Part shown: positions 1 through 64,000 of the stretch, in pieces
How the letters are laid out: every line of letters starts with the position of its first letter
Numbering within the stretch: the first letter of the stretch is position 1
NCBI GenBank assembly: GCA_030145325.1
Contig: JAQYVW010000004.1
Location: forward strand, 24,060 to 88,059
Length of the DNA: 64,000 nucleotides
Direction: 5' to 3'
From: Desulfurivibrionaceae bacterium
GTDB lineage: Bacteria; Desulfobacterota; Desulfobulbia; Desulfobulbales; UBA5123
Translations under genes and position numbers: made by a program
The notes under the pieces: generated by a model
Told to the model about the DNA's origin: nothing
Databases searched by the model: none
The model's input: only the letters and a program-made list of their open reading frames with translations

Positions 1-1
1 C

Positions 2-652
2 CGTGATGAGTTTTTTAAGGATTTGCGCGGCGGCGCCAGCCGAGCCTGGGCAGAATTTGCCCTGGATAGTGGGATCTTTTTTGTTTTGTTGCCTTTTTAC
101 CAGGATTGTCTCACGGGGCCTGAAAACGTGGCCAATCGTGAGCGGTTGTTGGCTCTCTTGGCGGTTATTGACCGTGTTCATGGCGAGGGGAATTTGTTGC
201 CGGAGGAGATGCTCTTTGCCCTCTTGCTCTTGGTCTGGGCGGAGGCGGAAATGGGCTTGGGAGGTGAACCCTTAAAAGGGCCGCAAGCCTTCGCTTTCTC
301 CCGGAAGATCCGAGGGGCTTTGGATGCTAATCTTGCTGATCTGAATATCAAACGGGCCACTCGTGAAATCGTTACCGGCTTGCTGGTCAACCTGCCCATC
401 TGTGAACAGTGTGGGGCCAGTGGAAAATGGCCCAAGTGGTTACAGAAAAAAAGTTATTTCCGCGATGTGTCCCAGTTCCATGCCCTCTGCCAGGAAGCTG
501 AAAGTGGCAAGAAGGCCCAAGTGGTCTTTGCTGAAAAGGAAAAGAGACGTGACTCGCCGCAGCGCCGACCGGTTCGGAAAAAATCGTCAGGGCGTCGTTC
601 CAGCCGCCAACCGGCCTTTGCCAAGGGCGGGATCTTCGGATTAAAAAAATGA
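2..652 (+). CDS. 5'-truncated ORF of unknown function (C-terminal part of a gene that starts upstream of the window)
   Basis: The frame of ORF 23..652 has no stop back to nt 2 (RDEFFKDL...). The product ends in an Arg/Lys/Ser-rich tail (RRDSPQRRPVRKKSSGRRSSRQ). Its TGA (650-652) overlaps the bioB ATG (649). No family recognised. Confidence 0.5.
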   Translation, partial: RDEFFKDLRGGASRAWAEFALDSGIFFVLLPFYQDCLTGPENVANRERLLALLAVIDRVHGEGNLLPEEMLFALLLLVWAEAEMGLGGEPLKGPQAFAFSRKIRGALDANLADLNIKRATREIVTGLLVNLPICEQCGASGKWPKWLQKKSYFRDVSQFHALCQEAESGKKAQVVFAEKEKRRDSPQRRPVRKKSSGRRSSRQPAFAKGGIFGLKK

Positions 653-1575
653 AAATGATTTCTCCGGTCGAACTTGCTGCTTTGCGTAAGCTGCCCCTGG
701 CTGAGTTGATGGGGCGTGCTCTGCAGACCAAAGTCGCGCAGAGGGGGGATGCTTTTTCTCTTTGCAGTATCATCAACGCGAAGTCCGGCAAGTGCAGTGA
801 GGATTGCCGCTTTTGCGTGCAGTCCGGTCATTACGAGACCGATGCGCCGGTGTACCCGTTGCAGGACGAAACGGCGGTTCTTGACGCGGCGGTGGAAGCA
901 AAACGCATTGGCGCCAAGCATTTCTCCATTGTTACCAGTGGTCGGGGGCTGGCGGGAAAGGATCTTGAGCGGGTGATCACCTTGGTTGCTCTGATCCGGG
1001 AAAAGGTGGGGATCAAGGTTTGTGCTTCCCTTGGTATTCTCTCCCGTGGTGATCTTGAGCGCTTGCGGGAAGCAGGGATGTGCCGTTATCACCATAACCT
1101 TGAGACCTCCAAAGAGTTTTTCCCCCAGGTGGTTTCCACCCATACCTTTGCGGAGCGGGTTGCAACCATTGTTGCCGCCCAAGATGCAGGGTTAGAGGTT
1201 TGCGCTGGCGGGATCTTTGGTCTTGGTGAAAGCGAGGATGACCGTATCTCCATGGGCATGACCTTACGGGATCTGCAGGTTGATTCGGTGCCGATTAATG
1301 TCTTGATTCCTCTCCCTGGCACCCCCATGGCCGCAACTGAATCGTTGCCGGTGTTGGAGATCCTTCGCAGCATCGCCCTCTATCGTCTAATCTTTCCTGA
1401 TCTTCCCATTCGTTTGGCGGCAGGCCGTGAAACCGCCTTGAGTGATTTTTTGAGCAGCGCACTCTTGGCCGGTGCCGATGGGATGATGATCGGCGGCTAT
1501 CTTACCCAGCGTGGCCGTTCCCCTGAGGATGATCACCGTCTGGTGGCGGAGATGAAGCGGATATGGCGCAGCTGA
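649..1575 (+). CDS. bioB: biotin synthase (radical SAM)
   Basis: 308 aa. Radical-SAM CxxxCxxC motif (CSEDCRFCVQS), plus YHHNLETS and GLGES blocks typical of BioB. Followed by bioF. Confidence 0.9.
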   Translation: MKMISPVELAALRKLPLAELMGRALQTKVAQRGDAFSLCSIINAKSGKCSEDCRFCVQSGHYETDAPVYPLQDETAVLDAAVEAKRIGAKHFSIVTSGRGLAGKDLERVITLVALIREKVGIKVCASLGILSRGDLERLREAGMCRYHHNLETSKEFFPQVVSTHTFAERVATIVAAQDAGLEVCAGGIFGLGESEDDRISMGMTLRDLQVDSVPINVLIPLPGTPMAATESLPVLEILRSIALYRLIFPDLPIRLAAGRETALSDFLSSALLAGADGMMIGGYLTQRGRSPEDDHRLVAEMKRIWRS

Positions 1576-2750
1576 GCCATTGGCTTGATCAGCGCCGCCG
1601 CACTGGTGGTCTGCGTGAATTGCGACCGGTGGTGCGGCTTGGCAATGGCCGCATCCGTCTTGCCGATCTTCCCGATTCACTCCCCTTACTGGATTTTTCC
1701 TCCAACGATTATCTCGCCCTCTCCGCCCATCCGGCCCTCATGGAAAGCGGGCAGCGAGCCTTGGCTGAGCTTGGCGCGGGTTCCGGGGCGGCCCGGTTGA
1801 TGAGCGGCGATCTCCTCATCCATCATCAGTTGGAAGAAGCGGTGACCAGCCTCAAGGGTAAGGAGGCAGCGCTGTTGTTCGGTTCCGGCTTTATGGCCAA
1901 CGCCGGGGTGATCCCGGCCTTGGTAGGGCGGGGCGACACCATCTATATCGACCGTCTGGATCACGCTAGCATCTACGACGGCTGCCAGTTATCCGGGGCT
2001 AAGCTGCACCGGTTCCGTCATAACGATCTCGCCCATCTCGAAGAACTCCTGCAAAAAAATCCCGCCGACGGCCAATCCCTGGTGGTGGTGGAATCCATCT
2101 ACAGCATGGACGGTGACCGTTGCCCATTGCCAGAACTGGTTCGGTTACGCAAGCGTTACGGTTTTCTCCTCTTGGTGGATGAGGCGCACGGAACCGGTCT
2201 CTTTGGGCCTAACGGCGGCGGGGTGGTGGAAGCGGATGGGGTGGGTGACGAGGTTGATCTGGTCATGGGCACCTTCGGCAAGGCGCTGGGCAGTTACGGT
2301 GCGTATCTCGCCGGCAGCCAAGAGATGATCGATTATCTGCTTAACCGGGCGCGGAGTTTTATCTATTCCACCGCGTTACCTCCGGCGGTGGTGGCTTCCT
2401 CGCTTGCCGCAGTAGAGTTGGTCCGGCAGTCTTCCGAGCTGCGGGATGATCTCTGGCAAAGGGTAACGTTCTTCAAGAAATGTCTGTGTGACGGCGGCCT
2501 GAAGGTTGATCTCGGCCCAACCCAGATTATCCCGATCACCGTGGGAGCCAGCGACCGCGCCCTGCAAATGGCCAAAGGGTTGCAGAAGCGAGGGGTTTTT
2601 GCCACCGCTGTCCGCCCGCCCACCGTCCCGGAAAACTCTGCCCGCCTCAGGTTCTCCGTTACCCGTCATCTCGGAGTGGAGCAGCTCGCAGAAGGAGCCC
2701 AAGCGCTGCTGGCGGTGGTCAAAGACTTTGCTCCAGAACTGCTGGTCTGA
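1563..2750 (+). CDS. bioF: 8-amino-7-oxononanoate synthase (PLP-dependent alpha-oxoamine synthase)
   Basis: 395 aa. SNDYLALS, VDEAHGTG and GTFGKALGSYGAY (PLP lysine) motifs. 13-nt overlap with bioB. Confidence 0.85.
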   Translation: MAQLSHWLDQRRRTGGLRELRPVVRLGNGRIRLADLPDSLPLLDFSSNDYLALSAHPALMESGQRALAELGAGSGAARLMSGDLLIHHQLEEAVTSLKGKEAALLFGSGFMANAGVIPALVGRGDTIYIDRLDHASIYDGCQLSGAKLHRFRHNDLAHLEELLQKNPADGQSLVVVESIYSMDGDRCPLPELVRLRKRYGFLLLVDEAHGTGLFGPNGGGVVEADGVGDEVDLVMGTFGKALGSYGAYLAGSQEMIDYLLNRARSFIYSTALPPAVVASSLAAVELVRQSSELRDDLWQRVTFFKKCLCDGGLKVDLGPTQIIPITVGASDRALQMAKGLQKRGVFATAVRPPTVPENSARLRFSVTRHLGVEQLAEGAQALLAVVKDFAPELLV

Positions 2751-2887
2751 TCCTTTCTTTATTTCTCTTTTCATGGCAATCTGAGTAGTTAGTATAAATT
2801 TTTAAATACCAGTAGGATCTGCCGCCGCCCCAAGCGCGACGATTTGACTATCGGTGATCGTGCCATCCCAAAACAAGACCTTTCTCC

Positions 2888-4057
2888 ATGCAAAAACAAG
2901 TGTTGATCCCACTACTACTTTCCGTCTTCATCGCCCTCTTGGGGATTGGGATTATTGTGCCGGTGATGCCGGTGTTTGCCGAAAGCCTGGGGGCGGGAGG
3001 ACTGGCCTTAGGTTTTATCATTGCCGTCTTTTCCATTACCCGGGGATTCTGTCAGCCGGTGGTGGGGAATCTTTCTGACCGTTGGGGGAGGAAGGGTTTT
3101 CTCCTGGGTGGACTGGCCGTCTTCGGGGTGGTCGGTCTGCTGATCCCCGAGGCCAAATCAATTGGCACCCTGCTCTTGATCCGCGCTCTGCATGGCGTAG
3201 GCTCGGCGATGATCGTGCCGGTTGCCATGGCCTATGTTAGCGATTTGGCCCCGGTGGGCAATGAAGGCCGTTATATGGGGATGCTGAACATTGCCATCTT
3301 TGCCGGGATCGGCAGTGGCCCGTTGCTTGGCGGAATTTTCACCGATCGCTGGGGCATGGCCTCGGCCTTCTACTTCATGGCCGGTTTCAGTTTCCTGGCT
3401 CTGTTGCTGATCATGCTGCAGTTGCCGGCCACCCCGGCCACCTTACGAAATGTTAAGCAGCAAGATGGAACAATCAAATCGTTACGGATATTGCTGAGCA
3501 CCCGCCGCACCACCGGAATATTACTGGCGCGCATGGGGACCATGATCATCATGGTCCCCACCATGGCCTTTCTCCCTTTACTGATGCACCAAGCCTTCCA
3601 GGCCACCGGCAAGCAGGTCGGGATGGTCATTGCCGCTCGTACCTTGGTCAACGCTCTGTTGCAGACCCCATGCGGTCGATTGGCTGACAAGCTGGACAAG
3701 GTCCGTTTGCTCTTCCTCGGTAGCCTGGTAATCAGCCTTGTGATGTGCGTCATCCCCTTGGCCGACAACTTCTGGAGCCTGATGGTCTTGTTCGTCGTTA
3801 TGGGCTGCGGTGAGGCGATCATCTGGCCAACCTTGGGGGCGTTGGCCACTGAAGAGGGTCGGCGATATGGTCACGGCACCATGATGGGGGCATTCAACCT
3901 CGCCATGAGCTGCGGCGTTTTTGTCGGTGCCATCGGGGCGGGTTACACCACCGACCGGTTCGGACTCCACTGGTCTTTCCCGATAATTGGCCTCTTGGTC
4001 CTCGGTCTAACCATGGTTGCCACCCGGATCATCAAGTGCGATCCGGTGGCGGTATGA
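2888..4057 (+). CDS. MFS transporter
   Basis: 389 aa, hydrophobic throughout with about 12 TM-like segments. MFS motif-A-like GNLSDRWGRKG between TM2 and TM3. Confidence 0.8.
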   Translation: MQKQVLIPLLLSVFIALLGIGIIVPVMPVFAESLGAGGLALGFIIAVFSITRGFCQPVVGNLSDRWGRKGFLLGGLAVFGVVGLLIPEAKSIGTLLLIRALHGVGSAMIVPVAMAYVSDLAPVGNEGRYMGMLNIAIFAGIGSGPLLGGIFTDRWGMASAFYFMAGFSFLALLLIMLQLPATPATLRNVKQQDGTIKSLRILLSTRRTTGILLARMGTMIIMVPTMAFLPLLMHQAFQATGKQVGMVIAARTLVNALLQTPCGRLADKLDKVRLLFLGSLVISLVMCVIPLADNFWSLMVLFVVMGCGEAIIWPTLGALATEEGRRYGHGTMMGAFNLAMSCGVFVGAIGAGYTTDRFGLHWSFPIIGLLVLGLTMVATRIIKCDPVAV

Positions 4058-4127
4058 CTAGGTGGTATGTGTTCTACTTAAGGGGGCGTATCTTTATTCT
4101 TGACCGTCTCCAAAAATCCCTGGTGCT

Positions 4128-4892
4128 TTATTGCGCGAACCAACGAACAAGATTCCGGGCCAAGTGAAGATTGCCCTCCGAGAGAAATCGATTCTGAAAA
4201 ATTGCGTCATCGCCAAAAACAACAAAGGTTCCCTCACCGACTTGGCCAGTGAGGACCATGGTAAATGACTGCACCGGTTCTTTATTGTTGACCGCACCGT
4301 CTCGATTTAGATCCAACCAAGCCTGGGGGCTGGTTTGGGCAATGATCTGCCCGTCTTTTTTTACATCCAACAAAGCCCAACCGCCATAGATGTTGAAACT
4401 TGTCACGCCTCGGGTTAACGGATGTGGGGTGAGGTTCTTCACCCGAAAATCGCTCCCCTTAACACCGATGGCATTGGTCTGATCCCTAACCACTGCCTTT
4501 GACACGGCAATACTAAGCTTGGGCAGCAGATGATAAAATGGCTGGCCAATATGCAGCATGAGCGCAAGTTTGCCGCCCCGACCAAGGAACGCCATGATTA
4601 CCGCCACTTCCTGCGGAGAAATCGGGACAAAGGGGCCGGAAATCACCAGAACCTGGACATCCTTGAGCAGGGCAGCGGTGAGCATGGTGGTGCTTGTCCG
4701 AACCAGGGCGCCCTCTTCAGTAAAAAGCCCGGCAAAACCGGAAAGATCAAGGGGGCGGTTGCTCTTTGGCAAGAAGCGCTGCCCATGGTACTGGTCAAAA
4801 AGTACCACTGGCGCGGCGCGAAGGGATGGCACGATAACAAGAAAAACCAGAAAACAATAAAGCGATATTTGCCCGAGCACGGATCTTTTCAT
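4128..4892 (-). CDS. secreted hypothetical protein (DUF4350-like, weak assignment)
   Basis: ORF 4128..4970 trimmed to the internal ATG (MKRSVLGQISLYCFLVFLVIVPSLRA) that starts a signal-peptide-like segment. No catalytic motif recognised. Confidence 0.55.
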   Translation of the reverse strand: MKRSVLGQISLYCFLVFLVIVPSLRAAPVVLFDQYHGQRFLPKSNRPLDLSGFAGLFTEEGALVRTSTTMLTAALLKDVQVLVISGPFVPISPQEVAVIMAFLGRGGKLALMLHIGQPFYHLLPKLSIAVSKAVVRDQTNAIGVKGSDFRVKNLTPHPLTRGVTSFNIYGGWALLDVKKDGQIIAQTSPQAWLDLNRDGAVNNKEPVQSFTMVLTGQVGEGTFVVFGDDAIFQNRFLSEGNLHLARNLVRWFAQ

Positions 4893-4993
4893 TTTCCCCC
4901 CATTCAAAAAGGGTTTGTGAGTTTGCTTCTGAAGCTGTTTGTTCGGGTTGAAAGGTAAGTGGGAACTCAAGTGCTTAGGGAGAATTTGAAGGT

Positions 4994-5302
4994 TTATAAA
5001 TCTTCATGTGGCACCTTTCCTTGGTGAAAGGATATTTTTGCTGATTTTTTGTAGGTAGGGTGGTGCTTGCACTTCTTTCGACAGTAACCAAATTTGACAT
5101 GGAACAAAAAGAGGCAGTCATCACAGAGCTTGGGATACGGAAGTTTATACCACTTCCTGTTGTCCACGATTCGGCACCACAAGATAAAAAGGAGTAAGGC
5201 CAAGATAATCATCCCGTTGGTAAAGAAAATCAACGGAGCCCCTGGCCCGCCAGAACTTAAAGCAGCGTCCGAAATAGCTTTTAGATAAATATCAGTATTC
5301 AT
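4994..5302 (-). CDS. small hypothetical membrane protein with Cys/Lys-rich C-terminus
   Basis: ORF 4994..5353. One clear TM segment (IILALLLFILWC). Start chosen at the internal ATG (MNTDIY). No homology recognised and coding status is uncertain. Confidence 0.3.
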   Translation of the reverse strand: MNTDIYLKAISDAALSSGGPGAPLIFFTNGMIILALLLFILWCRIVDNRKWYKLPYPKLCDDCLFLFHVKFGYCRKKCKHHPTYKKSAKISFHQGKVPHEDL

Positions 5303-5429
5303 ATCGCCTGTTTTTTTTAGGGAACTAATCACCGGGTATCGAGGAAATATCAATACTTTTTTAATTATTGAAAGCCCTCTTTCTTTTTCCCCTCCTTACT
5401 TCATGACCTAGAATAGATCTTCTCTTAAA

Positions 5430-6029
5430 TTACTGTCCATTGTTTTTCTTTCCTGCCAGCCAATACGCAGCAATTCCTGCCAGCCCCAGAATGTAGCCGA
5501 TGCCTCCCAGGATGTCGTGGAGCCTCACCTTCTCTTCGTAGGACTCGATCTGCTCGCGGAGCGGACGGATATTGCGGGCCACCGTTACGTCGATGAGGGC
5601 CGCCAGGGCATCTTGAGAGCTGGTTGCGGCAACGGGTTGCCTTGGTGGCGGGGAGAGTGGTTGAGCGGCAACGGTGTTGTCTGCGGGCAGAGAGGCGGGC
5701 AGCTCTGCGGCTTGGATCATGAAGGAGGTGCGGTGACCGTCGCCGGTGTCCATTTCGAAGTGAAGATCGCTTCGTTTTTGTGGACTGAAGCTGAAAGCGC
5801 CGTTGCCATCCGTTTCCACCTCCGCCAGTTTTTGCTTATTGCCGTCAAAGATTTCCACCTTGTCATGGGGTAGGCGAACCCCGCCCGGTGCATAGGCATA
5901 GCCGTTCACCACCGTTCCTTCAGCCATGGCGAAGATTTTGATCTTATGGGCCTGCACTGGGTTGGCCAGGAGCAGGATAGCCGTGACAAGTAGGATGGTG
6001 CTTTTAATGGCTGGCTGGATGGTGGGCAT
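5430..6029 (-). CDS. nickel/cobalt transport accessory protein (NikL-like: signal peptide, periplasmic beta-rich domain, C-terminal TM)
   Basis: 199 aa. N-terminal signal peptide (LLLANPVQA), a beta-sandwich-like segment (VEIFDGNKQKLAEVETDGNGAFSF), and a C-terminal TM (ILGGIGYILGLAGIAAYW). Lies immediately downstream of the CbiM/NikM gene. Confidence 0.6.
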   Translation of the reverse strand: MPTIQPAIKSTILLVTAILLLANPVQAHKIKIFAMAEGTVVNGYAYAPGGVRLPHDKVEIFDGNKQKLAEVETDGNGAFSFSPQKRSDLHFEMDTGDGHRTSFMIQAAELPASLPADNTVAAQPLSPPPRQPVAATSSQDALAALIDVTVARNIRPLREQIESYEEKVRLHDILGGIGYILGLAGIAAYWLAGKKNNGQ

Positions 6030-6053
6030 GGCTTGGTCTCCGCAGGATTGAGA

Positions 6054-6665
6054 TTATTCTTTGGTGGTCAGGAGGAAAACGGGGTGCACCCGTTTCAGGA
6101 AAACCACCGCCGAGCCGGTCAATATCCCTTCCACTGCTATTACCGGCAGGTGGGCAAAGAGGATGGCGGTGGCGACGCCGGTGAATTCTCGACTGGAAAA
6201 AAAGAGGGTGGCGGCAAGAAGTACCCCACTTGCCGCCACGGCACTGGCCCCTGCTCCGAAGGCGATCAGGAAGGTTGCGCGTCGGGAAAGTTCCTTGCGG
6301 AGGAAGGGGGTAAAGAGGTAATGGCAGCAGATGGCGGGAAGCGCCATGTTGACCGTGTTGACCCCCAGAACCGTGATCCCCCCGTAGCCAAAGAGCAGCG
6401 CCTGTAAAAAGAGGGCCACCAGCAGAGCTGGGAATGCCGCCCAGCCCAGGATGATGCCGGTGAGGCCGTTCATCAACAGGTGGACCTGCCCCGGCCCCAC
6501 CGGGAGATGGATCAGGCTAGCAATGAAAAAGCCGGCGGTGAGTACCGCCACCTGGGGGATCTGACGGTAATCCATTTTTTTGAGTCCGATCCCCACCCCT
6601 CCTGCGGCAATGGTGGTGCTGGCCACAAGGACTGGCAGGGAGACAATGCCGTCTGCGATATGCAT
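6054..6665 (-). CDS. nikM: CbiM/NikM family Ni/Co energy-coupling-factor transporter substrate-capture subunit
   Basis: 203 aa. Starts with the family-diagnostic MHIADG N-terminus and is multi-TM. Flanked by NikK-like and NikL-like genes and preceded by nikR. Confidence 0.85.
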   Translation of the reverse strand: MHIADGIVSLPVLVASTTIAAGGVGIGLKKMDYRQIPQVAVLTAGFFIASLIHLPVGPGQVHLLMNGLTGIILGWAAFPALLVALFLQALLFGYGGITVLGVNTVNMALPAICCHYLFTPFLRKELSRRATFLIAFGAGASAVAASGVLLAATLFFSSREFTGVATAILFAHLPVIAVEGILTGSAVVFLKRVHPVFLLTTKE

Positions 6666-6682
6666 ATTCTTTTCCTTCGTGA

Positions 6683-7456
6683 TTATTGCATGTCCTGAAC
6701 GCGAACCCAGATCAGGCCACCCAGTTCCACCGCCACCGATTTGCCGTCAGGTCCGGGCAGGGGTTTGTCGCCGTCGAGGAGGGCGGCAAACGCCCACCAG
6801 CCGCTCTTGGGCATGGCATAGGCAAAAACACCATTGCTGTCTGCTTTCAGTACCTGGGTGATGAAGGGGTCGGCGGGGATTTTTATTTTCCGATCCTGAT
6901 TATAGTATTCCACCTCAACCTCGGCATAGGGCACTGGCTTGCCGTGGTGGGTGACGATACCCCGGAAGAGATTGCCGGTCCAGAGGCCGTAGGGTCGCAC
7001 CAGGGGCATTATCTCCACCGGTTGGCCCGTTGGCACATCCCATCCATCCTCGGCCCCGTAGGCGTCCACCACCACCTTGGTGTAGTGGATGATCATCTTC
7101 TGCTCGGCCGGTTCCCAGTACGGGGCCGGATCGATGAAAAAGAGATAGTCGGCAGGCTCTTTGACTGTGAAGTGGCTGCTGTAGGCCGTGGCCCCTTCGA
7201 GTTTACGGGAAATAAGGGTTTGGCGGAGGTCGCTTACCCGACCATTGGCAATGACTCCGAAGCGGGTGGGTTTTTTCATCTCCATCACCGGCCCCATTTC
7301 CATGGGATGGGTGAAACGGATATCAAGGTCGATGGTGCGGCCAGTTTTCGGGGTGATTATATCGCAGCTGGGCAGCAGGGTTTGGAAGTGGGCGCTGGCA
7401 GTGGCGGCGGTGAGCAGGACAATGAGGGTGGTGAGCAGGCTGCTACAGCGGGTCAT
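6683..7456 (-). CDS. DUF4198 periplasmic nickel-uptake protein (NikK-like)
   Basis: ORF 6683..7813 trimmed to the ATG at 7456 (MTRCSSLLTTLIVLLTAATASA signal peptide), preceded by a GGAG Shine-Dalgarno. The longer N-terminal extension is Arg/Pro-rich and overlaps nikR, so it was rejected. Confidence 0.75.
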   Translation of the reverse strand: MTRCSSLLTTLIVLLTAATASAHFQTLLPSCDIITPKTGRTIDLDIRFTHPMEMGPVMEMKKPTRFGVIANGRVSDLRQTLISRKLEGATAYSSHFTVKEPADYLFFIDPAPYWEPAEQKMIIHYTKVVVDAYGAEDGWDVPTGQPVEIMPLVRPYGLWTGNLFRGIVTHHGKPVPYAEVEVEYYNQDRKIKIPADPFITQVLKADSNGVFAYAMPKSGWWAFAALLDGDKPLPGPDGKSVAVELGGLIWVRVQDMQ

Positions 7457-7482
7457 AATTGGGATCTCCTTCTGTTTATATA

Positions 7483-7509
7483 GTGTTACCAACTCGTAGT
7501 TAGTGTTAC
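7483..7509. promoter_or_regulatory. candidate NikR operator: GTGTTAC-N13-GTGTTAC direct repeat
   Basis: Two identical TAGTGTTAC copies (GTGTTAC at 7483-7489 and 7503-7509) in the 80-bp gap between the nikR stop and the nikK start. Confidence 0.5.
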
Positions 7510-7536
7510 TGGTTGAGCAAAAAAAGGTGGTACGGG

Positions 7537-7947
7537 TCAGCGCAGGTGGTCGCCGGTGCTGCTCATGCTCAGGTGGCCGTCTTTGACCCCGCGCAAGGCA
7601 ATAAGCTGTTCGGCAAGTTTTTGTACCTTGCGAGCCTTGCCCCGAACCACAATCACTTCCAGGCAGTTGTCGTGATCCATGTGGACATGCATGCTGGAGA
7701 TAATGTGGTGGTGCAGTTCGTGTTGCAGTTCGGTGATTTTTTCCTGGAGCTGGTAGCGGTGGTGGTCGTAGACCAGGGTGATCACCCCGGCGACCTCCTT
7801 GTCTGCCTCCCACGCTTCCTGTACAAAACCCTTACGGATAAGGTCGCGAATGGCTTCCGAGCGGTTGGAATATGTTCGCAGGGCAATAAAGCGATCAAAT
7901 TCGGCCAGCAGCTTTTCTTCAAGTGAGATGGAAAATCTCTTCAGCAT
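7537..7947 (-). CDS. nikR: nickel-responsive transcriptional regulator NikR (ribbon-helix-helix plus ACT-like metal-binding domain)
   Basis: 136 aa. N-terminal RHH (FSISLEEKLLAEFD...YSNRSEAIRDLIR). His-rich metal site (HELHHHIISSMHVHMDHDNCLEV). Heads the nik operon. Confidence 0.9.
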   Translation of the reverse strand: MLKRFSISLEEKLLAEFDRFIALRTYSNRSEAIRDLIRKGFVQEAWEADKEVAGVITLVYDHHRYQLQEKITELQHELHHHIISSMHVHMDHDNCLEVIVVRGKARKVQKLAEQLIALRGVKDGHLSMSSTGDHLR

Positions 7948-8531
7948 CAGTAATACCTTTTCCGTAAAAGTGTTATGGGGTTTTTAGGATATTGACCGGA
8001 AAAGTCAAGTGTAAATTGGAATTTCCGTTAATCCTAAAAGGTACTTTTCCTGACAATAAAAAAAGGTTTCAAAAAAGTTCGTAGTCGTAGGGTGTTAACG
8101 GCTGAATGTTGTCTAAGTTCCCGTAAATACGATGGAAAAAATTATGTTCGAAAAAACGGTGGTTTGGCGTGGGGGTGAGTTTTTAGGAGTAAAATGGAGG
8201 AAATGAGAGGTAATGTCTGTTTTAGGAAAATCTTAATTAGCTAGGTGCTTGTGCATATTTTGCGATAACTTTTGAAAATCATGCGCTTTTTGCCGGTCAA
8301 GACAAAATGTCCGCAAGAAGGGGGATTGGCGGGGGGAGAGTGAGCAAACCCCCGCCAGAGCGCGGTTGTTTTTTTGTAAAGGTTAGGGTTGGGCGACTGG
8401 GTAAAATTGATCCAGATCGGCTTTGACAGGGGAGGGGCTTTTGCATAAAAAACATGTGCCGCCACAAAAAAGCGGAACCCCTTTTCTTACATACATTTTA
8501 AATATATTTCCAATAAGGACTAGTTGTCTAT
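7948..8531. promoter_or_regulatory. 584-bp AT-rich nikR/dnaA divergent intergenic region; candidate dnaA promoter and oriC-associated region
   Basis: Lies directly upstream of dnaA. Contains TTTCCGTAA-like repeats (7958, 8022, 8118) and TTTTAGGA repeats (7982, 8181, 8220; inverted at 8033). No perfect TTATCCACA box was seen. Confidence 0.35.
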
Positions 8532-9869
8532 ATGCCTTGGCAGAAAGTTAAAACTATTCTGAAGAAGTCTCTGTCTGCAAGCGTGTATGCGTTGTGGCTT
8601 GAACCCATTCGTGGAGTTCAGGCAGATGATACTCTGCTCGAGCTCATCTGCCCGGATCAGTTCTTCGCTTCATGGGTTAGCGAGCATTACCTGCCCTTGA
8701 TTCAAGAAAGTCTGGCTCTTGCTGGTCACAGCGGGATTACCGCTCGCTGCGCGTTGCGCCCCAATAATAATCAGGCAATTATTGCCAATGATAGTGGCGC
8801 GCAGTTGCGTCTGCCTTGTGTTCCCGAGCAGCAGCGCTCCACCATCCGGACCTTGCATCCTCGTTATACCTTCGACGAATTCATGGTTGGTGACAGCAAC
8901 GCCATGGCTCATTCCGCCTGTAGCAGCCTGGCTGGTGGTGATACCTCCTTGGGGCGTTGTCTCTATATAGATGCGGGCACCGGCCTGGGCAAAAGCCATC
9001 TCACCCACGCCGTGGCGCACCATGTCACCACCCATACGCCCTCTCTTCGTCTCCAGTATCTCACGGCTCAGCAACTGACCAGTGAAATGGTACGGGCCAT
9101 TAAGGGCAATACCATGGAGCAGTTTAAGGACAAATTTCAAAAACATTGCGATATGTTGTTGATTGAGGATGTGCAGGCTCTCTCCGGTCGGGTCAAGACC
9201 CAGAACGAGCTTGCTGACGCCTTTGATATCCTGATGGAGAGTGGTAAAACCATCGTCCTAACCGGTGGGGTGGCGCCACGGGATATCCCCAATATTGATG
9301 AGGGGATTCGATCCCGGTTTTCTTCCGGGTTGGTGACCTCCATAAACTCACCGGATCTGCATACCCGGGTGATTATCCTCAAACGCAAGGCGCAAAATAA
9401 GGATCTTGCCCTGGACGACGAATTGATCATCTACCTGGCAGAAAGTATCCGTGGTGATGTCCGGCAGTTGGAGAGTGCGGTGATTGGCCTCAAGGCTAAA
9501 TCATGCTTGATGAAGACCCCTCCCGATATGACCATGGCCAAGGAGGTGGTTCGTAATCTCATTGGTCATCAGGTAGAGTTGTCAGCCGAGTCGGTGCGGG
9601 ATTTTGTGGCCCGGCAGTTCAAGGTGGCGGTTAGTGACCTGCGCTCCAAGTCTCGTAAAAAGTCCATCACCTTTCCTCGCCAGGTGGCGATGTACCTCGC
9701 TCGCAAGCATACTGAGCAGGCCTTGAGTGATATCGGTGGTGCTTTTAACCGTGATCACTCCACTGTGGTTCATTCGGTGCGGGTGATCAGCGAGGGGGTT
9801 ACCCGCAACGGCAGTATTCGCGGGCAGCTGGAGCATCTTTCCGATAAGTTGAAAAAAGAGTTGTTGTAG
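8532..9869 (+). CDS. dnaA: chromosomal replication initiator protein DnaA
   Basis: 445 aa. Walker A GTGLGKSHL, Walker B LLIEDVQ, sensor/arginine-finger region, and a C-terminal DNA-binding helix region (VAMYLARKHT...DHSTVVHS). Confidence 0.95.
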   Translation: MPWQKVKTILKKSLSASVYALWLEPIRGVQADDTLLELICPDQFFASWVSEHYLPLIQESLALAGHSGITARCALRPNNNQAIIANDSGAQLRLPCVPEQQRSTIRTLHPRYTFDEFMVGDSNAMAHSACSSLAGGDTSLGRCLYIDAGTGLGKSHLTHAVAHHVTTHTPSLRLQYLTAQQLTSEMVRAIKGNTMEQFKDKFQKHCDMLLIEDVQALSGRVKTQNELADAFDILMESGKTIVLTGGVAPRDIPNIDEGIRSRFSSGLVTSINSPDLHTRVIILKRKAQNKDLALDDELIIYLAESIRGDVRQLESAVIGLKAKSCLMKTPPDMTMAKEVVRNLIGHQVELSAESVRDFVARQFKVAVSDLRSKSRKKSITFPRQVAMYLARKHTEQALSDIGGAFNRDHSTVVHSVRVISEGVTRNGSIRGQLEHLSDKLKKELL

Positions 9870-9894
9870 CCGCCAAAGGGTTGACCTTACGCAT

Positions 9895-9938
9895 AAAAAA
9901 GGCCGTTACCGGGCATTGCCTCGGTGAACGGCCTTTTT
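9895..9938. terminator. bidirectional rho-independent terminator between the convergent dnaA and hemY-like genes
   Basis: AAAAAA-GGCCGTT(9901-9907)...AACGGCC(9927-9933)-TTTTT. Confidence 0.7.
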
Positions 9939-9956
9939 CTGTGGGGGGCAGATGGC

Positions 9957-11336
9957 TCAGAAATAAACCGGTTTTACCGGGGCTTCTTCTTGTTGTCCTT
10001 TGTTGCCGGCGAGAATGGTGGTTGCCGTTTTTTTCGCGGCCTTGATCATGTCGTTCATGCCGATGCCGTCCCAGCCGAAGCCGTTAAGGTGCAGGCCTGG
10101 ATGCTCCTGTTCACAAAGGTGTCGCCAGTCTAAGAGCTGCAGATGCCCCCCGACCTCCATCTGCGGAATGCCCCCGCTGGGGCGCAGTACCTTGCTAAAA
10201 CATGGTGGTTCGTTAAGGGGGAGGAGTTCTCCTAAGTCGGCGAGAATCTTGGCGATGAGTTCGTCGTCGTTAAGTTCCAGCCGCTCGGGGTGACGGCGAC
10301 CGCCCACCAGGACTTCAATGAGCACCTTGCCCTCAGGGGCGCGCCCTGGGAACATGTGGGTTGAGAACATTGCTCCCAGGGCGAAGCGGTTTTCTCGTTC
10401 CGGGGCAAGATAGCCGAAGCCATAGGGGATTTTTACCTGCTTGGAAAAGCCCAGCAGAACGTTGACGATTTTCGCTTCCGGAACCTTAGTTGCCGGTGGT
10501 GGGATGAGTGGGGTCAGGAGGGGTAAGGCGCCGTTGATGGGCAGGGCCACGATGAGGGTCGGGGTGGTGAAGACCTTGTCGTTGCTCTCCAGTCGCCATT
10601 GTCCGTGCTGGTGACTGATCCCGCGGACCTTACTCTCGGTCTGCAGCGGCATCTCTTTGACCAGGGTGTGGATTAAGTGTTCCATCCCTTGGGGGAAACT
10701 AAGCATGGAGGGTAAGTGGCCGGTTTTTTTGTTCCCTGGCGCCTTTTTTTTGCGGCGGAGGCCGCGCAGTAGTGAGCCAGCCTCTTTTTCAAGATTTCGT
10801 ACCCCCGGCATCACCGCGTCCATACTGAGCCGTTGGTAATCACCGGCAAAGGTGCCGGTGACCGCAGCATCCACCAGCGGTAGCACCTCGCGGCCAAACC
10901 GATGTGCGGCCCATTGGCCGATATTCTGTTCGCTAAGCACCGGTTTTTTCCACAGGTCAGCCAGCAAGCGCAATTTGCCCAGTGGCGAGAGGAGAGGGGT
11001 GGAGATAAGTTGTTGTGGGCTCTGTGGCAGGGCTACCAGTTGCCCCCGGTGGCAGACATAGCGAAGGAATTTTCCCAGAGGGGCACGTTGCGCTTGTTTG
11101 TCCAGGCCCAGGTCATGGAGAAGTTCCCGGCTTTCGGGATTGTTATCCAAGAAGCCATGTGGCCCCCATTCGCCAAGAAATCCTTCATTCTTAAAGGAAC
11201 GCACTGCCCCGCCTGGTCGTTTGCCGCCTTCCAGGATGAGCAGGTCGAGATTCGGTTCTTGTTTGCGAAGAAAATGGGCGGTGGCTAGGCCGGAGAGGCC
11301 GCCGCCGATAATGATCACCTGATGGTTTTCTGCCAT
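9957..11336 (-). CDS. hemY: protoporphyrinogen/coproporphyrinogen oxidase-family FAD-dependent oxidoreductase (HemY-like)
   Basis: ORF 9957..11396 trimmed to the ATG at 11336 (MAENHQVIIIGGGLSGLATAHFL dinucleotide-binding motif, then GGAVRS...GPHGFL). Length of about 460 aa is typical of HemY-type oxidases. Confidence 0.7.
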   Translation of the reverse strand: MAENHQVIIIGGGLSGLATAHFLRKQEPNLDLLILEGGKRPGGAVRSFKNEGFLGEWGPHGFLDNNPESRELLHDLGLDKQAQRAPLGKFLRYVCHRGQLVALPQSPQQLISTPLLSPLGKLRLLADLWKKPVLSEQNIGQWAAHRFGREVLPLVDAAVTGTFAGDYQRLSMDAVMPGVRNLEKEAGSLLRGLRRKKKAPGNKKTGHLPSMLSFPQGMEHLIHTLVKEMPLQTESKVRGISHQHGQWRLESNDKVFTTPTLIVALPINGALPLLTPLIPPPATKVPEAKIVNVLLGFSKQVKIPYGFGYLAPERENRFALGAMFSTHMFPGRAPEGKVLIEVLVGGRRHPERLELNDDELIAKILADLGELLPLNEPPCFSKVLRPSGGIPQMEVGGHLQLLDWRHLCEQEHPGLHLNGFGWDGIGMNDMIKAAKKTATTILAGNKGQQEEAPVKPVYF

Positions 11337-11358
11337 TGTTGATGTCCTTAGGGGTTGC

Positions 11359-12018
11359 TTAAGTTCTGTTTTTAAGCTGGGCGGTGAGGGTGTCACCGTC
11401 GAATTCGATCTCGATCCAGCCGCCCTGGCTGATCATGCCGGGGTTGATGATGGTGGTGCCACCGATGCGGTCAATACTCTTGGCCTCGTGGATGTGGCCG
11501 GTGAGGCAGAGGGCCGGTTGCTGTTCTTCAATAAAGGCGCGGATGGCTTGGCTGCCCACATGGCTGTGGTTAGGCAAGCGGTCGCAGTTGGTGCCATATG
11601 GCGGAGCGTGGCTGACCAAGATATGGTGGTCGGCGGCGGCGACTTTACTAAACCCTTGCTTGAGAAGGATTGTTATCTCTGGCTCGGAAAACTCATTGGG
11701 GGTTTTAAACGGGGTCGGGTTGGAGCCGCCTACTCCGAAAATGCCGAGATTGTTGAGCGTGGTGCCGGTGCCGTGCAGGCTGATCCCTTGGTTGTGAAGA
11801 TACTTGTTCACTTCCGGTCGGTCAAGGTTGCCGGCCAGGGCGAGAATATTGCTATTGAGCGTGCCGACACTTTGCAACACCTGGGCGGCATCATCGTCGC
11901 CGCCAAAGTTGGTAAGGTCGCCGCTAAGCAGAATAAGGTCTGCGCTCTTGATCCCGGGCACTGTGGTCAAGTTTCCCGGATTCATATGGATGTCGCCGAA
12001 GGCAATTATTCGCATCAT
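11359..12018 (-). CDS. metallophosphoesterase (calcineurin-like)
   Basis: 219 aa. GDIH, SGDLTNFG, GNLD and GHIH metal-ligand motifs in canonical order. Confidence 0.8.
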   Translation of the reverse strand: MMRIIAFGDIHMNPGNLTTVPGIKSADLILLSGDLTNFGGDDDAAQVLQSVGTLNSNILALAGNLDRPEVNKYLHNQGISLHGTGTTLNNLGIFGVGGSNPTPFKTPNEFSEPEITILLKQGFSKVAAADHHILVSHAPPYGTNCDRLPNHSHVGSQAIRAFIEEQQPALCLTGHIHEAKSIDRIGGTTIINPGMISQGGWIEIEFDGDTLTAQLKNRT

Positions 12019-12217
12019 TTCGCAGGGGGCTCGTGTTTGTGAGATTCTTTGCCAATTATTTCCGCGAGTTTATCAGAATTTTGGTGGTGACGACAGAGAA
12101 AAGATATTGCGTTGTTCGGTACTATTTGCCATAAAGATACGGAGTCGGGTAACTGCCTCCCGTTTAGTTTTTGTTGTTTGTCGGTGAAGTTTCGCCGGGA
12201 AGTTTTAAGGATGAGTT

Positions 12218-12910
12218 ATGACCACCGTGTTGCCAGAGAAACCGCGAGTATTGGTGCTGTACTATTCTTTCAGCGGTCAGACCATTGGTCTTTTGCACCG
12301 ATTGACAGATGGTTTGCGCTTCCGTGGCGCCGAGGTGGTCATGGAAAGGTTGCGGCCATCCGATTCCCGCCGTTTTCCGGTGGGAACCTATGTGGCCACC
12401 ATGCGGATGATGGTGACCACCTGCTTTCGGCCCCGGGTTGCCATTGAGGAGTTGTCGCCAGCTACCCATGGTCATTTTGATTTGGTTATCCTGGCCGGCC
12501 CTACCTGGTCATATAATCCAAGCGGGCCAGTGCTTTCCTTCCTTGATCGCGATGGCGAGACCATGCTGGCTCAACGTAAGGTCTTGCCGATTATCTCCTG
12601 CCGGGGCTACTGGCGTTGGCATTGGTTCGGTCTGCGCAAGATGCTGCGCGCGTGCCATGCCGAGATTGTCAATCTGATGGTGTTCACCCATCCGCAACCT
12701 GAGCCGTGGCGAACCCTGGGGGTTTTTCTGAAGATCGCCGGGAAGGCTCCGGAGCGGTCGCCGTTTCTAAAGAGATGGTACAGTCGTTTCGGCCATGGTC
12801 GTGATCAGCAGGAAGAAGCGTGGCGTTTTGGCCTTGATCTCGGCCAAGCCCTCAAGCGGGGCGAAGATCTCGCCGAGCTTGATTTTCGCACCCCCACCGC
12901 CATGCCCTAA
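12218..12910 (+). CDS. flavodoxin-like fold protein (function unknown)
   Basis: 230 aa. N-terminal VLVLYYSFSGQT resembles a flavodoxin FMN-phosphate loop. The rest was not recognised. Confidence 0.45.
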   Translation: MTTVLPEKPRVLVLYYSFSGQTIGLLHRLTDGLRFRGAEVVMERLRPSDSRRFPVGTYVATMRMMVTTCFRPRVAIEELSPATHGHFDLVILAGPTWSYNPSGPVLSFLDRDGETMLAQRKVLPIISCRGYWRWHWFGLRKMLRACHAEIVNLMVFTHPQPEPWRTLGVFLKIAGKAPERSPFLKRWYSRFGHGRDQQEEAWRFGLDLGQALKRGEDLAELDFRTPTAMP

Positions 12911-12924
12911 AGGGTGTTTCTTTT

Positions 12925-13449
12925 CTAGAACTCAACCCCTTTCTGAGCCTTGATGCCGTTTTCATACGGATGTTTGATGGCCCGCATCTCGGTGGCCAGA
13001 TCTGCCGCCTGGATGATCCCGGTACTGGCTCCCCGGCCTGTGATCACCACATGCTGGTGGGCGGGTCGTTTTTGCAGGAGGTCGATCACCTCTAACTCCT
13101 CCACGATCCCATAGTTGACCAGATAGGTAAGTTCGTCCAACACCACCAGGTCGAAGCCATCGCTTAAGATGGTTTCCCGCGCAAACTCCCACGCCCTGCG
13201 GCCCGCCTCCCGTACCGATGACTCTTCTTCCTTCCAGGTGAAGCCGGTGCCCAGGGTATGAAACTCTACCATTTCGGTGAGATGATTCTGCGCTGCCAGT
13301 GCCTCGCCGGTTTCCCACTTCCCCTTGATAAACTGAATGATGCAGATCTTAAGCCCGTGACCAGCGGCGCGCACCGCCTGGCCCAAAGCAGCGGTGGTTT
13401 TGCCCTTGCCGTCGCCGGTATAGAGGATAACGAGACCTTGGTTGCTCAT
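12925..13449 (-). CDS. cobO: cob(I)yrinic acid a,c-diamide adenosyltransferase
   Basis: ORF trimmed to the ATG at 13449 (MSNQGLVILYTGDGKGKTTAALG P-loop). LVVLDELTY and VVITGRG blocks typical of CobO/BtuR. Confidence 0.85.
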   Translation of the reverse strand: MSNQGLVILYTGDGKGKTTAALGQAVRAAGHGLKICIIQFIKGKWETGEALAAQNHLTEMVEFHTLGTGFTWKEEESSVREAGRRAWEFARETILSDGFDLVVLDELTYLVNYGIVEELEVIDLLQKRPAHQHVVITGRGASTGIIQAADLATEMRAIKHPYENGIKAQKGVEF

Positions 13450-13597
13450 GGGGGATGTCCTTAAACGAGAGTGAGATTGCCCTGGAAAATTGCGAAAAGT
13501 TCCTGGCAAAGGGTAGCCGTTGTCGATTGAAAACGGTAGAGTAACACGCGTCGGGTAATATTTGCAGCAGGTTTTCGATGAGGGAAAGCACTTGCCT

Positions 13598-13754
13598 TGA
13601 CCACCCTCACCCCGGCCCTCTCCCTGGGGGCGAAGGCCGGGGTGAGGGTGGTCTTTTGGGGGTTGGTGGAGTTTGGGAAGTCTGCCCGAAGCGGGAAAGT
13701 GTTGCGCTCTGGAGTCCCCTCTCCATCAGGGAGAGGGCCAGGGTGAGGGTGGTG
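13598..13754. repeat. GC-rich REP-like element (left border of the island)
   Basis: CCACCCTCACCCCGGCC (13601-13617) pairs with GGCCGGGGTGAGGGTGG (13635-13651). A second GGGAGAGGGCCAGGGTGAGGGTGG arm lies at about 13729-13752. The same motif family recurs at 20657 and 21253. Confidence 0.75.
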
Positions 13755-13799
13755 TCGGTGTTGGGTTGAGCTTTACGCTGTGCATCAATATAAGGAGAT

Positions 13800-16736
13800 A
13801 TGTCGATGGTAGGTGAATTTGCAATTTTTTGGAGTACTCTGCCGCCGGATTTTCGGAATCTGGTTGTTTCTACAGCGGCAAGTCTGGCGGCTGGGTTTCT
13901 TGGTAATAAACAGCCTGAGCTGCTTAAGCCGATGGGGGTGGCCTTCGAAAAGGGTCTACAGGCTTTCCTAGCTTCGTTGGGACAACCCTTCGTCGGTTCC
14001 TTTGGTGAACGCATAGTCCGAGATGTCGAAATAGTCACTTTACTGCGGGAGACCATGAAGGCACCATCCATGGCTGATCATGGGCAAAGGATTAAACAGC
14101 GGCTGGGTGCTTTGGGGGTTGATGGGGCCGTTCTTGCAAGCCTTGATGTTGATCAAGCTGTACGGGAGTTTGTTGAACGGGTCATGGATGAGGTGCGGTA
14201 TGTTCCGGAGTTGTTGCCCCTCCTGCAACTTGAGCGAATGGAGGAATTGATTTGCCTTACGAAAGGCATGCCGCCTGACTTGAGCCGTCTTCAAGAAGAG
14301 TATTTTGGTTGGCTGCGCAACACTTATGGTCGGATCAGGTTCAAGGGATTGAGTAAAAATCCCTTCACTCTGCCCCTGTCCGGGATGTATACCGCACTTA
14401 ATTTGACCGAGGAACGCCATGGCAAAGAAAAAGATGGTGCGGTTGACGATGAGGAAAGTGCTCAGCTTGCTGGGCGCGAAGGGGCAACGAGTTCTATCTC
14501 TTTGGGGGATCTTATTGCGGCGCGCTTTGTTGCCATAACCGGTGGCCCCGGAGCTGGGAAAAGTACGATCTTACGTTACATCGCCCTTGCCTTTGCCGAG
14601 AATGATGCTCAAGAACGGTTGGGTGTTGCCGAGGATCTCTTTCCTGTTCTCTTGCCCGTGTCCGCCTACGCAGAATTTCTTCGAAATGGTGATTCCGTCG
14701 GGGCGGCTCGTTGTTCGTTGCGTGACTTCTTTTCTCTCTATTTTCGTCGCCGGGGACTGCCGGATTTGGAGCCGCTTATCTGCCATGTCGCTCAGCAGGG
14801 TCGGGCGCTTTTTTTGCTTGATGGTCTTGACGAGGTTATTGACGACGGAGAGCGGGCGCGGATCGTGGATGCGGTGCGCGACTGCATGATTGCTGACCAC
14901 GAGGTAGAAAATAGGTATATCATCACCTGTCGAACCGCAAGTTATAACGGTACCAGCCGTTTTGAGCCCTTTGCCGGTCAAGAGTTCCGCCATTGTTTGG
15001 TGCAGCCTTTCGAATTGGCGCAGATCAGCCGTTTTCTCTGGACTTGGTATCATTGGTATGAAACGGAGGTTAATCGAAAGAGGGATGGTGTTGATGAGAA
15101 TGCTGAGCGGTACCGGCAGCGGATGGTTGAGGTCATTGAGCTTGATCGCAATATCTTCGCCATTGCCAGAACCCCGCTCCTTCTTACAATCTTGGTCTTG
15201 ATCGAACAGGAGGGCAACACCCTGCCGAGGAACAGGGCTGAACTGTATGGCAAATGCCTTACCTTACTGGCAGGAGCTTGGGAAGGTATTCGTAGCGAAC
15301 ATGCCCGTGCGGCGGATCGGGAGTATCGGTTGGGGGATTTGCGTATTGACGATGACATGATCGTTGAGATGCTTGGCCCGGTGGCCTTGTCCATGCACCG
15401 CCGTTCTGCCCCTAATATCGGCCATGGTGAGTTGAAGCGGCAGTTTGCCGGGATTTTGGATGAAACCAACCGGAATATGCGCCTATCGCGGCAACAGGCA
15501 GATGATTTTTTGGCCATCTTGGGTCGTCGGAGCGGTATTTTGCAGGAGGTTGCGCCGGGAGTCTATGATTTCATGCATCAAACCTTTCGTGAATATTTGA
15601 TCGCTCGTTATCTGGCCGATGTGGCCGAGGATTATCTAGAGCTGTTGGAGGAGGTACTCCTTAAGGCGGAGTGGCGGGAGGTGGTATTTCTGTTTGTCTC
15701 TTCCCTGAATAAGCGTGACGCTTCAAAATTTGTTGAGCAAATCATGCAACGTCTCGATGCTGGGGTCGCAAATTTAGTTTTGGCTGGTGATATTGTCGTT
15801 GATGTGGGGCCAGAGAAAATAGCACCAAAGGTAGTGGCAGAGTTGATTGTCCGGCTGCGAGATGCACAGGGGGGTGATTGCTCGATGAAGGAGAAGGTGA
15901 GTGTGGCCGAGAGTTTGGGTTGGCTTGGCGTTCATCAAGGGGTTGCCAATATCCGGGAATGTTTTGTTGCCATTGACGGTGGGGAGTACGATCTTAAGGA
16001 GGTGGGTACCGTAACCCTGGATTCTTTTGAGGTTTGCCGTTATCCGGTGATTAACTTGTGGTTTGAAGATTTTGTCCGTGGCAACGACTACGGTCATGAG
16101 GGGTATTGGTCTGCAGAAGGTCGGAAGTGGTTGGCGTATACCAAGGTTGTGGCGCCGCGATTCTGGAATGAGCGGAGATATCGTTGTCCTACCTCGCCGG
16201 TGGTCGGGGTTTGCTGGTATGAAGCCGATGCCTTTTGTCGGTGGTTGACTGCTACTGATAAGGAGGGGTATCTCTATCGATTGTTGACCGAGGAGGAATG
16301 GCAGGCTGTTGCTGCCGGGAGAACGCAGCGGCTCTATCCTTGGGGGGGAGGAGAAGGGGAGGTGTCGAGTAATACAAGTGAAGCGAAGGTTGGTCGGATC
16401 TCGCCGGTGGGTGTTTTTTCTTTGGGGAATACCCCGGAATTTGCAATCAGTGATCTTGGCGGTAATGTTTGGGAGTGGACAAGCTCTGATTATCATCGAA
16501 GGGAGCAGCAAGGTGATTTTTTATTCGATGAGAAGTTGCAGAGGTTTTATGAAGAAGGGGATTGGGGGAGATATGTAAAAGAAATGGAAAACAAAGAAAG
16601 GGGGGTGCCTGTTTTGCGCGGCGGCTCGTGGTTCAATGATCGTGGTTTTGCCCGCTGCGCCGCCCGCCTCAGGGGCCTCCCGAACGACCGGTTCCACAGA
16701 CTGGGTTTTCGTTGCGCCAGGACTTTATTAAGATAG
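13800..16736 (+). CDS. DGR target 1: NACHT (STAND/NLR-like) NTPase with C-terminal FGE-sulfatase / C-type-lectin-fold domain carrying VR1
   Basis: 978 aa. AAGGAG Shine-Dalgarno before the ATG. Walker A ITGGPGAGKST, Walker B ALFLLDGLDEV (NACHT hhhhDGLDE). C-terminal FGE motifs (PVVGVCWYEADAFCRWL, YRLLTEEEWQ, GNVWEWTSSDY, RGGSWFNDRGFARCAARLR...GFRCAR). Confidence 0.9.
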   Translation: MSMVGEFAIFWSTLPPDFRNLVVSTAASLAAGFLGNKQPELLKPMGVAFEKGLQAFLASLGQPFVGSFGERIVRDVEIVTLLRETMKAPSMADHGQRIKQRLGALGVDGAVLASLDVDQAVREFVERVMDEVRYVPELLPLLQLERMEELICLTKGMPPDLSRLQEEYFGWLRNTYGRIRFKGLSKNPFTLPLSGMYTALNLTEERHGKEKDGAVDDEESAQLAGREGATSSISLGDLIAARFVAITGGPGAGKSTILRYIALAFAENDAQERLGVAEDLFPVLLPVSAYAEFLRNGDSVGAARCSLRDFFSLYFRRRGLPDLEPLICHVAQQGRALFLLDGLDEVIDDGERARIVDAVRDCMIADHEVENRYIITCRTASYNGTSRFEPFAGQEFRHCLVQPFELAQISRFLWTWYHWYETEVNRKRDGVDENAERYRQRMVEVIELDRNIFAIARTPLLLTILVLIEQEGNTLPRNRAELYGKCLTLLAGAWEGIRSEHARAADREYRLGDLRIDDDMIVEMLGPVALSMHRRSAPNIGHGELKRQFAGILDETNRNMRLSRQQADDFLAILGRRSGILQEVAPGVYDFMHQTFREYLIARYLADVAEDYLELLEEVLLKAEWREVVFLFVSSLNKRDASKFVEQIMQRLDAGVANLVLAGDIVVDVGPEKIAPKVVAELIVRLRDAQGGDCSMKEKVSVAESLGWLGVHQGVANIRECFVAIDGGEYDLKEVGTVTLDSFEVCRYPVINLWFEDFVRGNDYGHEGYWSAEGRKWLAYTKVVAPRFWNERRYRCPTSPVVGVCWYEADAFCRWLTATDKEGYLYRLLTEEEWQAVAAGRTQRLYPWGGGEGEVSSNTSEAKVGRISPVGVFSLGNTPEFAISDLGGNVWEWTSSDYHRREQQGDFLFDEKLQRFYEEGDWGRYVKEMENKERGVPVLRGGSWFNDRGFARCAARLRGLPNDRFHRLGFRCARTLLR
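16618..16730 (+). other. VR1 (variable repeat) at the 3' end of target 1
   Basis: 113 nt collinear with TR 18210-18322. 14 mismatches, all at TR adenines (AAC>TTC, AAC>CTC, AAC>GGC, CAC>CTC, AAC>GAC, AAC>TTC, AAA>AGA, ATA>TTA, AAA>TTA). Confidence 0.9.
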
Positions 16737-16795
16737 CCCTTTATTCTTTTACCCTTTTACTCTTTGTCCGCCGCAGGCGGGCGCGAATTTTTTTT
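16734..16795 (+). promoter_or_regulatory. conserved post-VR element plus GC hairpin and T-run (candidate DGR homing cis-element and/or terminator)
   Basis: TAGCCCTTTATTCTTTTACCCTTTTACTCT (16734-16763) is 28/30 identical to 20581-20610 after VR2. Followed by the hairpin GTCCGCC-GCA-GGCGGGC (16766-16782) and T8 (16788-16795). Confidence 0.6.
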
Positions 16796-16807
16796 GAGAA
16801 TGTGAGT

Positions 16808-17155
16808 ATGGCAAGCGAAGTCGACGCGGTTACCAAGCTCTATGACTACCTGCTCTGGCTGGTGCCCAAGCTGGAGAAATTTCCCCGCCAACAGAAATTT
16901 CTCATTGGTGACCGTTTGGAGACCCTACTCCTCGACATCCTTGATCTGCTGGTGGAGGCGGCATATACCCGCAATAAGGCAGCCTTGCTGCAACGGGCCA
17001 ACATCAAGCTTGAGCAGCTTCGCTATCTGATCCGGCTGGCCAAGGATCTCAAACTACTGTCGTTGAACAGTTACGAATTTTCCGCCCGGGCCATTGATGG
17101 GATTGGCACCTCGGTTGGCGGCTGGCTCAGGTATGCACGACATGAAAAGTTATAA
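16808..17155 (+). CDS. avd: DGR accessory variability determinant (Avd; four-helix-bundle protein)
   Basis: 115 aa from the internal ATG of ORF 16712..17155. KLYDYLLWLVPKLEKFPRQQKFLIGDRLETLLLDILDLLVEAAY...LRYLIRLAKDLKLLS matches the Avd/four-helix-bundle pattern. Overlaps the RT start by 14 nt. Confidence 0.85.
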   Translation: MASEVDAVTKLYDYLLWLVPKLEKFPRQQKFLIGDRLETLLLDILDLLVEAAYTRNKAALLQRANIKLEQLRYLIRLAKDLKLLSLNSYEFSARAIDGIGTSVGGWLRYARHEKL

Positions 17156-18203
17156 TCATCTCTTTGGGCAAATTACCTCTTTTGACAACCTGCTGCTGGC
17201 TGCCCGTAAGGCCCAGAAGGGTAAGCGTTTCAAGGCGGGATGCGCTCGTTTCAATTTCAACCTGGAGGGACAATTACTCAAGCTCCAGCGGGAGTTGCTG
17301 GCGGGCAGTTATCGTCATGGCCGCTATCGCGATTTTTTTATCAACGATCCCAAGCGGCGGTTGATCAGTGCCGCGTCCTATCGGAATCGGGTGGTGCACC
17401 ATGCTCTTTGTAATGTTATCGAACCCCTCTTTGACCGCTCCTTTATTCATGACTCCTATGCTTGTCGAACCGGCAAGGGCACCCACGCGGCCGTGGATCG
17501 TTACACCCATTATGCCCGTAAGTACCGTTACGTGCTCAAGTGTGACATCCGTAAATACTTTCCCTCTGTGGATCAACAGATCCTGTTGGCAATGATCGTT
17601 AAAAAGATCCGTTGCCAACCAACCATGGCGCTGATTACCGAGATCGTCTCCTCCCGCCGCGACCATGGCTGCGGGTTCCATTTCTCGGGCGATAATCTTT
17701 TCACCCCCCTTGAGCGGCAGCGGGGGCTTCCCATTGGCAACTTGACCAGCCAGTTCTTCGCCAACCTTTATCTGGACGGCTTTGATCATTGGGTTAAGGA
17801 AGAGCTGCGTTTGCCTTATCTCCGTTATGTGGATGACTGGGTTGTCTTTGCCAATGATAAGGTGTTGCTGGGCGAGACCCTGGTTCAGATGAAGGAATAT
17901 CTGGCCGGGTTGCGCTTGCGTCTGCATGCCAATAAATGCCGCGTCTACCGGGTGGATGAGGGCGTCCGTTTCCTGGGTTACCGTATTTTTCCAGATCATC
18001 GTCTACTGGACAAGGGCAATGTGTTACGGGCCAGGCGACGATTCAAGAAGTTGTGTTGTCGGTACCGAGATCGCGAGATATCGTTTGCCGCTGTGCATCA
18101 AAGCATTCAGAGCTGGGTGGGCCATGCTTCCCATGCCGATACCTATCGGTTGCGGGGCAGGCTGCTCGGTGAGGTGCGCTTGCAAAGGGGGCCGGGTCTA
18201 TAA
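17142..18203 (+). CDS. DGR-type reverse transcriptase
   Basis: ORF 17094..18203, start set at ATG 17142 (MKSYNHLF). RT motifs include LPIGNLTSQFFANLYL (the [I/L]GxxxSQ signature of DGR RTs) and the catalytic YVDD (LRYVDDWVVF). No maturase or endonuclease extension. Confidence 0.9.
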   Translation: MKSYNHLFGQITSFDNLLLAARKAQKGKRFKAGCARFNFNLEGQLLKLQRELLAGSYRHGRYRDFFINDPKRRLISAASYRNRVVHHALCNVIEPLFDRSFIHDSYACRTGKGTHAAVDRYTHYARKYRYVLKCDIRKYFPSVDQQILLAMIVKKIRCQPTMALITEIVSSRRDHGCGFHFSGDNLFTPLERQRGLPIGNLTSQFFANLYLDGFDHWVKEELRLPYLRYVDDWVVFANDKVLLGETLVQMKEYLAGLRLRLHANKCRVYRVDEGVRFLGYRIFPDHRLLDKGNVLRARRRFKKLCCRYRDREISFAAVHQSIQSWVGHASHADTYRLRGRLLGEVRLQRGPGL

Positions 18204-18209
18204 ACGGGT

Positions 18210-18322
18210 GCGGCGGCTCGTGGAACAATGATCGTGGTTTTGCCCGCTGCGCCGCCCGCAACAGGAACCACCCGAACAACCGGAACCACAAACTGGGTTT
18301 TCGTTGCGCCAGGACTATAAAA
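18210..18322 (+). ncRNA. DGR template repeat (TR)
   Basis: Starts 6 nt after the RT stop. 113 nt with 28 adenines, many in AAC codons. Would encode GGSWNNDRGFARCAARNRNHPNNRNHKLGFRCARTIK. Collinear with VR1 and VR2. Confidence 0.9.
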
Positions 18323-18435
18323 GCGTTTTTTCGTCGGAGCCTTAACTTTCATGGAGGTTAGGGGAGTGCGATTCTTGAAGTCCAGGCCCTGCTCCTGTGT
18401 CGGCTGCAATTGGTCGACCGAAACAATAACCACCT

Positions 18436-18486
18436 CCTGTCGGGCTGGTAGTCCCGTGGGCGAACGTCCGGCAGGGGGATTTTTTA
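18436..18486 (+). terminator. candidate rho-independent terminator of the avd-RT-TR transcript
   Basis: CCTGTCGG (18436-18443) pairs with CCGGCAGG (18468-18475, one G-U pair), followed by GGGGATTTTTT. Confidence 0.45.
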
Positions 18487-18528
18487 CTCTTTTAAAAACA
18501 TCCGTTCCGACCATAACGAGGAGCAAGA

Positions 18529-20583
18529 ATGGTACACCGTCTTAATTTTGTTTCCGATATCCATTGTAGCGAGGATCAGCTCGGTTTTGCCAGATACGTC
18601 AACACCCTGGCCGCCATGATCGGGGAGGAGGGGTTTACCACCCCGTTTTGTATCGGCATCTATGGCGATTGGGGCAGCGGCAAGACCAGTTTCATGCATC
18701 AGTTGCAGAAGCGGGTGAAGGAGGATGGCGGCGAAACCCATATGGTGCCGGTCTGGTTCAACCCCTGGCGGTATGAGAAGGAAGAGCATCTCATCATCCC
18801 CTTTTTGAAGACCATCGAGAAGAGTCTGGCGGCAGCGCCTAAAGGATTGGCTCCCGAGGTGGCGGCAAAACTCAAGGATGCAGCCGCGGCAGTGGGCCGG
18901 GTGGCCGCCGCCTTTGCCTATGGCTTGAATGTGGAATGGAAGCTGGGTGGTCTGAAGGCGGTCTTTGATGCCTCCAAGGCCGTGGGTCGTGAGGAAGAGC
19001 TTGCCGAGCGGCGGCGCAAGGAGGCTACGGCTCTTGCTGAGACCTTGTCGTCGCTCTACTACGACGCCATCAATGAACTTCAGCTTGATGAGCATGAAGA
19101 GGCGTTTCGCATCGTGGTCTTCATCGACGATCTTGATCGTTGCCTGCCGGAAAAGGCGGTGGAGTTGCTGGAGGCGATCAAGCTTTTCCTAGACCTCAAA
19201 GGCTACCTCTTTATCATCGGGGTGGCCAAAGAGGTGGTGGAGAAAGGGATTCGGCATCGCTATCGGTTTCTTGACGACGGTAAGGGCGGGCAAGAGGTGG
19301 TCAAGCCCGAGGCCTATCTGGACAAGATGATCCAGATGCCCTTGCAGTTGCCGCGTGTGGAAGCGGGCCGCAAGCGGGATTACCTCAATACGCTCTTTAA
19401 AGGTGCGGAGTTCGAGCCGGAGGTGCGGGAGGTAATTTTTAAACTGGTCGAAACCGCCATCGGTGACAACCCCAGGGCATTAAAGCGGTATGTCAACCTC
19501 TTGGCCTTCACGGCCCGGCTTGCCCAGGCGGTGAAGGATGAGCTTCTGCAAAAGGAAGAGGAGTCGCCGGAGCATAAAGAGTTGCTGGAGGCGCATTTTG
19601 TGCCGGTGCAGTACGCCAAATGGACCACCATTGTTTTTAAGTTTTCCCGCGATTATCAGGATATCAGGGGCAACTGGCAGCGATTGCTGCGTTTGCAGGA
19701 AGCTGCCTTGGACAAGGGGGAGGAGCAGGCAGGGGGTGTCGGCAGTGAGGGTGAGAAGAAGAATCTCACCATTTCATCGACGTTACGGAAGATTCTCGCC
19801 GTGAAGCCGCATTTTCCTGAGGATAAATGGTTGATCGATTGTTTCATTAATCTCAATGAATCAACCTTGGCCAGTGGCGAGGCCAAGGAGACTTCCGGTG
19901 CCAGCCGACATTATCGGCCTGGGGATATGGTTCGCATCCCGGCGGGTGAGTTTCTCTATGGTGAGGCCAAGGAGCCGACAACCATTGACCACGATTATCT
20001 GATTGATGTCTTTCCGGTGACCAACAGTATCTATAAGGAGTTCCTGGATGCCAATTTGGGACATGATGTTCCCTTTGTGGATCAGTCGTGGGCGCAGCCG
20101 TATAATTGGGACAAGGAAAAACGGCTTTTTCCGGTTGGTAAGGATGATCATCCGGTGGTGCTGGTGTCGTATGAGGATGCGCTGGCGTTCTGCCGGTGGC
20201 GGAGCGAAAAAGAGGGTGGGGAATTTCGGTTGCCCAGCGAGGAGGAGTGGGAAAAGGCGGCCCGGGGCACTGATGGTCGCCAATACCCTTGGGGCGAGGA
20301 GTTTGCTCAGGAGCGTTGTAATACCGAGGAAGCCGGAATTGGCGAAACCACCCCGGTGGATCGGTACCCGGAAGGGCGGGGGGTGTTTGACTGCATGGAT
20401 ATGGTCGGCAACGTTTGGGAGTGGACTGGTAGTTGGTTTGATGATGATAAGGATTTGAAGGTGCTGCGCGGCGGCTCGTGGAACTTTGATCGTGGTTTTG
20501 CCCGCTGCGCCGCCCGCCTCAGGTACCCTCCGAACAACCGGGACCACATTCTGGGTTTTCGTTGCGCCAGGACCATAAAATAG
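18529..20583 (+). CDS. DGR target 2: KAP-family P-loop NTPase with C-terminal FGE-sulfatase / C-type-lectin-fold domain carrying VR2
   Basis: 684 aa. GAGGAG Shine-Dalgarno. KAP hallmarks IGIYGDWGSGKTSF (Walker A) and VVFIDDLDRCLPEKAVELLEAIKLFL (Walker B). FGE motifs (HPVVLVSYEDALAFCRW, FRLPSEEEWEKAARG, GNVWEWTGSWF, RGGSWNFDRGFARCAARLR...GFRCAR). Confidence 0.9.
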   Translation: MVHRLNFVSDIHCSEDQLGFARYVNTLAAMIGEEGFTTPFCIGIYGDWGSGKTSFMHQLQKRVKEDGGETHMVPVWFNPWRYEKEEHLIIPFLKTIEKSLAAAPKGLAPEVAAKLKDAAAAVGRVAAAFAYGLNVEWKLGGLKAVFDASKAVGREEELAERRRKEATALAETLSSLYYDAINELQLDEHEEAFRIVVFIDDLDRCLPEKAVELLEAIKLFLDLKGYLFIIGVAKEVVEKGIRHRYRFLDDGKGGQEVVKPEAYLDKMIQMPLQLPRVEAGRKRDYLNTLFKGAEFEPEVREVIFKLVETAIGDNPRALKRYVNLLAFTARLAQAVKDELLQKEEESPEHKELLEAHFVPVQYAKWTTIVFKFSRDYQDIRGNWQRLLRLQEAALDKGEEQAGGVGSEGEKKNLTISSTLRKILAVKPHFPEDKWLIDCFINLNESTLASGEAKETSGASRHYRPGDMVRIPAGEFLYGEAKEPTTIDHDYLIDVFPVTNSIYKEFLDANLGHDVPFVDQSWAQPYNWDKEKRLFPVGKDDHPVVLVSYEDALAFCRWRSEKEGGEFRLPSEEEWEKAARGTDGRQYPWGEEFAQERCNTEEAGIGETTPVDRYPEGRGVFDCMDMVGNVWEWTGSWFDDDKDLKVLRGGSWNFDRGFARCAARLRYPPNNRDHILGFRCARTIK
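20468..20580 (+). other. VR2 (variable repeat) at the 3' end of target 2
   Basis: 113 nt collinear with TR. 9 mismatches at TR adenines (AAT>TTT, AAC>CTC, AAC>TAC, CAC>CCT, AAC>GAC, AAA>ATT). 2 non-adenine differences (C>T at 20529, T>C at 20574). Confidence 0.85.
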
Positions 20584-20610
20584 CCCTTTGCTCTTTTACC
20601 CTTTTACTCT
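20581..20610 (+). promoter_or_regulatory. second copy of the conserved post-VR element
   Basis: TAGCCCTTTGCTCTTTTACCCTTTTACTCT, 28/30 identical to 16734-16763. Absent after TR. Confidence 0.6.
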
Positions 20611-20656
20611 CTGCTCTGGTCGGAGCTGGGCGGTTTTCGGTTGGTGGGAACGGTTT

Positions 20657-20904
20657 TGACCACCCTCACCCCGGCCCTCTCCCTGAGGGCGAGGGAGTGG
20701 CTTCGAGCGGTTTATGGGGGGAGGGCTTTTAGTTCGGTGGAGTTTGGGGGCGCGGGAAAGGCGAGTGCTGGAGCCGATGCCCGCAAGGCCTGGCCCGGTA
20801 ATTTGTTGTCATCCCATCCAGATGCCACCTGGGATGCAGAAACGGTACAACCTATCTCGGCAACGTCCCCTCGCCCCAAGCGGGGAGAGGGCCAGGGTGA
20901 GGGG
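20657..20904. repeat. ~240-bp GC-rich repeat, copy A (upstream of DUF559)
   Basis: Starts TGACCACCCTCACCCCGGCCCTCTCCCTGAGGGCGAGGGAGTGGCTTCGAGC and ends GGGGAGAGGGCCAGGGTGAGGGG. Collinear with 21253-21489 apart from scattered mismatches and indels. Confidence 0.8.
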
Positions 20905-20907
20905 AGA

Positions 20908-21255
20908 ATGAATAAGAACACCACCATTGCCAGAAAACTCCGTCGCCAACAAACCGATGCCGAACAAATACTCTGGCAACGGCTCCGTAGCCGCCAACTT
21001 GCCGGCTGCAAGTTTCGCCGCCAGCATCCGGTGGGGCCATATGTGGTTGATTTCGTCTGTCTCAAACAAGGACTGGTGGTGGAACTTGACGGCAGTCAGC
21101 ATGCCTTGCCTGAGGAAGTGGTTAAGGATGCGAAACGAACCGCCTATCTCGAAGCGGAGGGCTTTCGGGTGCTGCGCTTCTGGAATAACGAGGTGTTTGG
21201 CGAGATCGAGGCGTTGTTGACGCGGATTTTGGCGGCGCTGGTGGAGGGACGATGA
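20908..21255 (+). CDS. DUF559 endonuclease-like protein (Vsr-like fold)
   Basis: ORF 20641..21255 trimmed to the ATG at 20908 (MNKNTTIARKLRRQQTDAEQILWQRLR...FRRQHPVGPYVVDFVC...VELDGSQH...RVLRFWNNEV), the typical DUF559 pattern. The upstream part of the ORF is a translated repeat. Confidence 0.8.
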   Translation: MNKNTTIARKLRRQQTDAEQILWQRLRSRQLAGCKFRRQHPVGPYVVDFVCLKQGLVVELDGSQHALPEEVVKDAKRTAYLEAEGFRVLRFWNNEVFGEIEALLTRILAALVEGR

Positions 21256-21489
21256 CCACCCTCACCCCGGCCCTCTCCCTGAGGGCGAGGGAGTGGCTTC
21301 GAGCAGTTATGGGGGGAGGGCTTTTAGTTTGGGGGAGTTGGAAAGGCAAGTGCTGGAGCAGGTGCCTAGGCGGCCAGCTCGGTAATGTGTCATCATTCCA
21401 GCCAACTGCCACCTGGGATGCAGAAACGGTATAACCTATCTCGGCAACGTCCCCTCGCCCCAGTGGGGAGAGGGCCAGGGTGAGGGGGG
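21253..21489. repeat. ~240-bp GC-rich repeat, copy B (downstream of DUF559)
   Basis: Same 5' and 3' ends as copy A. Begins within the DUF559 stop codon. Confidence 0.8.
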
Positions 21490-21492
21490 AAT

Positions 21493-21531
21493 AAAAAAAG
21501 GCCGCAGCGGTAATCCGCCAAGGCCTTTTTC
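21493..21531. terminator. hairpin with flanking A and T runs (terminator downstream of tRNA-Val; bidirectional)
   Basis: AAAAAAAGGCC...GGCCTTTTT (21493-21530). Confidence 0.5.
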
Positions 21532-21544
21532 TTATATCAAGATA

Positions 21545-21620
21545 TGGTGGGCGATACGGGATTCGAACCTGTGACTTCCACCGTGTGAAGGTGGCACTCT
21601 AACCACTGAGTTAATCGCCC
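21545..21620 (-). tRNA. tRNA-Val (anticodon CAC)
   Basis: The reverse complement GGGCGATTAACTCAGTGGTTAGAGTGCCACCTTCACACGGTGGAAGTCACAGGTTCGAATCCCGTATCGCCCACCA folds as a cloverleaf. 7-bp acceptor stem, anticodon loop TTCACAC, GTTCGAATC T-loop, encoded CCA. Confidence 0.9.
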
Positions 21621-21677
21621 CTGTTGCAGTGGGGATATTTACCGCATCGGCTGGGGAATATCAACCCTTTTGGCGGG

Positions 21678-23489
21678 CTATGGTTCTGGCGGGGAGGTGG
21701 ATTTGTATAAATCTAGTTGCTTGCGGTAGTAATCTTCATTGTCCGGGGCCATGGCCAGAGCCTGTTCTTCGCGGGCAACAGCTTGCTGCCGGTTGCCGGT
21801 GAGCCAGTAAGCGCGGGCCAGGGTGTCGAGGATGTGGCTGGCCGGGGTTAAGGCTGCGGCCTTTTTGGCTATCCGCAAGGCTTGTTTAGGGTTGCGGAGG
21901 GCTGTCTCCTCGGCGGTGAGGAGAAGCCAGGCGAAATTATTCAGGGTTTCGGCGTCAGCGGGGTTTAAGCGCAAGGCTTCTTCATAGGCGTTGATTGCTT
22001 GCGGGTACTGTTTGCGTTCATGTTGCAGGTCGCCCAAGAGGTGGTGCCAGAGCGGGTCGTTGGGGGTTTGACTGATCTTTTGCTCAATCACCGCCTGGGC
22101 GAATTTTGCTCGTGGGGCGCCGTCCAGCAGGTTGGAGGGCGTCTGCCAGATGAGTAAACCGGCGGTTGCTGCCGCCAGCAGGTAGCAGGCAAGGCTCAAG
22201 GCCACCTTGCGGTCATGGCGTTTAACCAGGCTGCGGTCTCTTTCACAGCGGAGCAGGAAGTCAACCCGCTCACCGATGCCGAAATGGTGCCAGCTGGGCA
22301 GGTCACGGATATTGCCGGAGAGGTAGGCGATTTTTTCCAGGACAAAGATCATGGGGCGGCTGTCGGCCATGGTCGAGAAGGCGTGGAGGTCGGCCTGGCG
22401 CTCAAAGTTGCGCATGAAGTAGCCGAAGAGGTAGCGAAAATAGACCAGCATCAAGATCAGCATCGGCGCCATGGAGGCAAAGGTCAGAGCGTCGCTGGGT
22501 GATTGGCCGCTGATGCTGATGAGTTTATAAAAAATATTTGAACTGAGCAGCAGGTAAAGGCTGGGGTAGGTAATCAGTTGGGCAAAGATGAGAAAACCGG
22601 CAAAGAAGAGGATGTACAGTTGCAGGTGATGCCTTTTGACATGGCCGATCTCATGGGCCAGCACCGCATCGATTTCATCTTCAGTCATGGCTTTAAGCAG
22701 ACCGGGGGTGATGAGCAGATAACGAAAGCGACGGGTGAGGCCCATGACCCCGGCGGTGAGCATCCTCCCTTCGAATAGCGGCCAGCTCAAGATATCGGCA
22801 TAGGCAAGGTTCTGGCTTTGGCAGAAGGCTTCGATTCTTTCGCGTTCTTTTCCTGGCGGCAGCGGCGTGCAGCCCCAGAGGCGGATAATGATGGCTGGGA
22901 AGATCAGGGCCATGAGGAGGAAGAGCAGCAGGAACAGGGTCGGTTCACCCCATGGCGAGGCGAGGAAATTTTTTACTGCCGGTAAGGGCGAGATGGTGAG
23001 CAGGTCGGAAAGCAGAGAGAGGATCAGCCACGGCAGGATGATGGGCAGGTTGGCCTTGAGGTTTGAGGAGATGAAAGACCAGGCGCCATAGCTGCGGCCA
23101 AAGACCAGGCCATAGCTTTTTCTGGCCTCAGTCCAGATGATGGCCAGGTAACCGAAAAAGAGCATAATCCCGCCAAGCTGGGGCAGGGTTGGCAGGCTGT
23201 TAAGCCATGGTAGGTTGGTGAAATAATACTGGCAATCGAGCAGATAGACGTCAATGCCCAAAGCCGCGATGGCCAGGATTGACAGCCGTTGTTCCATGGC
23301 GAAATAGCGTGGCGATTGCTGGATGCGGCCACCCCTATGGATGCGACGAGCAACCAGGGAAAAAACCACGCCTTTGAGCAGGAAGAGGAGCAGGGCGGTG
23401 TGGGCGGCAAGGGCAGGTGTTGCCGGGATGGTTTTGGTGGTCAGGATGAAGATGACGACCAATAGATAGATGAGGTTATTGTAAAACAA
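21678..23489 (-). CDS. M48-family zinc metallopeptidase, polytopic membrane protein with C-terminal TPR repeats
   Basis: 603 aa, TTG start. HEIGHVKRHH (HExxH). Many TM segments N-terminally. TPR-like repeats (AINAYEEALRLNPADAETLNNFAWLL...). Confidence 0.8.
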   Translation of the reverse strand: MFYNNLIYLLVVIFILTTKTIPATPALAAHTALLLFLLKGVVFSLVARRIHRGGRIQQSPRYFAMEQRLSILAIAALGIDVYLLDCQYYFTNLPWLNSLPTLPQLGGIMLFFGYLAIIWTEARKSYGLVFGRSYGAWSFISSNLKANLPIILPWLILSLLSDLLTISPLPAVKNFLASPWGEPTLFLLLFLLMALIFPAIIIRLWGCTPLPPGKERERIEAFCQSQNLAYADILSWPLFEGRMLTAGVMGLTRRFRYLLITPGLLKAMTEDEIDAVLAHEIGHVKRHHLQLYILFFAGFLIFAQLITYPSLYLLLSSNIFYKLISISGQSPSDALTFASMAPMLILMLVYFRYLFGYFMRNFERQADLHAFSTMADSRPMIFVLEKIAYLSGNIRDLPSWHHFGIGERVDFLLRCERDRSLVKRHDRKVALSLACYLLAAATAGLLIWQTPSNLLDGAPRAKFAQAVIEQKISQTPNDPLWHHLLGDLQHERKQYPQAINAYEEALRLNPADAETLNNFAWLLLTAEETALRNPKQALRIAKKAAALTPASHILDTLARAYWLTGNRQQAVAREEQALAMAPDNEDYYRKQLDLYKSTSPPEP

Positions 23490-23746
23490 AATGTCTATGG
23501 CTAGGTAGCGTTGGTGACGGAATAATTAGAGGGAGTCTTGAAAAAGTGCCTTGCGATTCTCGGCAAGCGATCCATCTCGCCCGATTTCGGTGTTACGTTC
23601 AATATTTTATCCTCGGAGGTAAGCGAAACAAAATTGAGACTCCGGTAGCAAGTATATGCACCCCAAGGGCACTTCCGGTGATGAAATCTTTCGCCTGCCT
23701 CGTAGTCTCGTGGCCTCGCTTCCCCGATCTGGAACAAAATCTTAAC

Positions 23747-23891
23747 TAGTGTCTGTCCATAAGTGAGGATTTTTGTCGTAGATTAAGGACTGCGAAAAAA
23801 ATAAGCACAGGCATATACATGATATTCCGAGCATTATTTTTTGAGCATGACACAGAGATACGGCAAAAAGACCATTTATGGACAGGCACTA
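23747..23891. repeat. 16-bp inverted repeat pair (15/16 match) enclosing ~113 bp
   Basis: TAGTGTCTGTCCATAA (23747-23762) versus TTATGGACAGGCACTA (23876-23891). Lies in the intergenic region between the J-domain gene stop and the M48 gene start. Confidence 0.6.
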
Positions 23892-23906
23892 ACTATTCAA
23901 AACACC

Positions 23907-24800
23907 CTAGAAGCGAGGCGTCGAAAACCGGTTGTTGGCAAGATTGATCTTGGCGTTGTGCTGTAGGTGTTGGCGGATCATGGCCAGGAGCTCTTCGGCC
24001 ACCAGGATCTCTTCTTCGATGAAGAATGCGCCAATTTTCTTTTGCAGGCTTTTTTGTCGCCAGACTAGGGACTGGAGTTGTTTTTCGGTGAGCAGGCCGA
24101 GATCCATGGCGGCTTTGCCGAAGGGGGCGGCGTTGGTGCGGGAGCGAAGGACGGTAAGGATGTCTTCGTTCTTGAGCCAGCCAAAGCGTAAACCTAGTTC
24201 GCCCAAGCGGGGACGGTTGGTGCGTTGCCAAACCAGTGCCTGGATGATCTGTCGCCAGGAGATGATTCCAGAATAATAAAGAAAATGGCCGAAGCGCAGT
24301 TCCCGCTCTGGCAGCTTACCCTTGAAACGGTTGTCAATATTCCAGTCTGCAGAGCCGGTGGTATTACTAGTGGTTTTGCTTTGCCAGTTGTTGGGTTTTG
24401 CCTGCCATTTTTTGCTAAAATCAGCGTTGTTGGGCCGAGCTTGTGGGCGGGCGGAAGCACCGGAATGGTGACTGTTTCTGTTGGTGCTGTTGTACTGCCA
24501 TTGCCCGGTGGTGGCACGGGTGGGCTTGATGATCACCCCTTTTTTGCGGGCGTCCAAGTAGGAGGTGAGATCTTCGTAAGCCGTTTGCACCTGCCGGAAA
24601 AGGCTGGTGTCGTGCAGCTGCTCGCTGATGCCCATGGCGGCGATGCGATCCGGGTGTGTTTCCAGGGCGCGTTTACGATAGGCGGTTTTGAGACCGGAAG
24701 CTTGCAGGTACTCCAAAAAATCACGGGTGATGTTAAGGTCGGATCCAAACAGAATCCGGCAAGCATCAAACAGTTCATGCTCGGCGAGCATCAAGGCCAT
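23907..24800 (-). CDS. J-domain (DnaJ-like) protein
   Basis: 297 aa. J-domain with an HPD motif (AYRKRALETHPDRIA). Low-complexity Asn/Thr/Trp-rich linker. C-terminal domain not recognised. Confidence 0.7.
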   Translation of the reverse strand: MALMLAEHELFDACRILFGSDLNITRDFLEYLQASGLKTAYRKRALETHPDRIAAMGISEQLHDTSLFRQVQTAYEDLTSYLDARKKGVIIKPTRATTGQWQYNSTNRNSHHSGASARPQARPNNADFSKKWQAKPNNWQSKTTSNTTGSADWNIDNRFKGKLPERELRFGHFLYYSGIISWRQIIQALVWQRTNRPRLGELGLRFGWLKNEDILTVLRSRTNAAPFGKAAMDLGLLTEKQLQSLVWRQKSLQKKIGAFFIEEEILVAEELLAMIRQHLQHNAKINLANNRFSTPRF

Positions 24801-25117
24801 GTCGTGATCTTCCTGGTTGCGGTTGGCTTGGCGAGAGGGGTGATGATGTTCATCTCTACTCTCTTATTAGTCCTGAATTTATAGCGAATCATATAATTTA
24901 TAGCGTCCAAGGTGGCTGTGGTCAAGTGGAAAGCGCGGTGTCGCGGCCATTCTTGATCGGTGATCATCGTTGCGGGTGGGTGGCATGTTTGTCAATTGTT
25001 AATGGGGAAGGTGTTTTTTGGGGCTGGTTGAGGCTGTTTTTCTGTTCTCGTAACTATCTGTTTTGGCGTAAAAAAAGCGCTAAGGAGCGGAGGGGTGAGT
25101 TTTGATTCCTGCCCCCC

Positions 25118-25783
25118 CTATTCCTTTTTTCCCACCATGACCACAAAACCAGCTTGCGGGTGAATTCCCGGTTGTGAATTCTCGGCGGTGATGGCTGTTC
25201 CTGGGGCTTGCTGGAGGGTGGAGCGAAGTTCCGTCACCGTTAGCTTGCACTGGCTTAGCCAGTGTTCCACCGTGGCCGGGGTGTGGAAGGTGGCCTCTTT
25301 ATAGTAGGGGGTGCCCGCCTTTTTCTTGGCGGTGAGGTATTGCCCCCATGGGCTGAGGGCGGGAACGAGACCGATGACCAGGTGTCCACCCGGCTGGAGG
25401 ATGCGGCTGCATTCTTGTAAGGTTTTTTGCGGGTTGGCTAGGAAGCAGAGGGTGAAGAGGAGGAAGACGGTGCCGATGCAGTTAGCTGCCACCGGTAATT
25501 CTTCGCCAAGACCTCCACAGCTGCTGATGCCTCGTTGCTTGGCGAGTTTAAGGGCCGCCAGGGCTGGATCGATTCCGAAGGCAACCCCCAGGGCGGCGGC
25601 AAAACGGCCAGGCCCCACCCCCACTTCCAGCTTGGGTGGGGCTAACGGGGTGGTCAAACTGAGGATGGCGTCGCGCTCGATGCCGAAAAGTTCTCCCTGG
25701 TCAAACCAGCGGTCGTATTCTTCGGCTCGTTGTTCAAAAACCTCGCTGTTGCGTCGCCAAACTTGTTCTTTTTTATCTCTCAT
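25118..25783 (-). CDS. class I SAM-dependent methyltransferase
   Basis: 221 aa. Motif I LEVGVGPGRF and a post-I acidic region. Stop/start spacing of 8 nt to the upstream M48 gene. Confidence 0.75.
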   Translation of the reverse strand: MRDKKEQVWRRNSEVFEQRAEEYDRWFDQGELFGIERDAILSLTTPLAPPKLEVGVGPGRFAAALGVAFGIDPALAALKLAKQRGISSCGGLGEELPVAANCIGTVFLLFTLCFLANPQKTLQECSRILQPGGHLVIGLVPALSPWGQYLTAKKKAGTPYYKEATFHTPATVEHWLSQCKLTVTELRSTLQQAPGTAITAENSQPGIHPQAGFVVMVGKKE

Positions 25784-25791
25784 GGTTGAAC

Positions 25792-27051
25792 TTAGCCCTG
25801 CTTTGCGTGCGTTTCTTGCTGGCGGAGGGTGGCAATCCGAGTGAGCAAGGCCGGGTGGCTGTAATGAAAGGCGGCGTACCAGGGATGGGGGTGGAGGTTG
25901 CTCAGGTTGTCCTTGCTCATCTTGACCAAGGCTGCGGCCAAGGGGGCGCTGGAGCCGGTAAGCTCCACCGCATAACGGTCGGCTTCTCGTTCGTGGGCGC
26001 GGGAGAGGAGGTTAAGGAGTGGGGTTAGCGGCCAGGTCGCCAGTCCACCAAGGAAACTGACCAGAAGAAGTTGCCCGTAGAGGGTTGGCTGTTCAAGGGC
26101 GAAGAGAGTGGCCGGAAGTTCACTCTTGATCAACTGGTGGGCAATAAAGAGGCCCAAGAGGGTCATGGTCTGGATGAGAAGAAGGCGTTTCGTAATGTGT
26201 TTCTTCTTCCAGTGTCCTGCTTCGTGGGCGAGGATGGCGACGATCTCGTCTGGGGTGTGGTTGGCGGTCATGGTGTCGAAGAGGACAATCCTTTTGACCC
26301 TGCCAATGCCGCTGAAGTAAGCGTTACTGTGCTTGCTCCGTTTAGAGGCGTCCATGCTGAAGACCCGTGAAATTTGTAATCCTGCCTTTTTTAGCACCTC
26401 TTGGAGTTTTTGTTCCAAGGCTGGGTTGTCAATGGGGGTGAAGGTGTTGAAAAGCGGTTCGATCAACGAAGGACTGAGGTAGAGGATGGTGATGGTGAAA
26501 CAGAGGATGAATAGCCAGCTGGTCAGCCACCAGAAATTAGGGGTGGCAGTCATCAGCCAGAAGATCGCGCCGAGCAGGAGACTGATCAGAATGGTGGAGA
26601 GTAACAGACCCTTAATGGTGTCGGCGAACCAGAGGGCAAGGGTCTGGGTGTTAAAGCCGTATCTTTGTTCGATGCGGAAGGTGCGGTAAAGATCAAAGGG
26701 AATTTGGATAATTGCTTCAATGTGGACCAGCATTAGGAAAAAAAGCACGGCGGTGACCAGGAAGGGCAGGCCGAGGTTGGTGAGCCAGTTATTATACCAG
26801 TTGAGCAGAGGGGTGAAAAGAAAGAGGACGGTGGTGGTGATCTTGCAAAATGTTGCACAAAGGGAGACGATGTTGTTCTCCACCGTGTAGTTGCGGGTTT
26901 GGTTTAGTTTCTCGCTGGTGATGGTCTCTGCCAGGGCGGCAGGCACTTCACTGCCATGGCGCCGAAGGTGGCTGAGATTGATTATGGACAGGAAGGCTTC
27001 CAGGGCTTGGCAAGAAAGATAAACGGCGAGGATGATGAGTAAGGTGGGCAT
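25792..27051 (-). CDS. M48-family (Ste24/HtpX-like) membrane zinc metalloprotease
   Basis: 419 aa. HEAGHWKKKH (HExxH) plus a downstream EREAD glutamate motif. Multiple TM segments. Confidence 0.85.
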   Translation of the reverse strand: MPTLLIILAVYLSCQALEAFLSIINLSHLRRHGSEVPAALAETITSEKLNQTRNYTVENNIVSLCATFCKITTTVLFLFTPLLNWYNNWLTNLGLPFLVTAVLFFLMLVHIEAIIQIPFDLYRTFRIEQRYGFNTQTLALWFADTIKGLLLSTILISLLLGAIFWLMTATPNFWWLTSWLFILCFTITILYLSPSLIEPLFNTFTPIDNPALEQKLQEVLKKAGLQISRVFSMDASKRSKHSNAYFSGIGRVKRIVLFDTMTANHTPDEIVAILAHEAGHWKKKHITKRLLLIQTMTLLGLFIAHQLIKSELPATLFALEQPTLYGQLLLVSFLGGLATWPLTPLLNLLSRAHEREADRYAVELTGSSAPLAAALVKMSKDNLSNLHPHPWYAAFHYSHPALLTRIATLRQQETHAKQG

Positions 27052-27214
27052 GGTAGAAGGGGGCCTGTTTAAAAATTGTCTGAAGGTGGTGCCGGATCGG
27101 GTAAGGTAGCCTGTAAGCAGCGAGGGTTTCTTTTGTTACTGGATACTCGAAAATGTCGGCGCTTGGCAAGGAGCTTATACCATCGTCATTGTTCCACAGG
27201 TTGGATGTCTTATT

Positions 27215-28738
27215 ATGGATATGGAAAAACAATCGCGGTTTCGCCGCTCGTTGCATGATCCCGATGAATTCTCTCTCACCTTTGAGTTGGTGCCGGGGCG
27301 TAGCGGGCGGGGCAAGGCGTATGATCGCATTCTCACCCTGGCCCGGCAGTTTGCCGAAGACGGGCGCTTGCAGGCGGTGAGCATCACCGAGAATGCCGGC
27401 GGGCATCCTGCTCTCTCTCCCGAGGTATTGGGGGGGGAGATCCAGAACATGGGGTTGGATGTAATTATCCACCTCTCCTGCAAGGACAAGAACCGGAATC
27501 AGATGGAGAGTCTGCTTTATGCCTGGGATCGGGCGGATTTGAACGACTTGCTGGTCATCAGCGGAGATTATCCCCAAGAAGGGTATCGGGGTGACCCCAA
27601 GCCGGTTTTTGATCTTGGTTCGGTGCAAGTTCTTGATCTTTTGGGTGGGATGAATCAGCCGCTGGTGGGCAATGGAGCCATCCCTCTCCCTCCCACCTCC
27701 TTTCTTAAGGGGGTGGCGGTGTCGCCTTTTAAGCGTCTCGAAGCCGAGCAGATGATGCAGTATTACAAGCTGGCCCGCAAGGCGGCGGCAGGGGCGGATT
27801 ATGTAATCACCCAGGTTGGGTATGATGCGCGTAAGTTCCACGAACTATTGTTATTCATGCGCCAGCAAGGGATAAACTTGCCGGTGTTGGGCAATGTCTT
27901 TATCCCCAATCTGCCGGTGGTTGAGATCATGCACCGGGGGGGGATTCCCGGTTGTGTACTCCCCGATCATCTTTATGCCGAGATGAAGCGGGAAAGCGAA
28001 AGCGAAGATCGGGGGAAACGGGCGCGGTTGCGACGCGGGGCAAAATTGCTGGCGGTGCTGAAGGGGTTGGGCTATGCCGGGGCACATCTCGGCGGCCCTG
28101 GTATCACCCATGGGGATTTTGATTTTTTGGTCAACGAGTCCGGTCGGATGGAGGCAGATTGGCGAGAGTTTTTGCCGGAGCTTGATTACTGGTTCGCGGA
28201 CGGTTTCCATTATTACGAAAAAGATGAGATCTCCGGCCTTAATCTTAGTGAGCCGATGTCTCGGACCCAGGGGAAGGCACCGTCCGTGGCCTATCGAGTG
28301 GCGAATATTGTCCATGAGGCGGCCTTTGTGCCCACCGGCCCTCTGTACGAGCCGATGCGCAAAGGGTGCCTGGCCCTTGCTGATAGTGCTTTGCGGCCTG
28401 CTTTGACCAATATCGAACACCTGCTCAAGTTTATTGCTTTCCGGTGCCGGAACTGTGGCGACTGCGCCTTGGCGGAGCTGGCCTTTCTCTGTCCGCAGTC
28501 AGGTTGTGCCAAGAATTTGCTTAATGGCCCCTGCGGCGGCAGCCGTGATGGCTGGTGCGAGGTTTATCCCGGTAAACGGCGTTGTCTGTATGTGCGAGTC
28601 TATGAGCGGCTGAAAAGGGTGGGGCGTGATCAGGAGATGGGGTGCGGCTTTGTGCCGCCGCGGAACTGGGCGCTGAATGAGACCTCCTCTTGGCTTAATT
28701 TTTTTCTCGGTCGTGACCATACCGGTTTTCGCCGATAA
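27215..28738 (+). CDS. metF: methylenetetrahydrofolate reductase fused to a Cys-rich MetV-like (MTHFR C-terminal zinc-ribbon) domain
   Basis: 507 aa. N-terminal MTHFR TIM-barrel pattern (FELVPGRS...VSITENAGG...IIHLSCKDKNRN...ITQVGYD). C-terminal CRNCGDC...CPQSGCAKNLLNGPCGGSRDGWCE motif. Confidence 0.8.
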   Translation: MDMEKQSRFRRSLHDPDEFSLTFELVPGRSGRGKAYDRILTLARQFAEDGRLQAVSITENAGGHPALSPEVLGGEIQNMGLDVIIHLSCKDKNRNQMESLLYAWDRADLNDLLVISGDYPQEGYRGDPKPVFDLGSVQVLDLLGGMNQPLVGNGAIPLPPTSFLKGVAVSPFKRLEAEQMMQYYKLARKAAAGADYVITQVGYDARKFHELLLFMRQQGINLPVLGNVFIPNLPVVEIMHRGGIPGCVLPDHLYAEMKRESESEDRGKRARLRRGAKLLAVLKGLGYAGAHLGGPGITHGDFDFLVNESGRMEADWREFLPELDYWFADGFHYYEKDEISGLNLSEPMSRTQGKAPSVAYRVANIVHEAAFVPTGPLYEPMRKGCLALADSALRPALTNIEHLLKFIAFRCRNCGDCALAELAFLCPQSGCAKNLLNGPCGGSRDGWCEVYPGKRRCLYVRVYERLKRVGRDQEMGCGFVPPRNWALNETSSWLNFFLGRDHTGFRR

Positions 28739-28937
28739 GTGGGGGCAGGGTTTGGCAAAAAAATATTTCCTAATCCAGTAAAAAACGGTAAGCTGCTTCC
28801 TTTTTTGGTTCGGTAATCGCTGGCAATAACTTAAGGTGCGGAGCGGTTTTCCATAGGTAATTTTTTTATAAAAAGAAGTATTGTCCGCTGTTGTCCGCCC
28901 TTGCGCGGTGACGGCGGCCTCATAACGAGGAAGGGTT

Positions 28938-30344
28938 ATGAACCATGATCAGGCCGCTCTGCGGCCGCGTGAAGAGTGTGGTGTTTGTGGTATTTTCGGG
29001 CATCCGGATGCCACCAAACTGACATATTTTGGGCTCTATGCCCTTCAGCATCGCGGTCAGGAGAGCGCTGGGATTGTCACCTCTGACGGCGACCAGATGC
29101 GCGAGCACAAGGGCATGGGGTTGGTGTCAGAGGTCTTTTCCGAGGAGAGCTTGCATGGGCTGCCCGGGCATTTGGCGGTGGGGCATGTGCGTTATTCCAC
29201 CACCGGCTCTTCCAACATCATTAATGCTCAGCCGTTTACCGCCACCCACCAGGGGCGCACGGTGTCGGTGGCCCATAACGGCAATCTGGTTAATATTCGG
29301 GCCCTGCGTGATGAACTTGAGAAACAAGGCTCTATCTTCCAGTCCACCATGGATAGTGAGGTGGTGGTTCATCTCCTGGCCAGATCCCATGCCATGGGGC
29401 TTGAAAAGGCCATAGCCGATACCTTCGAAAAGGTTAAGGGTGCTTATTCCATTTTGTTGCTGACCAAGGACAAGATGGTGGCGGTTCGTGATCCCCAAGG
29501 CTTTCGCCCGCTTTGTCTCGGTAAACTTAATAACGGCGGCTACATCGTCGCTTCTGAGACCTGTGCCCTTGATCTGGTTGAGGCGCAGTATATTCGTGAT
29601 GTTGCTCCTGGCGAGATCCTAATCATCGATAAAAAGGGTTTGAAATCGATCATGCCGGAAAAGAAGACTCAGGAGAGTTTCTGTATCTTCGAACAGGTCT
29701 ATTTTGCCCGCCCGGACAGCGATATTTTCGGCACCAATGTCTATATGGCCCGCAAGCGGATGGGTGAGATCCTCGCCCGTGAGTGCAAGATTGACGCTGA
29801 TTTCGTGATGCCCTTTCCCGATTCCGGTAATTACGCCGCCATCGGCTATGCGCAAGAGTCGGGGATTCCCATGGAGATGGGGGTGATTCGTAACCACTAC
29901 GTTGGCAGGACCTTTATTCAGCCCACCCAGTCCATGCGTGATTTTTCGGTGAAGGTGAAATTGAATCCCATCCGCTCCTTTTTGAAGGATAAGCGAGTGA
30001 TCATCATTGAGGATTCCATCATTCGTGGCACCACCGGTAAAAGTCGGGTGAAGTCCTTGCGCGACGTTGGGGTTAAGGAGGTGCATATGGTAATCAGCTG
30101 CCCTCCCACTGCTTTCCCCTGTTATTACGGGATTGATTTCCCCTCGGGCGGTGATTTGATCGCCTCGGCCAAGACCGTTGAAGAGATCCGTGATCACCTT
30201 GGCCTTGACGGCCTCTACTACCTGAGCCTTGAAGGGTTGATTGAGGCCACCGGCGGCAATGGCTCTTCTTTCTGCACCGCTTGTTATACTGGCAAGTATC
30301 CGGTGGAGCCTGATCGGATGTTCACCAAATTGGCTCTGGGGTAA
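28938..30344 (+). CDS. purF: amidophosphoribosyltransferase
   Basis: 468 aa. N-terminal nucleophile CGVCGIFG after a short propeptide. PRTase motif VIIIEDSIIRGTT. C-terminal Cys cluster (CTACYTGKYP). Confidence 0.95.
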   Translation: MNHDQAALRPREECGVCGIFGHPDATKLTYFGLYALQHRGQESAGIVTSDGDQMREHKGMGLVSEVFSEESLHGLPGHLAVGHVRYSTTGSSNIINAQPFTATHQGRTVSVAHNGNLVNIRALRDELEKQGSIFQSTMDSEVVVHLLARSHAMGLEKAIADTFEKVKGAYSILLLTKDKMVAVRDPQGFRPLCLGKLNNGGYIVASETCALDLVEAQYIRDVAPGEILIIDKKGLKSIMPEKKTQESFCIFEQVYFARPDSDIFGTNVYMARKRMGEILARECKIDADFVMPFPDSGNYAAIGYAQESGIPMEMGVIRNHYVGRTFIQPTQSMRDFSVKVKLNPIRSFLKDKRVIIIEDSIIRGTTGKSRVKSLRDVGVKEVHMVISCPPTAFPCYYGIDFPSGGDLIASAKTVEEIRDHLGLDGLYYLSLEGLIEATGGNGSSFCTACYTGKYPVEPDRMFTKLALG

Positions 30345-30382
30345 TCCTGTGGGATGTCTTGCGCGTTTAACGGTAGAAAAAT

Positions 30383-31354
30383 ATGTGTGTTGAACAGGCA
30401 AAAGAGGTTTTAAGAATCGAGGCGGAAGGGATTCTGGCCGTGGTTGAACATGTCGGCGCGGATTTTGCCAAGGCGGTTGATTTGCTCATGGCTTGTCCCA
30501 GCCGGGTGATCGTTACCGGTATTGGCAAGTCCGGCCTGGTGGGCCAGAAGATCGCCGCCACCATGAACAGCACCGGCACCGCCTCCTTTTTCCTGCATCC
30601 GGTGGAAGCGATGCATGGCGATCTTGGTTTGGTTGATCCCAGTGATGTGGTGTTAGCCATCTCGTACAGCGGCAACACTGCGGAACTTACCTTGTTGCTG
30701 GAAAGCCTCAAGACTCGGGGCAACAAGATCATCGCCATGACTGGTGGCCTCGACTCGCCGCTGGCCTTGGCCGGGGATGCGGTTTTGGATGTTGGCGTGC
30801 CCCGCGAGGCGTGCCCCTTGGGGCTTGCGCCCACCGCCAGTACCACTGCCACTCTGGCCATGGGTGATGCTTTGGCCGTGGTTCTGCTGGAACTGAAACA
30901 GTTTAAGGAAAGCGATTTTCGTCGTAACCATCCTGGGGGCAGCTTGGGCGAGCGGCTCAAGGTTAAGGTCTCCGAGGTGATGCTCACCGGCGAGGCAATT
31001 CCTCGGGTTGCCATGGCGACCCCTTTAGTGGAAGCTATTTCCGTACTCAATGAAAAAAATCTCGGTGCGGTTCTGATCATGGATAACCATGAAACCATGG
31101 CCGGTATTATTACTGATGGCGATGTCCGGCGACTGGTTAGTAAGCATCATGATGTGGCCGCCCTATCTTCGGCTGAGGTGATGACTAAGGCTCCAAAAAC
31201 CATTGGTCCTGATCTGTTGGCCGCCGATGCGGTAAGTATTATGCAGCGCCATGAAATAACGGTTCTGGCGGTGGCAGATAAAGAAGGGCGGTTGGTGGGA
31301 TTGCTGCATTTACAGTACCTGCTGGGTAAGGGCGAATTTCGCTTTTTGGTTTGA
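30383..31354 (+). CDS. kpsF: KpsF/GutQ-family arabinose-5-phosphate isomerase (SIS plus tandem CBS domains)
   Basis: 323 aa. SIS motif VIVTGIGKSGLVGQKIAATM...SYSGNT. C-terminal CBS pair (ITDGDVRR...VLAVADKEGRLVGLLH). Confidence 0.85.
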   Translation: MCVEQAKEVLRIEAEGILAVVEHVGADFAKAVDLLMACPSRVIVTGIGKSGLVGQKIAATMNSTGTASFFLHPVEAMHGDLGLVDPSDVVLAISYSGNTAELTLLLESLKTRGNKIIAMTGGLDSPLALAGDAVLDVGVPREACPLGLAPTASTTATLAMGDALAVVLLELKQFKESDFRRNHPGGSLGERLKVKVSEVMLTGEAIPRVAMATPLVEAISVLNEKNLGAVLIMDNHETMAGIITDGDVRRLVSKHHDVAALSSAEVMTKAPKTIGPDLLAADAVSIMQRHEITVLAVADKEGRLVGLLHLQYLLGKGEFRFLV

Positions 31355-31650
31355 TTGTCAGCGGTGGTTTGTGATTGGCAACTCGGCAATGGGTTGCTTG
31401 AGAGTTATTGCCATGTAACTCTTTGATATTTTGTGGTGCGGGATCTCTGTGGAGGAGATTTTGGCGTCGATCTGTATTGACAAACCTGGTTAGTTTGGGG
31501 TAGCATCGCACTTCTGCGATAAATGCTTCATTCGCTACGGAAAGTCCTTACAAAGGCGGTTCGGGCGGTTAATTTTAGTTAAATATAGCTTGAGAATGGT
31601 GTTTGTCGGCACCGTCGGCATCCATCCAATAGTTTGCAAAGAGGAATGAT

Positions 31651-32217
31651 ATGGCCGTTACCAGTAAAGAGATCAACGCGGATTTTGCCGCGCAGGTGGT
31701 CACAACCCGTGGTGGTGAACATCTCAACAGTTGTTTTTCCTGCGGCGCTTGTAGTGGCGCTTGCCCGGTGAGTCAGGCGATTCCTGATTTTGATCCCCGA
31801 AAGCTGATTCATATGATTCGGATGGGGTTGAAAGACCGGTTGCTGAAGTCAGATTTGCTCTGGCATTGTTCAAAGTGTCAAAGCTGCGTGTTTGTTTGCC
31901 CGCAAGACGTGCGGTTTGCCGATATCATGACCGCTTTGCGGAAGTTGGCTCAGGATGAGGGGTATGTCACCGAGGATGATTTGCGCGACAAGGGCAAGAT
32001 TGCCTGGGTTGAGCGTGATCTCTGCGTTGCCTGTCTCACCTGTGTGCGGGTTTGCCCGTGGCGGATTCCTAAGATCGATGAGAAGGGTGTCGCTGCTATT
32101 GATTCCAGCGAGTGTAAGGCCTGCGGCATCTGTGTTACCGAGTGCCCGGCCAAGGCCATCGTGTTAAATGAGTCCGAGGATGAGCGCTTGATCGCAGCCT
32201 CCGGCGAGAACAAGTAG
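31651..32217 (+). CDS. 4Fe-4S cluster protein (HdrC-like N-terminal half plus 2x[4Fe-4S] ferredoxin half)
   Basis: 188 aa with four Cys clusters: CFSCGACSGACP, CSKCQSCVFVCP, CVACLTCVRVCP, CKACGICVTECP. Confidence 0.75.
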   Translation: MAVTSKEINADFAAQVVTTRGGEHLNSCFSCGACSGACPVSQAIPDFDPRKLIHMIRMGLKDRLLKSDLLWHCSKCQSCVFVCPQDVRFADIMTALRKLAQDEGYVTEDDLRDKGKIAWVERDLCVACLTCVRVCPWRIPKIDEKGVAAIDSSECKACGICVTECPAKAIVLNESEDERLIAASGENK

Positions 32218-32226
32218 GACGGAGAA

Positions 32227-32652
32227 GTGATGAGCGATTTTACGCCAAATATCCAAGTATTCTGTTGTCATTACACCTCCCAGCAGGCCTTGGCGGTAAG
32301 CCCGGAAGGTTTGCAGGCCGATGGCTTTCCTGCTGGCGCCAACATTAACCGTGTGGTCTGCGGTGGTAAGCTCAAGGTCAGCAGTCTGCTCAAGGCCTTT
32401 GAGGATGGTGCCGACGGGGTCTGTGTGGTGGCCTGCCCGGAAGATAAATGTCATAACCTGATGGGTAGCCAGCGGGCCGCGAAAAGGGCCGGAGCGGTAA
32501 AAAAAGCCCTGGCTGAATTGGATCTGGAGCCCGAACGGATCTCCATGCACCATCTGGAGCGTGGTTTTCACCAGGAATTCGTCACCGTTGCCCAGGAAAT
32601 GGAGCAGCGGGTCAAGGCCATGGGGCCCAGCCCGATCAAGGGGGAAGAATAA
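32227..32652 (+). CDS. mvhD: MvhD/FlpD-like hydrogenase iron-sulfur subunit
   Basis: 141 aa. VFCCHYTS...VVCGGK...GADGVCVVACPEDKCH pattern of methyl-viologen-reducing hydrogenase delta-subunit-like proteins. GTG start (an ATG lies 3 nt downstream). Confidence 0.75.
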   Translation: MMSDFTPNIQVFCCHYTSQQALAVSPEGLQADGFPAGANINRVVCGGKLKVSSLLKAFEDGADGVCVVACPEDKCHNLMGSQRAAKRAGAVKKALAELDLEPERISMHHLERGFHQEFVTVAQEMEQRVKAMGPSPIKGEE

Positions 32653-33320
32653 TGATTGTAGCCGAGCGTAAACCGGTTGGTGAAATATTGAAGATGATTA
32701 GCGACGCCAAGCGTGTCCTGATCCTTGGTTGTCGTGGCTGTGTTTCCGTCTGCTCCGCCGGTGGCGAGCGCGAGGTGGAAATCCTTGCCTCCATGCTGAA
32801 GGTAGGCCGCAAGAAGGAAGGCAAGCCCATTGAGATTATCGAAGCCTCGTTGGTGCGCCAGTGTGATAAAGAGTACATCGATTCCATTGACCAATGGGAC
32901 GGCCAGTTTGACGCCATCCTTTCCATGGCCTGTGGAGTTGGCGTCAACTTTATCGCCAACCTGCGTCCCATGGTTAATGTTCTTCCGGCGGTTAACACCT
33001 CCTTCTTCGGTGGTTCCTCCGAACAAGGGGTTTGGACTGAGCAGTGCGCCGGTTGCGGTGACTGCGTGCTCCATCTCACCGGTGGCCTCTGCCCCGTGGC
33101 CCGTTGCGCCAAGAGCTTGATGAATGGCCCCTGTGGCGGTTCCCAGGATGGTGTCTGTGAGATTCATAAAGACGTGCCCTGTATCTGGCAGTCGGTGTAC
33201 GAGAAGATGAATGGCTTGGGTCGCCAGCAGGAGATGCTGGAGTTGGCTCCCATCCGCGATTGGCGTTCCGCCGGTCACGGCGGCCCCCGTACCGCAGTTA
33301 GGGACGATCTGACCGTTTAA
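32652..33320 (+). CDS. stand-alone MetV-like protein (MTHFR C-terminal domain family)
   Basis: 222 aa. LGCRGCVSVCSAGG and CAKSLMNGPCGGSQDGVCE motifs parallel those in the C-terminus of the metF product. Its start overlaps the mvhD stop. Confidence 0.65.
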   Translation: MIVAERKPVGEILKMISDAKRVLILGCRGCVSVCSAGGEREVEILASMLKVGRKKEGKPIEIIEASLVRQCDKEYIDSIDQWDGQFDAILSMACGVGVNFIANLRPMVNVLPAVNTSFFGGSSEQGVWTEQCAGCGDCVLHLTGGLCPVARCAKSLMNGPCGGSQDGVCEIHKDVPCIWQSVYEKMNGLGRQQEMLELAPIRDWRSAGHGGPRTAVRDDLTV

Positions 33321-33346
33321 GTTCTATGATATCAGCCGCTTTATGG

Positions 33347-33385
33347 CCGATGCTTGCCTTCACTGGTGAGCATCGGTTTTTTTTT
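33347..33385 (+). terminator. rho-independent terminator
   Basis: CCGATGCT (33347-33354) pairs with AGCATCGG (33369-33376), followed by T9. Confidence 0.75.
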
Positions 33386-33516
33386 GTCTACCAGGGCAAG
33401 TGCTAAATGCCGGGCGGGAAGTCCTCTTGATTTCTGCAGGGGGGCATGATACAAATCTCTTTCTGCTTGCGGCAGGATAGCCGCTAAATAAACTATTTAG
33501 CTGATAAGGAAACACC

Positions 33517-34782
33517 ATGCTTGAGCTTCGTTTCATTCGTGAAAATATAGAATTGGTTAAGGAAAAAACCCGTTTGCGCGGGGTTGAGAACTCCAAACTG
33601 GAAGAGTTTGAAGAGATAGATCTTAGTCGCCGTGAATTGTTGAGCGAAGTAGAAGGGTTGCGGAATAAAAGGAAAACTGCCTCCCAAGAGATCGGCAAGC
33701 GTAAAAAAGCTGGCGAGGATGCTGAAGAATTGATGGCTGAGATGCGGGGGGTTGGTGACCGAATCAAGGAGTTGGAAGAAAAACTCACCGATATTGAAGG
33801 GGCCTTGCAGGATATCGTCATGGGGGTTCCTAATCTGTGCCACGATGATTTGCCGGAGGGGAACAGCGACGCTGATAATGTTGAGTTTAAGAGTTGGGGG
33901 CAGGTGCCGCAGTTTACTTTTACGCCAAAACCACACTGGGAGGTGGGTGAGGATCTAGGGATTCTTGATTTTGAGCGGGCCGCCAAGCTTTCCGGGGCGC
34001 GATTTGCGGTGCTGAAAGGGCTTGCCTCCCGACTTGAGCGAGCGTTGATCAACTTCATGCTCGATCTTCATACCCAGAAGCATGGTTATGAAGAGGTTTT
34101 GCCGCCTTTTTTGGTCAATACCGAAACCATGACTGCCACCGGCCAGTTGCCCAAGTTTGCCGATGATCTGTTCCGAGCCGAGGGTTGGGATCTGTGGTTG
34201 ATCCCCACCGCCGAGGTTCCGATCACCAACCTGCATCGCAAAGAGACCCTGGCTGAGAAGGAATTGCCGATCAAATATTGTGCCTACACCCCCTGTTTTC
34301 GTTCCGAGGCCGGTTCCTATGGCAAGGACACCAGGGGGCTGATCCGGCAGCACCAGTTTGACAAGGTGGAGTTGGTTAAGTTTACCCGCCCTGAGGAGTC
34401 CGACGCCGAATTGGAAGCTCTTCTCGCCGACGCTGAGGAGGTCTTGCAACTTCTGGAGTTGCCTTACCGGGTGGTTACCCTCTGTACTGGTGATGTTGGC
34501 TTTTCGGCCCGCAAAACCTATGATATCGAGGTATGGATGCCAGCCCAGAACACCTATCGGGAAATATCCTCCTGCAGCAACTTTGGCGACTTTCAGGCCC
34601 GGCGCGGCGGTATACGTTATCGCCCCAAGGGCGAGAAGAAGAGCGCTCTGGTGCATACCCTGAACGGCAGCGGCCTTGCCGTTGGTCGCACCCTGGCGGC
34701 GATTTTGGAAAATTGCCAGCAGGAAGACGGCTCAATTAAGATCCCTGAGATCCTTAAACCCTATTTTGAGAAAAGGTTCTAG
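33517..34782 (+). CDS. serS: serine--tRNA ligase
   Basis: 421 aa. N-terminal coiled-coil arm. Class II motifs ([59 protein letters not shown]). Confidence 0.95.
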
Positions 34783-35098
34783 TTGGCATTTATTATAGTA
34801 ACTGTTGTGCATCTGTAAGGGCCTATGCATCTCGTCCGGGCGGTATAGGCTCTTGCTGTCTTTCTCTTCCATTCGCAATATTTATTTTTTCTCGTGCTGC
34901 TCTTCATGGTTACGGTTGTTGCTAAGCCAGGCGCTTTTGCTGTTAATTGCGGGTGTGTGTGTGGGGTGTTTTCTGGTTCTCCGGCTAGCAGTTCTTGCAT
35001 TCCCGTTGCCTTCCCTTTACTCTGGATGTAGTCGCCTATCATGTAGAGGTCGTTAAGGTGAGAGTTTCCCATTAGGTAATCGTAAACGCGGGGCATTT

Positions 35099-36370
35099 GT
35101 GAAACGAACATTTGTTGTCAGCGGATTTTTTATTTTGTTTTCTGTCGCCATTTTTTTTCTTTTGCGGCAGCAAGGAAATCCGGCTCCCATCAAGGTTGGT
35201 ATCCTCCATTCACAAACCGGGACCATGGCCACCAGTGAACAGCCGGTTATCGAGGCCACCCTTTTTGCGGTTGAGGAATTAAATCGTCGCGGCGGTGTTC
35301 TCGGTCGGCTGGTGGAGCCGGTGCTTGCCGATGGCGGTTCCGATCCGGCCCAATTTGCCCATGAAGCAGAGCGTCTGATTGAGGTCGAGAAGGTGGCGGT
35401 GATCTTTGGTTGCTGGACCTCAGCCAGCCGCAAAGAGGTTAAAGCGGTGGTGGAAAAGGCTAACCATCTCCTTGTCTATCCCCTGCAATACGAAGGGCTG
35501 GAGGAGTCTCCGGCCATTGTCTATACCGGTGCGGTTCCCAACCAACAGATCAGGCCAGCGGTGAAGTGGGCCATGGATAACTTCGGCAAGCGAATTTATC
35601 TGATCGGTTCCGATTATATCTTTCCCCGGATTGCCAATCATCTGATTGGTGATCTGGCTGAACTCCTTGGTGGGATCGTGGTTGCAGAACGCTATCGACC
35701 TCTGGGGAGCCATGACTTTGCGGTCATCGCCGAGGAGATTGCCACCTTGCGCCCGGCTGTGGTCTTCAATACCCTGAATGGCGACGGCAACCTGGCCTTC
35801 TTTGCTGCCCTCCACAAACAAGGAGTTAACGGGACCGAGATCCCTGTTTTTTCTTTCAGTGTCAGTGAAAGTGATTTCTACGCCATGGCCAAGAAACTGC
35901 CGGCAGGTTCCCTGGTCGGGAACTATGCTTCGTGGAGCTATTTTGAATCCTTGCCGGGGAAAGAGAATCAGTCGTTTCGGCGGCGCTACAGCAAGCGATA
36001 CGGACCGGGTCATTCCCTGAATGATCCCATGGTGTCAGCTTATACCAGCGTGCAGCTTTGGGCGCAGGCGGTTACGGAAGCGGCAAGCTCCGCCCCCCTT
36101 TTTGTTCGGCGCGCCTTTTCCCGGCAGAGCATGAATGGGCCTGGGGGTATCGTTTATATCGATGATAAGAACCATCACGCCTGGAAGCCGGATCGAATCG
36201 CTAAAATGAACGATGCTGGTCGTTTTGAAATCGTTTGGGATTCGCAAAAACCGATCCGGCCCCTACCATACCCCCCTTACCTTCAGAAGAGCCATTGGCA
36301 GGATGTTGAGGATCTTCTCTACCGGCGATGGAATAATCGTTGGGCGGTCGATGGTGAGGCGGCCCCATGA
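35099..36370 (+). CDS. periplasmic type-1 solute-binding protein (AmiC/urea/branched-chain amide-binding family)
   Basis: 423 aa, GTG start, signal-anchor. IKVGILHSQTGTMA...FGCWTSASRK...LIGSDYIFPR pattern. Confidence 0.7.
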   Translation: MKRTFVVSGFFILFSVAIFFLLRQQGNPAPIKVGILHSQTGTMATSEQPVIEATLFAVEELNRRGGVLGRLVEPVLADGGSDPAQFAHEAERLIEVEKVAVIFGCWTSASRKEVKAVVEKANHLLVYPLQYEGLEESPAIVYTGAVPNQQIRPAVKWAMDNFGKRIYLIGSDYIFPRIANHLIGDLAELLGGIVVAERYRPLGSHDFAVIAEEIATLRPAVVFNTLNGDGNLAFFAALHKQGVNGTEIPVFSFSVSESDFYAMAKKLPAGSLVGNYASWSYFESLPGKENQSFRRRYSKRYGPGHSLNDPMVSAYTSVQLWAQAVTEAASSAPLFVRRAFSRQSMNGPGGIVYIDDKNHHAWKPDRIAKMNDAGRFEIVWDSQKPIRPLPYPPYLQKSHWQDVEDLLYRRWNNRWAVDGEAAP

Positions 36371-38832
36371 AGAAGCGTTTTTTCGGCACAATCGGGGTCA
36401 AGGTGGGGGCGTGGTTTCTGCTCATCGCCGTCCTCCCTCTTGCCAGCCTCACGCTCCTTATTCAGAACAATACCCGTGATGCGATCATGGCCGAGATAAC
36501 CGCGCATCTCAACGATTTATTGCATGAGAAGATCGAGCGCATCGAACTCTATGTCGGCGAGCAACGGCAAGGAATCCTTGCCCTCGCTTCATCGCCGACG
36601 GTCATTCGGGCGGCGGAGCAATTGGACTGCGCCCGTGTCGGCCACGAACCACGTGAATCCAGGGCTGTAATACCGATCAATGCCGATGCTGAGCAGTTTT
36701 TGCTGAGAAATCTGCAGCGGGCCGGATACCATGACATCTTTCTCGTCTCACTGGATGGCGATATTGTCTACTCCGTCGCCAAGGAAGATGATCTTGGTAC
36801 TAATCTCTATCATGGACCTTATGCTGACACCGGCTTGGCCAGGGTTTTTGATAAGGTCAACACACTGCTCGATTCCGAGATCTCTTCTTTCTCCTATTAC
36901 CCTCCCTCGCGCAAAGTTGCAGCCTTTGTCGCCACCCCGATCTATGGCGATAAAAAGTTTCTGGGAGTGCTCGTAGCCCAGCTCAACGAGGAGCGATTGT
37001 TCTACATCTTCAGCGACTATCTCGGCCTTGGCGAAAGCGGCGAATTGGTGGCTGGGCGGGTTAAGGGTGACAACATAGTTGCCGCCGCTCCTTTTCGGCA
37101 TATGCCCGATGCTCTGGAGACGGAATTGGTGTTGCGGGGTGAAACTGTTCTGCCGATTCAGCTTGCCGTCGCTGGCGGGAAAGGGGCGGGGGCTACCATG
37201 GATTATCGTGGCCACCATATTCTTGCCGCCTGGGATTATGTCCCGTCCATGGATTGGGGGCTGGTGGTCAAGGTTGACCTTGATGAGGCTCTTGCCCCGG
37301 TGGATCAGCAAGGGCAGATCATTACCGGGGTGGGTCTTGCTACCCTGGCGCTGGTGCTGTGCGGGATCATTTTTGCCACCGGTCGCATCGTCAGGCCGGT
37401 GCGGCTGTTGGCGCTGGTCATGCAGAAATTTGCCAATGGGGACTTCAAGGCGCGAGCGCAAAAGGTGCAAGACGATGAGGTGGGCCATCTGGCTGACCAT
37501 TTTAACGATATGGCCGATACCATTGAGCAGTATACCTTTACCATGGAGGAAGAGGTTGCGCATCGCACCCTGGAGCTGCAACAGGCCATTTCTTCCCTGG
37601 ATAAGGCGCAGGGGATTGCTCATCTCGGCAGCTGGGAATGGAACATCCGTACCGGTAAACTGGCTTGGTCCGATGAAATCTACCGGATCTTCGGCCTTGC
37701 CCCGCAGCAGTTTGCCGCCACCTATGAGGCGTTTTTGGAAGCGATTCACCCCGCTGATCGGGATTTGGTGGCCGGGGCGGTTAATGACTCTCTGAGCAAG
37801 GATGTTCCCTACGCAGTCACGCATCGGGTGCTGCGTCCGGGTGGCGAGGTCCGCATCGTTGAGGAGCGGGGCGATATTCAGCGGGATGAACAAGGGCAAC
37901 CGGTTTACATGTTGGGAACGGTGCAGGATGTCACTGAAATCCGTGTCGTGCAGAAGCGATTGAACGAGTATATCGATATCATTGATGAGAATGTTCTCAC
38001 CTCAGCCACTAATATTGAGGGCAACATTACCTATATCAGCGATGCCTTCTGTAGGACCAGCGGCTATGGTCGTGATGAGCTGCTGGGGCAGAATCACCGA
38101 ATCTTTCGTCATCCCGACATGCCCAAGGAAGTTTATGAACAGTTGTGGAAGACGATTATTGGCGGTTCGGTCTGGAATGGGATTTTTAAAAACAAAACCA
38201 AGGGTGGTGGCAGCTATTGGGTGGAAACCACCATCTCCCCCACTTTTGATGAATCCGGTAAAATCACAGGATTTACCGCCATCCATAACGACATCACCGA
38301 TAAGCGACGCATTGAACAGATATCCATCACCGATGAGTTGACCGGTCTCTTTAACCGCCGTCATTTTAACGAACTGTTCCCTGAGGAATTGAATCGAGCT
38401 CGGCGTGACGGGAAAAATTTTGCCTTCATTATGCTCGATGTGGATAACTTCAAGAAATATAACGACACCTATGGGCATCAGGAAGGGGACGAGGTTCTCC
38501 GCCAGGTTGGGGCAACGCTCAAGGGAATCCTAAAAAGATCTGGAGATTTTGCTTTCAGGCTGGGTGGCGAAGAGTTTGGGGCCTTAATTACTGTTCAAAA
38601 GGAAGAAGATGCCTTTCTGGTTGCTGAAAGCTTACGTGCCGCCATTGCGGGGTTGCGTATTCTTCACGAAAAAAACAGTCCTCGTCAATATGTCACCATT
38701 TCTTGCGGGGTGAAGACCGTCCATACTAATCGTGACCGGGTAGATGAAGTGGACGCCATCTATCGGATGGCTGATGATGCTCTTTACCAAGCCAAGGCCG
38801 AGGGGCGGAACCGGGTTAAGGTTTACATGTAA
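36367..38832 (+). CDS. membrane sensor diguanylate cyclase (Cache-like periplasmic domain, HAMP, 2x PAS, GGDEF)
   Basis: 821 aa. Two TM segments bracket a ~290-aa periplasmic domain. HAMP (FANGDFKARAQ...). PAS (GSWEWNIRTGKLAWSDE; HRIFRHPDMP). GGDEF with an RLGGEEFG active site and an RxxD I-site-like RRDG. The ATGA overlaps the binding-protein gene. Confidence 0.85.
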   Translation: MKKRFFGTIGVKVGAWFLLIAVLPLASLTLLIQNNTRDAIMAEITAHLNDLLHEKIERIELYVGEQRQGILALASSPTVIRAAEQLDCARVGHEPRESRAVIPINADAEQFLLRNLQRAGYHDIFLVSLDGDIVYSVAKEDDLGTNLYHGPYADTGLARVFDKVNTLLDSEISSFSYYPPSRKVAAFVATPIYGDKKFLGVLVAQLNEERLFYIFSDYLGLGESGELVAGRVKGDNIVAAAPFRHMPDALETELVLRGETVLPIQLAVAGGKGAGATMDYRGHHILAAWDYVPSMDWGLVVKVDLDEALAPVDQQGQIITGVGLATLALVLCGIIFATGRIVRPVRLLALVMQKFANGDFKARAQKVQDDEVGHLADHFNDMADTIEQYTFTMEEEVAHRTLELQQAISSLDKAQGIAHLGSWEWNIRTGKLAWSDEIYRIFGLAPQQFAATYEAFLEAIHPADRDLVAGAVNDSLSKDVPYAVTHRVLRPGGEVRIVEERGDIQRDEQGQPVYMLGTVQDVTEIRVVQKRLNEYIDIIDENVLTSATNIEGNITYISDAFCRTSGYGRDELLGQNHRIFRHPDMPKEVYEQLWKTIIGGSVWNGIFKNKTKGGGSYWVETTISPTFDESGKITGFTAIHNDITDKRRIEQISITDELTGLFNRRHFNELFPEELNRARRDGKNFAFIMLDVDNFKKYNDTYGHQEGDEVLRQVGATLKGILKRSGDFAFRLGGEEFGALITVQKEEDAFLVAESLRAAIAGLRILHEKNSPRQYVTISCGVKTVHTNRDRVDEVDAIYRMADDALYQAKAEGRNRVKVYM

Positions 38833-39854
38833 GGTCTTTAGGGGATTTGTTTAGCTGTTCCTAGGCAAAAGTAATGAGAGGTATCACTTGCAACCCTGAC
38901 AAACAATAGTGTATGCTTGTTGCGGGGTGTGATGATGAGTCATGTTTTATGACCTCTTGGGGTATCTTTAATCATGCTTGCAGGTAATCGGCGCTAGGTA
39001 AATTAAAGCCAGCATCTAGCAATCATGTGCCCCGTGGCGCCACTGTTTACCCTTCGCAACGCAATTTCGGGTCGCAATATCGATCCAGACATCTTGTAAT
39101 AAAATACATTGGTTTTTTGTGTGTATCCTTTGTTGGGGAGCGCCTCTTCCGTATTTACGGTGAGCAGAGCGTGCTAATGCCATCGGTTGCAAATGATACC
39201 GATTTCGCTGGGAAAATGGTTGTGTTTGGCATGGTAAGACTTTTTGAGTAGGCACGGGCATTGTCTAGACGTTTAGGGGTGGGATGTCTGTGGTGCAACT
39301 TGAAACATAGAGTATCCATGCTCCTGTTTAGTTCCATCTGTTCAGCGGAAAAGAAGATGATATTTTTTTAGAAGGTGTTCAATGGGGGAGGGGATGTATT
39401 TTTTTCTTTAATAGAAAAAAACATGTTGGGAGAGGATTAATTTATTCTGAAAACTGAGTGGCAGTGCCATGTGTTATGTAAAGTACTGTAAAGCCGGGTA
39501 GTTGTGTGCGGTGAGGGGTGGGGCTGGGCACGGTTGAATTGGGGTGGGGAATATATATTTTGGAAAATAGGAACCTTTTGAATAGGAAGATGTCCTTAAT
39601 CTGTAAGGGCGTTATCTCAAAGTAAAGATTATGGGTTTCATATTATGTTTGGTGGCGGTTAGCTTGTGCTGGGAGGTGGGGGCAATGGCTATACTAGTGG
39701 TTAGTTTAGGTTCTGCCGGTAAAAGCATGAGCGCATGTAAACTTTTTTCTAAATTATACTTGTAATAAATAAACGTCTGAGGTATTAATAATCACTACGA
39801 TGGTTGTAGTTGAATTTATATACTAATATTAACTTCAGATATGGAGGTTTTGAA

Positions 39855-40256
39855 ATGGACACCCCGGTTAACTTGCGAATGACGAAGCAGCGGCAGGTCA
39901 TCCTTGATGAGTTGCGCAAGATGCACACCCATCCCACAGCAGATGAGATGTATCGGTTGTTGCGGAAGCGTTTGCCAAAAATCAGCTTAGGCACTGTTTA
40001 CAGGAATCTTGAGGTGCTCTCCGACTGTGGTTTGATTCAGAAGATTGAAGTGGCAGGTACTCAGAAACGTTTTGATGGTAATGCCTCCCATCATCATCAT
40101 GTCCGTTGCACCCATTGCGCGCGTCTTGAGGATGTATATGTAGATGTTGATGCAGGAATGGATCAAAAAGTTAGTCGCTTGACTGAGTTTGATGTTTCCA
40201 TGCATCGTATGGAGTTTGTTGGCGTTTGTCCTACCTGTAAGGTTGCAAATGCCTGA
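39855..40256 (+). CDS. perR: Fur-family peroxide-responsive regulator (PerR-like)
   Basis: ORF trimmed to the ATG at 39855 with a GGAGG Shine-Dalgarno. RMTKQRQVILDEL...SLGTVYRNLEVL winged helix. HHHHVRCTHC...CPTC metal sites. Heads an oxidative-stress cluster. Confidence 0.8.
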   Translation: MDTPVNLRMTKQRQVILDELRKMHTHPTADEMYRLLRKRLPKISLGTVYRNLEVLSDCGLIQKIEVAGTQKRFDGNASHHHHVRCTHCARLEDVYVDVDAGMDQKVSRLTEFDVSMHRMEFVGVCPTCKVANA

Positions 40257-40287
40257 TATTGGCTCTGTTTGAGCTGGTTGGATGATG

Positions 40288-40329
40288 ACGGGCGTTTCGT
40301 GTCGGTAACGGCGATTCGCCCGTTTTTTT
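40288..40329 (+). terminator. rho-independent terminator after perR
   Basis: ACGGGCG (40288-40294) pairs with CGCCCGT (40317-40323), followed by T7. Confidence 0.7.
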
Positions 40330-40446
40330 ACGTGCGGTGCTTTTTTTTATGGTTGCGCTCCGACCCCTTAACCATGCTATGCTAGCAACAAGATTGAGTC
40401 GTGCTTTTGGCGACAATTAACTTTGAATTTTGAAGGAGGAAGGCCA

Positions 40447-41022
40447 ATGGGCTCCTTGTCGGGAACCGAAACTGAGAAAAATATATTGAAAGCATTTGCG
40501 GGTGAGTCGCAGGCCCGTAATCGTTACAGCTATTTCGCTTCCAAGGCTAAGAATGAAGGATTCGTGCAGATTGCCGCAGTCTTTGAGGAGACCGCCAATC
40601 AGGAAAAAGAGCACGCCAAACGTCTTTTTAAGCTGCTGGAGGGGGGCGAGTTGGAGATTACAGCGGCCTTTCCGGCTGGGGTGGTAGGCTCAACCCTTGA
40701 TAATCTTAAGGAGTCAGCAGCCGGGGAAAATCACGAGCACGCAAATATGTATCCTGATTTTGCTAAGGTGGCTCGATCTGAAGGATTTGAGAATATCGCC
40801 GATATCTTTATGTCCATCGCCGTGGCGGAAATGCGCCATGAAAAGCGTTATCTGGCCCTGGCTTTAAATATTGAAAAAGGTCTGGTTTTTAAGCGAGAAG
40901 CCAAGGTCACTTGGTGTTGTCGTAACTGTGGCTATACCCACGAGGGTGAGGGAGCCCCTGACGTCTGTCCTGCCTGTGCTCACAAGCAGGCCCATTTCGA
41001 GTTGTTGAGCGAAAATTACTAA
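40447..41022 (+). CDS. rbr: rubrerythrin
   Basis: Start at ATG 40447 after an AAGGAGGA Shine-Dalgarno. Diiron ExxH motifs (GESQARNRY..., EKEHAKR, GENHEH, AEMRHEKR). C-terminal rubredoxin-like CRNCG...CPAC. Confidence 0.9.
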   Translation: MGSLSGTETEKNILKAFAGESQARNRYSYFASKAKNEGFVQIAAVFEETANQEKEHAKRLFKLLEGGELEITAAFPAGVVGSTLDNLKESAAGENHEHANMYPDFAKVARSEGFENIADIFMSIAVAEMRHEKRYLALALNIEKGLVFKREAKVTWCCRNCGYTHEGEGAPDVCPACAHKQAHFELLSENY

Positions 41023-41182
41023 ACCGTTTAGTGTTCGGCGTGACCATTTTGCTTATGACGCCGCAGGTCGCCAGTCCTTTGCTGCTTTCTGGCAAGCAGA
41101 GGTTTGGGCGGATACTCGGGCATCTGGATGATTTTTTGGGTGGGTGCTTATTCATTTATAATCAAGTTTGTAGGAGGCGGAG

Positions 41183-41557
41183 ATGACAGAAAGATCTCAA
41201 GTTTATAAGTGTTCCATGTGCGGTAATATGGTGGAAGTTCTACATGCCGGGGGCGGTGAACTGGTTTGTTGCGGTCAGCCCATGGTGCTGTTCTCCGCGA
41301 ATACCGTTGATGCGGCCCAAGAGAAACATGTGCCGGTGGTTGAGAAAACCGCTGACGGGTTCAAGGTCTCGGTGGGTTCGGTAGCGCATCCCATGGATGA
41401 AAAACATTATATCGAGTGGATAGAGCTGGTGGTTGGCGATAAACTTTATCGGCAGTACCTAAACCCCGGCGATGTACCCGAGGCGGTCTTTTGTGTAGCA
41501 GCAGACAAGGCAGCGGCACGTGCTTATTGCAACCTTCATGGTTTGTGGGAGGCATAA
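41183..41557 (+). CDS. dfx: desulfoferrodoxin (2Fe superoxide reductase)
   Basis: 124 aa. N-terminal desulforedoxin CxxC...CC ([12 protein letters not shown]...VCCGQPM). KHVPV and C-terminal CNLHGLW centre II motifs. Confidence 0.9.
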
Positions 41558-41560
41558 GGG

Positions 41561-42067
41561 ATGCTGAGTTCCGGGATGGAAAAGGCGATTAATGCCCAGA
41601 TCAATGCTGAGTTCTATTCCTCTTACCTGTATCTAAGTATGTCCGCTCATTTTGAATCCATGAGTTTGGCCGGGATGGCAAGCTGGATGAAGATGCAGGC
41701 TCAGGAGGAGATGTTCCACGGGATGAAGATGTATGACTTTGTTCATGAGCGTGGCAGCAAGGTGACCCTGGCTACCATCTCTAAACCGCCTGGCAAGTGG
41801 AAAAATCCCTTGGCGGTATTCACTGAGGTGCTCAAGCATGAGCAGAAGGTCACCGCCTTGATTAATGAGTTGGTGAACCATGCCCTTGATGAGCGAGATC
41901 ATGCCACCAACATTTTTCTGCAATGGTTTGTCACCGAACAGGTGGAAGAAGAAGCTTCTGTTTCCGCCATTGTGGATAAGTTGAAGATGATCGGCAACGA
42001 CGCCAACGGCCTTTTTGTGCTTGATCAGGAGTTGGGGCAGCGTGTGTTTACGATGCCCTTGGCTTAG
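41561..42067 (+). CDS. ftn: non-haem ferritin
   Basis: 168 aa. LNAQINAEFYSSYLYLSMS..., QEEMFHGMK, and ALINEL...DHAT ferroxidase-centre pattern. Confidence 0.85.
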   Translation: MLSSGMEKAINAQINAEFYSSYLYLSMSAHFESMSLAGMASWMKMQAQEEMFHGMKMYDFVHERGSKVTLATISKPPGKWKNPLAVFTEVLKHEQKVTALINELVNHALDERDHATNIFLQWFVTEQVEEEASVSAIVDKLKMIGNDANGLFVLDQELGQRVFTMPLA

Positions 42068-42154
42068 AGTTTAAGTGTAGCATGTTCACGGGATGTTCTC
42101 ACGCCGTGTCGATCACTCGGTCGGCGCGGCGTTTTTATGCAGGGAGAGAAGGCA

Positions 42155-43369
42155 ATGACGGCAGTAGAGATAAAAAAAGATATTCACTGGGTGGGCGCGG
42201 TTGACTGGAACGTCCGGGATTTTCATGGCTATTCCACCGAGCGGGGCACCACCTACAACGCTTATCTGATCAAGGATGAGAAGGTTGCTCTGGTGGATAC
42301 CGTGAAGCACGATTTCAAGAGCGACCTGTTGCACAATATTCATCAGGTGATGGAGCCGAGCAAGATTGATTACATCATCGTTAACCATGTGGAGCTTGAT
42401 CATTCAGGATCGTTGCCGGAGATGATTGAACTGATCCAGCCAGAAAAGATTTTCTGTACTGCCAACGGCAAGCGGGCGATGATCAGCCATTTTCATCGCG
42501 AGGACTGGCCGTTTGAGGTGGTGAAAACAGGCGATGAGATCAGCCTCGGCAACCGTACTGTCCGCTTCATCGAAACCAAGATGCTGCACTGGCCGGACAG
42601 TATGTTTTCCTATCTGTTAGAGGATAAGATTCTTTTCTCCAGCGATGCTTTTGGTCAGCACCTAGCTTCGTCGCAGCGCTTTGACGATCAACTGCCCATG
42701 GATGAATTGATAACCAATGCTGGCAAGTATTTTGCCAATATCTTGTTGGTTTTTTCGCCACTGGTGCAAAAACTGCTCGCCCAGGTGGGGGAGATGGATC
42801 TGGGTATCGAGATGATTGCCCCGGATCATGGGCCCATCTGGCGCGGCCAGCCGGGAAAAATTATTGAGGCTTATGATCGGTGGAGTGGGCAAGAGACCAA
42901 GAACAAGGCCTTGGTGGTTTATGACACCATGTGGAAGAGCACCGAAAAGATGGCGAAAAGTGTTTGCACTGGTCTTGAGCGAGAGGGGGTTGAGGTGCGG
43001 CTGATGAGCGCCCGACTCTGTCATCGCAGTGATATCATGGCCGAGATGCTTGATGCCAAGGCGATTATTGTCGGTTCCGCCACCCTCAATAACAATATTA
43101 TGCCGCGACTTGCCGATATTCTTACCTATGTGAAGGGGTTGCGCCCCAAGGGGAGAATCGGCGCCTCTTTCGGTTCCTACGGGTGGAGTGGTGAGGCGGT
43201 AAAGCAGTTGAACGGGTTTCTTGACGAGATGGGTATCGAGGTTGTTGGTGACGGGGTGCGGATCAAGAATGTCCCTGAGCATGAAGGGTATCAGAAATGC
43301 GTGGAACTCGGGGCGGCGGTGGGCCGGGCCGTGAGAGGAAGTGAACAGCTAACGGCGGAGGAAGCATAA
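42155..43369 (+). CDS. fprA: flavodiiron protein (FprA / rubredoxin:oxygen oxidoreductase type)
   Basis: Metallo-beta-lactamase-like diiron domain (VNHVELDHSGS) plus a C-terminal flavodoxin domain (ALVVYDTMWKSTEKMA). Start set at ATG 42155, 7 nt after a GGGAGAG Shine-Dalgarno; the ORF track begins at 42137. Confidence 0.85.
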   Translation: MTAVEIKKDIHWVGAVDWNVRDFHGYSTERGTTYNAYLIKDEKVALVDTVKHDFKSDLLHNIHQVMEPSKIDYIIVNHVELDHSGSLPEMIELIQPEKIFCTANGKRAMISHFHREDWPFEVVKTGDEISLGNRTVRFIETKMLHWPDSMFSYLLEDKILFSSDAFGQHLASSQRFDDQLPMDELITNAGKYFANILLVFSPLVQKLLAQVGEMDLGIEMIAPDHGPIWRGQPGKIIEAYDRWSGQETKNKALVVYDTMWKSTEKMAKSVCTGLEREGVEVRLMSARLCHRSDIMAEMLDAKAIIVGSATLNNNIMPRLADILTYVKGLRPKGRIGASFGSYGWSGEAVKQLNGFLDEMGIEVVGDGVRIKNVPEHEGYQKCVELGAAVGRAVRGSEQLTAEEA

Positions 43370-43551
43370 TGAAGATAGAGATAGTGGGTAGCCTGGTGGA
43401 GTTTACCCCTGAATCTGAGACCGAGGCCAAGGAGCTTGCCGCAGTGTGGGCAACGGTGGTTGATTGTGTGGGGTTCAATAAGAAACTGGTGCCGGTGGGA
43501 GAGTATCAGCCACCCAAGACTGAAGTGGCCAGGTTTGCCATTGAAAAGTAG
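43369..43551 (+). CDS. small hypothetical protein, translationally coupled to fprA
   Basis: 60 aa. Its ATG (43369-43371) shares one nucleotide with the fprA TAA (43367-43369). No family recognised. Confidence 0.4.
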   Translation: MKIEIVGSLVEFTPESETEAKELAAVWATVVDCVGFNKKLVPVGEYQPPKTEVARFAIEK

Positions 43552-43617
43552 GTTTATTGAATGGCGCGACGATCAGGTTAATGGTTTCGCGCCTTTTTTA
43601 GCCCTTGTCCATGGAGA

Positions 43618-44307
43618 ATGAAAGGCATGAGTCAACGTGGTTTAAAGCTGAAAATTACGGATCTTTTGCAAACCTCATCCTTAGCTGAAGTTCATGCCGA
43701 GCTGCGTCAGTACGATGAGCAGCAATTGTTAAATGCCCTTTTTTCCGGGATCTGTCGTAGTGATGAGCAGGTGAAATGGCATGCGGTGGCAGCCATGGGG
43801 CCGGTGGTGGCCCGTCTTGCCGATCGGGAGATGGAAGCGGCGCGGGTGGTGATGCGGCGCTTTATGTGGAGCCTTAATGATGAGTCCGGTGGCATTGGCT
43901 GGGGAGCCCCAGAGGCTATGGCTGAGGTTTTGGTTTCTCACTCTGGCCTTGCCGAAGAGTATGGCCATGTGTTGGTTTCTTTTATGCGTGAGGATGGTTT
44001 TTTTATAGAATACGAGCCGCTCCAGGCGGGCTTGATGTGGGGCTTGGGGCGATTGGCCGAGGCGCGCCCGGAACTGCTCCTTGCCAATGGCGCAGTTGGT
44101 TATCTGCTGCCGTATCTTGACTCGGAAAGTGGTACGGTGCGAGGTCTTGCTGCCCGCGCCCTTGGGCTGCTGAAGGCGGATGAGGCGGTGGTGCCGTTGG
44201 CAAAACTCGCTGCTGATCAGTTTCTGGTTCGATACTGGCAAGATGAAGCGATGGTGGGGAAGCAGATTGGTGAATTGGTTGGCCAGGCCCTTGCCGTAAT
44301 TTCTTAA
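43618..44307 (+). CDS. HEAT/armadillo-repeat-like hypothetical protein
   Basis: 229 aa, all-helical with repeated LL..L..D....VR..AA.ALG units (e.g. VRGLAARALGLL). Confidence 0.55.
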   Translation: MKGMSQRGLKLKITDLLQTSSLAEVHAELRQYDEQQLLNALFSGICRSDEQVKWHAVAAMGPVVARLADREMEAARVVMRRFMWSLNDESGGIGWGAPEAMAEVLVSHSGLAEEYGHVLVSFMREDGFFIEYEPLQAGLMWGLGRLAEARPELLLANGAVGYLLPYLDSESGTVRGLAARALGLLKADEAVVPLAKLAADQFLVRYWQDEAMVGKQIGELVGQALAVIS

Positions 44308-44404
44308 TCTCCCAGGGGTAAAAATTTTATTGACAGGATTGCTGAGGAGTTGATATAAGACTAAGTATATCTTAATTATCCTGTTGTTTGGACTGGGGGT
44401 GTCT

Positions 44405-44827
44405 GTGCGACTGACAAGAGCTGGTGAATATGCGGTTCGATGCGTTTTATGTCTGGCTCGACGTGGTCGGGGAGAGTTGGTTAGCCGTAAAGAGGTGGCC
44501 AACGAGGCGGATATCCCTGGTCAGTTTTTGGCCAAGATTGCTCAACAATTGGCGCGGCAGGGGGTTATTGAGATCTTGCAGGGCGCAGGTGGCGGCTACC
44601 GCTTGCTGGCTGAGCCGAACCATATCACCATGCTGGAGGTAATTGAGACTATCATCGGGGAAATATCCCTCAACGATTGTGTGGTTCGTCCTGCTTCCTG
44701 CGAAAATAGTGGTCTGTGCGCCGTGCATCAGGTTTGGTGTCAGGCCCAGGAGCAGTTGCGTGATCATCTGCGCGGGGTAACCTTTGCCGATCTCCTTGCT
44801 GAGGAAGATAAACTCTTGCATAGTTGA
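44405..44827 (+). CDS. Rrf2-family transcriptional regulator
   Basis: GTG start gives MRLTRAGEYAVRCVLCLA..., the canonical Rrf2 N-terminus. Cys residues (C..C.....C) are compatible with an Fe-S sensor. Precedes the cyd operon. Confidence 0.8.
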   Translation: MRLTRAGEYAVRCVLCLARRGRGELVSRKEVANEADIPGQFLAKIAQQLARQGVIEILQGAGGGYRLLAEPNHITMLEVIETIIGEISLNDCVVRPASCENSGLCAVHQVWCQAQEQLRDHLRGVTFADLLAEEDKLLHS

Positions 44828-44928
44828 CGGGTCAAGAAAGTATTTGTCAGGTGTGGCGTGGATGCGCTATAAATTGGTGATGTTCTCTGCTCGGCAGCTT
44901 TCGCGGGCAGGATTTCTCTGGAGGTATT

Positions 44929-45216
44929 ATGACCCCTTTGCTGAGAGTTGTTCATTTTTATCGGGATGGCTTCCGCTCTATGGTTCTGGGTCGGACCTTG
45001 TGGAAAATCATCATCATCAAGCTGGTGGTCATGTTCGGCGTTCTCAAGTTGTTCTTCTTTCCAAATTATCTGCAAACCAATTTTAATAATGATCGTGATC
45101 GCGCTGATCACGTGCTTGATGTTATTTCTCGGCCCGCAATGGTCGAGAATGAATCTCTGAACAAGGTCGGGGCGGGGGTGACTGTTGCGCCGCCCGCTTT
45201 TTACAAAGCCAAATAA
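44929..45216 (+). CDS. DUF4492-like small membrane protein preceding cydA
   Basis: 95 aa. FYRDGFRSMVLGRTLWKIIIIKLVVMFGVLKLFFF pattern, positioned directly upstream of cydAB. Confidence 0.6.
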   Translation: MTPLLRVVHFYRDGFRSMVLGRTLWKIIIIKLVVMFGVLKLFFFPNYLQTNFNNDRDRADHVLDVISRPAMVENESLNKVGAGVTVAPPAFYKAK

Positions 45217-45231
45217 CAAGGAGGTAGCAAG

Positions 45232-46767
45232 GTGCTGGAACAAATTGATCTGACCATGGTGAATTGGGCGCGGGCGCAGTTCGCGCTCACTGCCATGTAT
45301 CATTGGATCTTCGTGCCGTTGACCCTGGGGCTTTCCTTTTTGCTCGCCTTTTACGAGACCCTTTATTACAGAACCGGCAATGAGGAGTGGAAGCGGATTA
45401 CTAAATTCTGGATGGGTCTTTTCGCCATCAACTTTGCCATCGGCGTGGCCACCGGCATCATTCTTGAGTTTCAGTTTGGCACCAACTGGTCTAACTATTC
45501 ATGGATGGTGGGGGATATCTTTGGAGCGCCCCTGGCCATTGAGGGTATTTTTGCCTTTTTCCTTGAGGCAACCTTCTTTGCCGTGATGTTATTTGGCTGG
45601 GATCGAGTTTCGAAAAAATTTCATCTGGTCGCCACCTGGATGGTGGCCATTGGCTCCAATCTATCCGCCCTGTGGATTCTGGTTGCCAACGGCTGGATGC
45701 AGCACCCGGTGGGAATGCAATTTAATCCAGATTTGGCCCGTTTTGAGATGAAGGATATCGGCGCCTTGATTCTTTCGCCGGTAGCCGTCGGCAAGTTTAC
45801 CCATGTGACCAGTTCAAGTTTTCTCCTGGCGTCTCTGTTTGTGATCGGGATTTCTTCCTGGTACCTATTAAAAGGACGTCATGTGGAAATGGCCAAGAAG
45901 AGTATCATCGTCGCTGCCGTATTCGGGTTGGTTGCCTCGGCTCTGGTGGGGTTCACCGGCGATGAGTCCGCTTACAGCAACGCTCGTTTTCAGCCCATGA
46001 AACTGGCTGCCTTCGAGGGTTTATACGATGGTGAGACCTCGGCCGGGTTGGTGGCCATGGGGGTGATGAACCACGATAAACAGCCCGGTGACGACCAGGA
46101 TGCATTCCTGTTTGAGGTCAAGGTGCCGGGGGTGTTGTCCTTGCTTGCCAATCGAGAGGCTGGTTCTTTTGTCCCCGGTATCAATGATCTGCTCTACGGC
46201 AATGCCGAGCAAGGGGTAATGGGGGTTAAAGAGAAGATGGTGCAGGGCCGGATCGCGGTTAATCAACTTGCCGCCTACAAGGATGCGAAAAAGGCGGGAG
46301 ATGAGGTTGCGGCAAAGGCTGCCCTTGCCGCCTTTGTTCCGCATCAGGATTTTATCGGCTTTGGTTATCTGAATACCCCTGAGGAAGCGGTGCCGCCGGT
46401 GCCGTTGGTTTTCTACAGTTTTCATATCATGGTGATCTTGGGCACCATGTTGCCGATGATCTGTCTGCTTTTTCTTTTCTATACCTATAAAGACACCATT
46501 GCCAAACAGAAATGGCTTTTGGGGTTGGGGATGATTTCCATGTTTCTTGCCCATCTTGCCAGTCAGGCGGGCTGGGTGGTGGCGGAGGTTGGGCGGCAGC
46601 CGTGGGCGATTCAGAACCTGTTGCCGGTTTCTGTTGCTCGCAGCAACCTCACCACCGGCACGGTGCAGACCACCTTTTTCATGTTTTTAGTCCTCTTTAC
46701 CATCCTGCTGATTGCGGAAGTGGGGATCATGCTCAAGCAAATCAACATCGGCCCGGAGGAGAATTGA
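45232..46767 (+). CDS. cydA: cytochrome bd-type quinol oxidase subunit I
   Basis: 511 aa, GTG start. [21 protein letters not shown], a GWMQHPVG Q-loop region, and EVGRQPW near the C-terminus. Confidence 0.95.
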
Positions 46768-46768
46768 T

Positions 46769-47905
46769 ATGTTTGGAAGTCTGGAATTATCACAACTGCA
46801 GGAACTATGGTGGCTGATCGCTTCCGTGGTCGGCTCGCTGTTTCTCTTCCTCACTTTTGTTCAGGGCGGCCAGACCTTGCTGGGGACGGTGGCCAAAACT
46901 GGTCCTGAAAAAATGCTGGTGGTTAACTCCCTGGGCCGGAAGTGGGAACTCACCTTCACTACCCTGGTCTTGTTCGGCGGGGCGCTTTTTGCCGCTTTCC
47001 CGAAGTTTTATGCCACCAGTTTCGGCGGCGCTTACTGGGTGTGGATGGCGATCCTCTTTACCTTTATCGTCCAGGCGGTGAGTTACGAGTTTCGGCGGAA
47101 GCCCGGCAATTTTCTCGGCAGTTCTGTTTATGAGTTCTTTTTGTTCGTGAACGGTAGCTTGGGCATCTTGTTGATCGGCGCGGCGGTGGGTACCTTTTTT
47201 ACTGGCTCGAATTTTTCATTGAACGACTATAATCAGGTGTCCTGGCAGCATTCATTGCGCGGTCTTGAGGCGGCGTTTAATCCCTTTAATGTCTGCTTCG
47301 GTTTGATGCTGGTTTTCCTCTCCAGGATCCTTGGGGCCATGTATCTCACCAATCATATTGATCATGAGCTGTTGGCTGTTCGTACCCGCAAGGCCACGCT
47401 GGTGAATCTGCTCTGCCTGTTGCCATTCCTGCTCTACGTTTTGTACGGATTTGCCACCATGGACGGTTTTGCGGTTGATCCGGCCACCGGTGTGATTGTG
47501 ATGGAGAAGGCCAAATATCTCCATAACCTGCTGGCCATGCCGGTAACGGCAGGGATGCTGCTGCTAGGGGTGGTGTTGGTGGTGGCGGGTGTTGTCGCCA
47601 ACGTTTTTATGGGTAAACGCAATGGCATCTGGTTCGGTGGTCTCGGCACGGTGCTGGTGGGGCTTGCCATCTTTTCCATTGCTGGCTATCACAACACTGC
47701 TTTCTATCCCTCTAAGTTTGCTCTTCAGAGCAGTCTTACCATCTATAATGCCTCCAGCAGCCATTATACCCTCACGGCCATGAGTTATGTGGCCTTGGCG
47801 GTGCCGCTGGTGCTGGCTTATATTGCCTATGTCTGGAGGGCCATGGATGCCAGGAAGTTTTCCGAGGCGGATCTTGTTGATGCTGATTTGAAGAAGCTCT
47901 ATTAA
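46769..47905 (+). CDS. cydB: cytochrome bd-type quinol oxidase subunit II
   Basis: ORF trimmed to the ATG at 46769, 2 nt after the cydA stop. Polytopic membrane protein of about 378 aa with a typical WWLI...LFLTFVQGG start. Confidence 0.9.
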   Translation: MFGSLELSQLQELWWLIASVVGSLFLFLTFVQGGQTLLGTVAKTGPEKMLVVNSLGRKWELTFTTLVLFGGALFAAFPKFYATSFGGAYWVWMAILFTFIVQAVSYEFRRKPGNFLGSSVYEFFLFVNGSLGILLIGAAVGTFFTGSNFSLNDYNQVSWQHSLRGLEAAFNPFNVCFGLMLVFLSRILGAMYLTNHIDHELLAVRTRKATLVNLLCLLPFLLYVLYGFATMDGFAVDPATGVIVMEKAKYLHNLLAMPVTAGMLLLGVVLVVAGVVANVFMGKRNGIWFGGLGTVLVGLAIFSIAGYHNTAFYPSKFALQSSLTIYNASSSHYTLTAMSYVALAVPLVLAYIAYVWRAMDARKFSEADLVDADLKKLY

Positions 47906-47923
47906 TGTATAAGGAGTAAGGAA

Positions 47924-48016
47924 ATGGCCGCATTGATGTTTGTAGTCTGGGTTTTAACCCTGGTGGTGTCTTACAAGGGCGCGGAGATGGTGCTCAGGAA
48001 GGCAAACAAGTTGTAA
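47924..48016 (+). CDS. 30-aa single-TM ORF after cydB (candidate CydX/CydS-type small subunit)
   Basis: Not in the ORF track because it is under 60 aa. AAGGAG Shine-Dalgarno 8 nt upstream. MAALMFVVWVLTLVVSYKGAEMVLRKANKL. Followed by a strong terminator. Confidence 0.5.
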   Translation: MAALMFVVWVLTLVVSYKGAEMVLRKANKL

Positions 48017-48050
48017 AGTAAATAAAACAAGCAATATCTTCTCTGTAAAA

Positions 48051-48088
48051 GGGGGAAGTCGCTTTTTCTGCGGCTTCCCCCTTTTTTT
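48051..48088. terminator. bidirectional rho-independent terminator (cyd operon / rodA)
   Basis: GGGGGAAGTCGC (48051-48062) pairs with GCGGCTTCCCCC (48070-48081), flanked by AAAA and T7. Confidence 0.8.
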
Positions 48089-48095
48089 GTCTCGG

Positions 48096-49208
48096 TCAGG
48101 AAGAAGCCATGTAGCGGCGCATGCGAATGTTCATCAGGATGCCGATGCCGATCATGGTGGTCATCAGGGAAGAGCCCCCGTAACTGAACAGAGGCAGGGG
48201 CATGCCCACCACCGGCAGTAAGCCCATAACCATGGCCAGATTGATGAAGGCCTGCCAGAAGATTAGCGAGACAATGCCAAAGGCGAGCAAAACCCCGAAT
48301 TTATCTCGCGACGAAACGGCGATATTGAGTCCCCAAAGGATCATGAAGAAGTAGCAGCCCAACAGGATCAATGACCCGACAAATCCCCACTCTTCAGCCC
48401 AGACCGAGAAGGCGAAGTCGGTGTGCCGTTCTGGTAAAAAGTCCAGTTGTCCCTGGGTGCCATGCATGAATCCCTTGCCAAATTTCAGGCCGCTGCCCAC
48501 CGCTATTTTTGACTGCATGATGTGGTAACCGGTGTTAAGGGGATCGCCCTCCGGATTCATAAATGTTTCGATTCGTTGCCGTTGGTATGGCTTGAGGAAA
48601 AATTTCCAGCCAATGGGGATGGCGGAAAGGCAAGTTCCGCTAAGAATTGCCAGGGTTTGCCATCTTAGTTTTACAAACAGGGTCATGGAGACAAAAATAA
48701 ACAGTAGCATCAGAGCGGTGCCCAAATCCGGCTGTTTAAGAATTAAGAGAAAGGGGAGAGCGGTGAGTAGCATGGGCACCGTAAGCTCTTTCAGCGAAAA
48801 ACCCTTGCCGGTGTCCTTGCGATAGTAGTAGCTGGCCAGGGTAATCACCAGGGTGAGTTTGGCCGGTTCTGAGGGTTGTAGGTAGAAAAAGCCGAAGTTG
48901 ATCCAGCGCTGGGTGTTGGCAACTGATTTGCCGAAGAGCAGTGAAAAGAGCAGCAGTAGGCAGGCAATGACATAGAGCGAATAGTTCCAGCTCAGCAGCA
49001 CCTTGTAGTCAACACTGACGATGGCGAGGATTAGTCCAAAGCCGATTATGAAGAAGTAGAGTTGTTTCATGTAAACCGGGGTGCCCAGCATTCGCCCGGA
49101 GTGGCTGGCGCTATACAGATTGGTCAGACCCATGATGCCAATCAAGACCAAGATGAGGAGTAGAACCCAATCGAAGTTGAGAACAAGACGACGATCAAAA
49201 CGGAGCAT
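48096..49208 (-). CDS. rodA: SEDS-family peptidoglycan polymerase RodA
   Basis: 370 aa, polytopic. QPSEPAKL, PERHTDFAFS and GLLPVVGMPLPLFSYGGSS motifs. Downstream of mrdA. Confidence 0.9.
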   Translation of the reverse strand: MLRFDRRLVLNFDWVLLLILVLIGIMGLTNLYSASHSGRMLGTPVYMKQLYFFIIGFGLILAIVSVDYKVLLSWNYSLYVIACLLLLFSLLFGKSVANTQRWINFGFFYLQPSEPAKLTLVITLASYYYRKDTGKGFSLKELTVPMLLTALPFLLILKQPDLGTALMLLFIFVSMTLFVKLRWQTLAILSGTCLSAIPIGWKFFLKPYQRQRIETFMNPEGDPLNTGYHIMQSKIAVGSGLKFGKGFMHGTQGQLDFLPERHTDFAFSVWAEEWGFVGSLILLGCYFFMILWGLNIAVSSRDKFGVLLAFGIVSLIFWQAFINLAMVMGLLPVVGMPLPLFSYGGSSLMTTMIGIGILMNIRMRRYMASS

Positions 49209-49217
49209 ATGGTGTCC

Positions 49218-51083
49218 TTATGGCTGCAATTTTTGGGCGACGGCAGTTTTTTTGGCAAAATAGCGTTGAAGAATCTGTTTTGCCACCGGCCCGGCTGCGG
49301 ATCCGCCGTGACCTCCGTGTTCGATGAGAACGGTGACGGCTATTTCTGGATTCTCGGAGGGAGCAAAGCAGGTGAACCAGGCATGGTCACGGTATTTGTA
49401 GGGGATTTCTTCCGGTTTGGCATCTCTGTATTTGGAAAGATGAATAACCTGAGCGGTGCCGGTTTTGCCACCCACGGAGATCTCTTTAAGGCGTGATGCT
49501 TGGCCGGTGCCGTGCGGTTCGTTAACCACCGCTGTTAATGCTTCGCGGATGATGTCAAGGTCTTCCTGGGTGCCAAGGGCGTGGCCTTCGATGATGGGCT
49601 CGAATTGTTTAATTTTTTTGCCGTCCGGATCGGTGATTGATTCTACGATTTGTGGCTGGAAGAGGATGCCGCCGTTGACAGTGGCAGCGGTCATCCGGCA
49701 AACCTGTAGTGGGGTAGTTAGGTTGAAGCCTTGGCCAATGGCCACCGACAGGGTTTCGCCATCTTGCCAGGATTCATTGTATCTTTTTCGTTTCCAGGCC
49801 TCGGTGGGGGTGAGGCCTGATTTCTCATTTTCCATTTCAAGGCCGGTTTTGCTGCCCAGGCCAAGGCTATGCGCATAGCGGGCCAAGGTGTCTACACCAA
49901 GTTTTTGACCCATTTGGTAGAAGTAGACATCGCAGGATTCCTTCAGGGCGCGCCGCAGGTTCACCGGTCCATGACCGGTTTTTTTCCAGCAGCCGTATTT
50001 GCGATTACCGAAGGAGTAATAGCCGGGGCAGTAGACAATGGTTTCCGGAGTAGTTGCTCCTTCGCTTAATGCCGCTAAGGCGGTGACGATCTTGTAGGTG
50101 GAACCGGGTGGGTATTGGCCCTGAATAGTTTTATCAATCAACGGGTGCAGCGGGTTGTTGAGCATTCCTTTCCAGGCCACGGTGGAGATTCCACCGATGA
50201 ATTCTTCGAGATGCATGGCCGGAGTACTGGCCATCGCCAGCAGCTTGCCGGTTTTTACATCCATGGCTATCACCGCCCCGGCTTTGTCGGCCATGGCTTT
50301 TTCTGCCGTTTCCTGGAGGTCGATGTCGATGGTCAGTTGCAGGTCGTCACCGGGCAACGGTTTTCTGACCTTGATCTGTTTCTGTTCCAGGCCGTGGACA
50401 TCCACCTCTAGATATTTGCGGCCTTTTTCGCCATGGAGATATTTCTCGTAAATTTTTTCGATGCCCATCTTGCCAATCTGGTCGCCCAGATCGTAATCGC
50501 CATCGGCGTGCTTTTTCATCTCTTTTTCGTTGATTTCACCAAGGTAGCCGATCAAATGTGAGGCGAGATCGCCGTGCAGGTAGTCGCGAGTAGGAAGAAC
50601 CTCAATGCGGACCCCAGGCAGATCAAGACGGTGGTTTTCGATATAAACCAGGGTTCGCCAGTCGATGTCTTCCTGGAGGCGGAAGGGCATATACCGAGGG
50701 TGATCGGCGTAGGAGCGAATGCGTTTTAAGAGGACAGAGATGTCTTCGTGGAGGATGCGAGAAAGTTTTTTGAGAACAACATCCGGGTTGGGGGCGTCCT
50801 CTCGAACCCAGACGATGTTAAAGCAAGGGCGGTTAGTGATGATGATTCTTCCCTGGCGATCGAGAATATTGCCGCGCGGGGCGTTGAGATCCTGCGCCCG
50901 AACCCGGTTGTTTTCCGAAAGTTGGGCATAATCATCGCCCCGATGTATTTGTAGATACCAGAGGCGAACGATGAGGATGGCAATGAAAAATATTGCCACC
51001 GCCGTGGCGATATCGATCCTCCGCTTGAGCGTATTCAGCTCAGCCTCGTCCATCTTATGGATGCTGGTAAGGAATCGACTCAT
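49218..51083 (-). CDS. mrdA: penicillin-binding protein 2 (elongasome transpeptidase)
   Basis: 621 aa. RGNILDRQG, an SxxK motif (PPGSTYK), and KTGTA. Confidence 0.9.
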   Translation of the reverse strand: MSRFLTSIHKMDEAELNTLKRRIDIATAVAIFFIAILIVRLWYLQIHRGDDYAQLSENNRVRAQDLNAPRGNILDRQGRIIITNRPCFNIVWVREDAPNPDVVLKKLSRILHEDISVLLKRIRSYADHPRYMPFRLQEDIDWRTLVYIENHRLDLPGVRIEVLPTRDYLHGDLASHLIGYLGEINEKEMKKHADGDYDLGDQIGKMGIEKIYEKYLHGEKGRKYLEVDVHGLEQKQIKVRKPLPGDDLQLTIDIDLQETAEKAMADKAGAVIAMDVKTGKLLAMASTPAMHLEEFIGGISTVAWKGMLNNPLHPLIDKTIQGQYPPGSTYKIVTALAALSEGATTPETIVYCPGYYSFGNRKYGCWKKTGHGPVNLRRALKESCDVYFYQMGQKLGVDTLARYAHSLGLGSKTGLEMENEKSGLTPTEAWKRKRYNESWQDGETLSVAIGQGFNLTTPLQVCRMTAATVNGGILFQPQIVESITDPDGKKIKQFEPIIEGHALGTQEDLDIIREALTAVVNEPHGTGQASRLKEISVGGKTGTAQVIHLSKYRDAKPEEIPYKYRDHAWFTCFAPSENPEIAVTVLIEHGGHGGSAAGPVAKQILQRYFAKKTAVAQKLQP

Positions 51084-51616
51084 ACGCGAAAGCGGTTGCC
51101 GGATTTCGGGCGCAGAAATGATTGTTTGCGGATATCTTGCCGGGCAAGGTCATAAATGAGAGCGCAGAAGTGGTAAAAAGGGATGGCGATAACGGCCAGA
51201 ATCAGTGTTTCCAGGATAATGTCGCGCCATGACCAGACAAGTGGAGAGTCGGGAGCAAGGATTGCCGCGAAGATAAAGATGCTGCTGCTGGTTAAGAGAT
51301 AGCTTGCTGCCGCCAACGGCGCTTGGTGAACGGTTTCGTCGATGACCAGGAGTCTAGAAAGACCTTGCAGGAGGAAAAAAAGGAGCAGGTAGATCACCGG
51401 GTAGAGGCCGAGAAAAACGCCAGCGAAGATGTCGGTCATCAAGCCGAAAAACAGCGCCAGTAATGCGCCGGGAAAGATATCGAAGCGGATGGCGATGAAG
51501 ACGATGAGTAAAAAGAGTAAATCTGGGTTACCCATCCATGACGGCAACATGGTGAAAATGGTGGTCTGGATGGTGAGAAGGGTGGCACCCAGAAAAAGAA
51601 ATATGAAAATTAGCAT
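51080..51616 (-). CDS. mreD: rod shape-determining protein MreD
   Basis: 178 aa hydrophobic protein between mreC and mrdA. 4-nt overlap with mrdA. Confidence 0.75.
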   Translation of the reverse strand: MLIFIFLFLGATLLTIQTTIFTMLPSWMGNPDLLFLLIVFIAIRFDIFPGALLALFFGLMTDIFAGVFLGLYPVIYLLLFFLLQGLSRLLVIDETVHQAPLAAASYLLTSSSIFIFAAILAPDSPLVWSWRDIILETLILAVIAIPFYHFCALIYDLARQDIRKQSFLRPKSGNRFRV

Positions 51617-51662
51617 GTCAGTCTGCTGTCGGGGCGGTGGTTGTGGCCGTACTTGGTTCGCA

Positions 51663-52496
51663 CTATTCGGCCAGTGAATTTTCTTTCATGATGATAATGA
51701 GGTGTTCGAGCTGTGAAAAGTCCACCGCTGGTTTGATGTTAATCTGTTGAAACATGCCGCGTCGGCTTTCGGTGACCTTGGTTACCGTACCCACCTTTAA
51801 TCCTTTCTGGAAGACACCGCCGAGACCGGAGGTAACGATGTTGTCGCCTTGGTTTATCTCCCAGTTCTTGAGCACGTAATGCAACTGGTAGTCGGTGCCG
51901 TTGCCCTTGATAATGCCCTGCGCTCTGGTGTTCTGGACCGTGACGTCAATGGCGCTGTTGGGGTCGGAGGCCAGTAGAACCTTGGCGTAGTGGGGGGATG
52001 AACTCATGATCTGGCCGACGATTCCTTCGATGGTTACCACCGGCATTCCTTGTTTGACTCCGTCACTACTGCCTCGGTCAATGATTACGGTCTTGAACCA
52101 CAGCGACGGATCTTTACCGATGATTCGGGCGGTGAGGGTGGGGGGGGGCAGGGATTCCTTGAGGTCAAGAAGTTTGGCTAGACGGACATTGGTGGCTGCC
52201 GCTTCCCGGTAGTCGTTATTGATGGCTTTGATTTTTTGTAGTTCAGTGCGTAAACGCAAGTTTTCGTCACGAACATCCACCAAGGCGATGTAGCCGCTCC
52301 AGACAGAGGAGAAAACGCCGGTGATACTGGTGATGCCGGACTGGGCCTTGCCGACCAGTTCCAGGGTGAGTTTGTGGGGGGCGTTGAACTGCCGCCGACC
52401 AACGGTGGCGACAATCAACATCAGAATGAGGACCAGAAGGACGCCAAAAAGCAAGAGGGCTTTAATTTGGCGGGCGCGTTTGGTTCGTTTCCTCAT
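51663..52496 (-). CDS. mreC: rod shape-determining protein MreC
   Basis: 277 aa. N-terminal TM, a coiled coil (ENLRLRTELQKIK), and beta-domains (VVTIEGIVGQI, IVTSGLGGVFQKGLKVG). Confidence 0.85.
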   Translation of the reverse strand: MRKRTKRARQIKALLLFGVLLVLILMLIVATVGRRQFNAPHKLTLELVGKAQSGITSITGVFSSVWSGYIALVDVRDENLRLRTELQKIKAINNDYREAAATNVRLAKLLDLKESLPPPTLTARIIGKDPSLWFKTVIIDRGSSDGVKQGMPVVTIEGIVGQIMSSSPHYAKVLLASDPNSAIDVTVQNTRAQGIIKGNGTDYQLHYVLKNWEINQGDNIVTSGLGGVFQKGLKVGTVTKVTESRRGMFQQINIKPAVDFSQLEHLIIIMKENSLAE

Positions 52497-52593
52497 GTTG
52501 GATCACTTTTGTGGTTACGGCAACTGTTGTGACGATAAAAAGTAGCCGACGGGGTGATTTCCCGAACCGTCATCGGCGGTGTCGCGGTCAGAA

Positions 52594-53763
<1,170 letters not shown>

Positions 53764-53958
53764 TTAAAAAAATGTGTATTTTTATGTGTTTTGACGGGGT
53801 TGAAATTGGCGCTATTCTAGCAGACCGGAATATCATTAGCAAGAAAAATGGCGGTTGTCTGGTTGAGAAAAAACTTGACATGGTTTTCTGCCTCGTGGTA
53901 TTGAAATGACGCAATCGCAACGACCCCGTTGTGTTTGTGTCCAGTTAAGATTTGGTGT

Positions 53959-54034
<76 letters not shown>

Positions 54035-54178
54035 AATTTATCCTAAAAATATTGTTCTATTTTTGTCTTTTTGGGGAGGGCCTGCTCGGTTTTTCTCATA
54101 AACGGCAAAGCCTCTGCTGGTAATTAAGAATTGGCCTTCTTCTCGCCGCAGGGGCTTTTTTAGTTGTCTGGGAGAGTC

Positions 54179-54370
54179 ATGGCTGATCCGAAAAATACAT
54201 CCCCAGGCAATGCTGAAACGGTTGGCAAGCCGGTTGCAGACGAGACCATTTTGAAAGTGGCCAAGGAGGTTGTGGTCAAGTTCATTGAGGTCGGGCGCCT
54301 TTCTCCTGCCAATTTCAACGAAACTTTTCAGGATGTTTATCGTTCGGTGCGTGATGCCGTTCGCTCCTAG
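54179..54370 (+). CDS. small hypothetical protein (63 aa)
   Basis: ATG at 54179 after a GGGAGAG Shine-Dalgarno. No family recognised. Confidence 0.4.
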   Translation: MADPKNTSPGNAETVGKPVADETILKVAKEVVVKFIEVGRLSPANFNETFQDVYRSVRDAVRS

Positions 54371-54430
54371 TTTTCATCTTCTTGCCCTGCCTGTCCTTGG
54401 TGGTGTGCAACTACCGGGGAGTGTTGTCCT

Positions 54431-55891
54431 GTGAATTCCTCTCTCGGTTTAGATAAGCCTCTTCTTGATCCTGCCCTGAATTATTTTCCAAAAAAAGTAC
54501 AACATATTCACCTGATGGGGGTTTGTGGAACCGGCATGGGTTCTTTGGCTGGGATGCTCAAGGCCAGTGGTTTTACGGTGACTGGCTCGGATCAGCATGT
54601 CTATCCGCCCATGAGTGATTTCCTCGCTGGGCTGGGGATTGAGGTGCTAAGCGGCTATGGCCCTGAAAACCTGGCATCTTGTCCCGATCTGGTGGTGGTG
54701 GGTAATGTCATCACCCGCAAGAATCCCGAGGCCTTGGCCTTGGCCGCTTTAGGGCTGCCATATCTTTCTTTCCCGCAGATGTTGAGTGATTATTTTCTTG
54801 CAGCCAAGACCTCTCTGGTGGTGGCGGGTACCCACGGCAAAACAACGACCTCGTCGCTGCTTGCGACCATGCTCCATGACGCCGGGTTGGCGCCCTCCTT
54901 TATGATCGGTGGACTGGTGCAGGCCTTCGGCAGTAATTTCCATCTTGGCGATGGTGCACATTTTGTTGTCGAGGGTGATGAGTACGACACCGCTTTTTTT
55001 GATAAGGGGCCGAAGTTTCTTCATTATCGACCGAATATTGCCATCATTACCAGTATTGAGTTTGACCATGCTGATATCTATGCGGATCTTGAGGCCGTGA
55101 AGCGTTCTTTCCGCCGCTTGGTGGCGATTATGCCCCCAGATGGTTGTCTGGTTGCCTGTGTTGATGATCCAGTGGTGCGCGAGGTGGTTGCCGAGGCTCC
55201 CTGTCGGGTGCTTGGTTATGGCGAAAGTGACGGGGCGACCTGGCGGCTGGATGATCTACAGGTTACCCCCGGCGGAACTGATTTTACGGCTAGTAAGGAT
55301 GGCAAATTGTTCGGAAGCTTCCACAGTGTCATGCCCGGTCGCCACAATGCTCTGAACGGCTTGGCGGTGATTGCGGTGTTAGATCGGCTCGGGGTTGGTC
55401 CGGAAGCAATTGCCTCCGGCTTGGGCGGTTTTGCCGGGGTTCGCCGTCGGCAGGAGGTGCGCGGCACGGTGGGCGGGGTGACGGTGATCGATGATTTCGC
55501 CCATCACCCCACCGCCGTTCGGGAGACCCTTGCCGCTTTGGCCAGCGCCTATGCCGGGCGGCGGTTGGTTGCTGTTTTTGAGCCGCGGACCAATTCCAGT
55601 CGCCGTCGGGTTTTTCAGGATGCCTATGTGTCTGTCTTTGATCATGCCCAGGAGGTGTTGATCAAGGAGCAGGAGCCGTTGACCAATGTGGCGGCTGATG
55701 AGCGATTCTCTTGTCGGCAACTGGCTGAAGATCTGACCCGGCGTGGCATTGTGGCCCGATACTTCCCCGATACCGACGCGGTGATCGCCTATTTGGTCGC
55801 CCATGCCCGCTCCGGGGATGTACTGGCTGTTCTTTCTAATGGTGGTTTTGATAATATTCATACCCGTCTTCTTGCCGCTTTGTCCGCTTAG
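54431..55891 (+). CDS. mpl: UDP-N-acetylmuramate:L-alanyl-gamma-D-glutamyl-meso-diaminopimelate ligase (Mur ligase family, Mpl-like)
   Basis: 486 aa. IHLMGVCGTGMGSLAGML N-terminal domain, GTHGKTTT P-loop, and DDFAHHPT. Confidence 0.8.
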   Translation: MNSSLGLDKPLLDPALNYFPKKVQHIHLMGVCGTGMGSLAGMLKASGFTVTGSDQHVYPPMSDFLAGLGIEVLSGYGPENLASCPDLVVVGNVITRKNPEALALAALGLPYLSFPQMLSDYFLAAKTSLVVAGTHGKTTTSSLLATMLHDAGLAPSFMIGGLVQAFGSNFHLGDGAHFVVEGDEYDTAFFDKGPKFLHYRPNIAIITSIEFDHADIYADLEAVKRSFRRLVAIMPPDGCLVACVDDPVVREVVAEAPCRVLGYGESDGATWRLDDLQVTPGGTDFTASKDGKLFGSFHSVMPGRHNALNGLAVIAVLDRLGVGPEAIASGLGGFAGVRRRQEVRGTVGGVTVIDDFAHHPTAVRETLAALASAYAGRRLVAVFEPRTNSSRRRVFQDAYVSVFDHAQEVLIKEQEPLTNVAADERFSCRQLAEDLTRRGIVARYFPDTDAVIAYLVAHARSGDVLAVLSNGGFDNIHTRLLAALSA

Positions 55892-56050
55892 CCTTCCCTC
55901 TCTTTCATGTAATTACTTCTAATCACTTCGGTGTGGTGTTTCTTGCTGTCCTTCCGTAGTTGTTGAGCATTATGTCCTAGGTTTTTTGTCTTTGATCTCT
56001 GCGGCACGAATTATTCCGTAATGAGTTCTTGGTCATATTCATGGTGTTGG

Positions 56051-56102
56051 CGACAATCATCCGTCGCCGTTGGGCGTAGCCGGAGGCGACGGGTGATTGT
56101 CG
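56051..56102. repeat. long near-perfect hairpin (18-bp stem, 16-nt loop) upstream of pntAA
   Basis: CGACAATCATCCGTCGCC (56051-56068) versus GGCGACGGGTGATTGTCG (56085-56102). 17/18 are Watson-Crick complementary and the remaining position is a G-U pair. Confidence 0.6.
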
Positions 56103-56286
56103 TTGGTTTGTTAGGTCTCGGGAAGGGCATATAGATGTATGGGGATGAGGTTTTTTGAGTCTTTTTCTTGACACTTTGCGCGGGTTGGGGATAGGCTGAA
56201 CGGCGATTCACTGTGAAGCAGTTTCTGCTGTTTGAGGATATCGTGAAGGTTAACACGTCAGCAATGATTTGAGAGGGCGCCGTATT

Positions 56287-57429
56287 ATGAAGATAGCAGT
56301 GCTCAAAGAAACCTTGGCGGGCGAGGCGCGGGTTGCGCTTATTCCCGATTCTGTTAAACGACTGGTTAAGAAAGGGTTTGTGGTGGCAGTGCAGGCCGGA
56401 GCTGGAGAACGATCCGGCTTTAGTGACCAGGAATATGAAAAGGTAGGGGCTGAGATTGTCCCGAGCCCGGAATCCCTTAGCGGGGGTGCCGATGTTGTAA
56501 TCAAAGTGCAGCCGCCATCCTTGGTAGAAGTCGGTATGTGTCGGGAGGGGGCGGCGATGATCAGTATTCTTCAGCCTTACCTTCGTCACGACACGGTGCG
56601 TCAGCTAGCCCAGCGTCGTCTCTCCGCTTTTGCCCTTGATACCATTCCCCGAACTACCTTGGCCCAGAGCATGGATGTGTTGAGTTCCATGAGTACCATC
56701 GCCGGTTACAAGGCGGTGGTGATAGCGGCTGATACCCTGAATAAATTCTTCCCGATGTTGATGACTGCGGCTGGGACGGTGCGTCCAGCCAAGGTGTTGG
56801 TGCTGGGGGCAGGGGTTGCTGGACTGATGGCTTGTGCCACTGCCAAGCGGTTGGGGGCGGTGGTGGAGGCCTTTGATGTTCGGCCGGTGGTCAAGGAGCA
56901 GGTGCAGAGTGTTGGCGCCAAGTTCATTGAAGTGCCGGTGGAGGAGTCGGGTGAGGCTGACGGTGGTTACGCCAAAGAGATGAGTGATGATTACAAGCGT
57001 AAGCAGGGCGAGTTGATCGCTAAGCATATCGCTAAATCAGATGTGGTGATCCCCACCGCTCTGATTCCCGGCAAAAAAGCGCCTATTCTGATTAACGAAG
57101 AAATGGTGCAATCCATGGGGGCGGGGTCGGTGATTGTGGATCTTGCTGCTGAGATGGGTGGCAACTGCGCGCTCACCGAGCCGGGTGAAACGGTGGTCAA
57201 GCATGGGGTCATCATTGTCGGCCCGGATAATCTTCCCAGTACGGTTCCATTTCACGCCAGTCAGATGTTTGCCAAGAATATAGAAAAATTCCTTTTTCAT
57301 CTCGCCGGTGATGACGGGTTGAAGATGGATCTGGATGATGAAATCACCAAAGGGTCGCTAATTACTTACGACGGCAAGGTGGTACAGGAAATGACCCTGA
57401 AGATAATGAATGAAGCAGGAGGTGACTGA
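56287..57429 (+). CDS. pntAA: NAD(P) transhydrogenase subunit alpha part 1
   Basis: ORF trimmed to the ATG at 56287 (MKIAVLKETLAGEARVAL). Rossmann VLVLGAGVAGL. Alanine-dehydrogenase/PNT fold. Confidence 0.9.
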   Translation: MKIAVLKETLAGEARVALIPDSVKRLVKKGFVVAVQAGAGERSGFSDQEYEKVGAEIVPSPESLSGGADVVIKVQPPSLVEVGMCREGAAMISILQPYLRHDTVRQLAQRRLSAFALDTIPRTTLAQSMDVLSSMSTIAGYKAVVIAADTLNKFFPMLMTAAGTVRPAKVLVLGAGVAGLMACATAKRLGAVVEAFDVRPVVKEQVQSVGAKFIEVPVEESGEADGGYAKEMSDDYKRKQGELIAKHIAKSDVVIPTALIPGKKAPILINEEMVQSMGAGSVIVDLAAEMGGNCALTEPGETVVKHGVIIVGPDNLPSTVPFHASQMFAKNIEKFLFHLAGDDGLKMDLDDEITKGSLITYDGKVVQEMTLKIMNEAGGD

Positions 57430-57719
57430 TGGACGGTTCTATCGTAATCGGGCTTTATATCTTCGTGTTGGCGTTGTTCGCAGGCGCGGTCTTGATCTCC
57501 AATGTGCCGCCCACTCTTCATACTCCTTTGATGTCCGCTTCCAATGCTATTTCCGGGATTGCCATCTTGGGAGCGTTGGTGGTGGCTGGGGAATCGTTAA
57601 CCGTTGAGGCTCATTCGGTGGTCGGCCTGTTGGCGGTGGTTTTCGCCACCATCAATGTGGTGGGTGGGTATATGGTAACGGATCGTATGTTGCAGATGTT
57701 TAAAAAGAAGAAGCACTAA
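57429..57719 (+). CDS. pntAB: NAD(P) transhydrogenase subunit alpha part 2 (membrane)
   Basis: 96 aa, about three TM segments. LHTPLMSASNAISGI motif. 1-nt overlap with pntAA. Confidence 0.85.
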   Translation: MDGSIVIGLYIFVLALFAGAVLISNVPPTLHTPLMSASNAISGIAILGALVVAGESLTVEAHSVVGLLAVVFATINVVGGYMVTDRMLQMFKKKKH

Positions 57720-57797
57720 GGGTTGTTTATGTTTCCGCCGGGTGCTTTTTTTCTGTAGCCGTTTGTGGAAATCGGTTCGACTTTCAATGGGGGCATC

Positions 57798-59180
57798 ATG
57801 ACTGAGTTGATAAATTTCGTCTATCTTCTTTCCGCCGTTCTTTTCATGCTGGGGCTGATGAAGTTGAGTTCCCCGGCCACTGCTCGGTTGGGCAATAAGC
57901 TGTCCATGGCCGGGATGGCCTTGGCCATTACCGCAACCTTGCTGAATCCGGAAATCTCCAGTTTTAAAATGATTATTATCGGTATTGCCGTGGGCACGGT
58001 GATTGGCGCGGTGGCGGCCATTCGCGTGAAAATGACCTCGATGCCGGAAATGGTAGCTCTCTTTAATGGTTGCGGTGGCGCGGCCTCGGCGCTGGTTGCC
58101 TTGGCTGAGTTTCAGTCGGCGGGGTCCAGTTTTTCTTCTTTCAATATGGTCACCCTGATTCTTTCGGTGATTGTTGGTTCGCTGACCTTTACCGGAAGTG
58201 TGATCGCCTTTGGCAAGCTGCAGGGGCTGGTGCCGTCAAGACCTGTCTGTTACCCCGGTCAGCAGGTGGTGAATGCGCTTATTCTGCTGGCGGTGGCTGT
58301 TTTGGGGGTCGTAGTCTATCAGGATCCCGCCAATCTTTTGTTCTTCTATGGCATTATTGGTATCTCGTTGTTGCTGGGGGTGCTGGCGGTGATTCCCATC
58401 GGCGGTGCCGATATGCCGGTGATCATCTCGTTGCTGAATTCCTATTCCGGGGTTGCGGTGGCGATGACCGGTTTTGCTCTGGCCAATAATGCCTTGATCG
58501 TGGTTGGTTCTCTGGTGGGTGCTTCCGGTCTTTTCCTTACCAAGATTATGTGCGACGCCATGAACCGATCGTTGGCTAATGTGCTGTTCGGGGCTTTTGG
58601 TTCCGGGGATAGTGCTGGCGGGGGAGAAGAGGTGGCGGGTGGCTCTGGTGGGTCTGTTAAGGGCTATGAGCTTGAGGATGTGGCCACGGTGCTTGAGAAT
58701 GCTGGTTCGTTGATTGTGGTGCCTGGTTATGGAATGGCGGCGGCGCAGGCGCAGCATGTGGTGCGCGAGTTGTGTGATTATCTTGAGGAGCAGGGGGTGG
58801 AGGTGCGTTATGCCATTCATCCTGTGGCAGGCAGGATGCCCGGCCATATGAACGTGCTGTTGGCCGAGGCGGATGTCTCCTATGACCTGTTGTTTGCCAT
58901 GGAGGACATTAACGACGACTTCAGCGATACTGATGCGGTTCTGGTGATCGGCGCCAATGACGTGGTTAATCCGGCTGCTAAGACCAACTCCAGTAGTCCC
59001 ATCTTTGGGATGCCGATTCTGAACGTTGATGAAGCTCGCACGGTAATAGTTTTGAAGCGCAGTATGAATCCTGGTTTTGCTGGCATTGAGAATGAGTTGT
59101 TCTTGAAAGACAACACCATGATGTTGTTTGGGGATGCCAAAAAGTCGGTGCGTGACCTTCTTTCCGCCCTCAAAGAGTAA
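57798..59180 (+). CDS. pntB: NAD(P) transhydrogenase subunit beta
   Basis: ORF trimmed to the ATG at 57798. Membrane domain plus the C-terminal NADP(H) domain (VPGYGMAAAQAQH, HPVAGRMPGHMNVLLAEA, GANDVVNPAA). Confidence 0.9.
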   Translation: MTELINFVYLLSAVLFMLGLMKLSSPATARLGNKLSMAGMALAITATLLNPEISSFKMIIIGIAVGTVIGAVAAIRVKMTSMPEMVALFNGCGGAASALVALAEFQSAGSSFSSFNMVTLILSVIVGSLTFTGSVIAFGKLQGLVPSRPVCYPGQQVVNALILLAVAVLGVVVYQDPANLLFFYGIIGISLLLGVLAVIPIGGADMPVIISLLNSYSGVAVAMTGFALANNALIVVGSLVGASGLFLTKIMCDAMNRSLANVLFGAFGSGDSAGGGEEVAGGSGGSVKGYELEDVATVLENAGSLIVVPGYGMAAAQAQHVVRELCDYLEEQGVEVRYAIHPVAGRMPGHMNVLLAEADVSYDLLFAMEDINDDFSDTDAVLVIGANDVVNPAAKTNSSSPIFGMPILNVDEARTVIVLKRSMNPGFAGIENELFLKDNTMMLFGDAKKSVRDLLSALKE

Positions 59181-59370
59181 GTGGTAATTTGTCCATTTTT
59201 TTTGTTGTTAGTTGCTGTTGGCGTGTGAAATTCTTTTTAAAACAGACGGTTACCTTTGTGTGTTTTTATGAATAGCCATTCAGTATTTGCTTGACAGTCT
59301 CGTGCGAACCGGATAAGTAAGTAGAGCATCAAGAAACATCCCCGATGCTTAATGTAAAGGAGCTGCTTTC

Positions 59371-59763
59371 GTGGAACAGCAATCTCTCTCCGATTTACTC
59401 TATGTCGCCGCCTTTTTTCTAGGTGGCCTGGCCTTTGCCGTCGGCCCCTTCATTATTTCGCACCTTCTTGCGCCCCGCTCCCTTCAGGCCAAAACGAGAC
59501 AAGTTTATGAATGCGGCATGCCGCCCATTGGCGATGCCTGGGTTCGTTTCGGTATCTCGTATTATCTTTATGCTTTGATGTTTCTCGCTTTTGATGTGGA
59601 TGTTTTGTTTTTGTTCCCGGTGGCAGTTGCTTATAACCAGGCCTTTGCGATTAGGGATTTTGTCGAGCTCATTATCTTTGTCGGCATTCTATCGCTGGCC
59701 ATTATCTATGCTTGGAAAAAGGGAGTCTTCACGTGGGAACGGAAAGTATACAATCCCCGATAG
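59371..59763 (+). CDS. nuoA: NADH-quinone oxidoreductase subunit A
   Basis: 130 aa, GTG start after AAAGGAG. YECGM and [16 protein letters not shown] motifs. Confidence 0.9.
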
Positions 59764-60230
59764 TTCAGTTTGTCGCTCTGGACAAACTGATTGCCATGGG
59801 GCGCGCCAACTCGCTCTGGCCGTTGACCTTCGGCCTGGCCTGTTGCGCCATTGAGATGATGGCCACCGGCTGTGCTCGTTTTGACCTTGACCGGTTTGGT
59901 GCCGGTGTCTTTCGTCCCGCCCCCAAACAGTCTGATGTCATGATCGTCGCGGGCACCATCAGCAAGAAAATGGCCCCGGCCATCCAGACCCTTTATGAGC
60001 AGATGCCGCACCCCAAGTGGGTTATCGCCCTCGGCAACTGTGCTATTTCCGGTGGGCCGTTTGTTTTTGAGGGTCAGTATGGGATTGTTGAGGGGGCTGA
60101 TAAGTTTTTGCCGGTGGATGTGTTTATCCCCGGTTGCCCACCCCGCCCTGAGGCTTTGATTGAGGGCATCCTTGAGCTTGAAGAAAAAATAACGGGTTCC
60201 CGCCGATGGCCCCGGGTGGAGGCTGGTTGA
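59733..60230 (+). CDS. nuoB: NADH-quinone oxidoreductase subunit B
   Basis: [17 protein letters not shown] and GCPPRPE cluster-N2 motifs. Start uncertain: GTG 59733 follows a GGGAG Shine-Dalgarno, while the ORF track begins at TTG 59712. Confidence 0.85.
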
Positions 60231-60232
60231 TT

Positions 60233-60826
60233 ATGCTGCGCGATCGAATCAAGACAGCGTTGGCGGCTCTTTCGCCGTTGGAAATTACCGAAACCGACCA
60301 TGCCAAGAAAGGGTATGACCTTGATGTTCAGGTTTCTCCTGACCAAGTGCCAGCAGCCGCGGAGGCTATCCGCCAAGAGGAATTTTTTATTGAAGCGGTG
60401 ACTGGTGTTGACTGGTTTGGGGAGCAGGCGGCCATAGTTGCAGAGGCTGCCAAGGTTAAGGCCGCTGCGGCGAAAAAAGCTGCGGCTGCAGCGGCAGCGG
60501 CTGCTGAGGCAGGTGGAGAGGCAGTGCCTCCTGCTCCGGCACCTGAAGCCCCGGCAGAAGAGGCCGAGCTGTTGCCCGATGTCATGGAAGTTGTCTACGA
60601 TTTCAGTCATTATCAGGAAAATTGCCGAGTGGTGGTTCGTACTCGGGTTCCCCGTGACAATCCCGAGTTGCCAACCATATCGTCGATTTTTCAAGGGGCT
60701 AACTGGCATGAGCGTGAGACCCACGACTTCTTTGGGATTCGGTTTCTGGGCCATCCTGATTTGACGCCTTTGCTTCTGCCTGAAGACGCTGATTTCCATC
60801 CCTTGCTGAAGGATTTTAAAGCATGA
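60233..60826 (+). CDS. nuoC: NADH-quinone oxidoreductase subunit C (with an Ala/Pro-rich insertion)
   Basis: ATG at 60233, 3 nt after the nuoB stop. C-terminal NWHERETHDFFGIRFLGHPD is typical of NuoC. Low-complexity AAKVKAAAAKKAAAAAAAAAEAGGEAVPPAPAPEAPAEEA inserted. Confidence 0.85.
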   Translation: MLRDRIKTALAALSPLEITETDHAKKGYDLDVQVSPDQVPAAAEAIRQEEFFIEAVTGVDWFGEQAAIVAEAAKVKAAAAKKAAAAAAAAAEAGGEAVPPAPAPEAPAEEAELLPDVMEVVYDFSHYQENCRVVVRTRVPRDNPELPTISSIFQGANWHERETHDFFGIRFLGHPDLTPLLLPEDADFHPLLKDFKA

Positions 60827-61941
60827 GTGAAATGGCCTGCGATAAGCACAAAGAGACCTTTGTCCTCAATATGGGGCCGCAGCATCCTGCGACCCATGGG
60901 GTTTTGCGAGTAAAGTTGGTTATGGACGGTGAGTATATCGTCGAAGCCGAGCCAGTCCTTGGTTATATCCATCGGATGCACGAAAAGATGGGCGAGAATC
61001 GGACTTGGGCGCAGTTTATGCCTAATATGGGCCGTCTCGATTACCTTGGCGCACTTTCTTATAATCATGGTTATGCAGCAGCAGTGGAACGGGCGGCCGG
61101 GATTGCGGTGCCGGAACGGGCTGAGTATATCCGGGTAATGACCGTTGAGTTGAACCGGATTTCCAGCCATCTGCTCTGGATGGGCGCTTACCTCCTTGAT
61201 CTCGGTGGTTTTACCCCGTTGCTCTATGCTTTTGATGATCGCGAGAAAATTCTTGATATGTTGGAGAGGGTCACTGGTTCACGGTTGACTTATTGTTATT
61301 TTCGCTTCGGTGGTTTGTACAACGATGTTGATGACCAGTTCCTGGCTGAGGCCAAGGGCTTTGTCGCCAGACTCCGTTCTCGCCTGCCCATGTATCACAC
61401 CTTGGTCACCAAGAATGTCATCTTGATGCAGCGGTTGAAGGGTATTGGTGTCATTGACGCTGACATGTGTCGACGATACGGGGTGACCGGGCCGGTGGCG
61501 CGAGGTTCAGGACTTAATTATGACGTCCGTAAGAACGAGCCTTATTCTGTATACCCTCAGTTTGATTTTGATGTTCCTGTCTACACCGAGGGCGATTCCA
61601 TGGCCCGTTACATGGTGCGGATGGATGAGATTGAGCAGTCGTTACGGATAGTTGAGCAAGCTATTGATGGGCTTCCTGATGGGCCGGTAATGGCGGAAAA
61701 GGTTCCCAAGATAGTTAAGCCGCCCAAGGGTGATTATTATCATGCGGTTGAGGCTGCTCGCGGCAGCTTCGGTGTGCGCTTGGTCAGTAACGGAACCAAT
61801 ACCCCGTATCGAATGAAGCTGCGCTCGCCTACCTATTCCAATCTGAGCTTGTTGGCTGAGGTTGCTAAAGGTGTAACGGTGGCTGATGCAGTTGCCTTCA
61901 TGGGCAGTCTGGATCTGGTTATCCCCGAGATCGACCGGTAA
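60823..61941 (+). CDS. nuoD: NADH-quinone oxidoreductase subunit D
   Basis: 372 aa. NMGPQHPATHGVLR, RMHEKM and SLDLVIPEIDR motifs. The ATGA overlaps nuoC. Confidence 0.95.
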   Translation: MSEMACDKHKETFVLNMGPQHPATHGVLRVKLVMDGEYIVEAEPVLGYIHRMHEKMGENRTWAQFMPNMGRLDYLGALSYNHGYAAAVERAAGIAVPERAEYIRVMTVELNRISSHLLWMGAYLLDLGGFTPLLYAFDDREKILDMLERVTGSRLTYCYFRFGGLYNDVDDQFLAEAKGFVARLRSRLPMYHTLVTKNVILMQRLKGIGVIDADMCRRYGVTGPVARGSGLNYDVRKNEPYSVYPQFDFDVPVYTEGDSMARYMVRMDEIEQSLRIVEQAIDGLPDGPVMAEKVPKIVKPPKGDYYHAVEAARGSFGVRLVSNGTNTPYRMKLRSPTYSNLSLLAEVAKGVTVADAVAFMGSLDLVIPEIDR

Positions 61942-61951
61942 GGAGTTATAT

Positions 61952-62950
61952 ATGAATCCAGAAATTATCAGGGTAGTTGGCTATGTGGTGGCGGTAATTG
62001 CCTTTGTTGCCCTGAATGCAGCCATGTTGGTGTGGATGGAGCGGAAGGTGGCTGGCCATATCCAACGGCGGATCGGTCCCAAAGAGGTTGGTCCTTTCGG
62101 TATTCTGCAATCTTTTGCGGACGGCATCAAGCTGATGACCAAGCAGTTGATTGTGCCGGAAGGAGCCGATGTTCTCCTCTTTAAGGTCGCGCCGATGCTA
62201 GTGATGATCCCGGCGATTATGTGTTTTGTCACCATTCCTTTCAGTGAGCAGCTGGCGGCGCGGAATATCAACGTTGGCTTGTTGCTGATCTTTGCCATTG
62301 CCTCGGTAAACGTCTTTGCCTTACTGCTTGGCGGCTGGGCTTCCAATAATAAGTACGCAGTTATATCAGCGGCGCGGGCTGTTTCCCAGAACGTTGCTTA
62401 TGAAATTCCCATGCTGATCACCGCTATTACTGTGGTGATGTTCACCGGCACCATGAATTTGCAAGAAATAGTGCTGGGGCAGGCAGGCGGTTTCTGGAAC
62501 TGGAATATCTTTCCCGTTGGTAAGAATATCGGCATGGTCGTGGTGATGCCGATCTCATTTCTGATCTTTTTTATCTGTTCCATGGCCGAAACTAATCGCG
62601 CTCCCTTTGATCTTGGTGAGGCTGAAAGTGAGTTGGTGGCAGGTTTCCACACTGAGTATGCAGGCATGGGCTTCGGTCTTTTCTTCCTAGGTGAATATGC
62701 CAACGTATTTATTGGTTGCAGTCTGTCGGTGATCCTTTTTCTTGGTGGCTGGCAGGGGCCTTTTGGGCTGTTGCCAGGAGTACACTGGTTTCTGCTTAAG
62801 GTGTACTTCCTGATTTTTGTGGTCATGTGGATGCGCTGGACGTTTCCCCGGACGACTTTTTACGGTCTGCTTAACTTGTCATGGAAGATTTTGATTCCGA
62901 TTTCGTTGTTCAACTTGGTGCTGACCGGCGCCTTTATCAAGGTATTCTGA
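61952..62950 (+). CDS. nuoH: NADH-quinone oxidoreductase subunit H
   Basis: ORF trimmed to the ATG at 61952 after an AGGAG Shine-Dalgarno. ERKVAGHIQRRIGP, GWASNNKY and AETNRAPFDL motifs. Confidence 0.95.
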   Translation: MNPEIIRVVGYVVAVIAFVALNAAMLVWMERKVAGHIQRRIGPKEVGPFGILQSFADGIKLMTKQLIVPEGADVLLFKVAPMLVMIPAIMCFVTIPFSEQLAARNINVGLLLIFAIASVNVFALLLGGWASNNKYAVISAARAVSQNVAYEIPMLITAITVVMFTGTMNLQEIVLGQAGGFWNWNIFPVGKNIGMVVVMPISFLIFFICSMAETNRAPFDLGEAESELVAGFHTEYAGMGFGLFFLGEYANVFIGCSLSVILFLGGWQGPFGLLPGVHWFLLKVYFLIFVVMWMRWTFPRTTFYGLLNLSWKILIPISLFNLVLTGAFIKVF

Positions 62951-62952
62951 TC

Positions 62953-63396
62953 ATGGGCGGCTATTTCAAAGAAATCTTCGACGGTGTGCACAGTCTGGTT
63001 ACAGGCATGGGTGTGACCCTCAAATATTTGTTCCAGCCGGTGGTCACCGAGCAGTATCCATACGTGGCCCCGACCATGCCTGATCGTTTTCGCGGTCATA
63101 TCGAACTGGTTGGTGATGAGGAAACCGGCGCAACGAAGTGCATTGTGTGCGGTATGTGCCAGAAAGCCTGTCCCTCCGGCTGTATTACCGTGGCTGGTGA
63201 GAAAGTTGAAGGGGTGAAGGGCAAGGTGCTGACCAAGTATGATCTTGATTTTACCAAGTGCAGCCTCTGCGGAATCTGTGTGGAAAGCTGTAAACCCGGC
63301 GCAATTACCTTTTCCAAAGAGTATAATTTGGCGGGCTTGCGTAAGGAAGCATACATCTATGATCTTAAAAAACGACTGGAGGAACGGAAACGATGA
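62953..63396 (+). CDS. nuoI: NADH-quinone oxidoreductase subunit I
   Basis: ORF trimmed to the ATG at 62953. Two ferredoxin-type Cys motifs (CIVCGMCQKACP, CSLCGICVESCKP). Confidence 0.9.
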   Translation: MGGYFKEIFDGVHSLVTGMGVTLKYLFQPVVTEQYPYVAPTMPDRFRGHIELVGDEETGATKCIVCGMCQKACPSGCITVAGEKVEGVKGKVLTKYDLDFTKCSLCGICVESCKPGAITFSKEYNLAGLRKEAYIYDLKKRLEERKR

Positions 63397-63923
63397 ATCC
63401 TCCCATTACTAGTGCTGATGGACTTGCCGGAATCGTCTTTCTGGTCATGTTGCTGGTAACCGGCGCCGGCGCAATGATTGCCGTTAATGCGGAACGAACC
63501 ATTCGCGCAGTGGCTGGGTTAGCCTTATGTTTTGTCGGGGTTGCCGGTATTTATTATTTTTTGCAAAGTCCCTTTGTGGCCCTGATGGAGATGTTGATCT
63601 ACGTTGGCGCGGTTTGTGTAGTGCTGGTTTTCGCAGTGATGCTTGCCGAGCCCCATCCCGAACAGCAGGTCAGTAAACGTAACGCTCTGGTGGGTGGTTT
63701 GAGTTTTATTACTGCCGGCATGTTGACCTGGGGGCTGGTGGCACTTGCCAAGGGTGCTACATGGAGTACGGCGGCGGTGCGGATGAACGAAGGAACCATG
63801 CGTGATGTTGGTCTTTCGTTACTTACTACCTATAGTATGGTCTTTGAATTGGTTTCGGTGGTGTTGCTGGTGGCAATCATCGGTTCTCTGGTGTTGGGCC
63901 GGGCCGGAAGGAGTAAGGCATGA
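63393..63923 (+). CDS. nuoJ: NADH-quinone oxidoreductase subunit J
   Basis: 176 aa, hydrophobic. LEMLIYVGAVCVVLVFAVML motif. The ATGA overlaps nuoI. Confidence 0.85.
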   Translation: MNPPITSADGLAGIVFLVMLLVTGAGAMIAVNAERTIRAVAGLALCFVGVAGIYYFLQSPFVALMEMLIYVGAVCVVLVFAVMLAEPHPEQQVSKRNALVGGLSFITAGMLTWGLVALAKGATWSTAAVRMNEGTMRDVGLSLLTTYSMVFELVSVVLLVAIIGSLVLGRAGRSKA

Positions 63924-64000
63924 ATATCCTTGATTTGAGTAATCATCTCCAGACCTATCTGGTCATCGGCGCATTCCTCTTTGGAATCGGTTTTTACGGT
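63919..64000 (+). CDS. nuoK: NADH-quinone oxidoreductase subunit K (3'-truncated by the window edge)
   Basis: The ATG at 63919 overlaps the nuoJ stop. MNILDLSNHLQTYLVIGAFLFGIGFYG resembles a NuoK N-terminus, and the operon position fits. Confidence 0.7.

Follow-up and report, generated by a model that had tools for sequence, protein, structure and literature searches.

A real, intact and complete diversity-generating retroelement (DGR) of a cellular, non-phage lineage was found on a chromosomal island in the 64-kb stretch of DNA analysed here (the window). One reverse transcriptase (RT) and one template repeat (TR) serve two NTPase targets, a NACHT protein and a KAP protein, both with a variable repeat (VR) in a C-terminal FGE/CLec domain, as the initial annotation had proposed. 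The order that it gave, target1(VR1)-avd-RT-TR-target2(VR2), and its coordinates agreed with the ORF listing of the window, and the motifs that it quoted (IGNLTSQ, YVDD, GGPGAGKST, LFLLDGLDEV, GDWGSGKTSF and FIDDLDRC) were all found in the translations. The cassette occupies 6.8 kb, combines one TR with two different NTPase chassis and has no extra partners; all of its ORFs are intact, and both target ORFs and the RT catalytic motifs are preserved. Judged by its sequence, the locus appears to be a new, well-preserved representative of a known class that had been described by comparative genomics. We estimated at roughly 0.65 the probability that the intact DGR diversifies NACHT and KAP lectin sensors of invader molecules, as proposed in the literature for the class.

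The RT (17142..18203, + strand, 353 aa, RVT_1) was assigned by two criteria of the DGR clade, an [I/L/V]GxxxSQ signature in motif 4 and a closer relationship to RTs of DGRs than to those of group II introns, retrons or Abi systems. It carries IGNLTSQ and YVDD, and its best solved relative was PDB entry 8ub7, a 328-aa RT (E 8.6e-63), which we take to be the Bordetella bRT, as the entry series fits the cryo-EM work of Handa et al. The matches to other solved RTs had E-values of 1.6e-20 (GsI-IIC group II RT), 1e-9 (retron-type RT) and 6e-4 (AbiK), and every match to the NCBIfam group II, Drt and retron models was far under the cut-off, confirming the annotation as DGR type. Identity was ∼40% with phage DGR-type RTs and 51–64% with cellular relatives, mostly accompanied by TR/VR pairs. 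The nearest RT relatives belong to other phyla, and 57 of the 80 cellular loci related by RT have repeat pairs with an adenine bias, arranged as they are here. The avd gene (accessory variability determinant; 16808..17155, + strand, 115 aa) matched NF033474 (5e-31, 107.1 bits against a cut-off of 80) and PF22296 bAvd (63.9 bits, cut-off 40). The RT starts with an ATG at 17142, overlapping avd by 14 nt, and the TR starts 6 nt past the RT stop; both distances and the Avd length were as annotated. Avd, RT, TR and a ∼158-nt structured RNA are co-oriented and contiguous.

A repeat search of the window revealed a 113-nt repeat in three copies, starting at 16618, 18210 and 20468. The TR (18210..18322, + strand), defined by this search and by alignment, contains 28 adenines, with seven AAC codons and one AAT codon. 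VR1 (16618..16730, + strand) and VR2 (20468..20580, + strand) form the last 38 codons of target 1 and target 2, respectively. All 14 mismatches between VR1 and the TR were at TR adenines (hypergeometric p=1.5e-10), with zero non-adenine changes, and so were 9 of the 11 mismatches of VR2 (p=4.4e-5). The two remaining VR2 changes (CAC to CCT and ACT to ACC) were both synonymous and at third positions; therefore the last rewriting of VR2 predates them. The expected adenine bias is thus present, and the DGR, with its DGR-type RT and an Avd above its cut-off, is complete. The variable codons were of the AAC/AAT type, like those of known DGRs, and the 16 adenine-bearing codons could give each target as many as ∼8e14 peptide variants. 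At its 3′ end the repeat has a GC-rich segment of 23 nt that is invariant among TR, VR1 and VR2. No further VR was found in the 64-kb window. Exact look-up in sequence collections recovered neither a sibling contig nor a variant allele, the TR/VR core had no match in the JGI metagenome collection, and target 2 was alone in its cluster at 90% identity. Ongoing diversification of the targets is therefore presumptive.

A structured, Sp-like non-coding RNA lies 3′ of the TR (18328..18485, + strand), where covariance model R1 matched at its full length of 158 nt with 143.9 bits. It comprises helices P1 (18333-18369), P2 (18399-18418) and P3 (18433-18478), with an A-rich CGAAACAATAA tract after P2, a conserved GGUAG/CGAA internal loop in P3 and a U-run after P3. 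This was the sole match of R1 in the window, and one match was observed in each of 50 loci. In the alignment, 91.9% of cells were paired against 55% in shuffled controls, compensatory changes were present in 32/32 pairs, and covariation was 0.82 against 0.21 after shuffling. The model of this TR-proximal RNA had no counterpart in Rfam. Upstream of the TR, 12 of the 14 positions of a G-rich tract (18186..18199, + strand) are complementary to 18384-18397, and the two may form a long-range duplex in the DGR RNA; comparable tracts, with compensatory changes, occur at many loci 12-26 nt before the TR. Handa et al. described flanking cis RNA (Sp) with an Avd-binding stem-loop, a stem-loop with adenosines and a long-range duplex, and the predicted RNA of the present locus matches this concept.

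Both VRs are followed by a flank that they share and that is absent from the TR (16733..16766 after VR1 and 20580..20613 after VR2, both + strand), containing a tandem CTTTTAC motif at 16746-16760 and 20593-20607, respectively. A terminator-like GC hairpin with a T-run (16765..16783, + strand) follows the VR1 flank; in contrast, the hairpin after VR2 is weak. The arrangement of flank, GC hairpin and T-run was also found in loci L001, L081 and L083. The DNA folds at the VR 3′ ends were no more stable than those of shuffled sequences.

Target 1 (13800..16736, + strand) was examined with Pfam, AlphaFold and Foldseek. It has 978 aa, or 976 aa in the public gene call, which begins at Met3, and consists of a helical N-terminal module (aa 1-∼175), a NACHT domain (aa ∼242-416), helical arms and an FGE/CLec domain (aa ∼734-974). 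The matches to NACHT PF05729 (35.7 bits, cut-off 26.7) and FGE-sulfatase PF03781 (2.5e-34) bore out the description as a NACHT/STAND protein with a C-terminal FGE domain. The best Foldseek matches of its AlphaFold model were NLRC4, NAIP/NLRC4 and NLRP3 (E 2e-10 to 9e-9 over ∼600 columns), and from this model target 1 is predicted to be an NLR-like NACHT protein with an NBD-helical-winged-helix module. The N-terminal module was weakly NNH2-like (E 0.017, under the Pfam cut-off; 1.8e-4 to 7e-3 for its relatives) and is rare, with ∼10 representatives in 1.84 billion proteins. AlphaFold modelled the FGE domain poorly, so its fold is taken from the Pfam match.

Target 2 (18529..20583, + strand, 684 aa), examined in the same way, contains a KAP P-loop NTPase (aa 21-331), a helical region and an FGE/CLec domain (aa 466-681). 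KAP_NTPase PF07693 matched with 1.6e-42 and 146.2 bits (cut-off 20) over profile positions 2-292 of 293, and FGE-sulfatase PF03781 with 3.2e-47. The AlphaFold model had a pLDDT of 79.7 overall and >90 in the FGE/CLec domain, which by Foldseek matched CalU17, ToxD, SUMF2 and PvdO as well as the DGR variable protein TvpA (2y3c; E 2.5e-10, TM 0.65). The NTPase half resembled QatA (5.6e-34) and PifA (7.9e-32) in PADLOC and RdrA by Foldseek. No recognisable effector domain or N-terminal extension was found in target 2. Transmembrane (TM) helices inserted in the P-loop domain are reportedly common among KAP proteins. The KAP domain of target 2 had none (maximum 19-residue Kyte-Doolittle mean of 1.44, in a core strand), and its insert at aa ∼135-158 was hydrophilic, with low model confidence; therefore this KAP variant looks soluble. 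No TM segment or signal peptide was evident in either target, and their sequences support the view that both are cytoplasmic-looking, conflict-type P-loop NTPases. Identification of target 2 as a QatA equivalog was rejected, the match to NF041923 reaching 140 bits against a cut-off of 600, without QatB, QatC or QatD neighbours.

The description of target 2 as a KAP NTPase with a C-terminal FGE domain was accordingly upheld by Pfam, AlphaFold and Foldseek, and that of the C-terminal CLec/FGE fold by Pfam and structure (including TvpA) for target 2 and by Pfam for target 1. Three observations had been named beforehand as contrary to the initial annotation: an RT of another clade, mismatches without adenine bias and a different C-terminal fold. 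All three were examined, and the locus showed a DGR-type RT, adenine-biased mismatches and CLec/FGE domains.

Systems of this kind are known. Kaur, Burroughs, Iyer & Aravind described DGR-linked NTPase-FGS conflict systems (eLife 2021, PMC8195603; eLife 2020, PMC7159879), in which STAND can be displaced by KAP (PMC8195603). An organism may carry several of these systems, each with its own type of NTPase, and a hypermutating receptor or sensor role was proposed for the class (PMC8195603, PMC10907252). An experimental test of function was not found for any member in the literature searched. The locus has the features that mark the class, namely a STAND or KAP NTPase as the central domain, an FGS/CLec domain at the C-terminus and linkage to Avd and a DGR-type RT, within the shared plan of an N-terminal effector or adaptor, an NTPase (NACHT or KAP) and a C-terminal FGS, with a linked RT and four-helix accessory protein. 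An EAD/Death-like adaptor or fused effector is frequent, not obligatory, in NTPase-FGS and clade 5D systems (PMC8195603, PMC10907252); unlike these, the present locus showed neither such an adaptor with matching effector genes, nor a fused known effector, nor a separately encoded one. It also differs in its rare N-terminal helical domain and in combining both NTPase types on one compact cassette with one TR. Among the closest known systems is DGR clade 5D of Dore et al. (PNAS 2024, PMC10907252; Thiohalocapsa PB-PSB1 DGR 3/6 and relatives), for which these authors also found that VRs of a single locus can differ in activity, whereas the host here is an uncultured bacterium without documented multicellularity, placed by its PurF (75-79% identity) in the Thermodesulfobacteriota as Desulfobulbaceae/Desulfurivibrio-like. 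The DGR of Bordetella phage BPP-1 (mtd-avd-TR-Sp-brt) shares the RT, Avd, adenine mutagenesis, a C-terminal CLec-fold VR and a structured RNA 3′ of the TR; in contrast, the present DGR has the order target-avd-RT-TR-Sp-target, is chromosomal rather than phage-borne, and has two cytoplasmic NTPase targets instead of a phage tail-fibre protein. Recipient marking in BPP-1 involves an IMH and a hairpin/cruciform, whereas the 23-nt GC-rich segment and the VR-specific 3′ flank with tandem CTTTTAC are found here. Target 2 shares the KAP-type P-loop domain with QatA, PifA and RADAR RdrA, the last of which is ring-forming, but has a DGR-diversified C-terminal lectin domain in place of QatBCD or RdrB partners. 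Target 1 shares the tripartite layout and the NLRC4/NLRP3-like NACHT module of bNACHT/Avs STAND proteins and animal NLRs, but its sensor is a hypermutable FGE/CLec domain, not TPR, LRR or WD repeats.

The initial annotation correctly stated that DGR-diversified STAND proteins were known from comparative surveys (PMC8195603, PMC10907252), but it considered a NACHT target paired with a KAP target on a single element unusual, and this found no support. NACHT-plus-KAP DGR systems have already been described by comparative genomics, and the combination of NACHT-FGE and KAP-FGE recurred in at least four other genomes (L011, L081, L083 and L084). The two genes were adjacent or had a DGR in common in five independent genomes, that of the window among them, and their order differed. 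The cassette of L081 has the same order as that of the window, with orthologous Avd, RT and KAP target and a swapped NACHT partner. In the orthologous cassettes the KAP VR has decayed, with 29/48 (L081) and 15/45 (L083) mismatches at adenines, indicating that KAP targets can be abandoned. Typical conflict effectors occur in related NACHT targets: L001/L002 have a calcineurin-like phosphoesterase and L081 has HD-CE. KAP-FGE fusions form a large family, and a large family labelled as 'SUMF1/EgtB/PvdO nonheme iron enzymes' in public databases consists of KAP NTPase-lectin fusions.

The whole cassette lies on an ∼8.0-kb island (13463..21478) that is missing at the syntenic site of a close relative. 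By blastn, positions 2130-3417 of this relative (L086) corresponded to 12218-13462 of the window and positions 3579-3718 to 21479-21620. The site lies in the gene order CobO/tRNA-Val/M48-peptidase, seen in L086/L087, and tRNA-Val is present in both the window and the relative. In the window, tRNA-Val(CAC) occupies 21545..21620 on the − strand, with the island just past its 3′ end. The cassette is thus an accessory island showing presence/absence polymorphism beside a tRNA gene. No separate effector or adaptor gene was found near the cassette, the neighbours being housekeeping genes, and no known defence system was found within the island.

According to the favoured reading, avd, RT, TR and structured RNA are probably carried on one transcript. 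If the locus works like the DGR of the Bordetella phage, RT-Avd would bind the structured RNA and self-prime, and the homology suggests that the TR would be copied into cDNA with misincorporation opposite adenines and that this cDNA would replace the final ∼113 nt of the two genes. The recipients would be recognised by the GC-rich 3′ end that is invariant among the repeat copies, and perhaps also by the VR-specific flank (tandem CTTTTAC, then hairpin) that the TR does not have. Both recipients are cytoplasmic P-loop NTPase switches with the variable lectin domain at the C-terminus, and these lectin domains would most likely be anticipatory sensors of molecules of an invader (phage or other mobile element). 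Ligand binding would then lead to NTP-dependent oligomerisation and an effector response, for which target 1 may use its N-terminal helical module.

Several other readings were weighed against this one. The differences between TR and VRs might record past homing by a DGR that is now fossil or dormant, one or both targets having become fixed in specificity. Such a history would suit the single sequence found in collections, the two non-adenine substitutions in VR2 and the decayed KAP VRs of L081 and L083; we consider it unlikely, given that the RT motifs, Avd, the full-length Sp-like RNA (143.9 bits) and both target ORFs are intact, that VR1 is free of non-adenine changes, and that those of VR2 are few and synonymous. 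Quite unlikely, in our estimate, is a reading in which the diversified NTPases are not antiviral but serve kin or self-nonself recognition, or regulatory tuning to variable environmental ligands. Kin recognition was raised by Dore et al. (PMC10907252) as an alternative role, and the locus has neither an adjacent effector gene nor a known defence system in the island, in a Desulfobulbaceae-like host of the Thermodesulfobacteriota. The KAP domain, however, is most like anti-phage QatA and PifA and structurally like RADAR RdrA, and the conflict effectors of related NACHT targets (L001/L002, L081) and the accessory character of the island also argue for defence.

It is extremely improbable that the C-terminal domains are enzymes and the repeats gene-conversion tracts between paralogues. 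The FGE-sulfatase Pfam family does contain real enzymes, the best solved sequence relatives were ToxD, SUMF2 and CalU17, and NCBI and JGI name the proteins 'SUMF1/EgtB/PvdO family nonheme iron enzyme'. Against this, the mismatches are specific to adenines of a non-coding copy located immediately behind the avd and DGR RT genes, all matches to enzyme-family NCBIfam models were far under their cut-offs, the structural model also matched TvpA, a non-enzymatic DGR variable protein, and the variable codons are those typical of known DGRs. A more far-reaching version of the sensor reading, in which NACHT-CLec and KAP-CLec work together as a pair, carried by a portable ∼7-kb cassette that moves between phyla as a self-contained adaptive-like immunity module, appears rather improbable. 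In one such arrangement, the KAP sensor, having no effector, might pass its signal through the NACHT N-terminal module, like paired sensor/helper NLRs. This version was retained because of the pairing in five genomes, the swapped NACHT in L081, the RT kin in other phyla and the polymorphism beside the tRNA.

No bacterial system so far proposed comes nearer to a hypermutating antigen receptor than the NLR-like and KAP proteins diversified by DGRs. With a single TR, VR flanks that stand out clearly, a defined structured RNA and no further partners, the compact, intact DGR of the window is a reasonable candidate for reconstitution. Its RNA covariance model, VR-flank motif and recurring NACHT and KAP cassette may aid the annotation and engineering of this DGR lineage.

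The repeat content of the island was also examined. The repeat CCCTCACCCNGGCCCTCTCCC has seven copies in the window, all within the island, against 0 expected by chance. MITE-like unit 1 (13604..13749), flanked by inverted copies of the 21-nt repeat, lies immediately upstream of target 1, and the repeat search gave two more units, at 20663..20903 and 21259..21486. A DUF559 gene (Vsr-like endonuclease fold; 20905..21255, + strand) was identified by a PF04480 match of 1.2e-41 to aa 92-200 of a 204-aa ORF; with the start listed for it, 20641, this ORF would run across unit 2, and the gene probably begins near 20905 instead. A tRNA-adjacent position with presence/absence polymorphism is common for accessory or defence genes.

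Every element of the cassette described in the initial annotation was found in the sequence as given. On the forward strand (+) it comprises the gene of target 1 (13800-16736, 978 aa), avd (16808-17155, 115 aa), the RT gene (from the ATG at 17142 to 18203), whose start overlaps avd by 14 nt, the non-coding template repeat TR (18210-18322), which begins 6 nt past the RT stop, and the gene of target 2 (18529-20583, 684 aa). A repeat finder returned a single 113-nt repeat family with three copies, starting at 16618, 18210 and 20468, of which the middle one (18210) is the template. Adenine bias of the mismatches, whose absence had been named beforehand as a possible refutation, was evident in both variable repeats. 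VR1, which ends target 1, differed from TR at 14 positions, all of them TR adenines (14/14, hypergeometric p = 1.5e-10), and VR2, which ends target 2, at 11 positions, 9/11 being TR adenines (p = 4.4e-5), with the 28 adenines among the 113 nt of TR as the base of the test. The two non-adenine changes in VR2 (CAC to CCT and ACT to ACC) both fall on the third base of their codon and are silent in context; they resemble ordinary point mutations that may have arisen after the last rewriting of VR2, which suggests that VR1 is the copy homed more recently. A wildcard scan of the 64-kb window found no additional VR. The TR contains the codon AAC seven times and AAT once; with 16 codons that contain adenine, no more than ~8e14 peptide variants are possible per target, and a stop can be reached by mutation from only 2 of these 16. 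Searches for exact matches to RT, Avd and target 2 found no contig, and the adenine-free TR/VR core had no match in the JGI metagenome collection.

Avd scored 107 bits with the NCBIfam curated Avd model (cut-off 80), and the Pfam bAvd model was passed too. Translation of the RT gene gave the motifs IGNLTSQ and YVDD. It had been proposed that this RT is of the DGR type rather than a group II intron, retron or Abi enzyme, and comparison with solved RTs bore this out: its top relative was a 328-aa reverse transcriptase (entries 8ub7-8ube), presumably the Bordetella phage bRT, aligned end to end at E = 8.6e-63, compared with 1.6e-20 for a group II intron RT, ~1e-9 for retron-type RTs and 6e-4 for AbiK. 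The NCBIfam group II, Drt, retron and Abi models all scored well under their cut-offs. The RT was ~40-42% identical to phage DGR-type RTs and 51-64% identical to those of cellular loci.

Target 2 had been read as a KAP NTPase with a C-terminal FGE domain, in agreement with its Pfam matches to the full KAP_NTPase profile (146 bits, cut-off 20) and to FGE-sulfatase (3.2e-47). The AlphaFold-type model, obtained with a 52-sequence alignment, had a mean pLDDT of 79.7 and values >90 in the C-terminal domain. By Foldseek, this domain matched proteins of the FGE fold (CalU17, ToxD, SUMF2 and PvdO; target-normalised TM 0.59-0.70) and also the DGR variable protein TvpA of Treponema denticola (2y3c; E = 2.5e-10, TM 0.65), and the NTPase half matched RdrA, the ring-forming ATPase of RADAR. 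The PADLOC likeness of target 2 to QatA and PifA was that of the KAP domain, but target 2 is not an equivalog of QatA (140 bits vs 600). In target 1, the assignment as a NACHT/STAND protein with a C-terminal FGE domain was supported by a NACHT match over the Pfam cut-off and FGE-sulfatase at 2.5e-34. The last of the three refuting conditions named beforehand, C-terminal domains of a fold other than FGE/CLec, was likewise not borne out, by Pfam and model in target 2 and by Pfam in target 1; none of the three refuted the reading. The top Foldseek matches of target 1 were NLRC4, NAIP/NLRC4, NLRP3 and NLRP7 (E = 2e-10 to 7e-8, ~600 aligned columns). No convincing transmembrane segment or signal peptide was found in either target, and their hydrophobic maxima corresponded to core NTPase elements.

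The AlphaFold model of target 1, based on an alignment of its few true relatives, had a mean pLDDT of 64. An all-helical N-terminal module (residues 1-~175, pLDDT ~70-83) was followed by a confident alpha/beta NTPase with helical arms and a poorly modelled FGE domain. The N-terminal 240 aa gave no above-threshold Pfam match, with NNH2 ('NACHT N-terminal helical domain 2') at E = 0.017; a word-indexed homology search was empty and a PDB sequence search returned noise. Exhaustive search of 1.84 billion proteins retrieved only 10 representatives of the module, and four full-length relatives (960-990 aa) likewise had the architecture N-module-NACHT-FGE. Because three relatives gave weak independent NNH2 matches (P0122, 1.8e-4; P0123, 3.5e-3; P0125, a short fragment, 7e-3), the module is called a rare, divergent NNH2-like helical module, which may be an effector or an adaptor.

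The pairing of NACHT and KAP targets had been considered unusual, but it was found to recur in other genomes (loci L011, L081, L083 and L084). Among 80 loci with related RTs from species-representative genomes, 57 contained repeat pairs with an adenine bias, for the most part arranged as target-avd-RT-TR and with further targets in some. Locus L011, from a Desulfobacteraceae MAG, has the Pfam-confirmed order KAP-FGE, avd, RT, TR, NACHT-FGE; L004 has a KAP-FGE target, and L001 and L002 have Metallophos-NACHT-FGE targets. Proteins of ~680-720 aa combining KAP_NTPase and FGE-sulfatase form a large family, with this architecture in nearly all of the best 120 clusters. Sampling of the contexts of family members gave four informative loci. 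L081, from a Desulfovibrionales MAG, has [HD-CE-NACHT-FGE]-bAvd-RT-[KAP-FGE], an order identical to that in the window, with 63% identity in Avd, 63% in RT and 54% in the KAP target, and its NACHT protein is non-orthologous. L083 has KAP-FGE ... NACHT/FGE-bAvd-RT, and in L084 (Ca. Desulfarcum epimagneticum) NACHT-FGE adjoins KAP-FGE and an NNH2-NACHT-FGE gene is also present. L082 has two tandem KAP-FGE genes with no RT nearby. The KAP VR was clean in the window, L004 and L011, and decayed relative to the local TR in L081 (10943-11075, 29/48 mismatches at A) and L083 (9920-10032, 15/45), while the NACHT-side VR of L081 was clean (21/21 mismatches at A). As the KAP VR had drifted beside a clean NACHT-side VR in these orthologous cassettes, the targets of one DGR can be retired individually.

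The DGR finding of the initial annotation was thus real and correctly read, and the locus is almost certainly a genuine DGR that serves two NTPase-lectin targets. The intact parts and the lack of any non-adenine change in VR1 suggest that the DGR is likely to be active at present, and a dormant element would be an unlikely explanation. For the targets, the best-supported reading from domain homology and context is that they may be anticipatory invader sensors, in which ligand binding would drive NTPase oligomerisation and then an effector response. Diverse N-terminal effectors/adaptors were reported for STAND NTPase-FGS proteins by Kaur et al. 2021 (PMC8195603). Dore et al. 2024 (PMC10907252) reported that DGRs of clade 5D commonly have two targets with central STAND NTPases, and some with KAP NTPase or other NTPase types; they also found the VRs within one locus to be diversified differentially, and termed the sensor role untested. 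No experimental test of the DGR-linked NTPase-FGS class was found in the literature from 2024 onward, the coverage of which was incomplete, so that this absence is no proof.

Recognition by the targets might serve a purpose other than defence, which we consider rather improbable. It is still harder to accept that the C-terminal domains are enzymes, as the database names of the KAP-FGE family (P0002-P0120) imply. For its members the usual name is 'SUMF1/EgtB/PvdO family nonheme iron enzyme', and 'formylglycine-generating enzyme required for sulfatase activity' is also in use. Both names are probably given in error, and systematically so, to lectin sensors of the DGR type. The reading of the locus as a DGR with NTPase-lectin targets in a sensor role was given an overall probability of roughly 0.65. 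The locus is not novel in kind and represents a clean additional case of the DGR-diversified NTPase-FGS class. The following details are new, if of modest value: where the islet begins and ends, the recurrence of the NACHT+KAP cassette with an exchangeable NACHT partner, the covariance model for the TR-proximal RNA, a candidate recognition motif in the VR flank, and the N-terminal module, which is rare.

The window is chromosomal and contains the housekeeping genes dnaA, bioF, purF, mrdA, cydA and pntB. PurF placed the host among Thermodesulfobacteriota, the nearest named relatives being Desulfobulbaceae/Desulfurivibrio (75-79%). A closer relative (PurF 87% identical), present in two independent metagenomes, shares the gene order between the amine-oxidase gene and purF, but in it just ~465 bp separate cobO from the M48/TPR peptidase gene. 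Alignment showed that window 13463-21478 has no counterpart in this relative, in which the site is L086 3418-3578. Since this chromosomal segment is missing from the syntenic relative, the DGR cassette is an accessory islet, which may have been gained here or lost in the relative. The right boundary of the segment falls immediately beyond tRNA-Val(CAC), past its 3' end and terminator. Besides the cassette the segment contains a DUF559 gene and three MITE-like units (13604-13749, 20663-20903 and 21259-21486), which flank both; it has no integrase. Inverted copies of the 21-nt repeat CCCTCACCCNGGCCCTCTCCC delimit the MITE-like units; this repeat occurs seven times in the window, always in the island, with 0 copies expected by chance. 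Because the listed ORF start of the DUF559 gene (20641) reads through a MITE-like unit, translation probably begins near 20905 instead. The chromosomal housekeeping flanks, with dnaA among them, led to rejection of a phage or plasmid origin, as did the identity of just ~40% to phage RTs. With dnaA (8532-9869) ~4 kb upstream of the island, the cassette is probably near the replication origin. A small calcineurin-like metallophosphoesterase gene (11359-12018, -) lies 1.8 kb upstream, and a Metallophos domain is fused N-terminally to the NACHT-FGE targets of L001 and L002. The gene was rejected as a detached effector, and its resemblance to Metallophos-NACHT-FGE is probably coincidental, because the relative without the island retains it at the same position.

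Directly past the TR-homologous part, VR1 and VR2 have ~34 nt in common (16733-16766 and 20580-20613) that TR is without. The core of this flank, a tandem CTTTTAC, occurred in the window just in these two flanks. In 1.77 Mb of related loci it occurred 13 times, in 8 cases no more than 70 nt downstream of a VR and in no case (0/13) adjoining a TR. The flank was also found in L001, L002, L004, L011, L015, L075, L081 and L083. Across the loci carrying it, it often precedes a GC hairpin and T-run, as in the closest cassettes (L081 and L083) and at VR1. In other DGR clades, for instance at the Chlorobiaceae loci L042-L059, the flanks differ from this one but are VR-specific too, and all VRs of a locus have them in common. 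No inverted repeats or DNA hairpins of the BPP-1 cruciform type were found at the VR 3' ends with a 6-nt seed, DNA folding of these ends was not better than that of shuffles, and VR1 is followed by just a short GC hairpin plus T-run. We infer that the flank is a candidate recognition motif, which would mark the recipients for cDNA integration; it can be likened to the IMH plus hairpin, which play this role in the Bordetella phage DGR (BPP-1).

Comparison of 80 related loci showed that the region 3' of TR is conserved across phyla, with stems changing in step. It is made up of three parts: P1, a stem-loop directly 3' of TR; P2, another hairpin, with the A-rich tract CGAAAC behind it; and P3, a long terminal stem that contains a conserved GGUAG/CGAA internal loop and is followed by a U-run. 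As MAFFT/RNAalifold alone recovered P1 and P2 and missed P3, the structure was specified by hand, and a covariance model (R1) was built from 6 sequences with three specified helices. R1 matched the window once (18328-18485, 143.9 bits) and had exactly one full-length match per locus in 50 loci, directly past TR/RT except in L044 and L012 and on the RT strand except in L068. In the R1 alignment, 91.9% of cells were in standard pairs, vs 55% with shuffled and 37-49% with slid partners, changes on both sides were seen in 32/32 pairs, and the covariation score was 0.82 vs 0.21; these values come from an alignment fitted to R1 and are somewhat inflated, but the margins are still large. At gathering thresholds, Rfam gave only two tRNAs in the whole window and no described family for the TR-flanking RNA. 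It is a known kind of element, because Handa et al. reported similar elements in 207/278 DGRs. The tract 18186-18199, upstream of TR where the RT coding region ends, is complementary at 12/14 positions to 18384-18397, the conserved single-stranded linker between P1 and P2. An analogous tract was observed 12-26 nt upstream of TR in many loci, with shifting sequence and retained complementarity, in a comparison that was partial because the regex anchor was unsuited to several clades; a long-range pairing is possible. In L081 (8609-8644) the TR starts within the 3' end of the RT ORF, and in the window the RT stop lies 6 nt ahead of the TR; in this lineage the positions of RT C-terminus and TR 5' boundary shift against each other.

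What the first reader, a model, noticed from the sequence alone, without database searches (positions are those of the whole stretch)
13800..14500. Unassigned ~230-aa N-terminal domain on the DGR-targeted NACHT protein (possible effector or adaptor module)
In NLR-like STAND proteins the region N-terminal to the NTPase normally carries the effector (nuclease, protease, TIR, pore-former) or a death-like adaptor. Residues 1 to about 235 of target 1 (MSMVGEFAIFWSTLPPDFRNLVV...GDLIAARFVAITGGPGAGKST) look helical and contain no catalytic motif I can recognise. The KAP target has essentially no N-terminal extension: its Walker A lies at about residue 47. If the system signals on ligand binding, the output must lie in this domain or in a gene elsewhere.
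Basis: inference. Interest (0 to 1): 0.7.

Follow-up and report, generated by a model that had tools for sequence, protein, structure and literature searches.

The report
NNH2-like helical domain on NACHT
The "unassigned" N-terminus of this hypermutation-targeted bacterial NLR-like protein is a divergent copy of an already catalogued but functionally unstudied helical domain (NNH2) that is only ever found in front of NACHT NTPases, followed by a stretch that belongs to the NTPase itself, so it is a fairly ordinary member of a known architecture.

Summary
The ORF (13800/13806..16736, +) and the DGR context are real. Residues 1-235 are not one domain. (i) Residues ~3-154 form a compact nine-helix bundle (AF2 pLDDT 88) with no PDB or viral fold match, no conserved catalytic residues and an acidic pI. 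(ii) Residues 147-155 are a low-confidence hinge. (iii) Residues 156-205 are a helix plus three strands conserved in NACHT-CLec proteins whatever their N-terminus, so they belong to the NACHT module (FISNA-like position). (iv) Residues 206-234 are a disordered acidic linker. The helical module is a divergent member of Pfam NNH2 (NACHT N-terminal Helical domain 2). The query itself scores below threshold, two orthologues score above it, and hhalign to a genuine NNH2 protein is collinear (P=2e-4). Kibby et al.'s Table S1 already lists "NNH2+NACHT+FGE-sulfatase". Every complete family member found sits in front of a NACHT, and the short ones are broken genes. A close paralogue replaces the module, exactly at the hinge, with a PRTase-CE domain, and many paralogues have nothing there. 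So it occupies the exchangeable output slot, but its function is untested. Best guess: a non-enzymatic output domain activated by induced proximity. Verdict: new member of a known kind, modest interest.

The parts
13806..14261 (+). Exchangeable N-terminal helical module (residues 3-154 in numbering from 13800): nine-helix bundle, divergent NNH2-like
   Evidence: AF2 pLDDT 87.7, pTM 0.82, helices 3-13, 16-34, 39-60, 62-74, 76-87, 94-104, 109-114, 117-133, 136-153. Homology with the PRTase-CE paralogue P0008 begins at residue 155. NNH2 hits in orthologues. hhalign to P0087 P=2.4e-4. No fold match in PDB or BFVD.
14238..14264 (+). Flexible hinge (residues 147-155), coinciding with the domain-swap junction
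   Evidence: pLDDT below 50 over residues 147-155 in the 1-470 model. The BLASTP alignment with P0008 starts at residue 155.
14265..14414 (+). Pre-P-loop element of the NACHT module (residues 156-205): helix 161-176 plus strands 178-180, 190-192, 202-204; motif PDL..L...YF.WL...Y..I.FKGL....PL..MY..L
   Evidence: Y168 and G183 invariant and L193 nearly so in 40 NACHT-CLec homologues with different N-termini. The block is present in 109 of 129 proteins held. pLDDT up to 97. Weak FISNA hits in 3 of 13 members. Foldseek alignments to NLRC4/NLRP3/NOD2 span 300-330 columns, more than the ~230 residues downstream of residue 240.
14415..14501 (+). Disordered acidic linker (residues 206-234)
   Evidence: pLDDT below 50 over residues 209-229. 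Length and sequence vary among orthologues.
14502..15047 (+). NACHT nucleotide-binding domain; Walker A GGPGAGKS at residues 248-255 (14541-14564)
   Evidence: Pfam NACHT 242-416, E=9.8e-9. Foldseek matches to NLRC4, NLRP3 and NOD2 at E~1e-7.
15999..16721 (+). C-terminal FGE-sulfatase/CLec sensor domain carrying VR1 (16618-16730)
   Evidence: Pfam FGE-sulfatase 734-974, E=2.5e-34. VR1/TR repeat with adenine-specific differences.
16808..17155 (+). Avd-like DGR accessory ORF (context)
   Evidence: Translation MASEVDAVTKLYDYLLWLVPKLEKFPRQQKF.... Assigned by resemblance to Avd from my own knowledge; not tested against a profile.
17094..18203 (+). DGR reverse transcriptase (context)
   Evidence: Pfam RVT_1 E=7e-26.
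18210..18322 (+). DGR template repeat (context)
   Evidence: Three-copy repeat family D1 and its alignment.
18529..20583 (+). Second DGR target: KAP NTPase + CLec, Walker A at residue 46, no N-terminal module; VR2 at 20468-20580 (context)
   Evidence: Pfam KAP_NTPase 21-331 and FGE-sulfatase 466-681. Walker A position. VR2.

Best explanation
The first ~235 residues are composite. Residues ~3-154 are an autonomous, acidic, non-catalytic nine-helix bundle. It is a divergent member of the NNH2 family (NACHT N-terminal Helical domain 2), which occurs only directly upstream of NACHT NTPases. Residues 156-205 are the NACHT module's own conserved pre-P-loop helix/strand element, in a FISNA-like position. 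Residues 206-234 are a disordered linker. The helical module occupies the exchangeable N-terminal output slot of a tripartite bacterial NLR. Proposed mechanism (inferred, not shown): the DGR-diversified CLec domain binds a ligand; the NACHT exchanges nucleotide and oligomerises; the N-modules, tethered by the flexible hinge, are brought together; the clustered helical bundles then form the active output surface without catalysis, by engaging a cellular target or structure. Shown here: domain boundaries, fold class, family link, restriction to NACHT proteins, exchangeability. Inferred: oligomerisation-driven activation, and that this domain is the output at all.
For: Boundaries: homology to the PRTase-CE paralogue P0008 (46% identity) starts at residue 155. 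AF2 gives a hinge with pLDDT below 50 at residues 147-155 and a disordered stretch at 209-229, flanking a confident helix-plus-strands element. Y168, G183 and L193 are conserved across 40 NACHT-CLec proteins with unrelated N-termini. Fold: pLDDT 87.7, pTM 0.82, all-alpha. Family: 9 of 13 orthologue N-termini hit Pfam NNH2 (best E=3e-9). P0015 scores 33.7 bits and P0087 36.4 bits against a threshold of 27, across profile positions ~13-179. 2 of 18 trimmed modules still hit NNH2 (E=2e-5). The A2 profile aligns collinearly to P0087's NNH2 region (hmmsearch E=2e-3; hhalign P=2.4e-4). Kibby et al.'s Table S1 lists NNH2+NACHT+FGE-sulfatase with NNH2 at 5..156 and 5..177. Non-catalytic: the only invariant residues are A48, G52, D108 and F124; there is no conserved Cys or His; pI is 4.6-5.5. 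Output-slot logic: 29 different N-part clusters in the same NACHT clade, including PRTase-CE, DUF4062 and AAA_35. Kibby et al. and Dore et al. describe the tripartite effector-NACHT-sensor organisation.
Against: The query itself scores only 15 bits against NNH2 (threshold 27), and most of that comes from residues 114-185, which include the pre-P-loop helix. The best-scoring genuine NNH2 protein, P0084, is not significantly matched by the module profile. Nothing shows that the module is an output. 29 of 109 related NACHT proteins have fewer than 50 residues upstream of the pre-P-loop block, and the co-targeted KAP protein has no such module, so a fused N-terminal output is not obligatory for this class. 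There is no structural similarity to any known non-enzymatic executioner or adaptor fold. No experiment on any NNH2 protein was found in the literature searched.
Confidence: 0.5

Rival explanations
1. The module is a regulatory or structural accessory of the NACHT NTPase (an autoinhibitory lid or an oligomer-interface helper). It is not the output, and the system's output lies elsewhere or is not a fused effector.
For: NNH2 is found only fused directly upstream of NACHT, as expected of a co-evolving accessory. Many NACHT-CLec paralogues and the KAP target lack any N-terminal domain. Conserved residues are almost all hydrophobic or small, i.e. structural. The family is named as one of several NACHT-specific helical domains.
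Against: A low-confidence hinge separates it from the NTPase, and pTM falls from 0.82 for the isolated module to 0.68 for residues 1-470, which hints at no fixed packing. It is replaced exactly at the hinge by an unrelated PRTase-CE domain in a 46%-identical paralogue, which is how effector slots behave. It is less conserved (about 22-28% identity) than the NACHT body.
Confidence: 0.3
2. The module is a homotypic adaptor (EAD or death-like logic) that recruits a separately encoded effector carrying the same domain.
For: It is non-catalytic, helical and ~150 aa, in the position where EADs and death-like domains occur in conflict-system STANDs.
Against: There is no second copy in the 64-kb window or in three related loci. 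Exhaustive phmmer over 1.84 billion representatives found only NACHT-CLec proteins, truncated remnants of them (P0122 partial, P0123 ending inside Walker A, P0126 cut by an IS) and two repeat-driven or partial matches. All nine NNH2 architectures in Kibby's table are NNH2+NACHT. There is no death-fold match.
Confidence: 0.07
3. The module is a membrane-permeabilising executioner analogous to the fungal HeLo, plant CC (ZAR1) or MLKL four-helix-bundle domains, releasing its conserved N-terminal helix on oligomerisation.
For: It is an N-terminal helical bundle on an NLR-like protein. It has a conserved extreme N-terminal motif FW..LP.D followed by a small-residue-rich hydrophobic helix. There is a weak resemblance of residues 9-43 to a tandemly repeated amphipathic peptide in the secreted-looking protein P0127.
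Against: No TM-like segment: maximum Kyte-Doolittle 19-residue mean is 1.23, and helix 1 has a low hydrophobic moment. There is no Foldseek similarity to HeLo, MLKL, CC or Bcl-2-type structures (best E=0.67, TM 0.31 or less). The P0127 score is inflated by five near-identical repeats of ~9 bits each. Several orthologues, as called, lack the FW..LP motif.
Confidence: 0.1
4. The module is an enzyme with an unrecognised active site.
For: D108 is invariant in a conserved G-I/V-D loop.
Against: There is only one invariant polar residue, no conserved His, Cys, Ser, Lys or Glu constellation, an all-alpha acidic bundle and no enzyme fold match.
Confidence: 0.03

Closest known systems
Pfam PF22734 NNH2 (NACHT N-terminal Helical domain 2), defined in Kibby et al., 'Bacterial NLR-related proteins protect against phage' (bioRxiv 10.1101/2022.07.19.500537)
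   Same: An all-alpha domain of ~150-170 aa at the extreme N-terminus, directly upstream of a NACHT module. The same overall architecture, NNH2+NACHT+FGE-sulfatase, is listed in their Table S1 (clade 1). Orthologues of the window protein pass the Pfam threshold.
   Different: The window protein itself is sub-threshold (15 bits against 27). Its family of ~20 proteins is a divergent branch that does not significantly match the cyanobacterial NNH2-NACHT-HEAT protein P0084. No function is known for NNH2, so membership explains little about mechanism.
FISNA / pre-NACHT region of animal NLRs (NLRP3, NLRC4, NOD2)
   Same: Residues 156-205 (a helix then short strands, with a Y...L...Y..L.F motif) sit immediately upstream of the P-loop strand and are conserved with the NTPase. 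There are weak FISNA Pfam hits in 3 orthologues, and Foldseek alignments to NLRP3 and NLRC4 NACHT structures extend upstream of the P-loop.
   Different: Sequence similarity to FISNA is marginal (E~0.006 at best). The equivalence is positional and structural; homology is not proven.
DGR-diversified STAND/NACHT-CLec 'antigen sensors' of multicellular bacteria (Dore et al. 2024, PNAS, PMC10907252; clade 5D loci)
   Same: Two targets per DGR, NACHT-CLec plus KAP-CLec, with an RT and accessory gene. [quoted passage not shown]
   Different: Here the extension can be assigned distantly to NNH2 and split into a module plus a NACHT element. I did not place this RT in their phylogeny.
Non-enzymatic helical-bundle executioner domains of eukaryotic NLR-type systems (fungal HeLo, plant CC, MLKL 4HB)
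   Same: An N-terminal helical bundle on an oligomerising NTPase, with no catalytic residues.
   Different: No fold similarity by Foldseek, nine helices rather than four or five, and no amphipathic or TM-like N-terminal helix detected. This is an analogy only.

Membership tests
Pfam NNH2 (PF22734) | Scores at or above the Pfam gathering threshold (27 bits) against the NNH2 HMM | tested here: inconclusive
   The query scores 15.0-15.3 bits, E~0.02, residues 114-185 to profile 111-180. Orthologues: P0015 33.7 bits; one A1 member E=3e-9; P0004, P0005 and P0011 26.1-26.7 bits; 9 of 13 at E<0.1. With the pre-P-loop block removed, 2 of 18 still hit (best 2e-5).
Pfam NNH2 (PF22734) | Collinear profile-level similarity of the exchangeable module to a genuine NNH2 domain | tested here: inconclusive
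   The A2 profile against P0087 (NNH2 36.4 bits): hmmsearch E=2e-3 over 19-151 to 41-173; hhalign P=2.4e-4, 123 columns, probability 44%. Against P0084 (NNH2 182 bits): not significant.
Pfam NNH2 (PF22734) | Located at the extreme N-terminus, directly upstream of a NACHT module | tested here: met
   Module at residues 3-154 and NACHT at 242-416. The same holds in all full-length family members.
Pfam NNH2 (PF22734) | All-alpha fold of ~150-180 residues | tested here: met
   AF2 gives nine helices and no strands over residues 1-154, pLDDT 87.7.
NACHT clade STAND NTPase | Pfam NACHT hit, Walker A, a D[GAS]hDE Walker B signature, and fold similarity to NLR NACHT modules | tested here: met
   NACHT 35.7 bits against a threshold of 26.7. 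GGPGAGKS at 248-255. LLDGLDE at 338-345, with D341, G342, L343, D344 and E345 invariant. Foldseek matches NLRC4, NLRP3 and NOD2 at E~1e-7.
Effector-associated domain (EAD) / death-like adaptor | The same domain is shared between the NTPase protein and separately encoded effector proteins | tested here: not met
   No second copy in the window or in loci L001-L003. No non-NACHT carrier among the phmmer hits. Kibby's table shows NNH2 only as NNH2+NACHT.
Effector-associated domain (EAD) / death-like adaptor | Death-like six-helix fold | tested here: not met
   No death-fold structure among the Foldseek PDB matches; best E=0.67, TM 0.31 or less.
HeLo / CC / 4HB membrane executioners | Fold similarity, and an N-terminal amphipathic or TM-forming helix | tested here: not met
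   No Foldseek match. Maximum KD19 is 1.23 and helix 1 muH is 0.49.
DGR target protein | C-terminal CLec-fold VR matching a TR next to an RT, with differences at TR adenines | tested here: met

The most novel reading that the evidence does not exclude
The NNH2-like module is a new kind of non-enzymatic, oligomerisation-activated executioner, for example a membrane- or target-disrupting helical bundle with a fold not represented in the PDB. In that case a DGR-hypermutated bacterial NLR would kill or arrest the cell through a mechanism analogous to, but evolved independently of, HeLo, CC and MLKL domains.
Probability: 0.1. Interest if true: 0.75.

Novelty: new member of a known kind. Interest (0 to 1): 0.3.

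Why it matters
DGR-diversified NACHT-CLec proteins have been proposed as programmable antigen sensors in bacteria, and what they do after sensing is unknown. This analysis shows that the apparent mystery domain is a divergent NNH2 domain plus part of the NACHT module, and it fixes the boundaries: module 3-154, hinge 147-155. That removes a false lead (a 230-aa novel effector) and gives precise constructs for the experiment that matters, which is to test whether NNH-type helical domains are outputs or regulators. NNH domains are widespread on bacterial NACHT proteins, and I found no experimental study of them. A functional answer would therefore matter, but this locus adds no new clue to that answer beyond the clean PRTase-CE swap.

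Tried and rejected
1. Word-indexed homologue search with residues 1-240 and with the 18-sequence module alignment. Both returned nothing, not even the query's own protein. I treat this as a tool limitation for short queries, not as evidence.
2. Genome-collection scans. A2 had no stretch conserved enough. The single N-terminus gave no relative. A1 seeded only on the P-loop and returned one Acidobacteria locus matching residues 158-255 only. The source organism was therefore not identified.
3. NCBIfam and PADLOC on the N-terminus: no hit.
4. PDB sequence search with the module profile: only noise, E of 0.03 or worse. phmmer of residues 150-730 against PDB found only P-loop matches.
5. Foldseek of the module against PDB and BFVD: nothing below E=0.48. 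Bestrophin, globin and Bcl-xL appear at TM 0.2-0.3 and were rejected as noise.
6. Weak Pfam hits to DUF6952 (E=0.011) and LacI (E=0.19) on residues 87-136: rejected because they are sub-threshold, short and not shared by orthologues.
7. P0127 as evidence for a membrane-active first helix: rejected as weak, because its 49-bit score is five near-identical ~9-bit repeats.
8. Standalone-module candidates. P0123 ends inside Walker A, P0126 is truncated next to an IS transposase and P0122 is a partial protein. None supports independent distribution.
9. Transmembrane or nucleic-acid-binding readings: rejected on hydropathy and acidic pI.
Full report
**Observation.** Pfam places a NACHT domain at residues 242-416 and an FGE-sulfatase (CLec-fold) domain at 734-974. 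No family reaches significance over residues 1-217, and NCBIfam and PADLOC are also silent there.

The DGR context is real. An RVT_1 reverse transcriptase lies at 17094..18203 and an Avd-like ORF just upstream of it. A 113-nt template repeat lies at 18210-18322. It matches variable repeats at 16618-16730 (3' end of the NACHT gene) and 20468-20580 (3' end of a KAP-NTPase/CLec gene), and the differences fall almost exclusively at template adenines.

One correction concerns the start codon. The Shine-Dalgarno AAGGAG (13792-13797) is 2 nt from ATG 13800 but 8 nt from ATG 13806. Met3 aligns with the initiator Met of every orthologue, and the database gene call is 976 aa. The real start is therefore probably 13806.

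**Anatomy of residues 1-235.** The region is not one domain.

- *Orthologues.* A search with residues 1-730 recovered 16 full-length orthologues (33-39% identity, 96-100% coverage) with the same NACHT-CLec body. Their N-termini align from the first residues.
- *Swap junction.* One close relative, P0008 (46% identical over 752 columns), has a Pfam PRTase-CE domain at its N-terminus. Its homology with the window protein begins exactly at residue 155.
- *Module model.* AF2 on an 18-sequence alignment of residues 1-154 gives a confident compact nine-helix bundle (pLDDT 87.7, pTM 0.82).
- *Model of residues 1-470.* AF2 on a 40-sequence alignment reproduces the bundle. pLDDT drops below 50 at residues 147-155, a hinge at the swap junction. 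A very confident helix (161-176) and three short strands (178-180, 190-192, 202-204) follow, then a disordered stretch at 209-229, and the NBD begins near residue 235.
- *The 156-205 element belongs to the NACHT.* It carries the motif PDL..L...Y...L...Y..L.FKG....PL..IY..L. Y168 and G183 are invariant and L193 nearly so in 40 NACHT-CLec proteins whose N-termini are otherwise unrelated. A profile of the block finds it in 109 of the 129 proteins held. Three orthologues give weak FISNA hits there. Foldseek alignments of the 1-470 model to NLRC4, NLRP3 and NOD2 (E~1e-7) span 300-330 columns, more than the ~230 residues that lie downstream of residue 240. [quoted passage not shown]

So residues 155-240 travel with the NTPase, and only residues ~3-154 form an exchangeable module.

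**What the module is.** The query alone gives only a sub-threshold hit of residues 114-185 to the C-terminal end of Pfam NNH2, "NACHT N-terminal Helical domain 2" (15 bits, E~0.02, threshold 27). Part of that hit is the pre-P-loop helix, which the Pfam model includes. At family level the link is better:

- 9 of 13 orthologue N-termini hit NNH2, with a best E-value of 3e-9.
- P0015 scores 33.7 bits over profile positions 27-179, and P0087 scores 36.4 bits.
- After trimming at the hinge, 2 of 18 modules still hit NNH2, best E=2e-5.
- The module profile aligns collinearly with P0087's NNH2 region (hmmsearch E=2e-3 in a 128-sequence set; hhalign P=2.4e-4, 123 columns).
- The strongest genuine NNH2 protein I hold (P0084, Microcoleus NNH2-NACHT-HEAT, 182 bits) is not significantly matched.

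The window family is therefore a divergent branch of NNH2. Kibby et al. coined the NNH names. Their Table S1 lists the exact architecture NNH2+NACHT+FGE-sulfatase (Chloroflexi NLS76119.1, NNH2 at 5..156; Nitrospirae RMD56071.1, 5..177). Those boundaries match mine. In all nine architecture strings that contain NNH2, it is the first domain and is followed directly by NACHT.

**Distribution.** An exhaustive phmmer search of 1.84 billion representative proteins with residues 1-240 gave only 10 hits at E of 1e-3 or better. Their make-up:

- the window's own protein and four other NACHT-CLec proteins of ~960-990 aa (P0121, P0007, P0124, P0128);
- three short proteins that are broken genes: P0122 is partial, P0123 ends inside Walker A, and P0126 is cut off at the hinge beside an IS transposase;
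- two repeat-driven or partial matches, P0125 and P0127.

No second copy of the module exists in any frame of the 64-kb window or in three related loci. I therefore found no independent distribution and no EAD-style partner.

**Properties.** The fold has no significant match in PDB (best E=0.67, TM 0.31 or less), in BFVD or by sequence profile against PDB. Invariant residues are A48, G52, D108 and F124. There is no conserved Cys or His, the pI is typically 4.6-5.5, and there is no TM-like segment. An enzyme, a nucleic-acid binder and a classical membrane anchor are all unlikely.

**The slot.** Among 64 N-terminal parts of at least 80 aa upstream of the pre-P-loop block, I find 29 sequence clusters. 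A few carry known domains (PRTase-CE, DUF4062, AAA_35) and most have no Pfam match. 29 of 109 proteins have fewer than 50 residues there.

This matches Kibby et al.'s statement that effector domains vary sharply between closely related NACHTs. It also matches Dore et al.'s remark that many DGR-targeted STAND-CLec proteins have N-terminal extensions without characterised domains. It also shows that a fused N-terminal domain is not obligatory for this class.

**Mechanism.** I commit to the following, with about even odds. The module is a non-catalytic output domain activated by induced proximity. Ligand binding by the hypermutable CLec domain would release the NACHT, which oligomerises. The hinge-tethered bundles would then cluster and form the active surface. 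The boundaries, fold class, family link, NACHT restriction and exchangeability are shown. Oligomerisation and the output role are inferred from the established behaviour of NLR-type STAND NTPases.

The main rival (~0.3) is a regulatory or structural accessory of the NACHT. Its exclusive NACHT association and its dispensability in paralogues favour that reading. An EAD or death-like adaptor (~0.07), a HeLo/CC/4HB-like membrane executioner (~0.1) and a cryptic enzyme (~0.03) are each disfavoured by specific negative tests.

**Comparison and novelty.** The closest known entity is Pfam NNH2, and the architecture is already catalogued. The slot logic survives. This is a new, divergent member of a known kind, and the function of NNH domains remains an open but not locus-specific question. 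Interest 0.3.

Noticed in passing
window 13602-13751 and 20661-21488: A GC-rich element (CACCCTCACCCCGGCCCTCTCCC and its reverse complement, forming inverted pairs) occurs 7 times in the 64-kb window (3 mismatches or fewer). All copies bracket the DGR cassette: 13602(+), 13628(-) and 13729(-) upstream of the NACHT gene, and 20661(+), 20883(-), 21257(+) and 21466(-) downstream of the KAP gene. The set includes a perfect 48-nt direct repeat at 20657-20704 / 21253-21300. They may be REP- or MITE-like elements marking a mobile or recombined cassette.
   Followed up: partly
window 20641-21255 (+): A DUF559 / MTES_1575 endonuclease-fold ORF (E=1e-41) lies 58 nt downstream of the KAP target and is flanked by the 48-nt direct repeats. 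It could be a selfish insertion or a trans-acting nuclease of the system. It is absent from orthologue loci L001 and L002.
   Followed up: partly
P0127 (JGI metagenome protein, 319 aa, 1.2-kb contig): A signal-peptide-like N-terminus is followed by five tandem copies of 'SFWNTLKKDFGKVVSVAAPIVSKFIRE' separated by acidic spacers, so it looks like a multi-copy amphipathic peptide precursor. Each copy weakly resembles residues 9-43 of the window protein (~9 bits each; the 49-bit sum is inflated by the repetition).
   Followed up: partly
window 13792-13808: The start codon is probably ATG 13806 (Met3), not 13800. The SD spacing is 8 nt against 2 nt, all orthologues align to Met3, and the database gene call is 976 aa.
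   Followed up: yes
window 16808-17155 (+): An Avd-like accessory ORF (MASEVDAVTKLYDYLLWLVPKLEKFPRQQKF...) lies between the NACHT target and the RT and overlaps the RT ORF start. It was not checked against a profile.
   Followed up: no
L003 5001-5708; L005 283-741: Family members decay. P0123 is a remnant ending inside the Walker A motif, and P0126 is truncated at the hinge next to a DDE transposase. In L002 two NACHT-FGE genes sit in tandem, and in L001 an FGE-sulfatase fragment precedes the orthologue. No RT lies within 7 kb in L001 or in the sequenced part of L002.
   Followed up: partly
window 8532-9869 (+): A full dnaA gene (DnaA_N, Bac_DnaA, Bac_DnaA_C) lies ~4 kb upstream of the DGR locus. 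Cumulative GC skew rises monotonically across the whole window, so no skew turning point (origin) is visible within it.
   Followed up: no
window 21678-23489 (-): An M48-peptidase/TPR protein is encoded convergently just downstream of the DGR cassette. There is no evidence that it belongs to the system.
   Followed up: no
tool behaviour: the search for homologous proteins returned no hit at all for the 240-aa query and for the 18-sequence module alignment, not even the window's own protein, which the 730-aa query did find. Negative results from that tool for short queries should not be read as absence.
   Followed up: yes

What the first reader, a model, noticed from the sequence alone, without database searches (positions are those of the whole stretch)
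18210..18322. Adenine-specific TR-to-VR mismatch pattern, with different substitution sets in the two VRs
Manual alignment: TR 18210-18322 (113 nt, 28 adenines) is collinear with VR1 16618-16730 (offset -1592) and VR2 20468-20580 (offset +2258). VR1 has 14 mismatches, all at TR adenines (TR positions 18224, 18225, 18260, 18261, 18266, 18267, 18270, 18278, 18284, 18285, 18291, 18317, 18320, 18321). VR2 has 9 mismatches at TR adenines (18227, 18228, 18260, 18261, 18266, 18270, 18284, 18291, 18292), plus two non-adenine differences (C>T at 20529, T>C at 20574). The TR is rich in AAC codons and would encode NNDRGFARCAARNRNHPNNRNHK. The corresponding codons read F-N, L-R-G-L, D, F, R in VR1 and N-F, L-R-Y-P, N, D, I in VR2. 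Different outcomes at the same template adenines imply at least two independent mutagenic homing events, so the element has been active. The two non-A changes in VR2 may be ordinary point mutations acquired since its last homing event.
Basis: seen in the sequence. Interest (0 to 1): 0.85.

Follow-up and report, generated by a model that had tools for sequence, protein, structure and literature searches.

The report
Two-target diversity-generating retroelement, NTPase-lectin sensors

Summary
TR 18210-18322 is collinear with VR1 16618-16730 and VR2 20468-20580. VR1 has 14 mismatches, all at TR adenines. VR2 has 9 at adenines plus C>T and T>C.

The locus is a canonical DGR cassette: target1 (unknown N-domain + NACHT + FGE-type C-lectin), avd, RT, TR, a structured spacer RNA, then target2 (KAP NTPase + C-lectin). 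The two lectin domains are only 37% identical outside the VR, so recent duplication is excluded.

One correction. Spacer pairing and 35 TR-VR pairs from related elements predict that cDNA synthesis starts near 18307-18311. The three 3'-most VR1 "A" mismatches and the VR2 T>C therefore lie in the IMH-like tail and are probably ordinary divergence. The core still gives 11/11 (VR1) and 9/10 (VR2) mismatches at adenines.

RT relatives have the same layout and the same target types. Doré et al. 2024 describe such two-target STAND/KAP-CLec elements in their RT clade 5D; I could not place this RT in that tree. I rate it a new member of a known kind.

The only possibly new detail is a VR-flank-specific tandem CTTTTAC motif conserved across phyla.

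Ongoing activity could not be tested, because no other sample carries this element.

The parts
13800..16736 (+). Target gene 1 (978 aa; the public gene call starts at ATG 13806). Residues 1-217 form a rare all-helical N-terminal domain of unknown function. A NACHT/STAND NTPase covers about aa 218-416, and an FGE-sulfatase-type C-lectin domain covers aa 734-974. VR1 lies at the C-terminus.
   Evidence: Pfam hits: NACHT 9.8e-9 and FGE-sulfatase 2.5e-34. The N-domain has only 9 hits in 1.84 billion representative proteins. Its AF2 model has pLDDT 66, is all-alpha, and has no Foldseek match with E<1.
16618..16730 (+). VR1. The variable core 16632-16700 corresponds to TR 18224-18292. 11 of 21 core template adenines are substituted and 0 of 73 core non-A positions differ.
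16738..16782 (+). VR1 3' flank, after the stop codon and absent from the TR. It holds tandem 8-nt units CCTTTATT/CTTTTACC/CTTTTACT/CTTTG, then a GC-rich hairpin at 16766-16782 (7-bp stem, loop GCA) followed by a T-run. This is the candidate IMH-type target-recognition element, and the hairpin may double as the target1 terminator.
   Evidence: (D4)
16808..17155 (+). avd (115 aa), the accessory variability determinant.
   Evidence: NF033474 DivGenRetAVD scores 107.1 bits against a cut-off of 80. Pfam bAvd E = 2.3e-17.
17133..18203 (+). DGR reverse transcriptase (356 aa from ATG 17133; the public call starts at ATG 17142, 353 aa). It overlaps the end of avd.
   Evidence: RVT_1 E = 6.6e-26. The best solved relative is 8ub7_A (bRT), E = 7.8e-63 over residues 5-340, against 1.6e-20 for a group II RT. 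The motifs LKCDIRKYFPS, LPIGNLTSQFFANLY and YVDDWVV are kept.
18210..18322 (+). Template repeat (TR), non-coding. It has 28 A, mostly in AAC/AAT codons of the VR frame. The core 18210-18307 holds 21 A. The tail 18308-18322 pairs with the spacer and is IMH*-like.
18323..18490 (+). Spacer (Sp-like) structured RNA 3' of the TR.
- Hairpin 18340-18363, the candidate Avd-binding stem-loop.
- Segment AAGUCCAGGC at 18378-18387, which pairs with the TR tail GCCAGGACU at 18308-18316 (template:primer duplex analogue).
- A long hairpin 18433-18442/18469-18478 with an inner helix 18451-18453/18459-18461 and the conserved UGGUAG...CGAAC motif.
- A U-run at about 18481-18486.
   Evidence: Alignment of 22 loci and RNAalifold. 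Pair counts: 87.5% of cells paired against 38-52% in slid controls; covariation score 0.77 against 0.13-0.27. Covarying TR-tail:Sp duplexes are. Coordinates were mapped.
18529..20583 (+). Target gene 2 (684 aa): a KAP-family P-loop NTPase at aa 21-331, a helical linker, and an FGE-type C-lectin domain at aa 466-681. VR2 lies at the C-terminus.
   Evidence: Pfam KAP_NTPase 1.6e-42 and FGE-sulfatase 3.2e-47. QatA/PifA-like in PADLOC. AF2 pLDDT 82.6. Foldseek matches TvpA 2y3c (E = 1.2e-10) and the RdrA KAP ATPase. At least 120 full-length KAP-CLec homologues exist at 38-57% identity.
20468..20580 (+). VR2. The variable core is 20482-20550. 9 of 21 core adenines are substituted. There is one core non-A change (C>T at 20529, synonymous) and one tail change (T>C at 20574, synonymous).
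20585..20626 (+). VR2 3' flank. It carries the same CCTTTGCT/CTTTTACC/CTTTTACT motif as VR1 (89% identical over 38 nt). It is followed only by a weak hairpin at 20613-20626 (5 bp including a G-T pair, 4-nt loop).
   Evidence: (D4)

Best explanation
The segment is the template repeat of a chromosomal diversity-generating retroelement that serves two target genes.

Shown:
- The gene order is target1 - avd - RT - TR - structured spacer - target2.
- Both targets end in an FGE-type C-lectin domain. The last ~38 codons of each (VR1, VR2) are copies of the TR that differ from it almost only where the TR has adenine.
- VR1 and VR2 carry different substitution sets.

Inferred from the Bordetella-phage paradigm and from covariation among relatives:
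- avd-RT-TR-spacer is transcribed as one RNA.
- The spacer folds. A hairpin at 18340-18363 is the likely Avd-binding stem-loop, and a long hairpin at 18433-18478 follows.
- The spacer segment AAGUCCAGGC pairs with the TR tail GCCAGGACU, placing the RT for cis-primed cDNA synthesis that starts near 18307-18311 and runs 5'-ward.
- The RT misincorporates opposite about half of the 21 core adenines.
- The cDNA replaces the homologous VR in either target. Direction is set by the invariant 3' segment (CTGGGTTTTCGTTGCGCCAGGAC) plus VR-only flanking DNA (tandem CTTTTAC units and a hairpin).
- This can randomise 13 codons (18224-18292), giving about 6.6e11 peptide variants per target, on the predicted ligand-binding face of each lectin domain.

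The targets have the layout of NLR-like (NACHT) and KAP-NTPase conflict-system proteins, with the lectin domain in the sensor position. The most likely biological role is therefore a hypervariable intracellular sensor pair, as proposed but not yet tested for this lineage of DGRs.
For: - A-specific mismatches. In the core, VR1 has 11/11 and VR2 9/10 at A, with 0/73 and 1/73 non-A changes.
- The two VRs differ at 12 of 21 core adenines.
- Protein parts: Avd above its curated cut-off; RT most similar to bRT with the catalytic motifs kept; NACHT, KAP and FGE-sulfatase domains; the C-lectin fold matches the DGR variable protein TvpA.
- The lectin domains are only 37% identical outside the VR. The 113-nt identity is therefore maintained from the TR and is not left over from a duplication.
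- The spacer RNA covaries: 87.5% of cells are paired against 38-52% in slid controls, and all 17 pairs show double changes.
- TR-tail:spacer duplexes covary across loci.
- In 35 TR-VR pairs from relatives, 56% of core A are changed against 12% of tail A. Non-A positions change at 0.7% in the core and 4.2% in the tail.
- The same architecture and target types occur in RT relatives from several phyla. L091 has the same KAP + NACHT pair.
- Literature: two-target DGRs make up 13% of the total, and IMH/IMH* are near-universal (PMC5758913). Clade 5D DGRs commonly have two CLec targets with central STAND or KAP NTPases (PMC10907252). Conserved RNA elements downstream of the TR are described in bioRxiv 10.1101/2023.10.23.563531.
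Against: - No direct evidence of current activity. The TR/VR sequence was found in no other genome or metagenome contig and the closest RT is 69% identical, so population-level VR variation could not be examined.
- Both VRs share the same AAC>CTC change at 18260-18261. This could reflect selection, chance, or a shared history, so the two VRs may not be fully independent.
- The spacer fold of this sequence alone is not significantly more stable than shuffles (z = -1.2). Support for the structure comes from covariation only.
- The cDNA start site is inferred by analogy. VR1 has 3 of 7 tail adenines changed, more than the 12% seen in relatives. A start further 3' in this element is therefore not excluded.
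- The sensor/immune role is a published hypothesis with no experimental support. The effector of target1 (the N-domain) is unidentified.
Confidence: 0.88

Rival explanations
1. Fossil DGR. The cassette once diversified both targets but is no longer active, and the VRs are frozen records of old homing events.
For: VR2 carries two non-adenine changes and has only a weak downstream hairpin. No population data exist. The AAA codon at 18290 can mutate to stop codons, so uncontrolled activity would carry a cost.
Against: - avd, RT and both targets are uninterrupted ORFs with catalytic motifs intact.
- The spacer RNA keeps every covarying helix.
- The VR1 core has 0 of 73 non-A differences from the TR, and VR2 has 1 of 73. 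This matches the 0.7% seen across relatives, so little time has passed since the last homing.
- Both non-A changes are synonymous.
Confidence: 0.1
2. An ordinary three-copy repeat left by a recent duplication or gene conversion, with random drift and no retroelement involvement.
For: There are three collinear 113-nt copies at 88-90% identity.
Against: - Mismatches fall on TR adenines with p = 1.5e-10 and 4.4e-5.
- The direction is asymmetric: only the non-coding copy has the adenines.
- Homology ends abruptly, and the surrounding lectin domains are only 37% identical in protein.
- An Avd and a bRT-like RT lie between the copies.
Confidence: 0.01
3. It is a real DGR, but the diversified NTPase-lectin proteins are not immune sensors. 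They could instead serve regulatory signalling, kin or self recognition within a multicellular or aggregate lifestyle, or binding of an environmental ligand.
For: - Cyanobacterial DGR targets have been interpreted as regulatory (PMC7517822, listed).
- No recognisable effector domain is present. The target1 N-domain has no match and target2 has none N-terminal to KAP.
- No defence-system model covers either protein as a whole. PADLOC gives only domain-level KAP hits and P-loop-only hits.
- The neighbouring genes are housekeeping (cobO, M48 peptidases, MTHFR, dnaA).
Against: - In relatives the same NACHT/KAP-CLec chassis is fused to caspase, trypsin or metallophosphoesterase domains, typical of conflict systems.
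- The KAP domain resembles QatA, PifA and RdrA defence ATPases.
- Published comparative work places this architecture among conflict systems.
Confidence: 0.3

Closest known systems
Bordetella phage BPP-1 DGR (mtd-avd-TR-brt), the prototype
   Same: - An Avd plus a bRT-like RT (E = 7.8e-63 to 8ub7).
- A-specific TR-to-VR differences.
- The VR at the C-terminus of a C-lectin-fold protein.
- An invariant GC-containing 3' segment, then TR/VR divergence (IMH/IMH*), and a hairpin after VR1.
- A structured RNA 3' of the TR whose segment pairs with the TR tail, matching the cis-priming model.
   Different: - The element is chromosomal, not phage (dnaA, cobO and MTHFR are neighbours).
- The gene order is avd-RT-TR, with the TR after the RT.
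- There are two targets.
- The targets are cytoplasmic-looking NTPase fusions, not a tail fibre.
- The lectin domain is of the FGE/TvpA subtype.
- The RT has an insertion of about 20 residues relative to bRT.
- The VR flank carries a CTTTTAC tandem motif.
Clade 5D cellular DGRs of Doré et al. 2024 (for example Thiohalocapsa PB-PSB1 DGR 3 and DGR 6), PMC10907252
   Same: - Two targets, each with a single C-terminal CLec/FGE domain and a central STAND NTPase (NACHT). Some relatives use KAP NTPases.
- N-terminal extensions without known domains.
- MITE-like elements at the locus borders.
(window)
   Different: - The host is a Desulfobulbia-like Desulfobacterota (DnaA at most 56% identical to any species representative), and that paper has no 'Desulf' mention.
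- The two chassis types are mixed here (NACHT and KAP served by one TR).
- Phylogenetic placement of this RT inside clade 5D was not tested.
Treponema denticola TvpA (PDB 2y3c), a DGR variable protein with an FGE-type C-lectin fold
   Same: The AF2 model of the target2 lectin domain superposes on 2y3c (Foldseek E = 1.2e-10, TM 0.64 normalised to the target, rmsd 3.7 Å). The VR lies at the C-terminal end of the fold.
   Different: TvpA is a lipoprotein without an NTPase module. Sequence identity is only 22%.
KAP-family defence ATPases (QatA of the Qat system, PifA, RdrA of RADAR) and bacterial NACHT/Avs NLR-like proteins
   Same: The target2 N-terminal half matches QatA, PifA and PDC-S20 profiles (E down to 5.6e-34; 9.2e-41 to NF041923) and RdrA by fold. 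Target1 has the tripartite order N-domain - NACHT - C-terminal sensor.
   Different: Scores are far below the full-length curated cut-offs (140 against 600 bits for QatA). The partner genes of those systems are absent. The sensor is a DGR-diversified lectin domain rather than TPR or other repeats.

Membership tests
Diversity-generating retroelement (DGR) | TR/VR repeat pair whose differences are concentrated at TR adenines | tested here: met
   VR1 has 14/14 mismatches at A, and VR2 has 9/11. In the core the figures are 11/11 and 9/10, with p = 3e-9 and 1.6e-6.
Diversity-generating retroelement (DGR) | DGR-type reverse transcriptase adjacent to the TR | tested here: met
   The best PDB relative is bRT 8ub7 (E = 7.8e-63, full length) against 1.6e-20 for a group II RT. 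IGNLTSQ and YVDD are present. The score is below cut-off for the group II maturase, retron and Drt models. The TR starts 7 nt after the RT stop.
Diversity-generating retroelement (DGR) | Accessory protein Avd | tested here: met
   NF033474 scores 107.1 bits against a cut-off of 80. Pfam bAvd scores 63.9 bits against a cut-off of 40. There was no PDB sequence hit.
Diversity-generating retroelement (DGR) | VR at the C-terminus of a C-lectin-fold (or Ig-fold) target protein | tested here: met
   FGE-sulfatase domain E = 2.5e-34 and 3.2e-47, reaching the last residues. The AF2 model matches TvpA 2y3c.
Diversity-generating retroelement (DGR) | IMH at the VR 3' end, differing from IMH* at the TR, with an optional downstream inverted repeat | tested here: met
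   An invariant 3' segment is followed by TR/VR divergence. A 38-nt VR-only flank is 89% identical between the two VRs and absent from the TR. VR1 has a GC hairpin, while VR2 has only a weak one. Function was not tested.
Diversity-generating retroelement (DGR) | Structured RNA flanking the TR that positions a template:primer duplex | tested here: met
   Covariation in 17 pairs over 22 loci. A covarying TR-tail:spacer duplex is seen. The priming nucleotide was not identified.
Diversity-generating retroelement (DGR) | Ongoing mutagenic retrohoming (VR heterogeneity within a population, or cDNA) | not testable with these tools
   There is no second copy of this element in genome or metagenome collections, and exact-protein look-ups were empty.
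RT clade 5D DGRs diversifying STAND/KAP NTPase-CLec sensors (Doré et al. 2024) | Two targets with a single C-terminal CLec domain and a central STAND (NACHT/nSTAND1) or KAP NTPase | tested here: met
   for the window. Searches show the same in RT relatives. The description is quoted.
RT clade 5D DGRs diversifying STAND/KAP NTPase-CLec sensors (Doré et al. 2024) | RT falls inside clade 5D in a phylogeny with the reference set | not tested
Only the shared architecture of RT relatives was examined.
RT clade 5D DGRs diversifying STAND/KAP NTPase-CLec sensors (Doré et al. 2024) | Host with a multicellular or aggregate lifestyle | not testable with these tools
   The host is known only as Desulfobulbia-like, from DnaA similarity of 55-56%. 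One relative is from the filamentous Ca. Vecturithrix (L155).
Bacterial NLR-like antiviral STAND (NACHT/Avs) proteins | Tripartite effector - STAND NTPase - sensor architecture that confers phage defence | tested here: inconclusive
   The domain order is present in target1. The N-domain has no identifiable effector fold. PADLOC gives only P-loop-level hits. The defence phenotype was not tested.

The most novel reading that the evidence does not exclude
The tandem (C/T)CTTTTAC units lying 5-27 nt after the VR may be the lineage-specific DNA address tag, the functional IMH. They are found after both VRs here and in 19 of 42 VR flanks of related DGRs from at least six phyla. They occur in only 1 of 34 TR flanks and 0.3% of background windows. 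The tag would let one TR be delivered to unrelated genes and would distinguish recipient from donor. If so, target choice in this major cellular DGR lineage would be predictable and portable. The weaker hairpin behind VR2 would then explain unequal diversification of the two sensors.
Probability: 0.35. Interest if true: 0.55.

Novelty: new member of a known kind. Interest (0 to 1): 0.35.

Why it matters
The locus adds a clean, fully intact example from a poorly sampled Desulfobulbia-like lineage to the recently described class of cellular DGRs that hypermutate NLR-like NTPase-lectin proteins. Here one template serves two different signalling chassis, NACHT and KAP.

Such loci are the best bacterial candidates for an anticipatory, antibody-like sensing system. 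However, the concept and the architecture are already published, so this instance does not change the picture.

The comparative by-products are useful for annotation and for designing reconstitution experiments:
- a covarying spacer RNA;
- a predicted cDNA start that sets the 3' limit of mutagenesis;
- a VR-flank-specific CTTTTAC tandem motif.

Tried and rejected
1. Other samples. I searched for the same TR/VR in other genomes and metagenomes, using an A-masked 50-mer and an A-free 28-mer, and found no hits. Exact-protein look-ups of RT and Avd were also empty. The suggested comparison of VRs across samples could not be done.

2. Rfam. No family matches the TR or spacer region. The only hits are a tRNA and spurious sub-threshold matches on the MITE hairpin.

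3. Single-sequence fold of the spacer. It is not more stable than shuffles (z = -1.2). DNA folds of the VR flanks are likewise not significant on their own.

4. Target1 N-terminal domain.
   - The word-indexed search found nothing.
   - The exhaustive HMMER search found only 8 relatives, several of them full-length NACHT-CLec orthologues of similar length.
   - The AF2 model is all-alpha with pLDDT 66.
   - Foldseek gives no match below E = 1. The top hits are Bcl-xL at E = 1.1 and probability 0.18, so I reject any Bcl-2-like reading.

5. Neighbouring metallophosphoesterase (11359-12015) as a detached effector. I tested whether it relates to the Metallophos domains fused to targets in L081/L082. 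BLASTP gives E = 0.045, and cobO plus a MITE lie between it and the cassette. Rejected.

6. Same-sense copy of the CTTTTAC motif at the spacer 3' end (18481) as an R-loop anchor. It is not conserved in 32 other loci. Rejected as chance, or as part of the terminator U-run.

7. The MITE-like inverted repeat as a general feature of these DGRs. It is absent from all 160 fetched loci.

Full report
**1. The observation**

An alignment of the three segments, the repeat finder (family D1) and a position-by-position script reproduce the finding exactly.
- TR 18210-18322 (113 nt: 28 A, 35 C, 31 G, 19 T) is collinear without gaps with 16618-16730 (offset -1592) and 20468-20580 (offset +2258).
- VR1 differs at 14 positions, all TR adenines (9 A>T, 4 A>G, 1 A>C).
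- VR2 differs at 9 adenines, plus C>T (18271/20529) and T>C (18316/20574).
- The chance that this many mismatches fall on A is 1.5e-10 for VR1 and 4.4e-5 for VR2 (hypergeometric).
- Immediately outside the 113 nt the copies mismatch at a near-random rate.
- A degenerate search finds only these three copies in the window.

**2. What surrounds it**

The cassette reads as follows:
- target1, 13800-16736;
- avd, 16808-17155;
- RT, 17133-18203;
- TR, starting 7 nt after the RT stop;
- a 206-nt non-coding spacer;
- target2, 18529-20583.

Avd passes the curated NCBIfam cut-off for DGR Avd (107 against 80 bits).

The RT's closest solved relative is the Bordetella-phage bRT of the cryo-EM RNP (8ub7, E = 7.8e-63 over the whole length). 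The motifs LKxD, IGxLTSQ and YxDD are kept. A group II RT scores only 1.6e-20.

Target1 has three parts: a rare N-terminal domain, a NACHT/STAND NTPase, and an FGE-sulfatase-type C-lectin domain. Target2 is a KAP-family P-loop NTPase followed by the same type of lectin domain.
- An AlphaFold model of target2 (pLDDT 82.6) matches FGE-family structures, including the DGR variable protein TvpA (2y3c, E = 1.2e-10).
- Its N-terminal half matches the RADAR KAP ATPase RdrA.
- PADLOC and NCBIfam give domain-level QatA/PifA similarity only.

The neighbours are housekeeping genes: dnaA at 8532-9866, cobO, M48 peptidases and MTHFR. The element is therefore chromosomal. DnaA is at most 55-56% identical to Desulfobulbia genomes.

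**3. Duplication is excluded**

Outside the VR the two lectin domains share only 37% protein identity, with several indels. The last 113 nt are 88-90% identical to the TR. That discontinuity, the one-directional A-to-N pattern, and the presence of Avd and RT between the copies leave retrohoming from a single TR as the only reasonable source.

The two VRs differ from each other at 12 of the 21 core adenine positions. At least two distinct cDNAs have therefore been installed. Both VRs share AAC>CTC at 18260-18261. This may reflect selection for Leu, coincidence or shared history, so they may not be fully independent.

**4. Where mutagenesis stops: a correction to the tally**

I fetched 80 loci encoding relatives of the RT and detected A-biased TR/VR pairs in most of them.

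*Layout of relatives.* In the closest relatives the TR lies directly after the RT and a VR lies about 1.6 kb upstream. In L082, L091, L144 and L155 a second VR lies downstream, the same layout as here.

*Conserved spacer RNA.* The DNA 3' of the TR aligns across 22 loci from several phyla and folds into conserved helices.
- 87.5% of cells are paired, against 38-52% when partners are slid.
- The covariation score is 0.77, against 0.13-0.27.
- All 17 pairs show double compensatory changes.

In window coordinates the helices are 18340-18343/18360-18363, 18433-18442/18469-18478 and 18451-18453/18459-18461. The first is the base of a stem-loop just downstream of the TR, like the Avd-binding stem-loops of Handa et al..

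*Template:primer duplex.* A conserved spacer segment (AAGUCCAGGC, 18378-18387) pairs with the TR tail (GCCAGGACU, 18308-18316). The pairing covaries among loci:
- GGACUUGG with CCAAGUCC in L081;
- GGGACUGC with GCAGUCC in L095 and L097;
- GGGAUGUG with CACUUCC in L144.

*Counts in relatives.* Across 35 TR-VR pairs, 56% of adenines 5' of the conserved GGNTTYCG motif are substituted, but only 12% of adenines 3' of it. Non-adenine differences are 0.7% in the core and 4.2% in the tail.

*Consequence for this locus.* The tail behaves as IMH/IMH*, not as mutagenised template. The VR1 differences at 18317, 18320 and 18321, and the VR2 T>C at 18316, lie in or beyond the predicted duplex. The local TR sequence there is ATAAAA, so mismatches fall on A almost by default (p = 0.08). 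I therefore count them as probable ordinary divergence.

The core figures are 11/11 (p = 3e-9) and 9/10 (p = 1.6e-6), with 52% and 43% of the 21 core adenines changed. That is typical of the clade. The single core non-A change (C>T next to a mutated A) and the tail T>C are both synonymous.

**5. Target-site features**

After the stop codon both VRs are followed by a pyrimidine-rich element that is 89% identical between them and absent from the TR. It consists of tandem 8-nt units around CTTTTAC.

The 15-mer CTTTTACCCTTTTAC occurs at different rates in different contexts:

| Context | Matches with 3 or fewer mismatches |
|---|---|
| 70 nt after related VRs | 19 of 42 |
| TR flanks | 1 of 34 |
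| Random windows | 0.3% |

Hosts with the motif include Desulfobacterota, Poribacteria, Bacteroidota, Verrucomicrobiota and Ca. Vecturithrix.

Within the 64-kb window the motif is found only at the two VR flanks, apart from one weak copy in the spacer terminator tail. That copy is not conserved elsewhere.

VR1 is then followed by a 7-bp GC hairpin and a T-run (16766-16782). VR2 has only a 5-bp hairpin.

A text search found no paper that mentions this motif together with DGRs. That search covers only open-access text. IMH elements and GC inverted repeats are known in general, so I treat the motif as a candidate lineage-specific IMH component, untested.

**6. Comparison with what is known**

- Wu et al. 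2018 report two targets in 13% of DGRs, near-universal IMH/IMH*, and occasional non-A differences that can differ between targets.
- Kaur et al. 2020 linked DGR-diversified FGS/lectin domains to NTPase conflict systems.
- Doré et al. [quoted passage not shown] They note that many have uncharacterised N-terminal extensions and that MITE-like elements and transposons shape the loci.

Pfam scans of ten targets from RT relatives gave NACHT-CLec, KAP-CLec, caspase-CLec, trypsin-NACHT-CLec and metallophos-NACHT-CLec. L091 carries the same KAP + NACHT pair. KAP-CLec proteins form a large family, with at least 120 full-length homologues at 38-57% identity. Their consensus is conserved except at the VR positions.

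This locus is therefore a new member of a described kind. Formal placement of the RT in clade 5D was not tested.

**7. Function**

Shown: the parts, the A-specific rewriting of two genes, and the conserved RNA.

Inferred: the order of events (transcription, cis-priming near 18307-18311, mutagenic cDNA synthesis, replacement of either VR). Also inferred is that the 13 variable codons, giving about 6.6e11 peptide variants (core codons only), lie on a ligand-binding surface.

The AAA codon at 18290 can yield stop codons, so a fraction of homing events would truncate the last ten residues.

The biological role as a hypervariable cytoplasmic sensor coupled to NTPase switches is a published hypothesis. 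I find it the most likely reading but could not test it. The target1 N-domain is found in only 9 of 1.84 billion representative proteins. It is all-helical and matches no solved structure.

**8. Verdict**

Novelty: a new member of a known kind. Interest is moderate to low for a specialist. The CTTTTAC address-tag idea is the only part that could be new.

Noticed in passing
window 13598-13755, 20657-20906, 21253-21489: Three copies of a MITE-like element with terminal inverted repeats of about 36 bp (TGACCACCCTCACCCCGGCCCTCTCCCTG ... GGGAGAGGGCCAGGGTGAGGG). In the 64-kb window it occurs only at the two borders of the DGR cassette. It is absent from all 160 related loci fetched. It may mark the cassette as a mobilised or recombination-prone island. 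Rfam's sub-threshold 'mir-3099' hit at 13599-13653 is simply its hairpin.
   Followed up: partly
window 20909-21255 (+), listed as ORF 20641-21255: A DUF559 / Vsr-like endonuclease-fold ORF (Pfam E = 1.2e-41) sits between two of the MITE-like copies, directly downstream of target2. The long ORF's N-terminal 90 codons are just the translated repeat.
   Followed up: partly
window 21545-21620 (-): A tRNA-Val(CAC) gene lies immediately beyond the repeat/DUF559 block. It is a possible island boundary or integration site for the DGR-containing segment.
   Followed up: no
window 16738-16768 and 20585-20610; L081-L157 VR flanks: A tandem (C/T)CTTTTAC motif lies downstream of VRs in this RT lineage across phyla. 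It matches 19 of 42 VR flanks, against 1 of 34 TR flanks and 0.3% of background windows. I did not find it in the searchable literature.
   Followed up: yes
window 13800-14450 (target1 residues 1-217): The N-terminal domain is all-helical and very rare, with 9 hits in 1.84 billion representative proteins; several of these are full-length NACHT-CLec orthologues. It has a conserved FW..LP.D...F.VS motif at the extreme N-terminus and no structural match. It occupies the effector position of an NLR-like protein.
   Followed up: partly
window 18260-18261 / 16668-16669 / 20518-20519: Both VRs carry the identical double substitution AAC>CTC (Asn>Leu). This could be selection at a scaffold-adjacent position, coincidence, or shared history of the two VRs.
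   Followed up: no
window 8532-9866 and the whole window: dnaA lies 4 kb upstream of the cassette. GC skew is nevertheless positive across all 64 kb, on both sides of dnaA, so no skew switch (origin) is visible next to dnaA.
   Followed up: no
L082:5287-5400: In a related Desulfobacteraceae locus, the upstream VR aligns to its TR with a 1-nt gap and no long ORF covers it. This may be a decayed first target, while the downstream metallophos-NACHT-CLec target is intact.
   Followed up: no
window 17640-17700 (RT residues about 170-190): The RT carries an insertion of about 20 residues (RDHGCGFHFSGDNLFTPLERQR) relative to Bordetella bRT, just before the IGNLTSQ motif (alignment).
   Followed up: no
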